A stretch of 64,000 nt of DNA from Marsupella aquatica (taxonomy: Eukaryota; Plantae; Marchantiophyta). Position 1 is the first letter of the stretch. Each line of letters begins with the position of its first letter. The position numbers and the translations under genes were made by a program. Of the stretch, positions 1 through 64,000 are shown piece by piece. The stretch spans positions 27,924,307 through 27,988,306 of the forward strand of contig OZ316892.1 in assembly GCA_973895155.1 (NCBI GenBank). The letters are read 5' to 3'. The notes under the pieces are model-generated. The model worked only from the letters and a program-made list of their open reading frames with translations. It searched no databases and was not told the origin of the DNA.

Positions 1-1165
1 ATAACTCATCTGCTCTAGTTAACCATGGGAATTGCTTTTTCTCACGGGGAGATATGGAGGGTGCCATTTCAGTGTACAGAGAGGCAGTGGAAGTTGAGGC
101 AGACTTTGTCGAAGCAATCTACAACATTGGGCTCTCCTATAAAAGGCTTGGTTCATTGGTAGAGGCATTGTGCACATTCAAGAAGCTTAGCAATCTACTG
201 CCTAACAATGTTGAGGTTTTGTTCCAAATTGGGCATGTGAATGAGATGATGGGCAATTATCAACAGGCCATTAAATGGCTTGAGATTGTCAATACACGGG
301 TGCTGCATGATTCGGAAGTACTAGCCATGCTAGGAGGCTTGTACTACAAGTTAGATGATGAGCCGAAAGCCTTGCATTACTATATTGAGTCCCATAGAGC
401 TTACCCCACAAACATGGACATCACTTCATGGCTCGGGGCGTTTTACGTCAAAAATGAGGTCTACGAAAAGGCTATGCCTTACTTTGTGCTAGCATCCAAA
501 GTCCAGCCATCTGAGGTCCGATTCGATTACAACATGCCACTCCAAGTTCTACATGCAAATGATTACTGTTTCCTCTGACAAATGCTCAGACAAAGATTGC
601 TTCACTTTCACTTGAATTGTGTGAGCCTTGAATACCAGAAAGGTTTTCCTGATAAATCTCTCCTCCCGTGCCCTCAATTAATCACTCATTAGTTTGATGT
701 GCTGAACAGGTCAAATGGCAGCTGATGGTGGCATCTTGCTTCCGGAGAACAGGACAGTACAAGTTGGCCCTTGCCAAGTACAAAGCCATACTTGCAAAGA
801 ACCCAGAGAATGTGGAGTGTCTGAGATACTTGGTACACATGTGCACTAGCCTTGGGAGAAAGGAGGAGCTAACACACTACATGTCCAGGCTTCGAACTGC
901 AGAGAGTCAAGCCCAACAACACTCCAGGGCTGACAAACAGGACGGTGGATCAGGGAAAATTTCCACCACACAGCACAAAGGAAACTTAGCTAGAAAGAAT
1001 CATGACAACAGAGGGGGGAGCACACAAGATAACCTGGAGCCAGCCTCTTCATCTGGGCCCCTAGTGTCTCTCCAAAGACCTGGTCAAAGAATGATTTCTG
1101 TTAGAAAATACAGCTCTGCTGAGGTAGAGTGGCCAGAACTGGGTGACGACCTTTTGCCCATGTAG
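1..1165 (+). CDS. IFT88: Intraflagellar transport protein 88, 3' part (exons <1-515 and 710-1165; 5' end outside window)
   Basis: TPR-rich ORFs. GT at 516 and AG at 708-709 join ..QPSE to VKWQLMVASCFRR, a characteristic IFT88 segment; also WLGAFYV..EVYEKA and C-terminal ELGDDLLP. Confidence 0.92.
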
Positions 1166-1569
1166 GTGAATGATTTACACACCCCCGAGGGGATATTATG
1201 CCCGGATGGACCTAGGGGTTTGCTCTGCCTATCCCCATGGAATGCTTCAAGCCATCAGTTAATTAACATTGGGGGAAAAAGTGACCAACTGCTTTTGGAA
1301 GGACTCTTCAGTTTTGCTAAGGGGGCCTCGAGTAGTTTTTCCAGGCACCCTGACCAAGTGTAAAATGTTGGTTTTTGGCAAGCTTGTGCATTTATTAATT
1401 TGGACAACTTACAGATCTTTGTTTAATCTCAAAATTTCCAACTTATCCTTATAACTGCTTGCTGGCATAAATCAATGGTTGGTGGTTACTAGGGATACAT
1501 CCTTATCTTGAATCTTGGTCTTGCCATTTTTTATGGTCTTATGTCTCTCAACCTCTAGGAGAGTAAGTT

Positions 1570-1700
1570 GTTTTTAAAAATAAAAAATAAAGAGGAAATA
1601 AAGTGAAAACCCCACAAAAAGGGGAGGGTCGGTCACAACATTTGAACCCAAGACCTTTGAGTCACTACTCAAGTGAGTTACCGCAGAGCCATGCCTCATT
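1570..1700 (-). mobile_element. Possible tRNA-derived SINE remnant
   Basis: Minus strand shows A-box-like TGGCTCTGCGGT and B-box GGTTCAAAT at tRNA-like spacing, followed by an AT-rich tail. No clear TSD. Confidence 0.3.
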
Positions 1701-2349
1701 GTTATGAGACATTTAAGAGATACGGAGTGCTTGTGCTGCCAAGACTTGGTAGCCTAGAGTGCAGTAAACTATTCATGTGTTTCTGAGTATGTAAGCTCAT
1801 CAGCGGTGAACCAAAATCTGCCGATCACCTTGTTTGTTGGATGTTCATGGACATGTAGTTGTGAATATAGTTTTTCGACAAAGAGATGCTTCAGCTTTTG
1901 GCTTGTGTGAAAGGCAAGACAGGTGGGAAAGCTCGTCAAGCCCTTCACGGGCCTGGACAAACGGTTGCTAAACTCCCCTGACGACCGGGCGATTTGGCGA
2001 GCACTGGTGGGAATGATTTGGCCTTGCCGGGCAAATCAGGGGTCGAACCCCGTCACTTGTCACTCCTGATGCCCGGTCGTCCCGACCCCGCCCCAACCTC
2101 GTCCGGTCGACCCCAGCCGGTCCCGACCTCAAACCGGGGGACTCGCTCGCAAAAACCTGGGGAACTGGGACAGCCCGGGAAGGGTTTTGGGAGAATTTGG
2201 GACCGGTCGGGGAATAAGGAGGAATATGCGTCATTTGGTCCCTTTTGGAACAGTAATGTGACGAGTGTATGTGTCGAACGTGTAAAACTGATCGTCAGGT
2301 CAAACTGGGCTGGTGGGAGTGCTCCTAGAGTATTGGGGGACACACAATG

Positions 2350-2413
2350 TGCCCAGGGGGGATGCACCAGCTGCCCAGGGGGGATGTACCAGCTGCCCAG
2401 GGGGGATGTACCT
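2350..2413. repeat. Three tandem copies of a 22-bp unit (TGCCCAGGGGGGATGYACCAGC)
   Basis: Read directly; lies in a GC-rich intergenic stretch (about 1940-2620) that may be a decayed mobile element. Confidence 0.8.
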
Positions 2414-3775
2414 GCCACTTGGCACCACTTCTCGGAATCAAATCAGAAAAGAAAAGAGATGTTCGTCCTCTTCTTCCGGTTTTCCAATTTCCTCCTCAAA
2501 TTCCTTCCGTTCTCACTTTCCTCCTCAATTTCTCCCTTTCTGGGCGATGGTCTCTCACCTTCAACGGCGCACCCGAATGACTCCTGCTGCCACCCAACGA
2601 CCGGATGACGAGCGAATCATTCGATATGAAGAAATGAATGGATGCTGATCTACAGTGTCTTTTCAACATATCCAGGATGGAGTTGATTTAGTATTGAATT
2701 GATGATTTGGCTATGGGCGTGCTGCGTCATCGGCGTTGTGGGTCGTCGGCCAATTGGCAAATACGGGAAGAATAGATGGTGATAGACAACCACGACGATG
2801 ACGTGACGAGGCGGAACTTCATCAAAATATTTTAAGTGTTGATTTGCTATCGGTTGCGGAGTCTCGGTGCATGAATCTAGAACTACGCATTCTACTACTT
2901 ACGGTAGGCAGTGATATCGGATGCTCATAGAATCAGAGATGAGGGTGAGGATTTAGCAAAGAGTGAGTACGTGGATGACTGACTGACTGACGAGGATCCA
3001 ACCGAGTTCAATTTCATCCAGTCTGATGCAGCAGACCTGCACGGCATCCGGGAGATCGTCGGTACGTGTGGGGACTTTTATTTCTCGTGCGAGCTCCAAT
3101 CTTCGTTGAGAGGAACAGCGAGAGCTAGAGAGCTGTTGGAATGGGAGTTTGTTGGTATGTGTGGTGACTTTGACTAGTCTGGGAGCTCCAACCTCACTTT
3201 TGCTTGAGGAAAGATCTAGAGCGACAGTGAAGGCTGTTGCAAGGAAACGGATATATCAAGAATTGCTATACTGCTAGTTTTCGCCGGAACATTGTTACAA
3301 TAATTGGGTCCTCCAGCTTCCGCATAATTGTTATGTGGACATTACACATCATATAAAAGAGTTACAAGACTCTTCCGTGCTCCTTTGATCGTACAGGACG
3401 AAAACTAGACCGTGTGGATGTCATATTGTGAATACGTATCCTAACAAACTTCCATATTTACAGAAGATTATGTCTGCGTCAATTGCAGGTCTAGAAGCAA
3501 TATCGACAACAGTCTAGTAGCAGGTCTAGTAGCAGCGTACAACGAAGCAGGAGGTAACAAGGAACCTCTGCAAATACAATTCAAGGCACACCGGAGGGGT
3601 TCTCCGCCTTTCATTTTGTAGTCTCTTTACAATCCGGGGACAAAGAGAAGCAAGTGAAGCTAGTAAATCTGCACGATCTTTGCGGGCAGAGTAATTCCAT
3701 TTGGGTCTAAAGTTTGAGCCTCTTTCTGGAATCTAACATTCATCAGCGGTAGCTAGGACCATATCGTGCAGCACT

Positions 3776-5928
3776 ATGGGAGTCGAGGGGACAGGAGTGG
3801 TGGGGGGCCGAATCCCGGAGCAGAAGACGGTTGAGGGGGTTCCGTTTCCGGAGGTGTTGGTACCTTCTGATCTGTCACTGGAGAATGATCCGAAAGCAGT
3901 GGCAGAGTGGGTGAAGGAGAACAAGGAATTCATCAACGGGGTCCTGCACAAGAGCGGCGCAATTGTATTCAGGAGCTTTGGACTGAAGTCGGCGGCCGAT
4001 TTCAATGCATTTGTTGAAGCTTTGGGATACCCAGAGCTTCCGTATGTGGGAGGAGCTGCCCCTCGCACCAACGTCGTCGGTCGAGTCTTCACTTCCAACG
4101 AATCGCCTCCTGATCAGAAGATTCCTTTCCACCACGAAATGGCTCAGGTAACTGAAGTCTGAGTGATTCCCACTCTGAACTAGAAGCGGTATGATAGCTT
4201 AGTTCCCCGCTTAGTTCACGTCCATTTTATAGACCTGAATTTGAGCGCTAGCGATGTGGTCCACATGATCGAACCAGGCTCGGATGCAATCCCTCTCTGG
4301 ACTTCAGTACTGATAAGTGACATGCCCCGACCTCACTCTCTGGACCTCAATTGATTTTCCAGTCGAGTCCACTGTTCAATTCGATGCACTTGCACTTGAG
4401 TCCTAAAGTGACTCGGGTATCTTGGAATTTAGTCATCACCCCGCCTGACTTTAAATGCGATTTTAGTCAAGCCCCCTATTTGTTCTCAAGCCTGCAAAGC
4501 ACTAAGGGCTCATGGAACCCCACTTTGAATCTCTTTTCAGAGACTCAAGCCACGGGCTCCTTCTACGTTGTAGGAAATATATATACCGTGTCTTAGGTAA
4601 AACAAATTGCATAGTAAAACCATGCTCACAATACCGGGTTATTTGTGGATTTGTTTATTCAATGTTCGTCCATCTTAGCTGTTGGATAGAGAAAACGCTA
4701 CAAAGCGGAATTTTTAATTTATTTTACGTCTCGTAGCTCGTCACTGCTTACTGTCTAAATCCCTAGTATTCACAATGGAAAGCCAAAGCGCGTACTTGTT
4801 CGGGTGATGTTGTGAAAATCGATGTTACAGCATTCTTGCTTACAGAATAGGTGATGAGCATTCAAGTCCTAGATCACATCATTTTTGCTTATAGAATAGG
4901 TCACAACTGCTGGTGGTATTTTGCAATCACAACGAGAGAAGCTCTATCCACTATCTCACCTCAATCCACGTTTGGTCACACCAGTTCGTGGGACTGTAAT
5001 TTTTCTATACTGAAGGCTTAATTGACCTGTTGTGGTGGTTGGGTATGATGTAGGTCCCTGAGTATCCTGCAAAAGTCCTATTCTTTTGTGAGGTGGAGCC
5101 GGCAGAAGGAGGAGAAACACCAATTGTATTGAGTCATCGAGTCTACGAACGGATGGCTACAGAGTGGCCCGAATTTGTTCGTGAGATAGAGGACAAGGGG
5201 TTAATCTACAACAGGGTTTTAGGAGAAGGAGACGACCCGTCTTCCCCAATTGGTAGAGGCTGGCAGTCAACTTTCTTGACAAAAGATAGAAAGGAAGCTG
5301 AGAAGAAGTACGAAATTCACAACTCATACCATGTATTGCATTAAACATCGTCTGATATGTTAAGTGTTGCCCTTAAATCCCTTATCCACTGAGCTCGTTT
5401 TTTAGATGTAGTTTAGTGATCTTCTTCCATCCAAACGAACGTTTTCGCTTATAGAAGTTTTTAAGGGCAACAATTTAATATAGTATCCAAATCGAGAAAC
5501 CATGCTAGTTTCTTCTTCATGTGTAAATGCATGCCGCGTTGCTCACGAGTTGTTTTGGTCTCACCAGGGCTGCGAGGTTGGGAATGACTCTAGAGTGGCT
5601 AGAAGATGGAGTGAAGTCTGTATCAGGTCCACTCCCAGCTGTGAAAACTGATGAGGCTCGGGGAAGGAAAGTATGGTTCAACAGTATGGTGGCTGCCTTC
5701 ACGGGCTGGGAAGACGCCCGCAACAAGCCTCGAGAAGCTGTCACATTTGGGGACGGCAAACTCCTACCGACAGAAGCAGTACTGGGTTGTCTTCAGATTC
5801 TGACCGAAGAAAGTGTGGCCATTCCTTGGCAGAAAGGAGACGTATTTTTGCTGGATAATATAGCAGTGCAACATGCTAGAAAGTCCTTTGTGCCACCCAG
5901 ACGAGTCCTGGCAGCCCTCGCTAAGTAG
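3776..5928 (+). CDS. Clavaminate synthase-like TauD/TfdA 2-oxoglutarate dioxygenase (exons 3776-4147, 5054-5307, 5568-5928)
   Basis: Motifs YVGGAAPR, IPFHHEMAQ, GGETP, WFNS, DN.AVQHAR; GT-AG introns keep the frame. Confidence 0.9.
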
Positions 5929-7064
5929 AGAGAGCAAACAACTTTATGGGGTTAGTTTCAACAATAGAAGTCATGAACAAGAAGCTCGAGTAGTATATAC
6001 AGCAGAATGAGGTCTTGCAAATTTTGGTTGATAGGAAGCGATCCTCGATGTTTCCACCCTCTGGAAACGTTGGAATGGTTAACTCTTGTAATTTAAATAA
6101 AGAGAACTCAGGAAGGTTCTCACCTGATTTGTTGGACGACATAAGGTGTGGAAGTGTTTCACCCAATATGGCCATTGCTGACTAGCAGCAACAGTAGGGA
6201 GGACGGTCCTTACACCAGGCGCTGCAGCATCGGCACTTCTTGCCTGGCCATAGAATAGATATGCGTTCTCACTATCCTAGCTGGTGGCCCTTCGCATCAG
6301 CGAAGGTGACTAAGTCGTTAGCTTAGCATTTTCCTCCATTTCAACATTGTCCTACACATATCATACTTACAAGCCGAGGTCCTAGCGAAAGAGTCTGGCA
6401 GTTAAAAGACTCTAGCTCAAATGGACGGGGTCTTCGTTTTTTCAAACCACCACTGGCCATGAAATCAAGGAGTGTAGCTCAAATGTACGGGACTCGGGCT
6501 TAAGATCACTTGAAAACGGAATACTTGGTACCAGAAAGCTTTGAATTACTGAAAAACCAGACAAGGCGCAGAACTGTGATAATGCTCGAATCAAAAGCTT
6601 TTATCCAAAATGTTCTTCAATAGAGGTTACAAAGTAAGGGGAAGCAACGCGTTTTGAAGTCGCAAACAAAGCTTTTGGGTGAGGGTTACTCTCAGGCTCC
6701 TTTCTTCATGAGACGAATCTGGAAAAATTTCGAAGACAGTCCAGCTGTGAATATATTGCAAATTCTTGCATGATTCCGAAATTGCAGCTCTTGAAAGGTG
6801 ACAAGCATTCTTCTTCACAGAGTGCTTAGTACTTCGGCACCTTGCTGTGGAAGATGTGCGCTAGAGCCATCAGTAACGAATATACAGATTAAAAACCACC
6901 ACTGTCGGTTCAAAATTTCCCACACCGCCAATGTCTCAAGGCCGCAACCTGGACATGTGAATCTCAACAGCTCATGGATTGTTACAGAGCACTACATTGG
7001 GTAATTTACAATCTCGGAGTCGAGTTTCAGCCAAAAGAATAAACTAACGAGGACAATGTGTCCA

Positions 7065-10000
7065 TCATTGAACTTTAATTTGGAGGAGATCCGTCAACCT
7101 TGGTGGCCGGTATCTCCGTAACAAAAGTGACGAGCACAGTACACTAACTGAAGACAGAGCCATACACCCTCCTGCAACCCAGGGGGGAATTTGAAGACCA
7201 GTGAGCGGGAACAAGATACCCGCCGCAATAGGTATAGCCACAACATTGTATCCCATGGCAAAGATGTAATTGAGCTGTATTCTCGCAAAGGTTTTCCTCG
7301 AAAGGTCAATTGCAGTGATGACATCCTCTAAGCTACTCTTCATCAGCACGTAATCCGCTGCTTCAATGGCAATGTCTGTTCCAGCACCGATTGCCATTCC
7401 CAAGTCTGCTGCAGCAAGTGCAGGTGAATCGTTGATCCCATCTCCCACCATTGCCACCACTTTTCCTTGAGCTTGAAGCTTTTTGATGACGTCCACCTTG
7501 CCACTGGGTAACACCTCCGCCATCACATCCCCAATACCAGCCTGTAAAAAGATAGAAGAAAACGACAAGATTAATCATCAGACTCAAATTCGGCCTCACT
7601 AAATGGTAACAAAATGGAGTCTATTTCCACCACTTCTCTCACATCAGGTGTCCTATCTTACTAGCAGTAACTTGGTATTTCTCTTTCGGTAAAGGCTGAT
7701 AGAAAGATCAATCATCAGTCACGTTCAGCCTCACTCACGGTAAGACGATGGGGTCTACTTCAACCACTTTCTCACATCAGTTGTCCTACATTGGCAAAAC
7801 GAACTTGGTATTGCTCTTCGGATAAAAGAAGATTAAAATGATTAACTATCAGACTCGATCACTAACTAGTAAAAAGATGGAGACCACCACCACCACCACC
7901 ACTCTGACATCTCTAGTCCTACCGACTAGAACTAGCTTGGTATCACTCTTGATTGTTAACGAGGACTCCCCAAGTGTACTATATCCGGCTGCATTTTACT
8001 TCAATCAAAAGAAGTCAATGGGCTAAACCGTTAACAATGACAGTCGAGCAACACAAATACTGGGCTGGATCTTGAATGTACCTCTTTAGCCACGGCATGG
8101 GCAGTTCTTTGATTGTCACCAGTAACCATGAAACATTGTATGCCCATCCTCATAAGCACCTTAACTACGACAGCGGCTTCCTGTTTCAAGGGATCCGAGA
8201 TTGCCAAAGCGCCAGCTAATTGCCCATTGATAGCAACTAAAACAGCAGTCCTGGCCTGATCCTCCATACCCCGAATGTACTTCTCAACGCTATCGCTAAC
8301 CGCTACACCATTGTTGTTCATAAGTTGCCTGTTTCCAACCTGTTCTTGCAACAGGGTGACACCAACTTAGAACATCACACAAAAAAGAGCTTCACGACAA
8401 TAAAACTGAACCCTTCTCTGGGGCTAAGAAGTGATTGACACGGCCTGAACTACGTTGGGTCAAACAACTTACGAGAATATTCTTCTTGTCGACTTCGCAT
8501 CTCACTCCCAGGCCAGGAATTGCCTCAAAGTCATTCGCTTTCTTCAGCCAGCTTGTATCCTTTGATCTAGGTGTCACTGGCGGATCTGGTGTCATATACG
8601 GGGTAGCATTAAAACCCAAGGCATGGTGCGCATAGTCCACCACAGCTTGCGCCAGCGGATGCTCACTGCCGGCCTGCAACAATACATTTCAACTCAGTCC
8701 CAACATTGCGAATGCCAAGCACGATCACTCAACTCCCGCCCTGCAATACACCGTTTATTTCTGTTTTTGTCTGAACAGGATGAAGAGGCTAGAAAATATT
8801 TAAAACAGATCCAAGTTCAACCCACCTCTGCTGCAGCCACCAATGCGAGGAAATCAGCTGTGTCCAGTTTCATAAAAACTTTTGTAGCAATCACTGAAGG
8901 TGTTCCCTTTGTAAGAGTGCCCGTCTTGTCAAATACCACACACTGCACCTGATGTGCGCGCTCTAGAGCATCCCCTCCCTTGATAAGGATTCCGTTGGTG
9001 GCACCTACGCCAGTGGCGACCATTACCGCAGTCGGTGTAGCAAGACCCAGCGCACACGGGCAGGAAATCACCAATACAGAGATTCCAAACATGAGGGCAA
9101 ACACAAAATGCCCGGTACGACTGGGAAGCCAGGAGTCGGGATAGGACCCAGAAATTCCAGCTAGATACCTGTCAATATGACAACCATGAGTTAAGTACAA
9201 CGACACACGTTTACTCAGATGCAAGGTCATCACTTGCGAAATCCCAATTAAAGGGAGAATTCTCATATGCAGCATCGGCAACAATACTTCAATACAATAC
9301 AACAGAAAAATAATTCTTATGTTGGAAGTTGGGTGCTCACCATGTCAACCAGGTGAAAAGGGACAAGCCCACAACGATCGGAACGAAGATGTTAGCCACC
9401 TGTAAGACACAAGTCAACCGCAATAGGCACATCTTAGTAAGAACAGAGGGAAGCACAGATAAGGGAAATGCTTCGCCCCTAGTTAAAAATTCCAGCTTCC
9501 AGCCCGTGGAACTGAAAAGTTAACTAACACAAGCGTGTATTCCACGACTGGGGGTGGAGATGTAATAGATGAGAAACTTAACATCTGTCATCTAAAATTT
9601 TCGAAAACGGAAAGAAGGAGCTGATAGACAAGGTGAGAAAATGAATTATTGAGAGCTTACATAGTCTGCATATTTCTGAATTGGGGCCTTAGCCATTTGT
9701 GCCGTCTCAACAAGGTTAACAATCCGTGCAAGTGCTGTGTCACGACCAACTCGGGTAGCACGAATGTTCATAACACCTTTCAAGTTGATAGTTCCGCCAA
9801 TGACAAGGTCCCCTATTTGTTTAGGTACATGTAGAGCCTCACCAGTGAGCATGCTCTCATTAATGTGACTCGAGCCCGCAACAACGAGCCCATCTGCTGG
9901 TACTTTTGATCCTGGCTGAACCTTCAATATATCCCCTCTCTGTATAAGCTGTACATCAATTTCTCTCTCGCTGAGTGGCTCGCCCCCTGCAGTGAACAGT

Positions 10001-12737
10001 GTTGATCCGGTCAAACAGCTAATAACTCCTATTTCCTCCAGTTGTCTACATAAATAGAGCTCTATGGGATAACAAACAATGAATCCTCTTAACCTGGACA
10101 ACATTTTGAATCCAAATACTGTGCAAGCAGCTGTGGAAAGATTATCATACCCGCATCCACAGTCAACAAGAGAGCAGTCGTTGGTGCAAGCTCTAGCAGC
10201 TTTCCTATGGCTTCGGATGTCTTTCCCTTAGCCTTGGCTTCTAGGTATTTGCCAAAGAGTACAAATGTGATGAGCATTGCACTGGTTTCAAAGTAGGATA
10301 CCGGCCAGTATCCCACAACTGCCCCGTATATAACAGAGCTCACCGAATACACGTATGCCGAGGTACTAGCAAGAACTACCAGGACATCCATATTAGTAGA
10401 CTTGTTCTTCAAGGCTCTGTATGCCGCTATGTAGAACCTTCTGCCCAGAACGAATTGTACAGGGGTCACCAGCACCCACTTGATCCAATCTCCCATTCGA
10501 AATGGGCCACACTGCACCATGAAAAGGCGGTGGAAAAAGCCTATGTGCGGAAGTATTACAGCAATTAAAAAGACCGGTATCTGCACATATATGCAGAATG
10601 TCAAATTTCTCGCGAGGAGAATGTAGAAAGATGATACGCTAAAAAGATATCTCTTGGCTAGATGCAAATGCAGCCTCACCTACGCTAGAATGCCAAAATC
10701 TTATCCTGAGAATTATCATGCCAATTTGATAGCTTATTAAATCTTTTCAATGTCGATATTATCTATAGGCTGATGGGTAAGTCTAAAGCATAAATAAGTG
10801 GCTGAAAAAAAACCAGAAATTTTCTTATGAAGGCCAAATGGTTTGCTTGTTCGATCCGTTCATAGCATTTAGTGGCTGATAAATAACTCCAAAATATCAA
10901 ATGGCTGCGAAGGAAACGAGACCAAAGTTTTTTTGGAAACGGCCGTAAATGTTCCGTTAGATTGTTCATATACGCATTTTATGAGAACACAGGTCCTGCT
11001 TGTGGATGCTGAACAATCCAAGAGTATGGCCTCACCATGATGGCCAAAAAAAGGCACTGCAAGTGTGAGCCTCAACTTACACTGAAAGAAGCGGCGTATT
11101 TGAGAAGCTGATACACCTCCCGGACATCCTCATTCTTGTCAGGCGAGTACGACGTATATGGATTCGGTAGATTTACTGAAAACAGTCCATCACCTTGATT
11201 CTCAACAGCATCGACAATTGCCCTAACTCCTGTGACTTCAGGATCGAACAGAACCTCCACCTTCTGTGATGTCAACTCCACGATGACATCCCTAACACCA
11301 TTCAACTCCTTCAATACCATTCTCACAGTGTCAGCATCATCGTGTGATTTCATCTCCTGGATTGACATCACTAGTTTATCCCGTTGCGTACTGTCTACCA
11401 GCTCTGCCTCCCAACACCCATCATCAAGAGCATTGAGTATGTCCTGTTTGCTCGCCACGCCGGGGTCATATTCCACTTCTCCCATATTTGTTGCAAGAGC
11501 CACACTCGCCCGGACTACTCCAGGAATACCTTTCAGTAAGCCCTCCACTGTGTTTGCACATGCTGCACATGTCATTCCATGAATTCGGAAGTGGCCCACT
11601 GCTTTGGTTCCTTGCGCTCCTCCCCTTGCCTCTCCACCCGACGCCGAGGCGGCAGTAGAAGAAGACAGAATCTCAGCATCAAATCCCGCGTCATCTATGG
11701 CCTCCACGATGTCTGCCGCCTACGTTTTATCAGAATCATCTCAATTAGGGGAAAATGTACATCACTAAAAAGAACACAAGAGAGAACAAGTCACAATACA
11801 ATTTACAAGATGGTATTTAAATGACGGTGTGCCAATAGACTCCATAGCATCATCCAGTCTGGACTATGACCAGGTCGATTCAGAGAAAAGAAAGAACACT
11901 TCCATTTTTCTTCCTACATTTTATCAAATTCCTCGCCGTGAAACTTTGTAGTGGCCTACCGAAACAAAAACCCCAAGGTCTAGTTTGACTGAGCGATATT
12001 TCTAGATGTGGATCAGCAATCTAATTATGCAGAGAAGCAGACATTTCAGATATGCTCATCCGTGCATACACACCGTAAAATTGTGCACCCAATGCGATAC
12101 AAAGGCATGATGAATTGTACGGGGCTAGGGCCCTTTTACAAGCTACAGATCTGCAACCTAATTATGACCGCAGAGGAGGATTTCAACGTTCGCTCCTCCA
12201 CTACTTAAGGTAAAAACAATGCATCTGTTCGAATTCAAAGATACCAAGCTCTGCACAAGAGTTACGATGCTAGGGCTTTGCTCGTTTGTTAACCTCCGGA
12301 TCAGCAACCTAACTACGAAACCGGATAGACAAGCTCAAAAAAATTGGCGAACTGGGGGATCAACTTGGTGGCAGGCAGGAAGGAAAGTAACTGACCTTGA
12401 CTCTCGCCGGATCGAAAGTGACGGCTGCTTTATTTTGGAGAAGAGCGACCGAGGCGTGGAGGACGCCGTCTAATCTTTTGAGGGCTTTCTCCACGGAGTT
12501 CGAGCACGCCGAGCAAGTCATGCCTGAAATCTTCAGCTCCAGCTTCTCTTCTTCGCTATGAACAACCAAAATCGTTTCGGTAGCATCCTCCCCATTGTTT
12601 CCACCTGGCCGCGGCGTTAAAAGCGGGACTGATTCTAAGTTCTCGCGCGAATTGTCCTCCGCCAAGCCATCGATTTGGGAATTACTCGAAGGTCCGAACG
12701 ACAAATCTGTCAGCTGTACATCTTTATTGGGACCCAT
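7065..12737 (-). CDS. P1B-type copper-transporting ATPase (HMA5/RAN1-like), about 9 exons
   Basis: Metal-binding domains GMTCSAC and [52 protein letters not shown]; exons bounded by GT-AG. Confidence 0.95.
7565..7955. repeat. Three diverged ~135-bp tandem copies in the last ATPase intron
   Basis: Recurring blocks AGATTAATCATCAG..CACATC..GTCCTA..CTTGGTAT at about 7568, 7704 and 7838. Confidence 0.6.
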
Positions 12738-15416
12738 GGCTGTACCCCCGCCTCGTTTCCTACCTCACTCCAATCGCTCCCCTCTGATCGGGATGTTCCT
12801 GCAGAAGTCCTATTTGTCTCTTTATCCTTGCTTCATCGGGACGACTTCGATGAGTATTCTCGTCCACCTCACAGCAGCAGTACTCAATCAATCACTCGCC
12901 TCAGGCCTCGATCTGCTCCAAAAATCACACAAATTCGAAGCACGAACTCTAGTAAATGTATCAATACCAGTCGCCGAAGATAAGTCTTTTCACATGGACT
13001 CTCGAACTGAACAGATCCGATGTCGTGTATGGCCACAGGTCCGACGATCCATCAATGAAGAAGGAAGCCTCGGCTTCACTCTACCAACCGGCAGTGTCCG
13101 GATGATCGGGACAAAAACTCTAAAATCCGATTCTCTGGATCCGACGATGGAAACTACAGTAACAGATCACATATAGTCTGTAGGCAGGGTATTCGGTCGA
13201 TCGATCCATGGACAGAAGTAACAGAAGAGAGCACCAACCAAGCACGATGCTCGAGATGAGGCGCGTCACGAATAGACGCCGCCCGTATCGTAAGGTCGAC
13301 GAGGTGAACGGTGAGGCTGCGAAAGAGATGGCCGTCGAGAAGGTGAGAAGGACGCACTCTGTGGTAGGGGCGGTGTGATGCAGAACGGAAGTGGTGTGGT
13401 TGGAAATAGTTGGCAGTGTCTGAGACGTTAGGCCGAAAGTCACGGAGCAGGCTGAAAGACCCAAAAAGCAACACAGGAGAACGAGAGGAAAGAGGAGCGG
13501 AAATGAAATGAGCCTCGCAGCTTCCGGTGGGGGGGCAGGGCCGGGGGGACTTGACTTCGCTTGGCTTGTACAGTAGTTGGCCTAGTCAACCACCACGTTT
13601 ACTGGTTCCATCTTCTTCAACGGACGAACAAAGTCTCCCTGCGCTTCCGTGTGTCATCGTGGTAGCGGAAGGAAGGCTTCCAGGCTTCACAAATCCTTTC
13701 TCCGCTGCTTTTCGCTGTGTCCTGTTTCACTTTATGGAATGAAGTGTGATTTTCAAGGTAAAGAAGTGCTTGCCTACGCAGGCTGGCAAGCAGGGCAATG
13801 CATCAGCAGCACACCCGGAGTAGAGGAAGGAATGCATCATATTTGTCTCCCCCTACACAAAGGACTACCGACCGGCGCCTTTACCAAAGCAAAGCTATTT
13901 CTCACTCATCGGTCGCACAGCATTATTACGTGTGCTCCTTCGCTCGGCGTCATTACTTTATTATTACTCATCATTACCACATTATTTTCCTATGGTTGTT
14001 TGCTACTGGTACCATAGGATCTCTGGTCAACGCTATTCGTGATGAGACGAGAGCGTTGGAGCAGAATGGAGTGCGGGGCCCCACCCTCCCTCCGAGTTTT
14101 CCTCTACCTGTCTCGTACTCTCGTTGGACATGCACACCAAATTTTGTACCTTGGGACGGAAGCAAGAAGGAAGAAACGACGACTGTGGAGAAGAAAGGAC
14201 TGTGGACAACCTGCTTGACACCGGACAATACTGTAAACCAGCAGAAGCAGCAGAGAGGCAGAGCTGACGAAACAACGTTACGACACAGTGGATTAGGTTT
14301 CAGATCAGTTCGCCTTCTTCTGTCTTCAGTTCTGTCTCCTTTGCCATGCCTTGATTTCTCCCACCACTTGTGCTAGACGCCTGCTCGGCATTCGTGTTCA
14401 TCCTTCACCATGTAGGCGTTTTGACAGCGCATGGAATGATCTCCAAAACTCACGTTTATCCTGAATACTATCTAGTACGGGCTCTTCAATTGACTGGAGT
14501 TGGATGTTTGAAATCATAGCTCAACAAGTCAGGATCATTCTGTAAACTTTTCCCTTCCGTCAACACAATTTGCCTTCTATAAGCCGAGCTCGATCTCAGC
14601 TGTTGGACAATACAATTCAGTCCGATGTGAACAGAGCTCGAAGGCCAATAACTGTTGTTTATTTTTCAAATTTAACTCTTGCGACAACTCAATCTAATCC
14701 GATGTGAGTAGGGCTTGTAAGCTGGTGTTTATTCTTTAGACTGGTCGTCACTTCACAGAATTAACCCGTTGCGAAGAGAGCTCTTTGTTGTAGAAGACAT
14801 CTCCCGCTTGGTTTGTCGCTTTGTCACATTCGAGTCCTCGCATATGGAGTCACAGCTGTGCAAGGGTTGCTGTTTTCCTCCCGTCATAGTCGTAAAGCAC
14901 GACGCACCTTTCCAACTCGTCTCCGAATCCTGCATTTCTCACTACTAGAACAAGTCCGAGATTGACGTCGAATATCTCGAACTCGTGATTCCAAAACAGT
15001 CTGATTTCCAAAACAGACTGAAAGCCAAATATAAGTCAGAATTGCAACCCTAAACCCGGCAACGCACCTTCCGCTCTCTGATCAGAGCTCTGTCACAGAG
15101 GGAACACATCTCAAGTGTTGTCCCTCAAAAAGATGTGAACCTGGATTTCAATTGAGCGTTGAATGAATTTCAATTGTACGTTGAATGAATTTCAATTGTA
15201 CGTTTCGAGGCAAAAAAACGTGCTGCTCTTCGTCTTCCTGATCTCATTTGGCAGAATGATCGTGCTCCATGGAGTCGACTCGGGGCCTACAGTAGTTGGC
15301 GAGAGCTCGACGGTCTGCCCTGTTTCCTTCCTTCATTCCTTTGACGAGGTTCACGACGGAATTCTCGGATTCCTGAAGCTCGTGGCGGAATCCATATCAA
15401 TCGTGCAGCAGAGGAC

Positions 15417-15633
15417 CTCGAATCATGATCATTGTGTGAGGGTTTACTCTTGTCTTGGGTTAATCTCGAATCATGATCATAGTGTGAAGGTTAACTCTAC
15501 TCTTGGGTCAAATAGTCTTGGCTTAATCTCGAATCATGATCATCCTGTGAAGGTTAACTCTACTCTTGGGTCAAAGAAGGTCTTAACGGGTTAAGCTCGA
15601 ATCATGATCATTGGTTAATTCTACTCTTGGGTC
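15417..15633. repeat. Degenerate ~46-bp minisatellite (TCTCGAATCATGATCAT..GTGAAGGTTAACTCTACTCTTGGGT), left part
   Basis: About four copies; the same unit resumes in the same orientation at 17816-18065. Confidence 0.8.
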
Positions 15634-15634
15634 A

Positions 15635-17814
15635 AAGAAGGACTTAACAGGACCCCTCTCATCTTCTGGATTTAAGAGGACTGCAAGATGTCATTAGGAC
15701 TTAATAGGACCCCCCTCTCATCTTCTGGATTTAAGAGGACTGCAAGATGTCATTAGGACTTAATAGGACCCCCCTCTCATCTTCTGGATTTAAGAGGACT
15801 GCAAGATGTCATTAGGACTTAATAGGACCCATGTGACTGCACACCCTATCTAGGTTCTTATGGAGTGTTTGTCAGATCATGAGTCATTGTCATACAAGAA
15901 CATCAGGTCACCACAGTTGGGACCAGAGTAAAGGTGATTTAGCTGAGTGATTTAACTAAGGCTCTTGGAGAGGCATTTTCCTGGGAAAATATTTTTTATA
16001 ATAAAAGGTGAGACCGCGAAAACCCCACGGCCAGGGGGAAGCAAACAGCCCCATAGATAAATCAGAACAACTCCCTCAGGGAGGCCAGCGGCAAAAGCAA
16101 AGGCCAGAATCACAATAAAGAAAAGGGGGGACTAAATCTAGTGGCCCAAAATATGAGTGACCCATACATCATGTCAACTTCTAGAGCCCTAGAGCCGGTA
16201 AAGCGAGGTATCCCATTCGACCTCTTCCAATAGCTATCACTCCTAGACCAGCAACGCAGCCACAGAGGTGACTCTGCCAGTACTCCTAGCAAACCACTGT
16301 CGTCGTTCTAAAGCTATAAGATCCCTGGCCTTAGCCAGTCTGATGCACCGCCCACCAATGGGGAGGCACCAGCCCGCAGCCCGCAAGTGAGTCTCGGTTT
16401 CCGATAGGACCAGCCCAAAATCAAATACTCGGATCACCTTTTTCTCAAAAATCTGCTCATTTCGTCCCATCCATAGAGCCCACAGCATTTGATAATGCAG
16501 GAAAAGGCAGGCAGATTGGGTGTGTGTTCTGGAATCAGTAGCAACAAGGAGTTCCAGGCTACCCCAACCCTTGCCAAACAGTTCTCTCAAGGAGCTGGAC
16601 TCTTGGAGAGGCATTTTAGGCAAGCATGAACAGCAAGCGGCAGGCCAGGTCAGTTTCAAACAGTACCATGCATGAACAGCAAATGTTGGGGAAAGGAGCA
16701 AGGAAAGGGAGTTTTAGTCAACAATGCACAGAGATGAAAGGATCGAAGCTAAACATGTGGTGATATGTAATGTAGATTGACACAGGTCTTGGAAGACCAT
16801 CGTCTTCAACTAGTTTCTAAAGCTCCACTGAGCTGGAGTCTCAAAAGCGAACTTCCTCTCAACAAAAGCATTTGTAGGTGCCAATGACATCTTAATTTTG
16901 GCTCACTCATTCAGTCTCAAATCAAATATCAGCTAACACTTTTGGGGCATTAGACAAATGTTCATGAATTGAAGATGATCGCACATACGGTTTATTATGT
17001 TGACCTCAAATTTGACCTATTCTGTGAATCGTCCGTTATCGCGGACCAGCGGAGGGAAAGCTACATCGATTTTCTTCTTGATTAATTCTGACCAATGACT
17101 CAAGGCACCACAGAAATACAAAGGCAACACCCTGCTGCAAGTAATTTTTGGCGATTCGCGTTCAACGGCAAAGCTTGATCGCCTGCCGTCGCGCAAGGAC
17201 AGCACTTCCCGGCCCATTAACTCAAAATTTTCCACACTTCTAAGTGGGCAATCTAATATCAATAGAGGTAGGCAATCAGCTTTGGCTGTTCTGGATTTTC
17301 TGAATAGAGAAAGTGCCCTTCAACAGAGAGAGTGCCCTTCAATCCGTAAACAAAAATCACGATTTCATAAGTAGCTGGTATCTTGGAGGTCGCCAACACT
17401 TGAGTCACCCAGCACAATCCAATGATTGAAGTGTAGCGTCCACGATCCAACAATGTCCACGATCCAGCAAAGACCACATAGGTTCATGCATTGTTTTCCT
17501 CCTTCAATAGACTGGAGATATTGATTGTCAAGGTTTCTCATTCAAAACAATAAGCTATTGCCTCTCCCGCATTGAACTTTGGGCTATCCCAGCTATCCCA
17601 GCCCTGTTCAAGACTCCCCTAAACTCTTTGCTAAAATCTTTGCTAAAACATATTATGCCTACCAACTGTGAAACGCGCACTCAACAATCAACTGTGCACT
17701 CCAACAAGTTCCTAGCCACGGTGGGCAGTCACAGGGATCCTATTAAGTGTTGATGCCATCTTGCAGTCCTGTTAAGTCCAGAACATGCCAGAGGGTTCCT
17801 GTTAAGTCCTTCTT
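15635..17814. mobile_element. 2.2-kb segment bounded by imperfect ~95-bp inverted repeats (putative non-autonomous DNA transposon or foldback)
   Basis: Left AAGAAGGACTTAACAGGA..GGACTGCAAGATG..TTAATAGGA..TGTGACTGC (59-bp core triplicated, 15651-15830) is the reverse complement of 17721-17814. No transposase or TSD seen. Confidence 0.5.
15980..16599 (-). mobile_element. 5'-truncated L1-like LINE with 18-bp TSD
   Basis: CTCTTGGAGAGGCATTTT at 15962-15979 and 16600-16617; minus-strand peptide LWALWMGRNEQIF matches the W..W..RN..IF motif near the C-terminus of plant L1 ORF2; AT-rich 3' end. Confidence 0.75.
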
Positions 17815-17815
17815 C

Positions 17816-18065
17816 AGTCTTGGGTTAATCTTGTGTTATTAGAGGGTTAACTCTAGTCTTGGTTTAATCTTGAATCATGATCATCGGGTGAAGGTTAACT
17901 CTAGTCTTGGGTTAATCTTGTGTTATTAGAGGGTTAACTCTAGTCTTGGGTTAATCTCGAGTCATAATCATCATGTGAAGGTTAACTCTACTCTTGGGTT
18001 AATCTTGTGCTATTAGGCTAATTGCTATTAGTGTTAAGGTTAATTCTAGTCTTGGGTTAATTTAG
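17816..18065. repeat. Right part of the same minisatellite as 15417-15633
   Basis: Repeated GGTTAACTCTAGTCTTGGGTTAATCT units. Confidence 0.8.
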
Positions 18066-18207
18066 TGTTACTTAGTCTAAATCACCATTAAGGTGTAACT
18101 AATGACTATTAGCCACGACTTTTGCACCTAGCATATAAAGGAGCTAGGGAGAGCTCTTCTTGGAAACTCATCCTCATTCTTGAGTGAACTAGATAGGTGT
18201 AGGAGGA

Positions 18208-18921
18208 TGTCGTGACATATAGTATCGTAGCCATAGTGTATCGAAAACATACAAGTCACCGGCAAGGCATATGTGCAAGCTGCTAGCAACCAACATGCAT
18301 AGAAAAAGTCCAATCACATTCACAAGTGCCAAGAAAAAGCAAATGAAGTGGTATGTACGTAGTGGAGGTGTAAACCTCTGTATATATAAAAGGCGTAAGA
18401 GAAACAATTGTACTGAAATCGAATCGAAAACCGGCAGGATGCCAAGATCGGTCGGGAGCATCTAACAAATCACTGTGTGAATCCCGTGTACGGAACCGAC
18501 GAGCACTGTCTGAGCTCTGTCAACAACGATTCAAGAAGAACTGAAAACCCACAAAGAAAGACATGCCCTAAGCAAGCAAAGTCCTGGCGTCACACTAACA
18601 AGCACATTTGCTTCAAGAATGGCCCAGACTTGCTACAAGAACATGTCGCTAACTCAGGTAGTACACTAGCCCTAACTACATACCTAGCGGGCAGGCAAGG
18701 GACATGCCGATGTGCATAAGAGGCACTGACCCTCGGCATGACAGCTGTCGTGACATATAGTATTGTAGCCATAGTGTATCGAAAACATACAAGTCACTGG
18801 CAAGGCATATGTGCAAGCTGCTAGCAACCAACATGCATAGAAAAAGTCCAATCACATTCACAAGTGCCAAGAAAAAGCAAATGAAGTGGTATGTACGTAG
18901 TGGAGGTGTAAACCTCTGTAT
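18208..18921 (-). repeat. Element A 3' terminal block b1-GC-a2-b2
   Basis: 18208-18383 matches 18746-18921 (176 bp, 2 differences seen); 18388-18743 matches 37221-37576 (356 bp, about 7 differences). Confidence 0.95.
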
Positions 18922-18928
18922 CCCCCCC
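18922..18928 (-). promoter_or_regulatory. G-tract (polypurine tract) of element A
   Basis: G7 on the sense strand immediately before b1, about 30 bp after the pol stop; element B has the same arrangement. Confidence 0.7.
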
Positions 18929-18960
18929 AGACCACAGCCAAAAGGAGGGCTGAAGAAAAT

Positions 18961-21900
18961 TCAGGTAGCACGTGGAGCACAGGAAGGGCAAAACCATAAC
19001 CCTTCTGGCACCTGGGTAAGTTCAGGCCGAAGGCAGAAAAGATGGTACCCTCCATTGCAATTGTCACACAGCAGCATCTGGTCAGCATCATCAATTCGCA
19101 AACACACTTTGCAAGGGTAGTCCACAGGTGGAATCCAAGTAGAAGTCACAATGGTGGGATCCAGGTTAGGCAGATGACAAGGGGCGCAATTCTTGGCATT
19201 GTCAGCAATTGTGCGCCCATCTGCCCCTTGTAACTCTAGCACTCCAGACGGTCGAATAGCTTTAACCCTGAGAATAGTACGACTAGTAGAGGTGTCCAGG
19301 GTGTTGTTAGCTTGCCGTTGCAAGTACACAAAATCTCCCACTTTAATCTTCCTGACCTTGGGCTGAAAAGTGCCCCCTCGTGTGTGTGCATAACGCAGTG
19401 TGTCCCTGTGCTGTGCAATGGCCAAATTCTCCATGGCCATGGGCATAACCCTCCCGAATAGGGCAGCCCTCTCAGAGATCACATCAGACCAAGTCACAGC
19501 TGAATCCAAGTCTACCACCTGAAGCATGTGAGCAGCAATAGCAGAAGGTGGAACTGGGTGACGACCAAACAACAAGAAGTAGGGAGAAAAGTTAGACAGT
19601 GATGCATGTCTGGACATCCTATACCCCATGGCAATGTAGGGTAAGGCCAGGTCCCAATCCTCCTTGTTTTTGGTGAGGCAAATCTTCCGGAGACCCTTCT
19701 TGCATGTCTGAACCATGCGCTCTGCCAAGCCATCTGCTTGTGGGTGATCTCGAGATGTCCGGCAATGATCAATGAGGGCCTGATCAAGCAGCTCCTGGAA
19801 CTCTCCTCTAAACTCTGAGCCCTGGTCAGTGAGACATTCTGCACAAGCTCCAAAGCGACTGAGAACTTGTTACAAGAATGCCTGGTTGGTGCTACGGGAG
19901 GTCTTATCCGGCAATGCCACAAGTTTTATCCACTTGGAGAAATGCTCTATCATGATCATGATGTAGAGATTACCCTAAGACGTGAGGGGTAATTCTCCAG
20001 CCAAATCACATGACCAGCGATAAAACATGCCCTGAATAGGGAGTGGATGAAGTGTGGGTTGCCGATATGTGAAAGAAGTCCTCACCCTATCACACTGTTC
20101 ACACCTGGCAATAACATCTCGAACCTGGCCATGCATGCCTCTCCAATGATAATGAGGGACCAAGAGGCTGTAAGTCCTCTTAACACCAAAATGACCAAGC
20201 TCAGAATGTACCTTACGGATAAGGCCAACCCTCTCATGAATGGGTGGAACCACCACTTCCCTGTCTGGCAAGCAGCGCACGAGATGATCTCCCTTCCACA
20301 AGTAGCGCTTGGACCTTTGCTGAATTCGGTCTCTCTGGGCAGCAGTAACATGTGTGGGGTACTCCCCATGCTGCAGAAATCTCAGAGTGTCACTGTCCTC
20401 CCATATGTCCACCACAGGTTGGTCAACAACGTAGCATGGCAGCAAAGCAAGATAGGTAGATGCATGAAATGTAGGCAGGATGGAAACCTGGTCAAAATCC
20501 TGCCGTGCATCTGAGGAATCATTAGAGGCAATCAAAGGGCTGCGGGACATAGTGTCAGCATTTTGATGTGTTACACCAGGCCTATGAATTACCTCAAAAT
20601 CATACTCCTGGAGTATGAGCGCCCAACGAGCAAACTTTCCAGTAAGCTTGTCGTTGGTCATCAACCACTTCAAGGGTTGGTGGTCGGTGTAGAGAACAAA
20701 CCTGGTCCCATAGAGGTAGGGCTTGTAATGTATGACAGCCCACACAACAGCAAGGCATTCACCCTCATAAGAAGAATAATGACTCTCTGCCTGATTGTTG
20801 CTCCTGGATGCATAGGCAATGATGTACTCTTTACCTTCCTCATCATGCTGGCCCAGAATGGCACCAATCCCAAGGGCACTCCAATCTATGTGTAACACAA
20901 AGACCTTGCTGAAATCAGGTCTTCTCAGCACCGGGTATTCTGAGAGCTTCTCCTTCAAAGTGGCAAATGCTGCCTCAGCATCTGTACTCCATGTCCAAGT
21001 CACATTCTTTTTCAACAAAGCATACAATGGGTGTGCAATGGTACTGAAATCTTTGATGTAGATCCGATAGTAATTGCACAACCCAATAAAACTCCTGAAA
21101 GTGTGAACATCGATAGGAGTGGGCATTTCCAAGATGGATACCACCTTGGCCCAGTGAGCCATGGTTCCATTTGGAAGAATGCGATGCTCAAGATATACTA
21201 CTGATCTGACAGCAAATTCACACTTCTTGGGGTGTATCTTTAGGTTCACCTTCTTAAGCCTCATGAATAGCTCCTCAAGGTCAAGTAGATGTTGGTCAAA
21301 CCCTTTGCTGTGCACCAACACATCATCAATGTAGCATTTCAGAAACTCAGCACCTTGAAGAACCTGGTCCATGACTCTTTGAAAGAATATGGGCGCATTC
21401 TTCAAGCCAAATGGCATCACCAACCACTCCCATAGTTGGTTACTACCATGGAAAGCTATTTTCTTGCGGTCCTTTGCAAGCAGCAAAATCTGGTTAAAGC
21501 CTTGCCTTAGATCCACAAGAGTGAAGATGTCTGAGTCTCCAATGCTGTCAAATAGCTCCTCTGGCCGTGGCATGGGGTACCTGTCCTGGGGTGTGACCAT
21601 GTTTAGTGGCCTGTAGTCCCCACACATGCGCTTCTCTGTCCACAATCCACTGGAATCCTTCTTTGCTGGCATCACTGTAGCTGCTGCAAAATCTGATGTA
21701 GATGGCTGAATAAGACCAGCTTCATATAACTCTTGGCACCTCTCATCCACCAGCTGCCACTCATGCTTACTCAAACGGTGTCTCCGCCTGAAGATAGGTG
21801 TTTCATCAGCCAACTCAATGGAGAACTGCATAGTCTTGCACTTACCCAAGTCCTTCATAGAGAAAGCAAACATATTCTCATGCTTGAGGAGCAAATTCAG

Positions 21901-24312
21901 CAGCTGGTCCTTCTGTCTTTTACTCAGGTGGTTGCCCATGATGAATGTGTAGTTGGCAACACTAGGAATAGGACCTGATGTACTCGTACTTGAAGAGCCA
22001 AAAGTGCTAGCCTCTCCACTGTCCAAGCTGCTGATAAGGTGATGAGGCCTCTCCAAGGCCTGTTGTACCTGCTGATCTGGGTTGGTCCACACCATGAAAC
22101 TCAGAAATAATATCAGCCACATTACAAGGGACCTCCTCCCCCCAACACTTGGACTGAAGCGGTGAGTGTTGAATAGAGGTAAGTGCACCTGGTCGGGATG
22201 CCATGTAGCAGCACCATGGAGTGGTAGAGCTGGAACTCCAGATGCTGGATGAATGTACATCTGAAAAAGTGACCAGAAGCCAAGTGAGAGCATTAAGATC
22301 CATTACCCTACCAAGTAAAGCATTCCTGGCCAGCCTGGTGATCTGGGTGTGACTTGTAGTACCGGATTGGAAGCCCATAGCCCGTTCTCTCTCCTCAGGA
22401 CTAGGTTCATCCCAAGTACCGGTAGAATGTCGATAAACCAGGCCAGGACCATCACCCTGAAAGGCATGTGCACCTGGAAAGGATACAAATGTAGGCCAAG
22501 CAGCACGGGGTTGTCCAATGGTATTGGTTGGATACCAAGGTGCTGGCTCTTGCCGTGTAACTGGTTGGCAAGAACTGTCAGGATCCAAAATCTGGTCCAC
22601 TGTGAGGTTAGTGTCCCTGGATGTGTGGTGAAGAGCTAACTCCAGCAAGGAAGGTGGTGCAATTCAAGGTTAGTCCAAAAGTTACGAAGACGATGTGCAT
22701 AAGAATCACAGTGCACTGCATCAATGAGAAGGGGTGGTCCCAAGTAGTGCTGGACCACACTGAAATCCTCTTTGACCTGTGGACGCTGGTCAAATTGAGA
22801 TGGAGTATTCTCAATGATATAACCAACAGCAGGATAAAGGGACTGAGCCCAGATGAGAATCTGAACCAATGCTGTGAAAAGGCCAGAACGAGAATCATGC
22901 AGTCCAGCACCGTGACCAGTAGCTGAAAACCCTTGGCATTCCCAACCAACTATGATCAAATCAAGGGAGCCAAGAAGGGTTAAGTGCCGGTGCTGGACAA
23001 GTTGGATATCTGGAGGAAAGAAAGAAAATGCAGACTTCCATGCACTGTGTGGAAACTGCTGGGGAAATCGCTCTGAAAATTCCAGTAGACGGGATTCAGC
23101 CACTTGCCTTGCACCTAGATCAATATCCACATAGATGTACTGCTTCACCACCATGCTAGACTGTAGGAGAGCTTCCAGGCCTGTAAAAATGCCACCAAAA
23201 AGCTCAAGCAATGTAAGGCCATCTGAAGGAGGAGTCCATGTAACTGGTGCGCTCAAGATTGGGGCTATTGGTTGGCCATTGTGCTGCCCAAGATCCTCAA
23301 ATTTGCGCAATGCAGCCACCAAAGGTCCATGGGCTGCTTGGAGCCGTTGTACCACCTCTGGTTGATGATCCACGTTGCTAGAAAGTGCTGCTATACGTGC
23401 AGCAGCATGTGCAGTAGCCACCTCATCATCATCCTCCTCAATCCAATCCTGCAATGGGTGGTTGACATAGGTAGCTGTGTGCACTGCTTTCAACACACAG
23501 TGGTGAGCCATAGGTGTATGGGCACCATGCAAATCAAGTGGAATGTAGCCCAAGTGTGAGCCATCCGTATGCCAATCAACTCTGTAGTATGCATGCTCAT
23601 GCCAGTTGTCAATGGTAAAACCTGGTGGGAACAAAGCCTCCTGGCCAATGAGCACATCATACGTAGTGGCATTGGTAACTAAACATCTGACTGGGAAATG
23701 CAATTCCTGATCTGTACCTCCATTAAAAGTGAGAGTGAGTAAAGTAGAACTCTCACCTAGCACATCCTCCACAGTGCCACTAGCAGTCTGAATGTGCCAC
23801 TTGGATTGCTGTAAATGATCAGTCAACAGTCCCATCTTCTTGGCAAACTGAATGCCCAATATCACTGGTTGAGCACTTGTGTCTAGCATGACCACCTGAG
23901 GAGTGTGACCCTCCAACTTGACCACTGAATTCTTGTTGTCAACAATGGCAATGGTGGTGGAAACTGAAGTCCTGTCACTAGGCACCACTCTCGGCAAATG
24001 ATGAGGTACCTTGTGAAGGGAGTTAGTGTCCATGGTCTTTCCACTCAACAACATAGCTAGGAAAGATGGAGCAGCATGACCAGAATCAAGTGTAGCTCTG
24101 GTCACACAATCAGCAGCAATCGGTACTGGGGCAGCCAAACCAGTGGAAACATGTAAAGGAGAAGAAGAAGGTCCAGTATGTACATGAGATTGGACCTCCA
24201 AAACCGGTGTCACAGGGGCTGATGAAGAATGCAGTGAACCCTCTAGCGCTCCGAGGACAGCTCTAGCATCCAGCTGTAAATCATGGCAACTGAAAAGTGG
24301 AGTTGTAAGAAT
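18961..24312 (-). pseudogene. Element A pol: protease, C5 DNA methyltransferase, RT, RNase H, integrase, PHD (frameshifts and stops)
   Basis: MLDTSA; LELFGGI, GWECQG, IENT, HRLRNFWTNL, ERERAMGF, RNALLGR; RMCGDYR, MPFGLKNAP, YIDD; HSELGH..CEQC, WSCD, AERMV; C4HC3 PHD CKVC..CDNC..H..C..WFCPSC. Confidence 0.92.
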
Positions 24313-24641
24313 TGTCACACCATTCTGAGTAGTGTAGTAGTATATCGTGCTATTAGAGTATGTACGTTTGGTATGAGTGCTATTGGAGCCGATAAGGTTC
24401 TGTCAGGTTTGTGTGAGAGGGTACTTCTCACTTGTGAGGCATTGAAAGGTCATCTTTCAATGTTGAGCCTTGGAGAGAGAGGAGCTTGAGTGTGGCTATG
24501 GTGGCTGTGAGCTCCGCTTGTGTAACGTGGATTCCTTGAGTAGTGCAAGGTGCGTTGGCTTGACATACGTGTGTGATCGGATCGGTGCGGGATCGATGGG
24601 GTATTGTTGACCGGGATCGTTGTACCGATTGTATGGAGATT

Positions 24642-24656
24642 ACATTGAAAGATCAC
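24642..24656 (+). promoter_or_regulatory. Self-priming primer-binding site of element B
   Basis: ACATTGAAAGAT(CAC) directly after a1 is complementary to (GTC)ATCTTTCAATGT at 24449-24463 inside a1 (12 bp perfect, 14/15 overall). No TGG-type tRNA PBS. Confidence 0.7.
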
Positions 24657-25177
24657 ATTCGAAATCTGTTGTACGGACTGTGCGGACAGAAGTTTGATTG
24701 ATTGAGTTGTCGACGGTTCGTGGTAGCTCGGATCGTGTGTTGTTATCGAACAGATCGTTGGTATCTTGACCTGTATCGTTGTTGTCCGATCGGCCTGCTT
24801 CCCGATCGATGTACAGATCTGTGATTGGTGACAGGTTTTGAGTTGGAGGTCGATTGATGATTCGTGGAGGAAAGCGAATGTTGAATAGATGTTGGACAGT
24901 GGAAGTCGATCTGTGAGGCTTCAGATCCGATTGCCGGCTATTGTTGGACGATGTTGGCAAGGCGCAGGTGAAGCGACGGCTCTTTTCCTGAAGGAACGGA
25001 GCTGCCAATGCCCCGTGTGACGGTATCATCGTTTCAGTGAAAGAAACGAGGGTCAAAGGTGTTGAATCAAGCTGCTGCCAATTCTGTGGAAGGGCTGCAT
25101 TTTTCATGAAGGAAATCGACAATTTTCGGGAGCTTTTCATGAAGGAAGTAGTCGTTTTTGGGGTCAGGTGTGAGGCG

Positions 25178-25402
25178 CACGAGGTCACCCATCCTGAAAG
25201 TGCTCGCGCGAGGCAACGCGTGAGGTCACCCATCCCGAAAGTGCTCCCAACCGCGAGCGCGAAGTTATCCATCGCGAGCGCAGGCAGGCGCAAGGTCGAG
25301 GTCACCCATCCCGGGGCTATTCCGGGCCGTGAGCGCGAGGGGAGGCACAAGGTCGAGCGCGAGGAGGTCACCCATCCCGGGGCTATTCCCAGCCGCGAGC
25401 GC
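25178..25402 (+). repeat. Four copies of GAGGTCACCCATCC plus flanks in the element B leader
   Basis: Copies at about 25181, 25222, 25298 and 25364. Confidence 0.8.
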
Positions 25403-25948
25403 TTAACTGACAAGTTCTCATCCCACCTTGTGTACACACAAGCTTTGACAACTTGTTGTTTAGATTCAAGCGCCAGGGGGCTTTATACACTTCCCGGTTT
25501 GTTTAGAGGCCTATTCTAGGCCAAATTAGAGACTATTTTGCGGTTTTTGATACTTCTGAGTCCATCTAGACTCACAGATTGAACCAATTTTGCCTTGGTT
25601 CTCATCTACAACATTGGAGTGCCATTGTGAAGCCTATTATGAAGGCTCTTCCTTGAACCTTATGCACATTGTCATACTGATTTGCATTTGCTTTTGTGTG
25701 GAGAGTTGAATGGTATCCATTCTTGTTTCTGGATCCTCTTCACACATGTTTCCTGTTTATGCGCCATGTTAGTTTCGTGTGGGCGCTTGATTCCATAGGA
25801 GTGATCCGGGTTTGCAACTGGACATTCTAGTGTGCTGTGTATTTCTCTCTTGGTGATGTTGGAGTGATGCCCAACACACCATGGTGAGTGCTTGTGGTGC
25901 TGACAGGGATAGATTGCCCTTAGGGTTAGCACATAGATTAGGTTAGGG

Positions 25949-28900
25949 TTGGTCACCACGGATTCTTCTGGTGCTGTTGGATTACCCGATGGACGACGGA
26001 CCGGTTTCACTTGGAGTGGGGCACAGTTTCGGCCAACGGCATTGGTAGCAGTCAGTAGTGCAGCTTTAGACAGTGATTCTGATGAGGACTCAGTGACCAG
26101 TTCTCCTCATCATCAGGTGGTTGCACCTTTGTTGTGGGATATGGATGAGATGTATGGGGCTACAAAGGGCCCACGACGATACTCTGGTGCAGTTGGCATA
26201 ATTGATCTGGATGACTTCATCCAGGAGTTTGATACATGGTGCGATATGCAGACATTGCGTAACGTCACGTTGTTTACCCCTTTCATGGTATGGAAGGGAT
26301 TATTCCAACATTTGGAGGGGCCACCCATGGATGACTACCATGAGTTTTGGAAGGCTCATTTGGTTGAGATTGAGGCATGGAGGCAGCATTGGTCACCTAA
26401 TTACGTGTCCATCACCTATGGCACTAGTGCGGCTGCCCAACCCATTGCCACAGCTGCTGCTTCTTCTAGCAGCACTAGCCAGAGTGGCACACCATCCACC
26501 AGCAGCACTCCAGCAGCATCCACCACTACTCCTGTCGGTGTGATTGTGACAGGAACTGGAGTTGCGCCAGCATTTAATCCTGTGGTGGAATTCTTTGAGG
26601 TACTGAAGCAGAACTATCAGGGTGTGAGAACTGATAAGTTGAAGGGTCTTCAGGAGTTCCAATGCAAGACTGGAGAGAGCCTACGTGAGGCATACACACG
26701 TATGCACAGATTGATCACTGTCACCAAGGGAGTGATAGAGGCTCAGGCAGTTCAGTTTTGGTATGCAATTCTGGACAGAGAATTGCGACGCAGAGTGAGA
26801 GATGTCACTCTGCTTAGGGATGCAGATCCCACATTAGCAGTTGTTTTCACCCTTTTTGAGCACATTGAGCTCAATATGGTGAATGAGAAGGTGGTGACTT
26901 CTGGATTTGCCAAGGAAGCACCAAAGGCTGCATCTACATCCACACCACAGCCTACTGCACGGAAGAGCCAGAGGGAGAAGCCTACTGCACGAGAGTCTAC
27001 CAGCCAGAGACCTGTGCCCTCTTATGCTGGACAGTAGTCAGGATGTTGGACCTGTGGTGGGGATCATGCACAGAGATATTGTGCACGGGATCATAGAGGA
27101 TCAGGGGGAGCATCAGCGCCTGATCAGCGACAGTGTGATCACTGTGGAGCTCCTGGACACACCAAGGATAGGTGTTTCTCACTCCACCCTGAGTTACGGA
27201 GAGGAGGATCCCGTACACATGATCAGGGAAGAGGAGGAGGAGGTAGAGGTGGTGGACGTGGTCGTGGCATGCCACATGCAAGGAGATAGGGAGGTGACGT
27301 TGCCCCTGCTGTAACCATAGATCCAAAGGATGCTAAGATTGCTCAATTGGAGCAACAACTAGCTGCCATGGCTAGTTCCCAGGTGAGACCTAATTTTGGT
27401 AATGGGGCATCTACATCCTATGGACCTTCCACATCCCATGGTCCTTCCACATTTTATGGAGCTGATGGAGACCTTGCCACTATGGGATTCATGTGTGGCA
27501 CTGCACATATTGATGCATCAGCAGCTTTGACACGTGGGGCAGCCAAAGCTCTTGAGCCCCGAGGAGCAGTAGTGGAGTTAGATCCACAGAGGGGGGATGC
27601 ACATCGGCAGACAAAGCTTCCTCAGTCTTTTACATTGTCAGAGACAGTTCAGACTACCTTTATGAACCCGGTTTGGACAAACCCTGATATGGGTAAGTTG
27701 GCAGAATCAGGTAGTGATGCAGCAGGGATGACAAGTACCTTGCTGGGGGCGGCTACTGCCATAGTACGCACCCCATTATTTTCAGCGACGGACATGCTGA
27801 ACTTGGGAGTTGGTCCTACAGAAGTGTTCAGATTGGCAACTACACTCTTTGAGGACACCCCAGTGGTTGTTTCCCATGCAGAAGCAACTTGCAGTGTTGA
27901 TGCAGTGAAGACCATGCCACCTACTGCTACTAGTGAGACATGGCATGCAGCAGCAGCGAGGTTGGTGGATTTACCAGCACACCCTGCATTTGAGAGGACT
28001 AGGTTTAAACCTAGTGTTGTGTCATTGGATAATCGGAGTGGTATCTTCCGATTAGTTGGGCCTTCTGGAGCAGTATACCAGCCAAAGAGAGTGTTACTGG
28101 ATACTGGTGCTCAGCCCTTGATGTTGGGGAAGTCTGCCATACGTGGATTGGGATTGCGTCTAGAGGATTTGGAGGATTGTCCCTTTCCCATTCAGACTTC
28201 ATTGGGGGGACCTACACCTACACAGCATATCACCAGGAGACCACTTGATTTGAGGATTCAGGAAGGTCATACCACAGATAGCTCACAGATACAGGCGCGA
28301 GCTATTCTGACTAAGGCAGAGTCATATGATGTGTTGGTGGGATGTACAGTGCTCTACCCCATGGGATTTATTCTTGATTTTTGGGAGGAATCAGTGTCAT
28401 ATAGACCTGATTGGCAGTCAGGAGATGCTCGATTGAGCAAATTGCCAGTGAGATTTAGTGGACCTGTGGGAGGCCCTAAATCCACACCATTGTCTTTGGC
28501 AGCATTCAGTGGTGTAATTGCTGGACCTGATGATTTGATTGAGGGTAATGCGCATGTAGCCGATGTTCCACCATTGGAGGAGTCTCATGAGGAGCACATC
28601 ATGCGAGGATTACCTGTTGGCAGTGTTGTGCCACCAGTGTGGGGCACTGCACAGGCCTTGCCACAGGCAGCAGCACGATTGGTACATGATGCATGGCGTC
28701 ATGCTTTTACACCACAGTTAGGAGCAGAGCAGTCTCTTGCAGATGGACCTGTGACTCTTTCACCATTGGATACCACTCCTATTGCTTGGCAGTATCCACC
28801 GGAGGGTATTTGTTTGTTGGATCTTTTTGGTGGGATTAGCACTGGATTGGCTGCTGTTCTTTAGGCATGAATTCCTGTGCGTTGTTATTTGTATGTGAAG

Positions 28901-31900
28901 ACAGATGAGACAACACGGAGGGTCTTATTGTGACATGTGGCTATGTTGGTGGATAGATATCCACAGTTGCTGCCAGTGGATGCTGTTCGTGGTTATCAGC
29001 ATGCACTACCTGCTGATATTTTATTGTTGGGGGCGGATCATCTACATCGTGTTGGCCCCATTGATTTGGTGATTGCTGGTTGGCCATGTCAAGGCCAATC
29101 TAGAGTTGGCATTGGGCATGGACTTCATGATCCACGCTCTGCATTGTTTTGGGAGATGTTACGGGTGTTGCGTCATCTCCAGCTACATCAGACACAGTCT
29201 CCAGCATACATTTTGGAGAATGTGCCATTGTTAGGTGATGATCGTAGTCGGATTGTTGCCAGTGTTCACCAGGTGAGGTCTTGGATTGGACCTGCTGTGT
29301 TATTGGATGCTGCACGTGTGGGTTCTCGTGCACATCGTCCACGCTTATGGTGGACTAATTTGATTCCATGTGAGGTGCTGAAGCGCGCATTTGACAGCAT
29401 TCCATGCTCACCAGCCTTAGTGGTGGATGATATTTTGGATCCAGGGCGTCGTGCACAGGGTGTGACCCAACCTGATAGACCTCCATTGGCAATGGTCAAT
29501 GCAGTTGGGTGCCCACGTTGTGCATTACCCACTCTTGTAAGCCACTCTACTTCATATGCATTCAGAGCAGGTGGCCCTGGACTTGTATGGGACACAGCTC
29601 TCCAGCAGTTAGTGGAGCCTACTGCTTGATGAGAGAGAGCGTGCTATGGGATTTTTGACTGGCACCACTGCAGTTGCCTCTATGTCAGAGTGTTTGCGGC
29701 GCCAGGTTCTTGGTCAAGCAATGGATTTGAATTGTTTGACTTGGATTATCAGCTTGGGAGTAGCTGAACAGTTGCGGATGCGCTCTGCCGGAATTACTGA
29801 TTTCCCTTGGTGAGCTTGCGGTCCACTGAGACAGTATTGACCACAGCTGGGGGCAAGCAGACAGTCCATGGACCTATGACAGGATTGGCGGTTGCACAGA
29901 TTGTTGAGCAGGAAGGGACTGCTCAATCTACTGCTAAATAGCAATCATCGGCTATCTCTTCTACCTTACAAAGAGATATTAGGGATTTGGTGGAGAGTTG
30001 GGAACCACAGCTTGGCCCTAAGTTAACAGGGGAGGAGAGACGTCGCATGCATTGATTCCTGAAGAGTTATTGGAATTGTTTTGCATTCAGCATGAAGGAT
30101 TTGGGGACATTGAAGGGCCCTCGTATTCAGATTGAATTGGCTAGTGATGCGCCAATCTTTCGTAGACCATACCGTTATAGTGACATGGAGAGAGCTCTGA
30201 TTCAAAGCAGAACTCAAGATTTGTTGGAGGCTGGATTGGTGGAGATTTCATATGGGGAGTATGCATCTACCACAGTGATGCCAGCCAAGAAGGATGTGCA
30301 TGGCAATTACACAGATAGGCGCATGTGTGGTGATTACAGACCTATTAATCGCCAGACAAAATCTGATCGATATGCCATGCCCACACTTGAGGAGATCTTT
30401 GATGCTATGGGACATGCAAAGGTTTTCAGTTCATTGGATCTGAGGGCAGGATACCATCAGCTTCCAATTAGGCATGCTGACAGGTCCAAGACAGCATTCT
30501 GGGGGATTGATTCTTATGGCAAAGATCATTTGTATCAATGGTTATTCTTACCATTTGGGTTGAAGAATGCACCAGTTGAGTTCCAGAGAGTCATGGATCG
30601 AATCCTTGCAGGTTTGGATTTTGTCAGATGTTATATTGATGATATTTTGGTCTATTCTTCTACTGTGGAAGAACATCAGCAGCACTTGCAGACTGTGTTG
30701 GAGAGATTGAGAGCACATGGGTTGAAGCTCCATCCTAGCAAGTGTAAGTTCTTCCAAGACCAGATTGAGTATTTGGGCCACACCATATACCCAGGGGGAT
30801 TGGGTGTACAGCAGACTAAAGTGGAGGCCATTACACAGATTCCTTGTCCTACTGATGTGAGTAGAGTTCGTGCATTCTTGGGATTGGTGAGCTACTACAG
30901 GAGGTATGTTAAAGGATTTAGCTAGCTTGCTAAACCTTTGACCATACTCACTAAGTTGGATCAGGAATGGATTTGGGGTGATGACCAGGAGCATGCCTTT
31001 CAGGAGTTGAAGCAAAGGTTGGCATCATCCCTTATTTTGAGAAGACCCATTTCAGGCAGACCATTTCAGCTACACACTGATTGGAGTGGAGTAGGACTTG
31101 GAGTAGTGCTGACTCAGAAGGATGATGAGGGGAATGAGTTTGTTGTGGCTTATGCCAGTAGATCAAACAATTCAGCAGAGGCTAAGTATAGCTCTTATGA
31201 GGGAGAGTGTTTGGCAGCAGTGTGGGCTATTGCACACTTTCGTTGCTACTTGTTTGGTAACCCCTTCACCTTGATCACTGATCATCACCCTCTTAAGTGG
31301 TTAATGGAGTCTAACAAGCTTACAGGGAAGCTTGCACGATGGGCATTGTTGTTACAGGAGTATGATTTCCAGGTGGTGCATAGGCCTGGAAAAGTGAACT
31401 TGGATGCAGATGGATTAAGCCGCAATCCATGTACCAGTCAGCAGGATGAGACTGGAGCCAGATGGCATGATGAGTCAGATAAGGAGATGGTGTCAGGATG
31501 GCATGCATCTGCCTTTCTTTGTTGGGTGCCAGCATACAGTGGATCTGTGGACTCTACCTCATTGGATGGAGTGGATGATGAGTCTTCAGATGTGGATGTT
31601 GGTGAGGTAACTTTTGGACAACAAGATATTCACAATGATGTGAGAGTGTTGGAATATCTGCGCAATAGTTCTATTGTTGGCAGTGTTGATGCCAAGGAAC
31701 GTGACAGGGTTCTACAGAGAGCCAAGAGGTTTCGATGGGAGGGAAACCATCTTTTGAGAGTACTGCATGATGGTAGGATGTTGGTGGTACCAAAACCATC
31801 ACAACGAGTACATTTGGTGCGACATGCGCACGAGGAGTTGGGTCACTTTGGTGTGAAACGCACTTACAGCTTGCTGCAGACACAGTATTGGTGGCGTGGT

Positions 31901-33064
31901 ATGCACACTCATGTCCAGCAGTTGATAGCTAAGTGTGTGGTATGTGATAGAGTGAGAGCATCATTTAATGCTCCCACTCCCCAGTTGCACCCGTTACCGA
32001 TCATGGGTTTGGGATATCGTTGGAGTTTGGATTTTGCTGGTCCATTACCTCTTACCCAACGCCATAATTGGTATGTTTTGGTCATGGTGGAACACTTCTC
32101 CAAGTGGATTGAGCTAGTGGCGTTGCCAGATAAAGCCAGTGGATGAGTTGCTGCTACATTTTTGGATCGTGTACTAAGTCATTTTGGAGCACCAGAGGTG
32201 TTGACTGATCAGGGAACTGAGTTCCGTGGAGAGTTTGAGAGTTTGTGTGAACAAGCTCTGATTGATCATTGTACTACCTCTCGTGATCATCTTGAGGCAG
32301 ATGGATTAGCTGAGAGAGTTGTGCAAACTGTGAAGAGAGGATTGCGTAAGTATGGCTTGCAGGTTGGTCATCTGGGAGATTGGGATCTCCAGCTACCTTG
32401 GTTAGCTATGGGCTACCGTTTCAGTCGGCAAGCATCACTTGCATCCTTCTCACCCTACTTTTTGCTCTATGGTAGAGAGCCAGATTTGCCAGCAGCTATT
32501 CATCGTCATGCTGCACCAGTTGTGAACTTGGATGATCCTGATGTTTGGGTCAAGGTGTGTTCAGAGAGAGCACGGGTATTTCAGAGACTGATGCCCATGG
32601 CTTTTGACAACCTTGCCATTGCCCAACATCGTGATACTTTGAGGTATGCCACTATTCGTGGAGGAGGTTACCGTGCAAGCATTCAACGATTTCATCCTGG
32701 TGATTATGTTTATTTGCAGCAGACAGCACCCACGACACTTGATGTGACCGCAAGCCGGACAATCTTACGTGTGCGTGAAGTGTTGCCTTCTGGTGTCCTG
32801 ATGTTGGAGGGACGCGATGGTATGGTTTGGAAGGATCATGTGTGCAACTGTGCACCATGTCACCTTCCCAACATTGATGGTACAGTAGATCCAAGCTTGG
32901 CACATGTTCGTGCTGGCTTGAAATGTATGTTGTGTGGATCTGCTCAGGGAGCAGCTACTATGTTGATTTGTGATAAGTGTTCTAGAGGATGGCACATGTC
33001 ATGTTTGACACCACCATTGCAGGTGATTCCTAGTGGATCATGGTTGTGTCCTCAGTGTCGGTGA
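25949..33064 (+). pseudogene. Element B gag-pol: Gag with two zinc knuckles, protease, C5 DNA methyltransferase (about 28802-29760), RT, RNase H, integrase, PHD; several premature stops
   Basis: CWTCGGDHAQRYC and CDHCGAPGHTKDRC; LLDTGA; LDLFGGI, GWPCQG, ILENV, HRPRLWWTNL, RAMGF, RRQVLGQAM; YIDD; HEELGH..CVVC, WSLD, LTDQG, AERVV; PHD CMLC..CDKC..H..C..WLCPQC. Confidence 0.93.
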
Positions 33065-33228
33065 AGTCGACTAGTTATCATTTGTGTTCTCTTGGCAGAT
33101 ATGGATTGCAGGTAGGTGATCGATGGGGCTCACTTGCACCCGGCCTCCTGATCTTCACACCTAAAAAGGTGTATATCAACCTTGTAGAACTCATGGCTAG
33201 CTAGAGTTAGGGGACCTTACTCCCAGCT

Positions 33229-33235
33229 AGGGGGG
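33229..33235 (+). promoter_or_regulatory. G-tract (polypurine tract) of element B
   Basis: AGGGGGG ends 2 nt before the start of b1 (33238). Confidence 0.7.
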
Positions 33236-33237
33236 CG

Positions 33238-33844
33238 ATTGTGGGTTTTGGACATGTGTGGACATGAGTTCCACTTGTATTCCATTCTCTTGTATTTGTG
33301 ATGTGGCAGTGTGACTATGTCTGGATGTATGTGACAAGCGATGTATGTTGTGTAGCGATATGTATGCGCACGACAGCTGTCACACCATTCTGAGTAGTGT
33401 AGTAGTATATCATGCTATTAGAGTATGAACGTTTGGTATGAGTGCTATTGGAGCCGATAAGGTTCTGTCAGGTTTGTGTGAGAGGGTACTTCTCACTTGT
33501 GAGGCATTGAAAGGTCATCTTTCAATGTTGAGCCTTGGAGAGAGAGGAGCTTGAGTGTGGCTATGGTGGCTGTGAGCTCCGCTTGTGTAACGTGGATTCC
33601 TTGAGTAGTGCAAGGTGCGTTGGCTTGACATACGTGTGTGATTGGATCGGTGCGGGATCGATGGGGTATTGTTGACCGGGATCGTTGTGCCGATCTTATG
33701 GAGATTATTGTGGGTTTTGGACATGTGTGGACATGAGTTCCACTTGTATTCTATTCTCTTGTATTTGTGATGTGGCAGTGTGACTATGTCTGGATGTATG
33801 TGACAAGCGATGTATGTTGTGTAGCGATATGTATGCGCACGACA
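33238..33844 (+). repeat. Element B 3' terminal block b1-GC-a2-b2
   Basis: 33238-33375 matches 33707-33844 (138 bp, 1 difference seen); 33378-33706 matches 24313-24641 (about 6 differences). Confidence 0.95.
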
Positions 33845-35637
33845 GAATCCTTTGTGCCATACCGGAGGTGACATGCTCAAGCAGCTCAGGAGAAACAACT
33901 CCCTGTGAAATGTCAGCAGCACCTGGTGGTGGAATGGATGTAGCTGCAGCTCCCTCCCCCCTCGCCAACAAGGTGCGCTCTTCAGCAAGTGTGAGTGGCT
34001 GAAAAGATTGGGGCAAGACAGCCCGAGCTCCCCTGGCTCTAGTCATAGGACCGGCAGCAAGACCATCAGCCTGTACAATGTGGCGTGTGGGAGCAATACG
34101 AGAGGCAACACTGGCTTGCTGGTAAGCAAAATAGGAAGGGCAAAATGAATCTGAAAATTCTGCTGTAAGGCCAGGCTGTGGAGCAGAGGACAGCACACAC
34201 TCACCCATATGAGCATCAAATGGCAAGCCATAGAAACAGCGGGGTAGAGGTGTTGAACGGTCAATGGTGCCTGGGCCAGGGATGGGTTGCACGTGACCAG
34301 CCGGTTGAGAAGGACCAGCAGAGGCAGTTGACTTGCCTTTGATGTTGGCAAGTTGGGCACGTAGGGACTCAACCTCATGAGTCAGAGACTGGAGTTGAGT
34401 TGCCTGTGCATTGTGAGCCTTCTTCTGAGCTGGTGGCTTCTGTTGCTGCTTGGGCAATTTGTTGGCACTGGTTGCTTTGCCACTAGAAGGAGGAGCAACT
34501 GATGCAGTAGGAGCCCTCCTAGCTGGTGGGGGAGTGGAAACAGGAGCAGGATGAGTGGCCTGTTGTCGTAGCTGCTTCCTCTCTGGGAATTTGGCAAAAC
34601 AAACTGCCTCCAAGTGGCCCACTTTCCTGCAAAAATCACAAGACAGGTCCTCAGCAACAATATCACATTCATTAGCCTTGTGATTATGATTGCCATAGTA
34701 GTTGCAAGATGGCAGCATGAAAGCAACATGTGCTGGTTTGGTCTTGGAAGCATACTGTGGCACACGGGAAGGGGTGGCCATTGTAGGAGCAGCAGCCTGG
34801 TACCTGGATCGCGGTGGATGCGCAATAATGGCCTCATAATGTCCATGGGCCAACTCAAGTTTCTCAGCAGTGTCGTAGACATTGAGCAATGTGTAGCTGT
34901 CTCCAAACTCTGAGAATACTTGCTGCAACACTTGTGAATGGAGAGCTGGTGTGCCCTCCAATGCGCGAAGATAGCGATGAGCAGCTTCCAGGTCAGTGAT
35001 GCTCTGGGTGTCCTCCTTCAGCTTAAGAAGCCGGCGATACATCATCTTCAAGGTTTCATCGCGCTGCCTCACAAAGGTCGCCAACTGCATGATTTTGTCA
35101 GCACTCTTGATTGGGAATTCCAATTCAAGAACCTGGAAAAACTCAGCCACTAGATCAGCAAAGGCAGGGGAATCAATGGTGGGAGAAATGCCTGATGTAG
35201 CCTGTGCCAAGATAGTGGGAGTAACTGGCGCAGTGGTAGGAACTGGAGTAGGAGGAGAAGTGGCAGGAGCAGCAGCATGGGCTGCAATGGCATTATGTAA
35301 TGCCAATTGTGAGGCAGCCGCAATTGCACTGGCATAGGCAGGGTTAGGCAATTGTGTGACAGCAAGCAGCCGTTGAGAGTGCTGCTCATACACATCCAAA
35401 GCAGAAGGGGTAAATGGCAATGAAGGGATAGCAGGCTGTGGAGTAGTGGTGAAGCGACCGCCAAATTGAGCAGAAGGATTGCGTGGTGTGGGTGCTGCTG
35501 CTGTTTGCGGACGTCGTCGAAATTGCCGAGACTCCAATGAAATTGGCACCAGGCACCAATGGGCGTGGATCACTCCGTAAATGGTACCTAGGTGTCGGTG
35601 GCGATGTGCTGCTACCTCCTGGCTCGTCGGTTGACAT
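33845..35637 (-). pseudogene. Element A gag region, split from pol by the insertion of B
   Basis: Zinc knuckles CNYYGNHNHKANEC and CDFCRKVGHLEAVC. Removing B and one TSD rejoins ..MAQRIL+TTPLFS in frame (B has AIVRTPLFS). Probable ATG at 35637 with an early frameshift. Confidence 0.85.
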
Positions 35638-37205
35638 GCTGCATGCTCACCTGGGTGCCAATGGGAAAGAAACTGACAAGAAAAAGAAATGGCAGCCCCA
35701 AGGCTAGGAAGTAAACGGTGTGAGCAAAAATGTGTCGAATGTGTAAACACACAGAAAAACCGTCGGCAAAGAAAAGACCCTTAAAAACTCCAATTGTACT
35801 GGTGTTGTGCTTGCTGGATTGATTGTCTGATGAATATGCCGGGCCCTCAGCTTTATGCAGATGACATGTGGCGGTAGCAAAGAAATCCAGAAAAATGGGC
35901 CCTTAAAAACATAAACCTGGGCCCCCCTTAAGTGTATACCTCGGCCTTTTCAGATGTATAAACATGGGGCCCGGTTAAGTGTATACATCGGGCCCCGATG
36001 TGGACCCGGGAACTGGCAGCAAGGGTGTGCGTCGGCAGGAAATGAAAACTGGGCCAAGTGGGGATACGGTATCGGGGCACGGTGCCCTATGCAGGTCGTT
36101 GATGGCAAGGCGAGAAAGAAATGGAAGAAACGACTCAAAAGGGAGGCAAGGGGAAAGAAAAATGGGCCTCAATTGCTCGAGCCCTGCATAGGGCTTCGTG
36201 CCATACGCCCTCCTTATGAGCTCCCAAACTCCCCTCTTTATAAATGCTCTGTAATTTGGGCCTCGTGCCTGGCAGGACTCCCGAGAAGGGAGTCGTATGT
36301 ACTCCCCTTCCCCTTCTTTAATGCAAATAGGGCCTTGTGCCCTCTTCTAGTCTTCTGGCACACTCGCTCCCCCTCCTCTCTTGCTTTAATGCTTCCTAGG
36401 GCCTCGTGCCCTCTCCTGGCACTCGCTCCCCCTCTCCTTATAAGCTCCCAAAGGGAAGGGAGCTACGAACTCCCCCCTCCTCTCCTTGAATGCCTGAATG
36501 TACTCGCCCCCCTCTTAATGCTGCATAGGGCTTTGGGCCCTCTCCTTGCGCTCCTGCCTTGGCCTGGGGCAAAAATCTACTCCCGAGTGAGGGAGTTCGA
36601 ATGGGACTTCCCTCCCCTGCTTTAATGCTGCCGAGGATGCTGGCAATGGCAGGAAACAAATGAAGGAATGGGCGAGGGAGGAAGAAAAATGCCGAAGGGA
36701 GGGCGCGCGGCCCTATGCGCGACCCAAGGGCAATGATGAGCCCCGCTTGTGTATACACAAGCAAGACCGGGAGGCACCTCGCAACGGTAGCTACGAGGGG
36801 AGGCAAAATGAAACAACGGCCGGTGAGGGAAAAGAAAGAACGGGACCCCAAAGGGTCGTGAAAATGTAAAGCAAAGGGAAGGTGGTCGCGCTGCGACCGG
36901 AAAACACCGAAAGTTGCCCGAAAAAGGTCGTGGTAGTCAGCAGCCGGCAGCCGGCAGCCATAGTCGGAAGCAGCAAAGGGTCCTCGGATGCAACCGGAAA
37001 GAAAAAATCGGGCTCCAACAGGAGCGTTATGTGTATACTTATGTTAAGTATACACTTAACACCATATTGAACCCATAATTTCAACCCGTACCTCCATTGT
37101 TGCTCAAAGAAATTGCACCGGCTTCGACGGAAATTTTCTGGACCGACATAGCAGCTGAGAAGCACAACGTCGTTGATCTTCTTCCCTTCACTGCTAACCC
37201 GGCGG

Positions 37206-37220
37206 CAGTTCTTCTTGAAT
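37206..37220 (-). promoter_or_regulatory. Self-priming primer-binding site of element A
   Basis: CAGTTCTTCTTGAAT (37206-37220) is the exact 15-bp reverse complement of ATTCAAGAAGAACTG (37362-37376) inside a1, and it abuts the inner edge of a1. Confidence 0.75.
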
Positions 37221-37576
37221 AAAAGGCGTAAGAGAAACAATTGTACTGAAATCGAATCGAAAACCGGCAGGATGCCAAGATCGGCCGGGAGCATCTAACG
37301 AATCACTATGTGAATCCCGTGTACGGAACCGACGAGCACTGTCTGAGCTCTGTCAACAACGATTCAAGAAGAACTGAAAACCCACAAAGAAAGACATGCC
37401 CTAAGCAAGCAAAGTCCTGGCGTCACACTAACAAGCACATTTGCTTCAAGAACGGCCCAGACTTGCTACAAGAACATGTTGCTAACTCAGGTAGTACACT
37501 AGCCCTAACTACATACCTAGCGGGCAGGCGAGGGACATGCCGATGTGCATAAGAGGCACTGTCCCTCGGCATGACA
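37221..37576 (-). repeat. Element A 5' terminal repeat a1
   Basis: Matches 18388-18743; sense strand begins TGTCATG. Confidence 0.95.
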
Positions 37577-37645
37577 AGGAGAGCTTGTGCAAGGAGGTTT
37601 TGTGTGGCCATGGTGACCAAAGTTTAATAAAGCTCTTGTGTGTCC

Positions 37646-38112
37646 TGTCACACCATTCTGAGTAGTGTAGTAGTATATCGTGCTATTAGAGTATGTACGT
37701 TTGGTATGAGTGCTATTGGAGCCGATAAGGTTCTGTCAGGTTTGTGTGAGAGGGTACTTCTCACTTGTGAGGCATTGAAAGGTCATCTTTCAATGTTGAG
37801 CCTTGGAGAGAGAGGAGCTTGAGTGTGGCTATGGTGGCTGTGAGCTTCGCTTGTGTAACGTGGATTCCTTGAGTAGTGCAAGGTGCGTTGGCTTGACATA
37901 CGTGTGTGATCGGATCGGTGCGGGATCGATGGGGTATTGTTGACCGGGATCGTTGTGCCAATTGTATTGAGATTATTGTGGGTTTTGGACATGTGTGGAC
38001 ATGAGTTCCACTTGTATTCCATTCTCTTGTGTTTGTGATGTGGCAGTGTGACTATGTTTGGATGTATGTGACAAGCGATGTATGTTGTGTAGCGATATGT
38101 ATGCGCACGACA
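37646..38112 (+). mobile_element. Solo a-b unit (467 bp) of the element B family
   Basis: Same length as and nearly identical to 33378-33844; TG..CA ends; flanks GTCC and ACCC do not form a perfect TSD. Confidence 0.92.
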
Positions 38113-40714
38113 ACCCAAAGACTGGCCAGGGAAACAGCCTTGGCGCGCAGAGGCCACCCAATGGGTCAGAGACGAAGGAGACTTGTCAATCTAATCTACA
38201 GGTCAAACCTCTACCTTGAACAACTAAAACAATTCATAGAGGCCTTGGTGTGGCTCGTTGTTGAATACTGCCCACCACACAAGGTGAAGACTCACCAGTC
38301 AATGTTGCTCCTTATTGGGCATTGTCCACACTGCAAGTTGAAGACTTGCCATTCAATGTTGCTCATTATATATCGCGCAGTGCCCATCCCTCAAGGTGAA
38401 GACATGAGCATGGATGTCTTCACATTTCCAAATGTTACTTACAGTACACGGATCCACATAAGTTCAGAGTTTGCAATTTTCATTGCCAAAAGTGAAGTTC
38501 TAAGTTCAAACTTCAAATTGACTAGGTTGTGCACGACTCTCATCCCAAAGTGGGGTTCACTTGACACTTGGAAAATTTGGAGGTCACTCACTTATCACCT
38601 ATATGGAAACGGGAAGGCAAGGAACATCAAAGAGTGGGACACAAGGGGCTGTAATAAATGAGTTTTCCGCACACCTTGGACCTGAAGGTAAAATTGGATT
38701 AAACCCTAAACCCTGAAGTCCAAGAATTGAGTGAAACGCCACTCATGGAATTGTCATCACCAGTCATCAAATTGTAGCCACAAGATGTGTACAGGTCCAG
38801 CCACTTGTAACTCCACCCTACTTCAAGCAGCTGTACAACATGAGTTTAGAAAGTAATTATAGGTGATGTAGTTGGGATTCCAATCAGGACATCAGCGGGG
38901 CGGGGGGGGGGGGGGGTTTCTCTCCTAGAAAGTACTCACCTGGTTGAAGGCTTTCTCACCTCATTGAGGTCTTGTTGAAGAGTGATGGCTGCTGAGTAGC
39001 TTCTAGGGCATGGGCAAGGGAGATGTCTTGCGAATCCTGTTCCCCCTCAATTGATGGCAATGGCACACTCCATAATGGATCTCAGTCATAACATGCTGCA
39101 GAGCTAGGCTCAAGAATTTTGCTTATGTCTATGATGCTGGGTGAGGCCAGCCCAATCTTGGCACACCCTGAGGGCCCACATATATAACTTGTTGAAAGTT
39201 AACCATTCATGGTCAGTGTTTAGGGGTATTGCTTTAGGCTTACCTGAGGTTGGGACACAAAGTTTCACCCTGTGAGTTTATGTATAGTAATGCCCTGGTA
39301 ACAGCACATTGAGGGCCATAACACCCTAACAATCAGGCTTTAGCTTCTCCTTAAAGCACCAAACACTACAGTGCAAAGAGAAAAATTACGAAAAGAATCA
39401 AGTACAACTCTATCGCCAGCCCACAACCAGACAATACCAACAACCCCAATTATGCACATGACAGCTCCCTTCAGATGTGCCACCTCAAATTGATATAGAG
39501 AGGGGCAGTGGCAGAGAGGAATTTGTTGAAGGGTTAAGGACGCACTTGCTGGAATTTATGCAAATGATGGGTGTCAAACTTTCTATGGGATACAGTGAAA
39601 GGACATGGAGTTTGTGGAGGGTCATTACAAATGATGGGTGTCAAACAGTACTTGCAAGGTTGGGAAAAAAGGTTGTCATTCTTTTCTCGAGAATTCTGTG
39701 TACCACTTAACACAACTGCTAAAGTGCAAACTGCTCAATTTTATTAGAGGTGATGCAAAATTTTACACTGCCTGATGGTGTGTGGCTCACTCAAACTCCT
39801 CAGTTAGAGAAGTAGGACTAGAGGCCACAGTGCTTATTCTTGCAAGCCATGGGCTCAGTCATCCTATTTCCTACAGCAGAAAGACCGTGGATACTACCAT
39901 AGTGACATTTATCAAATCTATAAATTCCCCTTTTTGGGTGAGGTATTGACCTACACTACGCTTCAATGTAAAGCAAGCGGTGATCAAATCTGTTCAAGTC
40001 CAAGAGGGAACAGTCCTGAAGACATTGGTGAACTTCGCTTGAGCCTTCTCTTACAGGTGCACCAAATGTCACCTTTTTAATTTAATGGGCCTCATTGGTA
40101 CCTTCCCTCCGTAGTTCTCCATAAATGTAGAGGCCATGAATGGCAACGACCTCCAATAATGAAACCTGCATGTGTTGCAATGAAAACATGCAACCCAGTA
40201 AGGGCTTGGAAACTGGGTCCACGACACTTGCATCAAGACCCACTTGACCATGCAGCTCTAGCAGAAGAGACGATGACGATTTATTGTTGTAAACTACAGG
40301 AGCAGCAATCCAAGTATAGCTCAGTTCGAATGCTACAGGAATCCTTTTTCAATGATTGAAAATTCGGAAGCCATGTTTCAGCAACAGAGAGTAAACCTGA
40401 ACCTTCGTCGTTCCAAGGAGTACTTGAATCCCAATGCAAGGAATGAAAAAATAGAGACCAGGAGGCACATGGTCGTTAAGCCCAGGTGCGTCACTTCTCG
40501 GTCCCGTTTCTTCGACATACTTAGTACACAAAAGATAGTTCCTTCAAAGAACATTCGTACCTTGTAAAAGCACTTGCAAGCTTGCAATAATGAATGAGCC
40601 GTAGGTGTCGTCTCGTGTTTGTACCAACTACCACAGAGGTACAACTCTCTACAGATCGTCTGCAGTACAACCCAAGCTGGTTTCGACAAGGAGCTGTGTG
40701 ATCCCTTGAGCTTC

Positions 40715-43700
40715 TCACACATGGGAGCTGGATGTGACCATTGCGTTGCCTGCCTGGGTCATCCACAAGGACCATCTTGCCGCCTCCCAGAGATTTCCTG
40801 ACTTTTCAAAAGCAGCCACCAGATTTTTGTAGGTGATGCGATCTGGCATGAGACCAACTTCTTGCATTTCCTTGAAAATACTCATAGCTTTGTCTGGCAC
40901 CTCAGCCTGACCATAGGTCCCAATTAGAGTATTGTACGTCCATAAATCAGGTTTCAATCCCTCTTCCTCCATATGTTCCAAAACATTCTCTAGGTCCTCG
41001 ATCAAGCCTTTCTTTCCATAAATATTGACCAGAATGTTATACGTGTAGATGTCACCAACACATCCGGCCTTCTGCATGCGCTCAAGAACATCGTCCATTT
41101 GGCTCAAAAGGCCCGCCTTCCCATAAGCATCAAGCATAGTATTGTAAGCCTCTACCCAGAAACCAAGGTTCAAACTCTGCATCTCCCATGCTTTCGCTTC
41201 CATCTTGGCGAAGTCTCGCTGCTTACCGTAAAAATTGATGAGGGTGCTGTAGGTGATCTTATCTACTTTTCCATGCTCTTTAGCGATATTGAAAACTTCA
41301 AATGCTCTATTCAGCATCCCCGCCTTCCCATATATATCAATCATCACGTTAAAAGTTATGACGTTTGGAGAAAATCCAGCATCTAGCATAGCGTGAAATA
41401 GTCTGGAGGTCTCGTCAAGGGGCAACGGTCGTCCACAGCAGTTGATAATACAGTTCAGCATTCCCTCGTCGAGCTCAATGCCTGCATTCACGATCTTCCA
41501 GTACATCTCTACTGCCTCCTGGGATTGCCCTGCTTTTTGGTACACCCTTAACATTCCATGATATGTGTATGAATCTGGGCAGACATCTGGTTGCTGCTCT
41601 ACAGTTTGAAATATCCGTGCAGCATCTTGATGCGAGCCCACCCTCATATAAACATTTATCATCACATTATAAACAACTATGTCTAGTCTGACACCAGAAC
41701 TTCTTAGCCTGTGGTACAACCTCTCCGCCTCTTGAACCTTCTCCATCAATCCTAAGGCATTTATCATAGAGCACACAGTCGCAACGCTTGGAATGATACC
41801 CAGAGCTTCGACCTCAGAAATTACATACTCTGTTTCTGCTAACTTGCCTTTATCCTTGCACAGTGAAATAAGCTCTCGGCACAAACCCTCCTTGGGAACG
41901 AGGTTTTCCTTACGCATCAAGCGAAATGTTTCCAGAGCTTCTTTAACCCTATGAGACTTCAGATAGGCATTAAGGAGTGGACCGTAGCTTGCAGAATCTG
42001 CAAACCAACCAGCATCCCTAAGGTGGCGCAATAGCGTGTCTAGTGTTTTCAGTAATTTACCGGCTCTTTCCATGGCTCTGAGACAGGCATCCAGAGTGTG
42101 GCCGTCCGGCTTGCATCCACTGTCCTTCATATCTTGAATTGTACGCAGAATTCCTGCTGCACTACGAGTTTTCCCGTAAAGCGTAATGAGGGTATTATAA
42201 TTCTGGACCGAGGGGCGAAATTTGAGCGCTTGCATCTCTGCCAATAGCTGTAAGGCATCCTTCAACTTTCCTGCTCTCCCGCAGGCCCCAATCATAGACC
42301 TGTAGGTGCTTTCATCTGGGTTGCCTCCAATTTCTACCATTTCTCGCAAAGTCGCGTATGCCTTGTCGTACATACGAGCCTTGCCATAAAATAAGATCAT
42401 GGAATTGAAAGCAACATCATCTGCTAAGATCCCAGATTCTTGCAAACCTCTGAAAACTTTCTCAGCATCTCGGATCTTCCCTTGCTGCCCATATGCAGAA
42501 AGACGCGCTAGCCAATTAGCTTTATCTGAAACCACTCCATGGAAATCCATTTCCTCTATCATTTTTTCAGCTTCCTTATATCGCCCCGTCCGCGTGTACA
42601 TGACGATCATTGCCGTGTACCCTGCAAGAGTTTGAACTCGCCTTCCCTGTGACACAGAAAAGCGTTTTGATCTCTGGTACCCTTTGCCTACAAAAACTTG
42701 TTGCTTTCGCTGTTCCTCCAGCTTCTCCTCTTCCTTGGCATCTTCCTATGCAATATCCATACATCCAGACACACCCAGGATTAAGTTGAGCCATTCAGGA
42801 GCTCCTCACTCAGAAGCTGAGAATGGAGACCCAACATTAATCCATAACGACCAACAAAGTAGTGACGTAGGACAATCAGATTCGTTCAGATTCGATGTGA
42901 GAAGATTCATGTGAATCATTCCCACAAACAGGCCTGACTAATTCAAAGCACTAAAAGCCGACCATGACTATCTTTAAACATTCACTGGTTCCGTAACATG
43001 CATAATCTTCACATTGGACTTCTTTTTGCAAGGTCATGACCCTCAAATCAACACAAAAAACAACTCTTGATCTTCACATCGCTTCCGTGGGAACTGATTA
43101 GTGGTAATGCTAAAGACTTCAGTTAAATACCACAGGTGAAACTTCAGGGTCAAACGGGACAAGAAGCATACAAGCGTTACCATAAGCAATGCATACCTTT
43201 GAAGGCATTGGCTTGATATGTCGCCCTGTGTCCTCCGAGAATATGGTACTCTTGGCACGGCCAGCTCTGCCCTTCTGTTTGTTTGTTCGTTGAGCAAAAC
43301 AGAGTAATTGAGGGTCCACCAACCTTCCTTCGGCATCAAATACGAACTCTTTTGGGACTTGCCGTTCCTGTCCCTCTCGCTGCTCGTCGTCTTTCTCCTC
43401 TTCCTAGACAAGATGCATACCATACATTCACAAGGAATCGTAAGTTTAAGTTAAGCTACAAAACGATCATTCTTTGTGGGAACATTTCACTATGAAGATG
43501 CAGAATTGCGTTCAAAGTTTTACTAGCCTCCGAACATATCATAAATAGGGAACATCTCTCTATGAAGATTCAAAATTGCGTTCAAAGTTTACTAGCCTCC
43601 GAACAAATCATTAATAACCCGTCAGCTTACTTTGTCGTCGTCCTCGTCGTCTTCTTGCTTCTCTTGATTTTGCGGTGGTGGAGGAGGAGGAGGCTGATGT

Positions 43701-44253
43701 TGCCGATCATTCCGAGGAGGCAGGTCCATAAGAATTGATCGTGGTATGATCACACGCTCAACCTGTAAGAAAAGAAAATTGGACGTTATTACTCCACCAC
43801 AAAGACAAAGCAATGCAAACATGACTTCAGGCTCTGCAATTCCCCTGAATATTGTCTCATCCAAGGAAAAGCTATGAGTTTCTTGAGAGAAGATCATAGA
43901 GCAGGACCGGACAAGTTTACAAGAGGAGACATTGGTAACTACCTTGCACCATTGTCATATCTAAACATCTTTAGAATTGGCGTGCAAGTAATAGTTCCAG
44001 AGCTTACAGCTTCCTTCGGATCATCGACACGAACCCTGCCACGTCCCTCCAAAGCAGCAAATGCCTTAGCCGCCCTCACAGCCATTAGCTCCGCACGATG
44101 TCCCTTCCTCCCGGCCCTCGTAGTGATCTTCAGATACCTCAATGACCAGCTGTGTGGGACTTGGGAGCCACTGCTGCTCAAGCTCTGCTCCGAGCTGCGT
44201 GTCCCGCCCCGGATTACAGGAGAGCATGTATGCAGAGCTACTGCCGTCGCCAT
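40715..44253 (-). CDS. Putative chimeric plastid protein: transit peptide + CHLD-derived segment + P-class PPR tract (At4g30825/BFA2-like); exons 44253-44008, 43762-43631, 43403-43197, 42745-40715; about 871 aa
   Basis: All three introns are GT-AG, phase 0, and the joined frame is open. GHRAEL..AALEGR..VDD, VIIPRS, PPPPPPP and [19 protein letters not shown] are CHLD motifs. The last exon carries many 35-aa PPR repeats ending EAARWSLWM. The PPR exon is certain; the fusion is inferred. Confidence 0.75.
43479..43617. repeat. ~70-bp tandem duplication in an intron
   Basis: GGAACAT..CTATGAAGAT..AATTGCGTTCAAAGTTT..ACTAGCCTCCGAACA occurs twice. Confidence 0.8.
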
Positions 44254-44857
44254 TGTTCGGAACTGGCTCCCACCTCATTCCCGAGCGAAGCGAAGGCTCT
44301 TCCGAACAAACGTGTTGTCGGCAAGGAGAAATCGCAGGAACAGGCAGAGATTATGCAGATCCTTCAAAATTCTTCCAATTGCCCGTTCGACCGCGACGAC
44401 CACCGAAATCCCCGATTGCCCTACAGCCATTCAAGCGCACTCCAGGAGGAGCCATGAAAGCAGAATTCCCGTAGCAATTCAGATGTCAAATTGGAAGATC
44501 AGTGAATGCCCGAGCACAGATGGCGGTGGCAAAGCAGAGTTCTCTTTGCGGAGCTTGAGAAAATGCATCAAAATCGGACCCAAATAAATTGAGGGGTAGA
44601 GCACAGATTGCTGCGCGCAGCAGTGAGGAAATGCTGGAGCCCAGTTGCGACCGAATTGAACGAATCAAAAGGAGAGCTCTCCGAATGGTGAGACACAGAG
44701 TGAGAGGAGGAGGAGGAGGAGGAGAGGAGGAGCACAACGAGAGGTAATGCGACAGTGCAGAATCGCGTAAAAGGTGACACACTTTTCTCTGTCTCCCGAT
44801 CTTCGTGGGGAGCGATCGCAGCCTCTCGTTACTTCTATCCACTGAGACTCCCGTAGG

Positions 44858-45690
44858 CTCAGCTGAAACGCTCAATGCGGTCTCTGTGGGACCCAGGCAC
44901 CCGTCTCTCAAACCCGGATGGCCCCAATTTGTGAACCATTTAATCCTCATGGACCCATGACATCCTTTGCACCTCGCTTAGCTTAATAAACCAAAAATGA
45001 ACCAAGTTCAAATAAACCAAAAAATGCTCTATTTTGCCCTCAGTGGTAGTGAAAGGGCTTTCTTGCATGTGCAAGAGTACTAACAAAAACGGCCCTTACC
45101 AACCCACATGTGTATGTAAAAAGTGAAATGCAAATCTGCACACAATCACCCAAGGCAAGAAGTGTGATGTGCCCACCTCAGTGACGTCGAAAAGATTGCT
45201 TTGTTTTATATAACATGCAAAGGTAGGGACGGTAAGGGCGCAAATGTTGCGGCCCTTGCCCTTGAAACTCCTGAAGTTCTGTTGTGAGGACTGGCTGAAG
45301 GCAAGAAAGTCTCTTGCAGTACAAACCTGGCATGAGTTCACTTAGAGGGCCAATTTTTTGGAGACTGATGTGGTCTCTGTGGGACTGCAGGCACCCCTTT
45401 CTCAAGCCAGGATGGCACCAGTTACCATACAATCCCCATAGACTGTGACACCCCTTAGAGTGGCTCAGCTCAAATGCTCAATGCATTCTTGGGACCCAAG
45501 TACCCAAGTACCCAAATCTGAAGCCCAGAAGGCCCAAATTTGTGAACCATTCAATTCCAATGGACCCTGACATTACACTGGCTCAACTCAAATGCTCAAT
45601 GTGGTCTCCGTAAGACCCAGGCACCCAAAGCTTGAACCCGGATGGCCCGAGTTTGTGAACCATACAATTTGGATTGACCGTGACATCCTT
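44858..45690. repeat. Four diverged copies of a ~110-120-bp repeat
   Basis: GCTCAATG..GGTCTC..GGACCCAGGCACCC..GGATGGCCC..TTTGTGAACCAT..GAC..TGACA at about 44870, 45365, 45475 and 45593. Confidence 0.65.
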
Positions 45691-46339
45691 TACACTGTCC
45701 ATCTCTCCCACTCTTTATGTTACTTCTCCAAAGTTTTTGGATCTAAGCTAATAATTTGCAATGGAAAGCTATACTTTGCAGCCTATTGTCTGCCTGGCGG
45801 TGATTGCAGATAAAAAAAGCAGCAATATACAATACAGTGTACAATGTGGCAAGTGCACACAGGGTGAATGGATTATCTATACCACAATTAGTCTGATTGT
45901 AAACTTATATCATTTAGTGTCTATTGTCCAGAGTGAAACCTCGAGACAAGTGAAACCTCTAGACGGTGACTCGGGTGCAGGAAAGTTTTGGGGTGAGGCA
46001 ACAGATCTAAAATCTGCCACCTTACAATGCTTAAAATTGCCGCAATGCCAATTCAAACAGAGGCAAAACAGATTTCAGGTTCATTTCAAGTGGGATATAG
46101 TAGCCAGAAAAAGAGAGACAGCTTCAAGCTCTAAGTTGGAGGGGAAATTATTCCAAAATGCTTTTGAAATAAAGATCTCTTAGGCCTTAATTAATATGCC
46201 TAAAGGCCTAAGAGATTTGTATTATTACTAATTTTAGTAAAATAGAGGAGAATCTTACTGAAGAGGTGATCCAAATCACTAACTGGCATTCTTCTCCAAC
46301 AACATTGGGAAATACAAGGGAAAAATCACAAAGATCATC

Positions 46340-47415
46340 AAGACAATTCACACTTCAGAGAGAAACCTTTCTTCTCCAAGAATGCACTGAAAAATACAAA
46401 GGGAAAGAACACTAACTGAATTAAAACTATTCACACTTCAGAGGGTAACCTGTCTTCTCCAAGAATGCACTGAAAAATACAAAGGGAATTTGCACTTCAC
46501 AGAGAAACCCTTTTTTCTCCAAGAATGCACCTAAAAATACAAAGGGGAAAAAGCACTAAGATTAAGATAATTTACACTTCAGAGGGAAAATTTTCTTCTC
46601 CAAGAATGCACTGAAAAATTCAAAGTGAAAGATATTGAAGTGCATTAAGATAATTCTCACTTCACAGAGAAACCTTTCATCTCCAGGAATTCACTGAAAA
46701 ATTAAAAAACACAAAGGGAATTCACATTTTGGACAGAAACCTTTCTTTTCCAAGAACAAGCTGAAAATACAAAGGGAAAAATCACAAAACTAAGTGCTTT
46801 AAGATGATTTGCACTTCAGAGAGAAACCTTTAGTCCCCAACAATTCACTGAAAAATACAACAGGAATTCGCACTTCAGAGATAAACCTTTCAAAGAGAAA
46901 CCTTGCTTCTCCAAGAATGCACTGAAATACAAAGGGAAAAACAAATACAAAAGGAATTTGCACTCTAGAGATAAACCTTTCAAAGCGAAACTTTTCTTCT
47001 CCAAAAATGCACTGAAATACAAAGGGAAGAATAAATACAAAAGGAATTCGCACTCCAGCGATAAACCTTTCTTCTCCAAGAATGCACTGAAATACAAAGG
47101 GAAAAATAAATACTAAAGGAATTCGCACTTCAGAGACAAACCTCGCAAAGAGAAACCTTCGTCTCCAAGAATGCACTGAAATACAAAGGGAAGAATAAAT
47201 ACAAAAGGAATCCGCATTTCAGAGATAATCGTTGCATAGAGAAACCTTTCTTCTCCAAGAATGCACTGAAATACAAAGGGAAGAATAAATACAAAAGGAA
47301 TTCGCACTTCAGAGACAAACCTTTCAAAGAGAAACCTTTCTTCTCCAAGAATGCACTGAAATACAAAGGGAAAACTCACGAAAGGCATTAAGATGTTTCG
47401 TACAGAGAGAAACAT
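46340..47415. repeat. Minisatellite array, ~60-77-bp unit (CACTTCAGAGA..AAACCTTTCTTCTCCAAGAATGCACTGAAATACAAAGGG)
   Basis: Roughly 15 head-to-tail copies, more homogeneous toward the right end. Confidence 0.9.
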
Positions 47416-47601
47416 TCATGAGTCAAACTCGATGCGAAATCTGCAAAACACTTCGATTTTATTTGACCCTTCTGTCAACTCATCACAGTAGCTGCAATGC
47501 TGCAATGGAGTAATGATTAATCGTCTATCGATTTGCTGTGTTGGGTCCTGTCAGCTACTCCGCTTGCTTGCTGGTCCACCGCACAAATATCGAGAGAGAC
47601 T

Positions 47602-49964
47602 ATGGATTCCTCCGTTCTGGTGAGTCGTGCGATGCAGGTGACCACTCCCCGTCCATGGATTCGTCTTCCAGACCGTGGTGGTATAGTAGTCTCCCCACCG
47701 GTTTCGTCAATTTGTGTATTCAGCAGCAGCAGCTCGCCCGGACATCGTCGCCTCAGCGATGCTGCATTTCGAGGAGGAGTGTTTTCATCGGCCAGGGCTC
47801 TCTCTGGCAATTTTTATGACAGAGAGAACAAGACGCTGAAGAGCAGACAGTCGCGTGTGGCCGAATCTGCGGTGGTTGCTGTTGTTTCTGCCAAGGCGGC
47901 GGGAGGGGCTGTGGACGTTCTGGTCGAAAATGAGCCTCTGATGGAGTTGAGGGAAGGCCAAACTCAGTTTTTCCACCTGCTGCCTTCGGGTTTGAGAATG
48001 GAGGTCATCTGCCAGAAGTCATCGGTCAATGGAGACTCGAGCAGAGCTCCTCTGTTGTTTGTTCATGGAAGTTATCATGGGGCGTGGTGCTGGGCTTGTT
48101 TGTGGATGCCCTACTTTGCTGCTCGCGGTCATGACTGCTACGCCATCAGCCTCCTTGGCCAGGTTTCATTTGTGCTTTAGATTCTTGCCAAATTTAAGTC
48201 TAGAGAATGCCTGTTGTCGGTACGGGATGTCCCAGATGTCTCTGCGACTAAGTTGAGTGGTGTTTGCTTCAATGTGTGTAGATAAGAATCCATGATGATG
48301 TAATTGAGGATGAGCCGATTGTTGTAAACGGCTTCTTGTAGGTATCCTACTGTTGAATGGTAGTGCTATTCCAAGATCTTCATGTAAATTGATCTTGGTG
48401 GAAAATGAGATCTAACCTGGAACTTTGTACATTTCATTTGTCACAGGGAGCAAGTGATCTGCCTTCAGGAAAAGTTTCTTTCTCCCTTCAGGTATGGCAC
48501 GGTGCTATCGGCTTTCGAAAACCTAAGCACAACGTCGGAGAGACTCCTGGGCAGACTCTATGGTGTTATTAGGCCGGTTCTCCGACCTCAGTTGCATTGA
48601 ATGGCCGGGAGACCTGTGTGAAATGCTTTCTTACGATAAATGTCTCTGCCTCGTTCACTATCTGTGGGATTAGTTAGCAAGAAGTGTCTAATGACGTCCA
48701 ATTATCTGTTGCAGTAGTCACATGGAGAAGACCTGGCTCACTTTATCAACAACAACGTGAGTGCACCGCCTGTGCTGATCGGGCATTCGTTCGGAGGTCT
48801 CATTGTTCAATGGTTCTTCTCTCTTACAACCTTCGGACAGGAGGAACCATTTCCGAGCATTGCAGCTGCAGCTCTACTTTGTTCAACTCCTCCAACTGGA
48901 AATGGGTACTTTGCTAAGCTTTGACTGTCTCCCTGGGTGGATAGTAGGCAGCTTGTATATACGCAGCCAACTAGATTGGCTTCCCAATTTTGCTTCACTT
49001 ACTAGAACTGGGCCAATTGTGTTCAGGGAAATGGTGAAGCGCTTCATCAAGAGAGATTTATTTTCTTCCTTGCAGGTATTGCCCATTTAAATTCCAGTTT
49101 GCAGTGCATTTCACCAACTTGTAGTCAACTGGTGGAATTACGACGGTGATAGTTTAACAACCTGTCTAGACTGTTTAATTGTGACGTCTTTTGTATCAGA
49201 AGTTTTTGGTCGGGATCTGCAGCAGGTGGAAGCGACTGACTTTCTTTGAATATCTCTGTTAAAAATGCAGATTACTCTAAGTTTGGCAGCGAAGATGTTT
49301 GGGACCTCACTATCTATGTGTCGGAAATCGTTTTTCTCTCCAGAAATGCCCGAGGCAGATGTCCGAAAGTTAGTCGTCTCTCCCACCCTTTCTAATGCTC
49401 AGAGTTTTCGAACTTCAATTGGTTGAAGCCTTGAATTCTTTGAAGAGGAAACGAAGCTTGTAGAATGACTGGCTCTGTTTGCTAAGTCATTTCGTGGATG
49501 AAAACGTTGTTTGCAGATACCAACAGGTGCTCAAGCGGAGTTCACGTTGTCCAATGATAGACTTGCAGAAGCTCAATGACTCTTTGCCCATACCAAAGCT
49601 TCCACCACAAGCACTTCCTGTGTGTGTCCTTGCTGCTGAGAACGACTTCATTGTGGTCAGTGCTTTACTCTTAACGTCTTGTCCTTGATAGTCTTACAGT
49701 CGGGATGAATTTTGGTTATCCCAGAAAGTCTTGTGGTTGTATTTCTGCTCGGGTGAGCAGAAGGTCTTGGAATACATCAGGCCGGTTAGGATAACTCACC
49801 TCTTATTTGCTGTTCAGGATCGCGAAGGCTCACTAGAAACAGCAGAATGGTATGGGACCGAGCCCTTGGTCATCACTGGGATTGCACATGATATTATGCT
49901 CGACTCTGCATGGGAGAAGGCTGCTGAAGCTTTGCAGTCTTGGCTGGATGGTCAAGGACTTTAG
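47602..49964 (+). CDS. Alpha/beta-hydrolase fold protein, multi-exon, possibly organelle-targeted
   Basis: LLFVHGSYHGAWCW, nucleophile elbow GHSFGG (about 48781), ENDFIV, AHDIMLD; Ser/Arg-rich N-terminus; GT-AG introns. Confidence 0.85.
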
Positions 49965-51178
49965 GAATTTGTACGTCGCCCCATATGTGTAAGAAATTCT
50001 AAGGGTCAATTGTGATGAGGGCCTGACAGATTTAGTATAAATGTATTGAGATGGATTTTTGTGACCAACCACGAAGTTTCAATTATCTTTTCTTCGTTCC
50101 TTTTCGTTTTCTGCTCAGGATGCCAAACATTTCAGTTTGTTTTTACGTACCTCCGAAGTCCTAGCTTATTACTTTTAAGTTTTTGACTCGTGAAGTTTTT
50201 TGGACCTCAATCTAGCACCACGTTCAATTCACGGTATGCACAAGATCTGAAACAACTCTTCTGTATTTTCGTCTAAGCTGATAGTGTAGCATTCCAGTGT
50301 TTCCCAGCCCGTTGAAAAATGTTAAAATCTGATTCACTCTTCACCCAGTATTGCTGACAACCGCTATAGGAACGTGCCTGACAAATATATAACACAAATC
50401 TTGAAGTTCCAGAGGTGGGCAATATACTACAAGTTAGGGGAAGTCCCAAGAGAAGATCCAGGGCTGGCAAACAATGGTGAGAATGCCATCTCAGTACCAG
50501 AGTAAGGCTATTGACTCTCGAGGAGCCCAAAGCTGGGAAGGGTTTTACTATCATGGAATGACATGGCCAGAAGAAAGACAACAGTGACACGCTTTGTCAA
50601 CATTCAGCTGTTCGTTTCTGTTGCGTGTCACTCGAATTTGATAATTAGCAGACACTGTCCAAGTACAGTGTGTGACCCCCCATACACACGATCGAAGAAA
50701 TCCTTCAAGGGATGTCACTATTGTGAATGATCTCTGCTTTGTTCGAAGCTTGTACAATGAGGAGGTGAAGAACTCTAGATCATGAATGGTGCGCCCAAAC
50801 CAAGAAGGGCAATTCATCGGCCCTGGATTGCAATAACTATGCATCTTCCAGGGAAAGCAGAGCCGGAAAGCAGAGCGTTTCTGTAGCATTGTTGTTACAG
50901 AAAGCGATCGACGTAGGAAGGAAAGAAATAGAGCATATTGCACACAAAGACCCAAGTACAATTGCAAGTAACTCAAGTAAGGAACTGAGTGCAGATTGCA
51001 GCGGGGATCCCAGAATTTATCTTGAACTACACATGGTTTAGGTGATGCTCTAGAATGGGGGACGATCCACTAGACCGCAGAACGTTACATTGCCACTTCT
51101 TTGTGGTTGTTGACGGCTTAGTATCAGCCGTGAAAAAATCTTAAATTTCCTTGGATCGATTTGCTTCGATTTGCTCTA

Positions 51179-54100
51179 TTATCTTCGGTGGCCGAATCCT
51201 GCCGCCAACGGACGCCTCTGACGAGGATTCCTTAGCCGTGCATTACTATCCCAACCCAACTTCGCACCTGAACCCCTGCCACCAGCATTTTGGGCCGACA
51301 TACCAGACCAGTTGGTGGACGGAGCTGACCCACCTCTATCCTCTTCCTCTCTCTCATTGTATTCGAGTACAAGCCTTTTGATATCCTGCTTCTCCTCTAG
51401 CTCAGCTGCCTCCTTCTGTTTTGTGCTCTTCACCAGGGAACAATCACGGGGAATATGCAACTGTTTTGTGTGTTGTTTATTACCCTTTTTCACAAGAACC
51501 CTAAACTTTACATTGGTTCCACCTTGCTCATCCTGTACTTCGTCACCACTTTCCCCATCCATGAATCGTACGTGTGAATCCTTACTTCCATCGAACAGAT
51601 TCATTGGTATCATCATATTCAGTGTCGGCCTTGACCGCATTTCCAGCTTACGAGAATCTATGCTCTCTTGCATTAAAGCCCGGAACTCTCTTTCGAAATC
51701 CTCAGCTTCTGCTGGGTCAGCGTCCACGACCCTCTTTTGTTTCACTTTCACATGCTCTTCCTCCTCGGAACCAACACCCTCTCTATTCACTGGCTCGTCC
51801 TCGTCATCATCTTCCTCGTCCTGTTCAGTATCCTTTTCCTCTTCGAGCTCCTCCTCTTCTTCATGGCCATCTGGCTCCATACTATCACTCTCCGAGTCCG
51901 AGTCACTGTCCCCCTCATCAACCAAGCTGTCAGTCCCATATCTATCACTAGTTGTCAGCACTGCCCCAGATTTCTGCTCCACCCCGGCGGCCTCCCTTCC
52001 ACCATCAGCAGTGGGTGTCCAAACCTGCCCTTGATTTTCAGCAGATTGGTGCTTTTGATTACCCGATTTTTTTCTAGAAACCATGCTCAACTCAGACTCT
52101 TCCAAATCCTGTAGAGCCTGATTTGCTTCCTCATATGAAGAGAATCGGACCATTTTCGGTCGTAGATCCGCAAAAAGGTCTTGCAGGTCAAACTCTACAT
52201 CAAGAGGAATGACCCCTTTGCTCAAAACATATCTCTGGAAGTAAAGCAGAAACCGATCCAGTCTTCTTTTGGAAGAACCGCGATCAAAGAACTGCCCACA
52301 AGTCTCAAGCAGGGTTATGGTCATTCGGAGCCGGAAACAGTCTTCTGCTGGATCCAGCGTATCTTGCGAAGGAGTCCCGTAACCAAAAAAAATCAGCAAG
52401 TAAAGCGTGTCAAAAATTACAGTCGAGTCGAGCAGTCGATAGCTGTACAACTCTCCCAGAAACCGCATATATGCTATCCTCTTCTGTTGCATTCCAAAAT
52501 CATTCATCTCAAGCCCAACCCTTATCGCCTCCAGCACCTCATCAACAACAGCAACTGCAAATCCGTCATGATAGCGGCTGAGACCTGCTGTCAAAGATGC
52601 AATCAAATGCACCTGATTATATTTGCCCTTGTAAAACTTCATGAAGCAATGGAGAAGATATAGCTCGCACTCACACCAAGGCAGCTTCCGAAGCTGCCTC
52701 AATACTCGCTCGATAGATGATTTATCCAGATCCGAAAATAGCAGCTTCCGGATATACTGATGGAGCGGCGGACGTACTTTCAAAACCCTGGCAGATCTTT
52801 CAGGTGGTTTGCACTGGTAATATGCATTCTCCACTAGCGTACTATGGCGAGCGTCCAGGTTTTTCACGTTTTTAAACCGCATGATAATCTCGAGCATGTT
52901 GCCCATCCGCACGGACGATTCCGGTGATCTATAGAGAAAGCGTCCACAGGTCTCCAGCAGGTTGCAGGCGACATCAATGTTGTGATGTGTGAAGTCATCC
53001 AGACAGCATTTCAGGCAGCTGAATATGAGCCCAGGGGATGCAATTTTGAATTTGGCCAGCTCTCCTAAGAACCTGATGTTGCGGATTTTTGTCTCAATGT
53101 TCATTTGATCCTTTTTTGTCATCAGAAAATTGAACTCTTCTTCCAACGATTGCAGTATATTCGGTGCAACATCCTTCATGCAAGTGCTCAAAGTGGCCAC
53201 CATTCTTGAGTAGTAGGGGATCAGCTCTAGGGACGTCCGTGGCACATTGAAAAGAGCCCGGACAAGTTTCTTGCGGTTGCTCTTCGAATTCAGATAGCAA
53301 AATTCGACGCTTAACTGGTCTATGAGATCACGGCTCACACAGCCGGGAAGGCGTTGGACAAGGCTGTCTAGGCTGGCCCCCTCCAACCCCCTTATTTTCT
53401 CCTCACTGTCCTTGTCTATTTTCTTTTCACCCTTCGCTTTCTCTGCCTCCGGAATTTTCTCCTTCTCGTCCTTCTCCTTCTCCTTCTCCTTCTCCTTCGC
53501 CTTGTCTTTGGAATTCTCCGAATTTTGGCCATTCACTTCAACCACAGAGGGTTCGCTTGAATTCTCCAGTTTCAGCATTTCCTGTTGCAAATCGGGTACA
53601 ATGCTTCCAGCAGCAGATGCCTGCTCAGAATTGGTGGGGCCATCCGGCTGCTCTAATGACTTCTGGCTTGAGTCACCCTTGGGCTCCGCTTCTCCCAACA
53701 ATACCGCCGGGACGAAAGCCCTCAAATCCGGCAAGCTTTCGTAAAACGATCGGGTGTCCTCATCGTCCCAAATTGGCTCTGGAGTGGTGAGGTCTTTCGG
53801 CACCGATTGTACTGCCCCGTCATCACCCGATGAGAGCCTTGTTGTGCGACCATCCTCCGGCATGACTGGGGGTTGAATGTCAAGCACTTCAGCCAATGAG
53901 GAAACGCTTCTGAAAAGTTGTTCATAGGCCTTTCGCAGCTTCTCATAGGAGGACGAATTTTCCTCACTTAGTTCCCCTTTGGCATTGAGGATTCGCACGT
54001 TTTCCACTTCCAACACCCGCAGGGCTTCATGCTCTGAGAGCAGCAGCTCCAGTACTGATTCATAGAAAGAGAGAAACAACTTTCTGAGGAGCTTCTTCTG

Positions 54101-54853
54101 CTCAGGTGCTACATTGAGCTCGTTATAAATCTCTTCCTGCGCATCCTGATTTCCCAGGGGAAGCCCCAAGAGAACCCTTGCTTGCCTCGCGAAGCTCACA
54201 AGCAGAGATAAATTAGTATGCGTGACTTCTCGATCCCGCAAGTGGTCCGAATTAGTCAAATCCTTTATAATACCTACAAAGATTGCAGCATCGTCGAACA
54301 CACCACAGAAATACAATTCTACCAGCAGCCGGAAGGTGCTCCGCTTCCTCATTGCTCGGGAGCTCCGTTCGCCCTCTAGCGGCTCCTCAGCCATCTTGCC
54401 CGGGAAGAACGTTTTCACCAATGCCTGGATAAGGTTCGGCGAGAACTCTTTATACCGTTGGTGGATAAGGGAGCAAACCTGGACAGCTGCATTGATGTCC
54501 GACGTTCTCAGTTTCGCCTCACACACACCCGTGACGGCTTCCGTGACAAACATACTCAAGTTCACGGATCTGAGCTCGTCCAGCAGCCCTTCCTGCTGCT
54601 CCTCGTTGATTCCCTTCAATTTCTTGATCACGGCCGTGTTACGTTTGATGCTGGAGTCCAGGGTTCGGAAAAAGGTCACGTCGGGTCTGGCGGGGGACAA
54701 ATTGGCGTGCCGCAGTTTCAGTTTCGTGTCGGCCAACTTCTTCATCTCCTCCACTCGCCCCTGCGTCTCCCTTTTCTGCCCGGCGTCGGGCTCCCCGCCA
54801 CTCCTACTATTGCTGCTGCCGTTGGAGGACGATTTCTCCGTGTCTCCTCCCAT
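51179..54853 (-). CDS. UPF2: Nonsense-mediated decay factor UPF2, single uninterrupted 1224-aa ORF
   Basis: LDSSIKRNTAVIKKLK, three MIF4G-like regions (IRFLGELAKF, MRFLGELYSY), acidic linker, C-terminal LVKKGNKQHTK..IKRLVLEY. Confidence 0.96.
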   Translation of the reverse strand: MGGDTEKSSSNGSSNSRSGGEPDAGQKRETQGRVEEMKKLADTKLKLRHANLSPARPDVTFFRTLDSSIKRNTAVIKKLKGINEEQQEGLLDELRSVNLSMFVTEAVTGVCEAKLRTSDINAAVQVCSLIHQRYKEFSPNLIQALVKTFFPGKMAEEPLEGERSSRAMRKRSTFRLLVELYFCGVFDDAAIFVGIIKDLTNSDHLRDREVTHTNLSLLVSFARQARVLLGLPLGNQDAQEEIYNELNVAPEQKKLLRKLFLSFYESVLELLLSEHEALRVLEVENVRILNAKGELSEENSSSYEKLRKAYEQLFRSVSSLAEVLDIQPPVMPEDGRTTRLSSGDDGAVQSVPKDLTTPEPIWDDEDTRSFYESLPDLRAFVPAVLLGEAEPKGDSSQKSLEQPDGPTNSEQASAAGSIVPDLQQEMLKLENSSEPSVVEVNGQNSENSKDKAKEKEKEKEKDEKEKIPEAEKAKGEKKIDKDSEEKIRGLEGASLDSLVQRLPGCVSRDLIDQLSVEFCYLNSKSNRKKLVRALFNVPRTSLELIPYYSRMVATLSTCMKDVAPNILQSLEEEFNFLMTKKDQMNIETKIRNIRFLGELAKFKIASPGLIFSCLKCCLDDFTHHNIDVACNLLETCGRFLYRSPESSVRMGNMLEIIMRFKNVKNLDARHSTLVENAYYQCKPPERSARVLKVRPPLHQYIRKLLFSDLDKSSIERVLRQLRKLPWCECELYLLHCFMKFYKGKYNQVHLIASLTAGLSRYHDGFAVAVVDEVLEAIRVGLEMNDFGMQQKRIAYMRFLGELYSYRLLDSTVIFDTLYLLIFFGYGTPSQDTLDPAEDCFRLRMTITLLETCGQFFDRGSSKRRLDRFLLYFQRYVLSKGVIPLDVEFDLQDLFADLRPKMVRFSSYEEANQALQDLEESELSMVSRKKSGNQKHQSAENQGQVWTPTADGGREAAGVEQKSGAVLTTSDRYGTDSLVDEGDSDSDSESDSMEPDGHEEEEELEEEKDTEQDEEDDDEDEPVNREGVGSEEEEHVKVKQKRVVDADPAEAEDFEREFRALMQESIDSRKLEMRSRPTLNMMIPMNLFDGSKDSHVRFMDGESGDEVQDEQGGTNVKFRVLVKKGNKQHTKQLHIPRDCSLVKSTKQKEAAELEEKQDIKRLVLEYNEREEEDRGGSAPSTNWSGMSAQNAGGRGSGAKLGWDSNARLRNPRQRRPLAAGFGHRR

Positions 54854-55384
54854 TTTCCTCCTCCGTAGACGAAATCCACCAAACTGAACGCTCCGCCTCT
54901 CTCTGCCTCCTCCACTTCTCTCCTTGGCCCTGCCCCTCCGTCGTCGTCTCTCGCCGACGCGATCTCGTCACCACCACCCGCCGTGGAGCTCTCGCGCTTC
55001 ATAGCCCGCCGGGCTTTTCGTCGAGAACCTGGAATCAATAATGTCTCTTTCTTCCTCCCGTTCGAGCAAAACCCTCACTAGAGGAAGCTGTAATCAGAGA
55101 TTTCTCTTTCTTCCTTCCGTTCGAGCAAAACCCTCACTAGAGGGATTCGCCACAACTCCTCGTCGAGACCTCAAGTGCTCCGTGACAACTTTCCTCTCGT
55201 CTTTCTTTCGAGAACATTACCATTCGACATACGAAACGCACGACACGACTCCTCCTCGACGAAACCTTCGTCTCTTCTCTTCTCTTCTCTTCTCTTTGTC
55301 GAGTAAAACCTCGTGAAACAAAAGCTTTTTGTTTCTCTCGTTCCATCGAGTAAAACCGAACTCGTTCGGATTGGACATACATGA

Positions 55385-55806
55385 AACCTGGATAAGTGAA
55401 ATCTTGATAAGTGAACTCCTGCCGTAAGTGCAAGAAAATTTACCTGGATAAGTGCAACCTTGGTAAGTGAACTCCTGCCATAAGTGCAAGAAAATTTATC
55501 TGGATAAGTGCAACCTTGATAAGTGAAATCTTGCCATAAGTGCAAGAAATGACCTGGATAAGTGCAACCCTTGATAAGTGAAATCCTGCCATAGGTACAA
55601 GAAATAACCTGGATAAGTGCAACCTTGATAAGTGAAATCCTGCCATAAGTACAAGAAATGACCTGGATAAGTGCAACCTTGATGAGTGATATCTTGCCAT
55701 AAGTGCAAGAAATAACCTGGATAAATGAAATCCTGCCATAAGTACAGAATTTACCTGGATACGTGCAACCTTTATAAGTGAAATCTTGCCATAAGTGCAC
55801 AAGTGC
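55385..55806. repeat. Tandem array of a ~55-bp unit (CCTGGATAAGTGCAACCTTGATAAGTGAAATCCTGCCATAAGTGCAAGAAAT)
   Basis: About 8 copies; related isolated copies at about 56545-56575 and 56670-56720. Confidence 0.9.
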
Positions 55807-57295
55807 AAGGAAATGTGTGTAACACAAATGATGGTTTAAAGGTCTGTAGACAGATTCCACTTCTTTAATCCTCTACAGACCTCACCAAGCTTTTCAGTTG
55901 TCAGCCCAATATACTTAGTGGGTTTTTTCTTTTGTCTTTGTCCCTTTGTTGTTATGGGAAATTCCTTGGCTTCTTGGACCTCTTTGGTTTTCTCAGGGCC
56001 CTTCCCACTTTTTCTTCCTTCCCTTTATTAAGTTGCTTTGCCATTGAGACCATGTCTTTAGTAGGTTGCTTTGCCATTGAGGCCCTGTCTCCCGGTTCAA
56101 GTATGTCCCTTCACATTGTGATATATAATGTTAGCACATGCTACACTCTCTGCCAAAGTGCAAGGTACTAATTATTTTTTATTCCAGGAAAGGACATGAT
56201 GGCAAAATGTTCTTCTCCTGTTTTTTTAGTTTTTTCAGATTAAAAATAAATGTACACTATGCAAGGCCAATGTTTACATCAAAATTCTTAGAAGATTCTT
56301 TAATTTTACCTGTTTTTAGTTTTCAGTTTTAAGCATAAACAAACACACTCACTAAGAAGTCAATGTTTACATCATTTCTTAAATATCCTTAATTTTACAT
56401 CATAATGTTTTTAGAGATTTCAGAAGCACTATACGATATTTTCTAAGTCAGGTCCAGAAGTTTAAATAATATTTGTTTGTTGTGCAATCATAGATGGCAC
56501 TATGGTAGCAGTGTTGCTCTTGTTCCTTTGAGCTTGAAGACCTCAATAAGTGCACCCTTGCTAAGTGAAATACATGGAACATTGATGGCACTAAGGTAGT
56601 GGCAGAGCTCTCGTCTATACCTTTTGTGTTCCTTTGAGTAGAACAGAGATTGGGATTGGATATGCCAACCTCAATCAGTGCAACCTTGCTAAGTGAAATC
56701 CAGCCATAAGTGCAAGAATTCATCTTTTAGCTTCATCCTTACTGGTGATGACTTTAGGCCATAAATTTTATCCCGTTTCCAAGTCCTATATGATCATTCT
56801 TATTAGTCCAAAGATTCTGGATGATGAATTTGGCTGTCCCTAATTTTTTCTGGCCAGTTTTGAGGTTTGGGACCCCCCAATTTGTTGTCCCACCATCTGT
56901 ACTGTAGCACCTGTCAAGGGAAGAGTTTGTGTCCAAATCCAAATCTGCAGAGGGGAGTGATGCACACTCAGCTTGCATATTCTGTGACAGTAACCCAAAA
57001 GCTGAGAACCCGCTCTCCACTTAAGCTATATGCTTGATGGACTGCTAAGTGGCAGAACTCTAAGTGGCAGCCATGACCCAAAAGCCTATAATCACCAAAA
57101 GCTGAGAAATCCCTCTCTACTTGAGGTATATGCTTGATGGCACCTCTGAGTATCCCAAACTATTGATAGACCTTAAACAAACATACTCAAAACCTCATGA
57201 GTTCATTGGGGAAAAAGGTTTGGTTTGGGGATCCAAGTTCAACCATCCCTCTACACACAAGGAACCATCCCTCTACACACAAGGAGTGGGGAGGA

Positions 57296-57322
<27 letters not shown>
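57296..57322. repeat. (GT)n microsatellite
   Basis: Read directly. Confidence 0.95.
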
Positions 57323-57328
<6 letters not shown>

Positions 57329-57836
57329 AGTGTAATGGTGAGAGTATTGATTATCCCCTCAGCCCCTGGCTCGCAGCTTTGGGGTTCTGGTTTAATTCTC
57401 TCTCCCCTCCAGGTCTGGTCCCTGGGTATTGTCTCCTTGTGGCTACCCTACATAGAAACATAGAAATGTATACTCCGGAGGAGGAAGTCTATCCTGTGTT
57501 GGATGGGCATGTCAGATCCCTAGGTATTGTCCCCTTGTGGCTACCCTACATAAAAATGTCTCCTCCAGAGCAAAGAGCAGGAATTCCTCTCTTGGATGGG
57601 CATGCTTTAGGTTTTAGAGGCAAAAAAAAGTTTTGGTTTGGGGATCCATCAAGCAAATACCCTCATGGGTTCATTGAGCGAAAAAAGGTTTGGGTTTGGA
57701 TCCATCAATTAAATACCCCTTCTCTGCTTCTATGTTAAAACAACCTACGCTCCTGAAGCTTTGCCAGTCTTGCGGCCCAAGGTATTGTCCATAGAAGAGC
57801 TGGGTGATAGCATCTGGCTGCACAAATATGATCTCA

Positions 57837-60800
57837 CTACGCAACAGTGTCATCTTTGCCCATCTGGTTGTGCATCAGAGGTTCCGCTGTTTCTTGTTGA
57901 ACCTCGTTGCATGCAGCGGTAGGTGTCTGCCATGGTAGAAAGGGGCTCCTGGCGGCAAAATAATGGTTTGCAAACAGAGCGATGATACAAATGCACAGCA
58001 TGATGGGAACCCACATGAGCGAGTAAAACTGCCTCAGCTTGCCTGGAGTACATCGCAATTCGTAGAGTACTGTCCCGTGGCTTTCAACCGAAGCTTTCAG
58101 CTCCGTTATATTTGCAATGAAGTGGGTGTTGTTCCATACGTCTGTCCCTGCGCACGACCATTGAGAGTTCCTCGATAGAGATCCGCCGAGGGTACCGAGT
58201 TCTCCAGCCCAACGACGAAACCAGCTCATTGTCTTGCCCGATCCCGGTTGGTGGATGGAACCTTCGGCATTCGTCAGATCTACGAAGCTCACATGATTCA
58301 AAACGTCCTCCACTGGCACGGAGATTTCAGTTCTCTCTGACCCGAGGTTGAAGAATGCAACGTAGCTTTGACCTGCAAGTCCAACCCAATTCCCGACAAT
58401 GAAAGGTGAAGGTATTAGAGTTCGGGAGGAAGCCTTGAGAACTGAAAAATCTAGAGATAGATGGTGGGTGTTGGTCACTGTCTGCAAAGCTAGATGGTGA
58501 TGGTTTCGTCAGTCAGCTTTGCTTTGTGTGATGCGTCATCGCTTCAATACAACCCAGATTCTCGTCGACATCCGACACAATTGAATGCATACTTTTACAT
58601 CTTAGAGGGGCTTCTTTCGTACCAACTGTGAATGTAGTGCAGTTTTTCTCGACGCATGACCTCCCCTCTTAATATGCCCTCCTTACAGAGTAGTTGGGAG
58701 AAACAAGATTCGTGTTGACGACAGAACTCCATTTCTATTTGGAACGGTCCAACCATACTTCACTAATTCGAGAGCATAGTTACTACCAAAACAAGCCGGA
58801 ATTGACTGGAATATGAATAAAATGTAGCACCTTCAGATCCACGAGCCACCCAAACTTCCCATTGATCTGAAGGCACTCGTACAGCAGCGCAGAGTCTATC
58901 CTCGTGGCTCACAAGGTTGCCATCAATCAATTGCCAGACCTGCAGGTATGAACCAACGCAACAAGCATCAATGAACTCTCACCGTTCAAGAGGATTCCAC
59001 CACATTTCGATGAATTAATAGTCATCCTGGAAAATATAATTTTGTGGGGACCCGAGATCAAAAACATTTAATGAGACTGAAGAAGAATGTCGCGAATCAT
59101 CTCTCCAATGTGCTTAGAAATTCCCCTTCGAGATTCAATCTCGAGAAAGAAAGAAAATTGAATTGTCATACTGACAAGGGCCCCAATTCTGCACTTGCTG
59201 TGGAAATCTGGCCGACGTCCGGAATTACGTACACACAGTTTTGCTGTTGGACCGACTATTCTCAAACTTGGGATAAGGCTGACTTCCTCGCATTTGGTGC
59301 TTGGATAGACTATTATTCATTCACTACAAAGATCTGAGCTGTGTTTCTAAGTTCATTACTTTCCAAAAGAGACTGACTTAAAGAATTTGGATTTCTCGGG
59401 GACCAAACGCGCCAGGATACTAATAATTTGTACAAAGAGAGAGCGAGCAGGTAGTTGGCTTGTTTCTAGACTTCTGTCCTGGCCTTCCTTTTTATGGCAA
59501 GTGTCTTGGCTTGATTGTACTTCCTGTCCTTTGTCCCAGTTGAGGGATCCATGGACATTGATCCATTCATTCATTCTGACTGGACAATAGTGAAGAAAGG
59601 ACAAGGCCCAACGGCAAGTAGACCAGTAGGAACAGAGCAGATCAGAGTTTAGGGTTTTAGGGTTCAGGGTTTAGGCGGCCCAAGCTGGCGATGGGATCTC
59701 CACGGGCATGGATTTTACCCAGAACAAATGAGAATCACATTTGCTCAATGATTACTCATTTGAACGAATGAGTAATCACAATTTGCCAAGGGTGTAAATG
59801 GAATTCTGGGTTACCATCATGCACGTGAGAAAGAATGAAATGACATCGTGGTTTGAGAGAAGTATCGTTACTAACCTGGCTTGCTCTACCATCGCAACGA
59901 GAAAACAATGCAATTCTTTCACCCGTGTCGCTCAGTATACTATTTGAGTTGAGGCAGACCGCCTCGATAGTTGAGCTCCTCAGCAGTCCACGCTCTAATC
60001 CATGCTGTTTCCGCGAAGAACTCCTGCTTGTTCGAGACACATTGAAGGCGAGAATGTAAGGCGAGTATAGATCCGGTGAAAATATCGAGCAACAAAGCAA
60101 TGCCATTTGATCTCCATCTCTCTATCAGCAATTTTGAGTGCTGTATTGATACATGTTGGCATTCGCTTCATTCCACAAGACCAGAGGAAAGATCAAAATG
60201 GACACTTTCTTTTTGCAGCCAGGACACGTGTGCTCAAATTCCAGACTGTTCCAGGTTCATTTGATATTCTCTTTGGGTACTCAAGAGGAAGTCCATGACA
60301 AGCAGTCCTTTATTCTTCAAGTTGGATCTAATGTTCCTAGTTCGGATTTAACCGATGGCACTCACAAGTCTGGAACAGAAAGAAATGAGTCTTTGAAGCT
60401 CAAACAATTTGATAGCGGTGCCTGACGTCTTCCCCTAGAGAATCCTGACTTCGAGCCCGGCGACCAACATATCGCATCGTGGCCATTTTCTGTCCTATTC
60501 AGTTTCCAATGAGACGAGTTTGCCATCCCACAGTCTTCAAGTGCGATATTTGGCAGAGGCGATTGCACTGAGCTGCTCAGCTGGCAGGGGAACAATGCTT
60601 GTTGGTCAGGGACAACATTCTTGGACAAAGTTTGACAAGCTACATACACGGAACACTGTAGGAGAAATGAAGAAAACACAGATGACGATCAGGTCCGAAA
60701 GTATGGAATAGTCTAGATTGGCTCATTCAAGATAATTCAAAGAGAGAAGACCTGGGTACCAAATAAAGACATTTGGCTCATTCAGAAATGAATAGATCCA

Positions 60801-63800
60801 CATCGAAAGGGACTCAAAAGATATACGCACCTAAGCGTCTCTCATTGCTATGCAATACCTGTAAGTGATTCCAACCTGATATATGACGGTATACTTTATG
60901 TCGAGCTTGACAGTAAATTAAGGAATCTGTGAGAAATGAATAGTTACCTCTCTGTTGTGAGTGCTGTGGGCGTTCATCTCGAGTACAATTGGCTGTGTGA
61001 TTAAGTCCAACGTCCATTGATCTATGTGGCGCAAATCCCCTCCAAACATCAATGGTGATTTAACTATCGCCCATAGCGTAATCTGTCGGGACGAACATCG
61101 ACCACTAACATTGGATCCTCAAAACGCCAATGAAGATTTGGAAACTATAATCCTAGAAGCAAGTTGAGGTACTAGCACTCTAGATGAGGAAGGTAAACCA
61201 TCCAAAGAGGTGACAAAATTGACGCATCAGAAGGTTAGCCATAACCCTTGTGAAGGAATTACATCTCAACTTGTTGACAGGGATGAAGTTAGCTACATCA
61301 CAGGAAATACCTGGGTCATTTGTTCGTCCCTTGTGAGACGGGTGGAACGCCATGGACCGTAACCTGCACCTGATGTCACAAATCACGCATGCACCAGATC
61401 AGAACAAGGGTACATGTTGGATTCCACTAAAGAAAAATCCATGGACGAGGTTTTTGGCATACTAATTGGAGCAAAACATTGTTTTACCAGCATCTGTTAA
61501 CCAGCCAATGGGGAGCATATCCATATCTGGCCATGACTTGCCCCCCGACAGTCCTGGAGCACCTATTCGTCCAGCAGCTGCAAAGTCTCTGCTCTATGCC
61601 AGTACATCACACAAAATCAGGAACACTAAACACACTTTACATACAAATGTTTTATTAATCTTTGAAGTTTTTGGGAAAGTGTTCTGTACATACAAGCATG
61701 TTGCAGCATCAAACTGTAGCTTTCAGGTGACAAGAATAGATTCCATACAACAGACCTCGCTCTTTAAGAGTGATGTTTGGAGATGCTCACCGTCCAACTG
61801 GAAAGTGTGTTAGGACGTCCGACCAACTATCCCAATCATCTGATGTGACACGGTACATATGTGAAAGATGCGCCACCTGCTTTCCCATTTCTGGAGTGGC
61901 AGAAACTCCAGGAGAGAGTGAATACAGTATTGGACGCCCGGTGCGTTTAATTGCCTGTAGCATTGTTTGCACACACAACCCACCAAAATGCTAGGTATGA
62001 AACTCGATGACTATTCAGGATCGTGTGGATCCACCGTACATGAATCAGCGAGTGAAATTCTTACTACCTTCGAAATTCATTACTGCGACGTACTTTGTGC
62101 CAAAATTGGTGAGAAAATAATCAAATTACCCTGCTGATGTTGGGAGGGAGAGGAGGTGACGAACCTAAGGCCATACGAGCAATTATGCTGCAGAGCTACG
62201 TGATAGTAAACATTTGAATCAAAGAAATGCGGACTCAGGAGACACTTGCTGTTTTTGAGGCAATCCCTAGTCTACCATAACGAGCGGGCAACAAGCTAGT
62301 CGCTCCTCAATCTTACGATTTGAGAATTAGGCACTGGTACTTATTGTAAGGACAAGTAAGGTACACGAGGCACTTGATTATCAACACTAGCCACAAGTAA
62401 ATGAGCAGAGGACTGTGTGTTACACACCTTAGCAACCGCGGCTACTTCTGGGACATTAAGATCATCCACTCCAAAAACACAGTCATTCTTTACTGCAGTA
62501 CCCACGGAACAAATGGCGAAAGGACTACTTCAAAATCACAGTTTGGGGATTTGTGAGATGAGATTGGTTTGCACAAAGGGGACCACTCATACGAAAAAGC
62601 AGAAATACTTTAAAGCTGGAATAACTAAACAAGCATCAGCAGATCAACATCAAATTAAATGGGAACGAAAAGCTTTTGAGTGTCGTGTCCTTTTCTTCGG
62701 TGTAGAATTCCGATAGAACACTGCTCTGATGAAGCATTCTTACTCATATCGACCTCCCATTCGGCATACTGCTGGTATAGTGAGTTGATGAAAGCAACTC
62801 CTCCGGCACTGCTCGTGTCCACGCTGGTGAAGCAATTCGGCATCCAGGAGCACTGTCCTCCTGAGACCGTGATATCCTTCGCTGTCCAATTGCGTTCTTC
62901 AAAGCCTTCTGGGCAGTCCTGCAGAGCCGACTCATCGACCAGTATCAGTTTATTGCATAAGCATGCTCCTATGAACAAACAGAATTGACAAGTTTCCTCG
63001 ACGGACTTCTAGGTACCTGAAGGAAGTCAACTCATTTTTCGGGGCATTGAACCTGATGCGAACGCGCTTTGTTTGATTATGATAATTGACATAATCTATA
63101 TACACTGTCATAAAACATTCAAACGAAACATTAAAAGAAGGCGAGTAAAACTGTTCAACTGGCCCAAGTGCGCACCTTATCACAGAAAATCGGTGTGTTC
63201 TGTTCTACAGCTGCTGTGTCTATTCCCCGCATGACGTGTATGCCGAACTTGAGGCCCATCGCGTGCACCTTGTCTGCAATGGGTTTAAATCCTTTTCCAC
63301 CTTCAGTGGATGGCCATCTTGCTGGATCTGGCATAGGTCGGCCCCACTCATCGATTATATCGTGACCTGAGCTCCACACAGATGCACCAGGCTCAAGCTT
63401 CCTGTACCAGAGGAAGTCTACCACGACATACTGCATAGCAGAAATCCCAGGCAAGCCTCAAGTGAGCAGTCCCATTCTGAGGGACTCGTGATCCGATAGG
63501 CCTGCTAGACCATAACATTCTTTCTATCATACTCGCCTAAAGCAAGTGTTTCTTGACTCAGAGTACCTATTGTTGCTATAAGCAAGTGAAGGATTGTAGA
63601 ACAAAGGAAGCTCAATACGTAAGGATGTACAGAATTCAAGAACGTCGGAGATAGATAGAACATTCAAATCTATACAAGATCACTTCAGTCAAGTCTTGAA
63701 ATGAACAAATCTGACAAGGAATTTACGTCAGTTAGTACTTCCAATGTAGTCAACATTTTTCACATGAAAGGTCCCAGTAGACGAGGTACAATCGTTTAGC

Positions 63801-64000
63801 TCGGCATTCAATCTGGCTGAACAATAGCACCTTAACTAGAGGACTAGTTTGTCGTGGAAGAGGGGAAGGAAGGCAGTTTTGAACCTCGTAGCCGTACTCA
63901 AGAAGATTCTCAGCAACATATTTCGCGTTTTGAAGAAACTCTTCCTCCGATATTATCCAGGAGAAAGAGTCGTACGAATTCCATCCCCTCGGAGGCGTCA
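57837..64000 (-). CDS. GH27 alpha-galactosidase / beta-L-arabinopyranosidase-like protein (At3g26380/APSE-like), multi-exon, 5' end outside window
   Basis: TPPRGWNSYDSF, YVVVDFLWY, GLKFGIHVMRGI, KNDCVFG, ILYSLSPG, YRVTSDDWD, WPDMDMLP, YVAFFNL; hydrophobic helix near the C-terminus. Confidence 0.9.
59647..59675 (+). repeat. Short interstitial telomere-like tract (TTTAGGG variants x4)
   Basis: GTTTAGGGTTTTAGGGTTCAGGGTTTAGG within a GH27 intron. Confidence 0.6.

Follow-up and report, generated by a model that had tools for sequence, protein, structure and literature searches.

Two retrotransposons of Marsupella aquatica, A and B, descend from Gypsy as judged by their proteins but lack the LTR structure of that group, and on balance their sequences point to an insertion route in which integrase would cut the upstream LTR internally, at a conserved palindrome, while the two original ends of the copy are rejoined by imprecise end joining. 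Both lie in a window of 64,000 nt (GCA_973895155.1, contig OZ316892.1, 27,924,307-27,988,306, forward strand), and coordinates given here are positions within that window. The order a1-internal-PPT-b1-GC-a2-b2, with TG..CA ends and clean 4-bp TSDs, had been put forward in the original prediction and was recovered in both elements, as were the predicted repeat sizes except for a of element A, which measures 358 bp and not 356.

Element A (18208..37576, minus strand) is delimited by its repeats and a 4-bp TSD, TCCT at 37580-37577 and again at 18207-18204, and is interrupted by element B. Its a1 (37219..37576, 358 bp) begins with TGTCA, contains a predicted self-primer (37376-37362) and is followed by a primer-binding site (37206..37218), assigned by its complementarity to a stretch inside a, the match being 15 nt long with the final 2 nt of a included. 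The gag part of ORF1 upstream of the B insertion (33849..35780) displays a CCHC-like motif by eye and no Pfam match, and the continued ORF1 (22277..24312, frameshift near 22665) encodes an aspartic protease and a C5-methyltransferase. ORF2 (18961..21954) encodes RT, RNase H, an H2C2-DDE integrase with in-frame stops, and a PHD finger, as identified by Pfam and by residues read directly. A polypurine tract of seven G (18922..18928) adjoins b1 (18746..18921, 176 bp, final bases CACGACA), and the palindrome GACA-GC-TGTC, the putative integrase site, spans the boundary to a2 (palindrome 18740..18749; a2 18386..18743, 358 bp). Two extra bases, AT, absent from the end of a1 and the start of b1, mark the a|b joint (18384..18385) before b2 (18208..18383, 176 bp), whose right end is CA; all stranded features are on the minus strand. 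The repeats differ at 7 of 357 compared positions between a1 and a2 and at 2 of 176 between b1 and b2.

Element B (24313..33844, plus strand), a member of a second family, lies inserted within the gag region of A between GAAT duplications of 4 bp (24309-24312 and 33845-33848). Briefly, a1 (24313..24641, 329 bp) with its predicted self-primer (24452-24463) is followed by a primer-binding site (24642..24653), complementary over 12 nt to an internal stretch of a, by ORF1 for gag, protease and C5-methyltransferase (25937..29783, interrupted by stops and a frameshift), and by ORF2 for RT, RNase H, H2C2-DDE integrase and PHD (29957..33064, with in-frame stops). The polypurine tract (33230..33237) again adjoins b1 (33238..33375, 138 bp), the same GACA-GC-TGTC occupies 33372..33381, and a2 (33378..33706, 329 bp) meets b2 (33707..33844, 138 bp, right end CA) without extra bases, all on the plus strand. 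Divergence amounts to 6 of 330 compared positions for a1/a2 and 1 of 137 for b1/b2. A solo a|b of the same family on the plus strand (37646..38112), which the original prediction had not covered, has a joint identical to that of B and flanks GTCC/ACCC without a TSD. Between A and B, the repeats a and b are alike only over short local stretches, in agreement with the claim of two families with dissimilar repeats.

Because the primer site adjoins a1 and the polypurine tract adjoins b1, the LTR defined by reverse transcription should be b-GC-a, whose ends are not TG/CA; the positions on which this earlier proposal depended are as described. Priming is predicted to be Tf1-like self-priming and not tRNA priming, a feature that had gone unremarked. 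All 12 relatives tested showed pairing of 12-16 nt with at most one mismatch (exact over 13 nt in L081, a more distant relative), and the self-primer sequence itself differs from family to family. None of 23 copies carries b-NN ahead of a1.

The proteins place both elements with Ty3/Gypsy. Pfam recognised RT, RNase H, the H2C2 zinc finger and PHD in A and B, the integrase core (rve) matched weakly and in B only, and D, D and E can be read directly in both integrases. The second D and the E are spaced by 34 residues, the usual spacing being 35. The domain order protease, RT, RNase H, integrase is that of Ty3/Gypsy (Metaviridae), the TG..CA ends and TSD length fall within the 4-6 bp typical of this group, and the best solved relative of the L081 Pol is Ty3-G (E 6.7e-100). 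A PHD finger follows the integrase, where a chromodomain is absent, and two complete identical LTRs surround the internal region in neither window element nor any of 17 two-ended relatives. As expected from the earlier reading of a DDE integrase without recombinase, no tyrosine recombinase was found by Pfam in the 12 element ORFs, nor in 64 further window ORFs of at least 75 aa or in 18 ORFs of L081. The C5-methyltransferase, also new relative to that reading, sits between protease and RT in both elements (PF00145 E-values of 1.2e-4 in A, 1.2e-10 in B and 6.8e-12 in L081), its PCQ motif being intact in B and L081 and ECQ in A; the idea that it marks one palindrome was dropped, as nothing supports it. 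In an RT-RNase H tree, midpoint-rooted and built without reference lineages, A, B and proteins of Klebsormidium nitens group together within 35 rows (100/99), and the K. nitens proteins P0026 and P0050 share 45-50% identity with the RT region of A.

Relatives of both elements were all read from short-read contigs. Of 80 loci gathered, the 32 without a readable 3' end were dropped before counting, and repeated assemblies of a single locus were merged (L008/9/10, L027/28, L035/37, L045/47 and L069/71). The TSD count excluded L051, whose upstream a is only a 73-bp piece, and L041, which is rearranged, and L017 was kept out of the joint count because its contig stops within a2. Perfect 4-bp TSDs flank 12 of the 17 two-ended relatives (chance 0.0055 each); three of the 17, like the window's solo, are without one. 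A conventional ab-internal-ab copy occurs in 0 of 17, so the finding that would have overturned the layout, two complete ab LTRs in most copies, did not appear. The expectation that TSD-flanked copies are always a-internal-b-a-b fails, since a short a-internal-b form accounts for 23 of 43 3' ends and with perfect TSDs is about as common as the full form, a share that may include some collapsed b1/b2 repeats of the short-read contigs. Short and full forms are intermingled on the tree (13 changes versus a shuffled mean of 12.9), and their terminal branches are of similar median length (0.071 and 0.052, P = 0.37), so that age is uninformative on the origin of the short form.

The palindrome is conserved. 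The spacer of b-GC-a is 2 bp long in 20 of 20 distinct relatives, and is GC or its C-to-T decay product in 19 of them; the palindrome GACAGCTGTC was found again at 48-54% Pol identity, the same 10-bp sequence, preceded by a G-run and a short b, occurring in L081, L082 (54% to the query profile) and L083 (48%). In L086 (41%) the contig ends inside the palindrome. In L083 b2 is absent from the contig, those of L084 and L085 stop too early, and L087 belongs to a different family. A 9.16-kb assembly loop of L081 with one b-GC-a was rejected as a circle, since repeat collapse yields the same loop, and is probably a collapsed repeat. A protein search of viral contigs found no relatives of the elements, and 42 matches there to a 15-base palindrome pattern, none with RT, were judged to be chance. 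At the end of b and the start of a, contigs from four runs depart precisely from family A into unlike flanks. Judged from its sequence, cleavage of the palindrome after CA on both strands would likely yield ends of the integrase type.

The a|b joint, by contrast with the a1|PBS boundary, is variable: its length is altered in 11 of 19 copies versus 0 of 23 at a1|PBS (Fisher P = 1.8e-5), or in 9 of 17 when two large events are left out (P = 8.9e-5), as expected from de novo end joining. The changes comprise +1, -1, -2, -3, one large loss of b and one added leader stretch, and the most frequent joint, with 7 exact cases and 1 substitution among 19, has lost nothing from either end. In family A, contigs of the four runs hold a second form 2 bp shorter than the +AT joint of the window; this exact joint and the +AT joint each occur often, 35-61% of summed contig depth belonging to the shorter. 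Family B has no joint indel among the rows listed, and together these two observations could mean that the joint is partly inherited or precise. Some family B joints skip parts of a, and loose ends occur at 33702 in contigs; these may be divergent subfamilies, and such joints were excluded from the resected-joint counts.

These features can be accommodated by the following pathway. The RNA would start inside a1 and self-prime in the manner of Tf1, and ordinary LTR reverse transcription would give a linear b-GC-a-internal-b-GC-a whose ends are without TG/CA. If GACA-GC-TGTC is then cut in a staggered manner, on each strand after CA, two CA-3' ends with GC overhangs would result, equal to 3'-processed integrase substrates; integrase would grip both cut ends, and the free end of a and the start of b would be joined before or after strand transfer, giving a-internal-b-GC-a|b. 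Of the two palindromes, the upstream one is predicted to be taken first, since it would become double-stranded shortly after the second strand transfer, whereas the downstream one would have to await some 9 kb of plus-strand synthesis. Cutting of a one-LTR circle, or of both palindromes, would produce the short a-internal-b form, which would not replicate.

According to the original prediction, the linear cDNA is first sealed as a free 2-LTR circle, which is then opened inside the upstream LTR. The choice of the upstream palindrome by integrase would in that case depend on some signal outside the LTR, of which the leader repeats are one conceivable example. Such an order, which we regard as a tentative and rather unlikely alternative, leads to an identical product with an equally imprecise joint; in retroviruses, end joining gives rise to 2-LTR circles and integrase is able to cut the palindrome at their junction, as reported in PMC1180852, and the joints of L011 and L031 resemble repair of damaged ends. 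In a sealed circle, however, the two palindromes share identical surroundings that reach no less than the length of b to either side, and still the mirror form a|b-GC-a-internal-b was seen at 0 of 23 5' ends and, among two-ended copies, in none versus 8 full ones (binomial P = 0.008). Mirror copies could collapse to the short form through a1-a2 recombination, but hardly all of them. The end-joined joint and the palindrome at b-GC-a survive from the earlier scheme, its seal-first order faring less well, and the commitment of integrase to the upstream palindrome likely precedes any sealing of a circle. Internal cleavage with end joining, counting both orders together since they differ only in that respect, can be held with good confidence.

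It is improbable that the elements are copied as in PAT/Ngaro, with RNA passing through a2 into b2, a templated joint, and the DDE integrase acting only in the last insertion step. The A-B-A-B layout is that of PAT/Ngaro in the legends to Figs. 1e and 4c of PMC5890265, B and its solo have one exact joint in common, only two joint forms are common in family A contigs, and b1 and b2 conflict in 6 copies. The conserved primer site and polypurine tract nevertheless fit ordinary LTR copying, in which b2 is never a template, and many joint lengths stand beside an invariant a1|PBS boundary. Nor is b2 a lineage of its own: it is nearer its own b1 (0.096) than under shuffled pairing (0.131, P = 5e-5), and the b2-b2 distance (0.141) is not below that between b1 and b2 of different copies (0.133). 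Two observations weigh against the preferred pathway: own b1 is the nearest to b2 in only 6 of 16 copies, and a 15-bp unit is present in b2 and missing from b1 in 5 copies and the reverse in 1, an imbalance that copying from a single template would not predict.

A very improbable variant is that reverse transcriptase creates the joint by switching from one cDNA end to the other across an overlap of 1-2 bases, with integrase still cutting the palindrome. Retroelement RTs can clamp ends, b begins with AT in A, B and the metagenome family, a ends with AT in two, and two -2 joints lose exactly AT; against this, the commonest joint retains both ends whole and the start of b differs in L081 and L082. 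That ordinary two-LTR elements were misassembled or rearranged by chance is hardly credible, for although no single contig covers the whole stretch in these contig data, the layout recurs in two dissimilar window families, in dozens of copies from another host and in L082, with the TSD frequency and lack of conventional copies given above, and was noted independently in Klebsormidium (PMC5890265, Fig. 4c legend).

Among known systems, PAT/Ngaro elements of the DIRS order share with A and B the A-internal-B-A-B order of split direct repeats and an integration point at the B|A junction, but use a tyrosine recombinase, whereas A and B have an H2C2-DDE integrase, a protease, a polypurine tract and 4-bp TSDs. 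The circle junctions of bacterial IS3, IS30 and IS21 are likewise acted on by a DDE enzyme at abutted ends with a short fixed spacer; these are DNA transposons, in which the transposase itself makes the junction. The integrase of foamy virus cleaves in vitro the palindrome formed where two LTRs meet, on each strand after CA, as described in PMC1180852, and the likeness of a palindrome cut after CA to give processed ends extends to HIV-1 (PMC1905944). In retroviruses the palindrome arises only upon ligation of the cDNA ends and the provirus has two whole LTRs, whereas in A and B it is part of the LTR sequence itself and passes through the RNA, the ligated joint lying elsewhere. Tf1/Sushi and the plant Tcn1 chromoviruses, as presented in PMC6317226, resemble A and B in domain order, predicted self-priming and a chromatin reader at the integrase C-terminus, but have two whole LTRs and a chromodomain in place of split repeats, PHD finger and methyltransferase. 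Troyka, considered from its description in PMC12440569, is unrelated. The closest likeness, drawn by description, is KnitGypsy-Dnmt3 of K. nitens, with Gypsy domains, a C5-methyltransferase in the polyprotein and A-B-A-B repeats, designated DIRS-type on a Gypsy element in the Fig. 4c legend (de Mendoza 2018, PMC5890265) and called 'Gypsy-DNMT3' in bioRxiv 10.64898/2026.05.21.726589; the statement that nothing of the kind had been described was therefore too strong. TSD, palindrome, primer, short form and mechanism are not known to be treated in PMC5890265, and its main text does not mention PHD. A literature search returned no described mechanism for split-repeat Gypsy insertion, and the absence of the mirror form and the frequency of the short form are new.

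Taken together, an old uncoupling of the ends made by reverse transcriptase from those used by integrase, clade-wide in green algae and bryophytes, seems probable, and with it, at equal strength, an LTR holding a ready-made circle junction, with insertion solely via palindrome cleavage and end joining in every cycle. LTR finders would be expected to pair a1 with a2, losing b2, or to overlook the short form in bryophytes and algae, and copy numbers, ages and lineage maps of the clade are therefore probably wrong. The circle-junction route was long proposed, and then set aside, for retroviruses. If the preferred reading of upstream palindrome cleavage is true, these elements would be a natural case in which that route is the obligatory path, integrase cleavage of an abutted-end palindrome as a normal route and not a side reaction would become testable, and Gypsy and split-repeat DIRS elements would be linked at the level of mechanism by a second integration route for LTR elements, unlike textbook insertion.

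Self-comparison revealed two repeat sets in the window. Element A (37576 to 18208, minus strand, TCCT on either flank) reads a1 (358 bp), internal region, G7 tract, b1 (176 bp), GC, a2, AT and b2, and its gag region is the insertion site of element B (24313-33844, plus strand, GAAT on either flank), which reads a1 (329 bp), internal region, G-rich tract, b1 (138 bp), GC, a2 and b2. The split-repeat order, GC spacer and 4-bp target-site duplications (TSDs) of the original prediction were thus seen in both. Paired repeats in the window diverge by 0.7-2.0%, with similar ages from a and from b. Stops and frameshifts interrupt both elements. A solo a|b of family B (37646-38112, plus strand; 98-99% identity to element B) lies 69 bp outside A, near its left end, between unlike flanks, and is perhaps a recombinant of two copies. 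The leader of B also holds four 41-bp GC-rich repeats (25181-25404, plus strand). Tandem arrays occupy 15412-15830, 17797-18074, 46289-47416 and 55381-55824 (units of 59, 87, 75-90 and 54-56 bp, respectively), one of which is separated by 130 bp from A's right end. Among the surrounding genes, a PPR protein (40715-42745, minus strand) has a 676-aa frame without a break, and UPF2 (MIF4G and Upf2 domains; 51179-54967, minus strand) is apparently intronless, since it forms a single unbroken 1262-aa frame; many introns are usual in land-plant UPF2 genes.

Both elements encode a protease, a C5-methyltransferase, reverse transcriptase (RT), RNase H, an H2C2 integrase with its D, D and E residues and, at the C-terminus, a PHD finger. 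In A, B and L081 (a relative on a contig filed in a bacterial genome) alike, 34 residues separate the second D from the E, the usual spacing being one residue longer. In line with the original reading, none of the element ORFs, 64 further window ORFs or 18 ORFs of L081 matched a tyrosine recombinase family. L081 has two long open frames with a single stop between them, and its Pol has Ty3 as its best solved relative. Liverwort proteins are the closest relatives that carry a name (Calypogeia, 80-83% over RT-RNase H; Marchantia), followed by those of Klebsormidium and Closterium, which makes a liverwort the probable host. A and B fall into two distinct, well-supported subclades of the RT-RNase H tree. 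The group is Gypsy by ancestry and probably belongs with KnitGypsy-Dnmt3, a methyltransferase-bearing Gypsy element of Klebsormidium nitens.

The proposal that reverse transcription defines the LTR as b-GC-a was supported by a predicted self-primer site after a1 and a G tract adjoining b1 in both elements. The bases directly 3′ of a1 pair with a stretch inside a over 15 nt (A) or 12 nt (B), as they do in all 12 relatives tested (12-16 nt, at most one mismatch; 13 nt in L081), the sequence itself differing from family to family. This agrees with the self-priming described, in the available part of PMC6317226, for Tf1/Sushi and Tcn1. The RNA would start 140-200 bp into a, and by established LTR biology the cDNA should be b-GC-a-internal-b-GC-a, with ends other than TG/CA.

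The b-a junction carries a 2-bp spacer in 20/20 relatives' copies (GC 7, GT 5, AC 4, AT 3, AA 1), 19 of which fit C-to-T decay of GC. The sequence GACAGCTGTC is fully palindromic in A, B, L003, L081 and L082, and the palindrome at the L083 junction extends to 16 bp. Cutting after CA on both strands would yield CA-3′ ends with 2-base overhangs, as in integrase 3′ processing; in the part of PMC1180852 available, foamy virus integrase makes a CA-type cut in vitro on both strands of its own circle junction. GC directly follows the terminal CA or TA at 3/23 short ends (L030, L046, L051) and precedes TG at one 5′ end (L014), as would happen if the spacer were retained now and then. The last 15-bp tandem unit beside the palindrome is absent from b1 and present in b2 in L004, L032, L048, L060 and L064, the reverse being seen only in L069/L071.

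A metagenome scan (23 of 64 collection parts; a host other than that of the window) confirmed 686 stretches, the best 80 of which were taken. Readable at 48 of these loci, the 3′ end gave 43 distinct sequences, reading b-NN-a in 20 and running from b directly into host DNA in 23, so that about half are short. Among the 17 two-ended copies from the same best 80, eight were a-internal-b-NN-a-b and nine a-internal-b. A perfect 4-bp TSD (chance match 0.0055 per pair) flanked 12 of them, a TSD with one mismatch two, and three had none. Two whole LTRs occurred in 0/17, and b-NN preceded a at 0/23 5′ ends. However, the expectation that TSD-flanked copies are always a-int-b-a-b failed, as the perfect TSDs were divided between six full and six short copies (L012, L034, L035, L036, L065, L068). 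Further Gypsy contigs of eukaryote type that are filed with bacterial genomes (L081-L086), and that are probably algal DNA binned wrongly, include a complete b-GC-a|b end (L082) and the tract, b and palindrome (L081, L083); that of L086 ends within the palindrome. In four public runs belonging to two studies, contigs diverge into unlike flanks at exactly 18208 and 18743 for family A and at the b end for family B; these are therefore the true ends of many insertions. The window itself may derive from one of these runs.

The a|b joint appears to be formed anew with every cycle. Among 19 copies, with joint classes assigned by eye, it was exact in 7, substituted in 1 and changed in length in 11 (+1 in two, -1 in four, -2 in two, -3 in one, plus L011, where most of b is gone, and L031), whereas a1|PBS, the boundary with the primer-binding site, was unchanged in length in 23/23 (P = 1.8e-5). 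In L031 (11050-11846) a2 continues through the primer site and a leader of about 290 bp before b2, resembling a head-to-tail dimer with the second internal region mostly lost. Moreover, b2 is nearer its own b1 than shuffled pairs are (16 copies, P = 5e-5), and b2 sequences form no lineage of their own on the tree.

It had been proposed that a 2-LTR circle is sealed and then opened at the palindrome. The imprecise joint, as from end joining, supports part of this, but a sealed circle has two identical palindromes, and the sole cut was upstream in eight copies and downstream in none (P = 0.008), the mirror form a|b-GC-a-internal-b being absent. This favours a route in which integrase would commit to the upstream palindrome before the cDNA closes, a choice that might reflect when plus-strand synthesis reaches each palindrome. 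The short form is interspersed among full copies on a tree of 17 full and 22 short sequences (13 changes; shuffled mean 12.9), and so does not propagate as a separate lineage. Its possible sources are one-LTR circles, cutting at both palindromes, deletion between b1 and b2 at a later time, and collapse during assembly. Several observations run counter to the model: b2 is nearest to its own b1 in just 6/16 copies, the 15-bp unit is missing from b1 alone in five copies and from b2 alone in one, two joint forms are common in family A, the indels listed for family B in the run contigs include none at the joint, and the solo a|b of family B lacks a TSD.

The claim that no description exists appears to hold for the mechanism, as no account of the internal palindrome or of internal cleavage was found in the literature searched, a scope lying outside subscription journals, Repbase Reports and theses. 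It does not hold for the layout: KnitGypsy-Dnmt3 was described by De Mendoza et al. 2018 (PMC5890265), whose Fig. 4c legend gives its repeats as arranged in DIRS fashion with Gypsy domains. That name was found in this paper alone in the literature searched; a 2026 preprint names Gypsy-DNMT3 (bioRxiv 10.64898/2026.05.21.726589), its available portion giving no repeat structure. The repeat layout has thus been noted once before, and the integration route was not found described in that literature. The feature of A and B is real and family-wide, and internal cleavage plus end joining is likely the route by which these elements integrate.

Follow-up and report, generated by a model that had tools for sequence, protein, structure and literature searches.

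Results

Element B is a decayed Gypsy element with split repeats

The window, by which we mean the whole 64,000-nucleotide stretch analyzed here, comes from a land plant, as the first-pass annotation had supposed: UPF2 is 91% identical to that of Calypogeia, which places the host among leafy liverworts near Calypogeia fissa. It contains a retrotransposon, element B, with the following features:

24313–33844, + strand: element B, whole; decayed Ty3/Gypsy retrotransposon with split direct repeats and ends TGTCA...ACGACA
24313–24642, + strand: repeat A1, 330 nt, 6 differences from A2
24452–24463, + strand: predicted self-primer in repeat A (putative transcript 5′ end), 12 nt, complementary to the primer-site position
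24642–24653, + strand: primer-binding-site position directly 3′ of A1, a perfect 12-nt complement of 24452–24463
26141–29941, + strand: ORF1, decayed; Gag, protease, C5 cytosine methyltransferase (DNMT) and linker
28790–29765, + strand: DNMT3-type C5 cytosine methyltransferase domain, motifs I–X unpermuted
29939–29947, + strand: natural ORF1 stop TAG followed by CAA TCA, in frame with RT; a CARYYA readthrough-type context
29942–33064, + strand: RT (YIDD at 30632), RNase H, DDE integrase and C-terminal PHD finger (32924)
33229–33238, + strand: run resembling a polypurine tract, a presumptive role, adjoining repeat B1 upstream
33239–33844, + strand: 3′ repeat block, with B1 at 33239–33375, GC at 33376–33377, A2 at 33378–33707 and B2 at 33708–33844

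The element is flanked by a 4-bp target duplication, GAAT, at 24309–24312 and 33845–33848. Profile searches recover the Gypsy gene order of protease, RT, RNase H and integrase followed by the PHD finger, with an rve integrase match at E=2.5e-12, and found no tyrosine-recombinase family in the frames of element B that were scanned. The CCHC knuckle of Gag lies at 27134 and the protease motif LLDTGA at 28094. Element B is a dead copy: ORF1 has premature stops at 27035, 27287, 28862, 28868 and 28931 and frame shifts near 29627 and 29803, and the RT–integrase part has premature stops at 30053, 30923 and 32144. In four sequencing runs, most contigs differ from this copy at its premature stops. The contexts of its transitions and its CpG depletion show that the copy has undergone host-type methylation, which cannot be assigned to the element's own enzyme; the 22 near-private transitions comprise 6 CG, 8 CHG and 8 CHH (70, 154 and 504 such sites remain), and CpG depletion is 0.32–0.44 versus 0.78 in UPF2.

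Element B is inserted in element A, which belongs to a divergent DNMT-bearing family, and a solo unit of family B lies nearby:

18208–37576, − strand: element A, with the same layout and a 4-bp target duplication, TCCT
37219–37576 (A1), 18746–18921 (B1), then GC, 18386–18743 (A2) and 18208–18383 (B2), − strand: repeats of element A
22274–23241, − strand: DNMT domain of element A; motif IV GWECQG, PF00145 E=1.2e-4, frame shift near 22665
37646–38112, + strand: solo A–B unit of family B, 97.7% identical to A2–B2; flanks GTCC and ACCC, no matching duplication

The element A domain is 40% and 51% identical to two parts of the element B domain, and two frames remain open over its DNMT–RT linker. 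The repeats of element B run in the order A...B-GC-A-B, with a GACA-GC-TGTC palindrome at the B1/A2 junction and an A2/B2 junction that is exactly A-end plus B-start; layout and junction recur in element A and at loci L005, L031 and L054. PAT/Ngaro-type DIRS elements have the same A1...B1-A2-B2 arrangement, according to the peer-review file of PMC5890265, but element B differs from them in having a DDE integrase, a protease, a 4-bp target duplication, a polypurine tract and a primer site, and no tyrosine recombinase. Troyka was considered as a source of the layout and rejected, since its CG...CG termini, 3-bp duplication and animal hosts (PMC12440569) differ from the TG...CA termini and 4-bp duplication found here.

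The primer-site position has a complement in the upstream repeat of 12 nt in element B, 15 in element A, 17 in L054 and 10 in L005, and this complement covaries, its letters differing among the three families. When the 5′ region is folded, the best structure contains the primer-site pairing, although z for the fold as a whole reaches only -1.4. The arrangement resembles self-priming of the Tf1 type, where the primer site is complementary to a stretch of the upstream LTR.

The domain between protease and RT is of the DNMT3 type

The first-pass annotation had recognized a DNMT3-like methyltransferase with C5 motifs in canonical order between protease and RT, and both the motifs and, by profile matches, the placement are confirmed. 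LDLFGGI (28817), GWPCQG (29078) and ENV (29216) are followed by HRPRLWWTNL (29333, in the frame of 26141) and, in a shifted frame, by RAMGF (29640) and RRQVLGQAM (29697). The PF00145 search proposed there, with the query translated with X at stops, matches 28790–29629 (E=1.6e-10; 41.4 bits, the cut-off being 22). It reported premature stops in this copy, and within the domain these lie at 28862, 28868 and 28931; it made no mention of the two frame shifts.

The likeness to DNMT3 also holds, the top solved-structure match being DNMT3A (E=1e-9). A profile built from 11 intact relatives ranks DNMT3A first (95 bits), followed by DNMT3B (88), DRM (54–64), HhaI (42) and DNMT2 (31), with no DNMT1, MET1 or CMT among its 57 matches. 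In the structure model (pLDDT 88), the predicted DNMT3-like fold spans the whole domain, with DNMT3A as the fold match (E=6.6e-18, TM 0.71). On sequence and modeled structure, 28790–29765 is a DNMT3-type C5-methyltransferase domain, DNMT3 being favored by both profile and fold ranking. A DRM identity was rejected because it requires circularly permuted motifs, whereas motifs I–X of element B run linearly. The ESM Atlas returned nothing beyond generic C5-methyltransferase clusters. Viral contigs searched with P0001 gave no match, and a wider alignment gave 17 weak phage-type methyltransferase matches in such contigs.

A conserved stop separates the DNMT from RT

The claim that the enzyme lies inside a Pol polyprotein did not survive: the domain ends ORF1, which encodes Gag, protease and DNMT, and a conserved stop at 29939 precedes RT. 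The end of P0001 falls exactly at 29938, the last base before this stop. Among 52 proteins having a protease plus a complete DNMT, RT is absent from 47, and 43 of these end 58–169 residues past the DNMT domain; the other five, four bryophyte gene models that omit the stop region and a Klebsormidium protein, continue into RT. At JGI loci with intact junctions, which were chosen by DNMT motifs and are mostly redundant copies of one family, the stop is TAG or TAA in 35 of 37, with TAC in its place in two, and CAA comes next in all 37. The stop is therefore not found throughout, and certain relatives combine DNMT and RT in a single frame. None of the variants listed from the sequencing runs (40 of 120) lies within 29939–29947.

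The sequence after the stop, CAA TCA in element B and CAA CCA after the TAG of locus L003, is of the CARYYA type that promotes readthrough (PMC3441728). Such a context follows a stop triplet at a background rate of 8/2759, and glutamine in the pol region of element B is encoded by 16 CAA versus 36 CAG codons. The most frequent moss-like context, CAA CCC ATG, is a single letter off CARYYA. Known CARYYA systems share the stop followed by CAR-YYA, but the stop of element B comes after protease and DNMT rather than between gag and pol.

These features make readthrough of the conserved stop the likely source of RT–RNase H–integrase–PHD. Splicing across the stop, as in Ogre elements, or re-initiation at a nearby ATG is an unlikely substitute. 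In the main moss-like family, an ATG two codons past the stop would allow re-initiation, and bryophyte gene models connect DNMT to RT across the stop region; but the joins in these models fall at differing sites, only a single stop separates DNMT and RT, in frame with both, and CAR-YY follows it in element B, L003 and the main family, with no ATG just past it in the first two.

Relatives, trees and selection

Relatives are found in Marchantia, Calypogeia, Sphagnum, Closterium, Mesostigma, Klebsormidium and chlorophytes, and the domain is present in other family members, its position being shared by the elements of liverworts, mosses and Klebsormidium. The searches for relatives gave no host DNMT3, DRM, MET1 or CMT, in one of them among the 150 matches listed. 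Marchantia polymorpha has several annotated full-length Gag–protease–DNMT frames of 1278–1281 residues, and in Mp4g09160 (P0005), a naturally intact frame, the methyltransferase domain spans residues 877–1200. Many algal relatives have the order RT-RH-MT-IN-PHD (40 proteins), with the DNMT placed after RNase H and before integrase; chlorophyte Gypsy elements (Cymbomonas and many others) share the DNMT clade and the PHD integrase with element B but differ in this placement. Dinoflagellate proteins reach only 46–63 bits with the profile of this family.

In quick trees with SH-aLRT support only, and with host DNMT3 not among the sequences, element B clusters with copies from Marchantia and Calypogeia and with moss-like ones (SH-aLRT 100), and the wider group takes in Klebsormidium KFL_009030040 (SH-aLRT 95 for RT, 91 for DNMT), in keeping with the link to Klebsormidium elements suggested earlier. 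KFL_009030040, which shares the order protease-DNMT-RT-RH-IN and falls in the same group in both trees, is probably a KnitGypsy-Dnmt3 copy, judging by its domains.

Against six JGI loci, the main part of the DNMT gives dN of 0.26–0.31, below the adjoining linker (0.63–0.76) and the protease (0.37–0.42), which bears out selection on the domain; dS is 1.5–2.2, near saturation, so the ratios are rough, and the comparison is between subfamilies. Between close copies, dN/dS is 0.5–0.9 for DNMT and about 0.3–0.6 for RT, as expected for decaying copies.

Discussion

By sequence, element B belongs with the KnitGypsy-Dnmt3 lineage of Klebsormidium nitens, a known kind of element; we class it as a lineage variant rather than the same family because its DNMT is in the RT frame but behind a conserved stop. 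Passages of de Mendoza et al. 2018 (PMC5890265) describe for KnitGypsy-Dnmt3 the same Gypsy domain set, an unpermuted, intronless DNMT3-like domain under purifying selection and DIRS-like A...B-A-B repeats, and make no mention of the junction palindrome, self-priming site or PHD integrase found in element B. Its host is an alga rather than a land plant, and the peer-review file places its DNMT in one ORF with RT and RNase H. In element B the enzyme ends the Gag–protease protein, before a conserved, likely leaky stop. A literature search, with most subscription papers and Repbase outside its scope, found no paper on a DNMT-bearing retrotransposon of land plants. According to the same passages, SymbioDIRS-Dnmt3 of Symbiodinium also carries a DNMT3, with de novo CG methylation shown in yeast, but is a tyrosine-recombinase element and an independent capture. 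The DNMT of EpiLTRs is reported to be DNMT4-related and distinct from streptophyte Gypsy-DNMT3 (bioRxiv 10.64898/2026.05.21.726589). The moss host enzyme PpDNMT3b, which methylates CG and CHH sites de novo (Yaari et al. 2019, PMC6453930), has a similarly unpermuted DNMT3 catalytic domain but is cellular and outside any polyprotein.

The reading that we favor, with a probability of about 0.6, is that element B is a decayed bryophyte Gypsy element whose ORF1 encoded Gag, protease and DNMT3, whose RT–integrase was made through a leaky stop, and whose enzyme would have been packaged at capsid level and methylated the element's own cDNA. Because the DNMT sits in ORF1 before a leaky-type stop, it would be made at the level of Gag, and readthrough would yield RT–RNase H–integrase–PHD. 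The DNMT would be packaged in capsid-level amounts and freed inside the particle by the protease. Self-primed reverse transcription would produce a linear DNA that carries two complete B-GC-A LTRs and whose ends would join head to tail into a two-LTR circle, a step suggested by the exact A-end plus B-start at the A2/B2 junction. The DDE integrase would then cut this circle within the upstream LTR, at its GACA-GC-TGTC palindrome, giving A...B-GC-A-B. The integration model offers no explanation for cutting at the upstream rather than the other junction. Methylation of the cDNA would precede integration, and the new copy would arrive pre-marked, with CG, CHG and CHH methylation maintained by the host, as camouflage or as self-limiting silencing.

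The enzyme might instead work at or after integration together with the PHD–integrase; its targets in the nucleus would then be the insertion site, further copies or rival elements. The PHD finger suggests chromatin targeting, and the 40 algal-type proteins place the DNMT next to the integrase; the bryophyte DNMT, however, is on ORF1, separate from the integrase, and would far outnumber it, and we regard this role as distinctly unlikely.

A further candidate target is the junction ACGACA-GC-TGTCA, where methylation could mark or shield one of two junctions and thereby steer the integrase cut or block self-integration. The junction, with its conserved CG and CHG (CAG/CTG) sites, is common to families with otherwise unlike repeats, A alone stands at the start of each of the four copies whose 5′ end is visible, and moss host DNMT3b prefers ACG sites (PMC6453930). 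Conserved ends are nevertheless explicable by integrase recognition alone, and the decayed junctions, with GT, AC or AT spacers and CG changed to TG, fit host methylation; such targeting therefore seems very unlikely. Distinctly unlikely, in our view, is the broader proposal of an ancient green-plant Gypsy lineage, abundant to this day in mosses and liverworts, with DNMT3 brought to capsid level by its place ahead of a leaky stop, self-priming and a two-LTR circle cut at an internal palindrome, in which the element's own methylation would pick the junction that the integrase opens.

There is likewise little probability that, instead of being a DNA methylase, the domain helps to build the particle, binds nucleic acid within it or methylates RNA. 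Gag-level amounts would suit a structural part, the Klebsormidium domain gave no methylation in yeast, a result that its authors deem inconclusive in the passages of PMC5890265 concerned, and among the 254 proteins that fit the motif pattern, motif IV reads EC in 112 and SC in 11 instead of PC. The catalytic Cys of that motif is nonetheless present in all 254, it is invariant in 11 diverse relatives along with the ENV Glu, the motif VIII Arg pair and the motif I Gly, and the modeled fold is DNMT3-like throughout. That the DNMT is a passively captured or nested piece of host DNMT3 with no role for the element is already refuted: the domain of element B is broken at five places, but its shared position across liverwort, moss and Klebsormidium elements, its purifying selection, the 560 clusters at E<=1e-30 and the contigs that differ at its stops all stand against this.

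Since 2018 it has been an open question what retrotransposon-borne DNMTs do, the known hosts being hard to handle and the Klebsormidium enzyme having shown no activity in yeast. Marchantia polymorpha is a genetic model, and its full-length frames open enzyme activity, readthrough and cDNA methylation to direct tests. The combination of split repeats, an internal att site and a DDE integrase suggests that integration follows a route unlike that of textbook LTR elements. DNMT inventories are affected as well, since transposons carry most of the C5-methyltransferase matches in some bryophyte genomes, and derepressed elements could supply additional de novo methylation.

A DNMT3-type domain in a nested retrotransposon

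Two retrotransposon copies, one inside the other, carry the domain examined here:

24313-33844 (+): element B, a decayed Ty3/Gypsy copy with a GAAT target duplication, encoding Gag with a CCHC knuckle, protease, DNMT, RT, RNase H, integrase and a PHD finger
18208-37576 (-): element A, of a divergent DNMT-bearing family, with a TCCT duplication and enclosing element B

As claimed in the first-pass annotation, six C5-methyltransferase motifs, in conventional numbering, lie in canonical order in element B from 28817 to 29723. Motifs I-VIII share the Gag and protease frame and motifs IX-X lie in a shifted frame. The domain is interrupted by stops (28862, 28868, 28931) and by frame shifts (near 29627 and near 29803). 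With stops read as X, the domain matches PF00145 (E=1.6e-10), and its top solved structure is DNMT3A (E=1e-9). A family profile built from 11 intact relatives scores DNMT3A at 95 bits, DNMT3B at 88, DRM at 54-64, HhaI at 42 and DNMT2 at 31, with no DNMT1, MET1 or CMT among its 57 matches. A structure model of P0001, the closest intact relative (pLDDT 88), matches DNMT3A with E=6.6e-18 and TM 0.71. The proposed likeness to DNMT3 therefore holds by profile, solved structure and the P0001 model, DNMT3A coming first in each, and judged by sequence and modelled structure the domain is real and DNMT3-type. The DNMT of element A matches PF00145 with E=1.2e-4 and is 40-51% identical to that of element B.

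The paired repeats show 7 differences over 469 sites in element B and 9 over 534 in element A, indicating that both insertions are fairly young. Though fairly young, element B has eight premature stops and two frame shifts, bearing out the earlier description of an interrupted copy. Contigs placed on 28700-30200 in four sequencing runs number 4414, 1892, 874 and 180, and across these runs most depth differs from element B at its premature stops (126831 of 127766 at 28862 in run X1). In none of the four runs does a strong joint bypass the DNMT domain. The family is thus abundant and the lesions of the window copy are mostly private, although contig depth does not measure copy number. Element B is CG-poor apart from four CG-rich 41-nt repeats (25181-25404) in its 5' untranslated region.

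The DNMT ends ORF1

The DNMT had been placed inside a Pol polyprotein; it is instead the last domain of ORF1. P0001 aligns over 27761-29938, terminating at TAG 29939. RT, RNase H and integrase are all missing from 47 of the 52 proteins that combine protease with a complete DNMT, and 43 of these stop 58-169 residues beyond the domain; the five that continue past it comprise Klebsormidium and four gene models from bryophytes. Marchantia has several Gag-protease-DNMT-type frames of 1278-1281 residues.

We surveyed this junction in JGI loci using a marker 44 codons ahead of RT, and kept 37 of 42 rows after excluding two stray motif matches and three rearranged junctions. The stop position reads TAG in 23, TAA in 12 and TAC in 2, and CAA comes next in all 37 (CAACCC in 36, CAACTC in 1), although the rows are not independent. 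Two loci with linkers of other lengths read TAG CAA CCA (L003) and TAG TAG CCA (L047), and element B reads TAG CAA TCA. CARYYA is given as a known readthrough context in PMC3441728; as background, 8 of the window's 2759 stop triplets have it next to them on the 3' side. This context makes it quite likely that RT-integrase is produced by readthrough of the ORF1 stop. Splicing or re-initiation might yield it instead. Counting against readthrough, the main moss-like stop context misses the final A of CARYYA and is followed directly by ATG.

Relatives, layouts and constraint

The domain matches 62 longer proteins, many from Marchantia polymorpha, Calypogeia fissa, two Sphagnum species, Closterium and Mesostigma. 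The 119 profile matches add Klebsormidium KFL_009030040, Chromochloris, Cymbomonas and Haematococcus and, remotely, two dinoflagellate proteins; those of Chromochloris and Haematococcus are single-domain matches. At 50% identity, 560 clusters score E<=1e-30. Ferns, lycophytes, hornworts and seed plants do not appear among the named matches, a minority of all matches in a word-limited search. Of 77 JGI loci fetched, 73 clearly belong to the family, many of them being redundant, and L005 shares an identical 141-residue stretch with a Sphagnum fallax model. The presence of the domain in other family members, on which the first-pass annotation depended, thus extends across liverwort, moss-like and algal relatives. 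Marchantia members P0184, P0185, P0186 and P0189 carry Mp_Vg gene names, which place them on the V sex chromosome.

Three layouts were distinguished:

protease-DNMT-RT, single frame: Klebsormidium and a few unnamed proteins
protease-DNMT-stop: element B, Marchantia, Calypogeia, moss-like and a metagenomic group
RT-RNase H-DNMT-integrase-PHD: Cymbomonas and many unnamed proteins

The third comprises 40 proteins, plus 33 more from a second set; this sister group includes P0033, P0035 and P0315, with named members in Cymbomonas. Quick, midpoint-rooted trees were made from 61 DNMT and 45 RT-RNase H rows, hand-picked from the matches for completeness and spread, with host DNMT3 and DNMT-less Gypsy left out. 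Element B sits in a clade of bryophyte copies (SH-aLRT 100), and all elements whose DNMT precedes RT, among them Klebsormidium and element A, join with SH-aLRT 91 (DNMT) and 95 (RT-RNase H). Inside the polyprotein, the domain seems to have been relocated a single time during green-lineage evolution.

Nei-Gojobori comparison of element B with 6 of the 77 JGI loci, near saturation, gave dN 0.26-0.31 and dS 1.5-2.2 for the main part of the DNMT domain. Compared with this part, protease (dN 0.37-0.42) and the linker ahead of the domain (0.63-0.76) are less conserved, and RT (0.13-0.19) is more so. The domain is therefore constrained, not neutral, against these loci. The ratio of 0.5-0.9 among close moss-like copies agrees with post-insertion decay. 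All 254 proteins matching the motif pattern keep the motif IV Cys (PC 130, EC 112, SC 11, CC 1).

Repeats and the putative attachment junction

Elements A and B are both arranged as split repeats, A...B-GC-A-B, with ends TGTCA and ACGACA. The B-A junction GACA-GC-TGTC is common to both and to L005, L031 and L054, and is decayed in L025, L039 and L069. L025 also has a second, different element end (18078-18730) with its repeats in B-spacer-A-B order and a junction palindrome that has decayed. A purine run lies ahead of B1 in element B. Right after A1 stands a perfect complement to a mid-A stretch (12 nt in element B, 15 in element A, 17 in L054, 10 in L005), its letters differing among three families. 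Tf1-type self-priming is a model for such a primer site complementary to an upstream stretch, and by analogy we predict self-priming here. Repeat layout, purine run and complement together point to B-GC-A as the functional LTR.

The A2-B2 junction consists of A-end and B-start. On the simplest reading of these repeats, a linear cDNA with two LTRs would be joined end to end into a circle, which integrase would cut open at the upstream palindrome, leaving a 2-nt stagger as at a processed retroviral end. Instead of circle opening, a templated route resembling that of PAT/Ngaro elements may operate.

Other features of the window

698-1162 (+): host gene, TPR piece
3737-5925 (+): host gene, TauD-family dioxygenase exons
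7068-11719 (-): host gene, heavy-metal P-type ATPase exons
15400-18060: degenerate tandem repeats and a 59-nt triple repeat just outside element A, with imperfect inverted arms (15653-15867 / 17697-17810)
40715-42745 (-): P-class PPR protein, uninterrupted frame of 676 codons
46254-47462: degenerate tandem array, units of ~75-90 nt
51179-54967 (-): UPF2, one uninterrupted frame of ~1220 codons
55381-55824: degenerate tandem array, units of 54-56 nt
57840-58508 (-): alpha-galactosidase C-terminal domain piece (E=1.1e-5)

The 15400-18060 region may be a non-autonomous DNA element. UPF2 matches Calypogeia fissa at 91% identity and Riccia at 75%, and none of the 118 other matches listed exceeds 69%, which marks the host as a leafy liverwort; the intronless gene may be a retroposed replacement.

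Function and relation to known systems

The reading that best fits where the DNMT sits, how much of it would be made and the conservation of its catalytic residues is that it would methylate cDNA of the element itself, within the particle or in its immediate surroundings. Readings in which it acts at the insertion site, gates the att junction or plays a non-catalytic role fit these features less well. In PMC5890265, cDNA methylation is proposed for SymbioDIRS-Dnmt3, and the Klebsormidium domain is without activity in yeast, as is human DNMT3B in the same test. We put the overall mechanism for the element B family at a probability of about 0.6.

In PMC5890265, de Mendoza et al. (2018) also describe KnitGypsy-Dnmt3 of Klebsormidium, whose repeats are DIRS-like and whose Ka/Ks is under 0.2. 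Marchantia and Sphagnum are not named in three searched supplements of that paper, later papers, where available, give hosts only as 'streptophytes' (PMC12344493; bioRxiv 10.64898/2026.05.21.726589), and the accessible parts of 10.1101/363937, PMC11982613 and PMC6453930 contain no transposon-borne DNMT. An identity with Troyka was dropped on its description in PMC12440569. Like the first-pass annotation, we found no characterised land-plant case in the literature searched. Element B thus represents a conserved transposon-borne DNMT3 in a land plant, of a kind known so far from one alga. Unlike the algal kind, its DNMT ends Gag-protease ahead of a likely leaky stop, and the element is predicted to have a definable internal attachment site.
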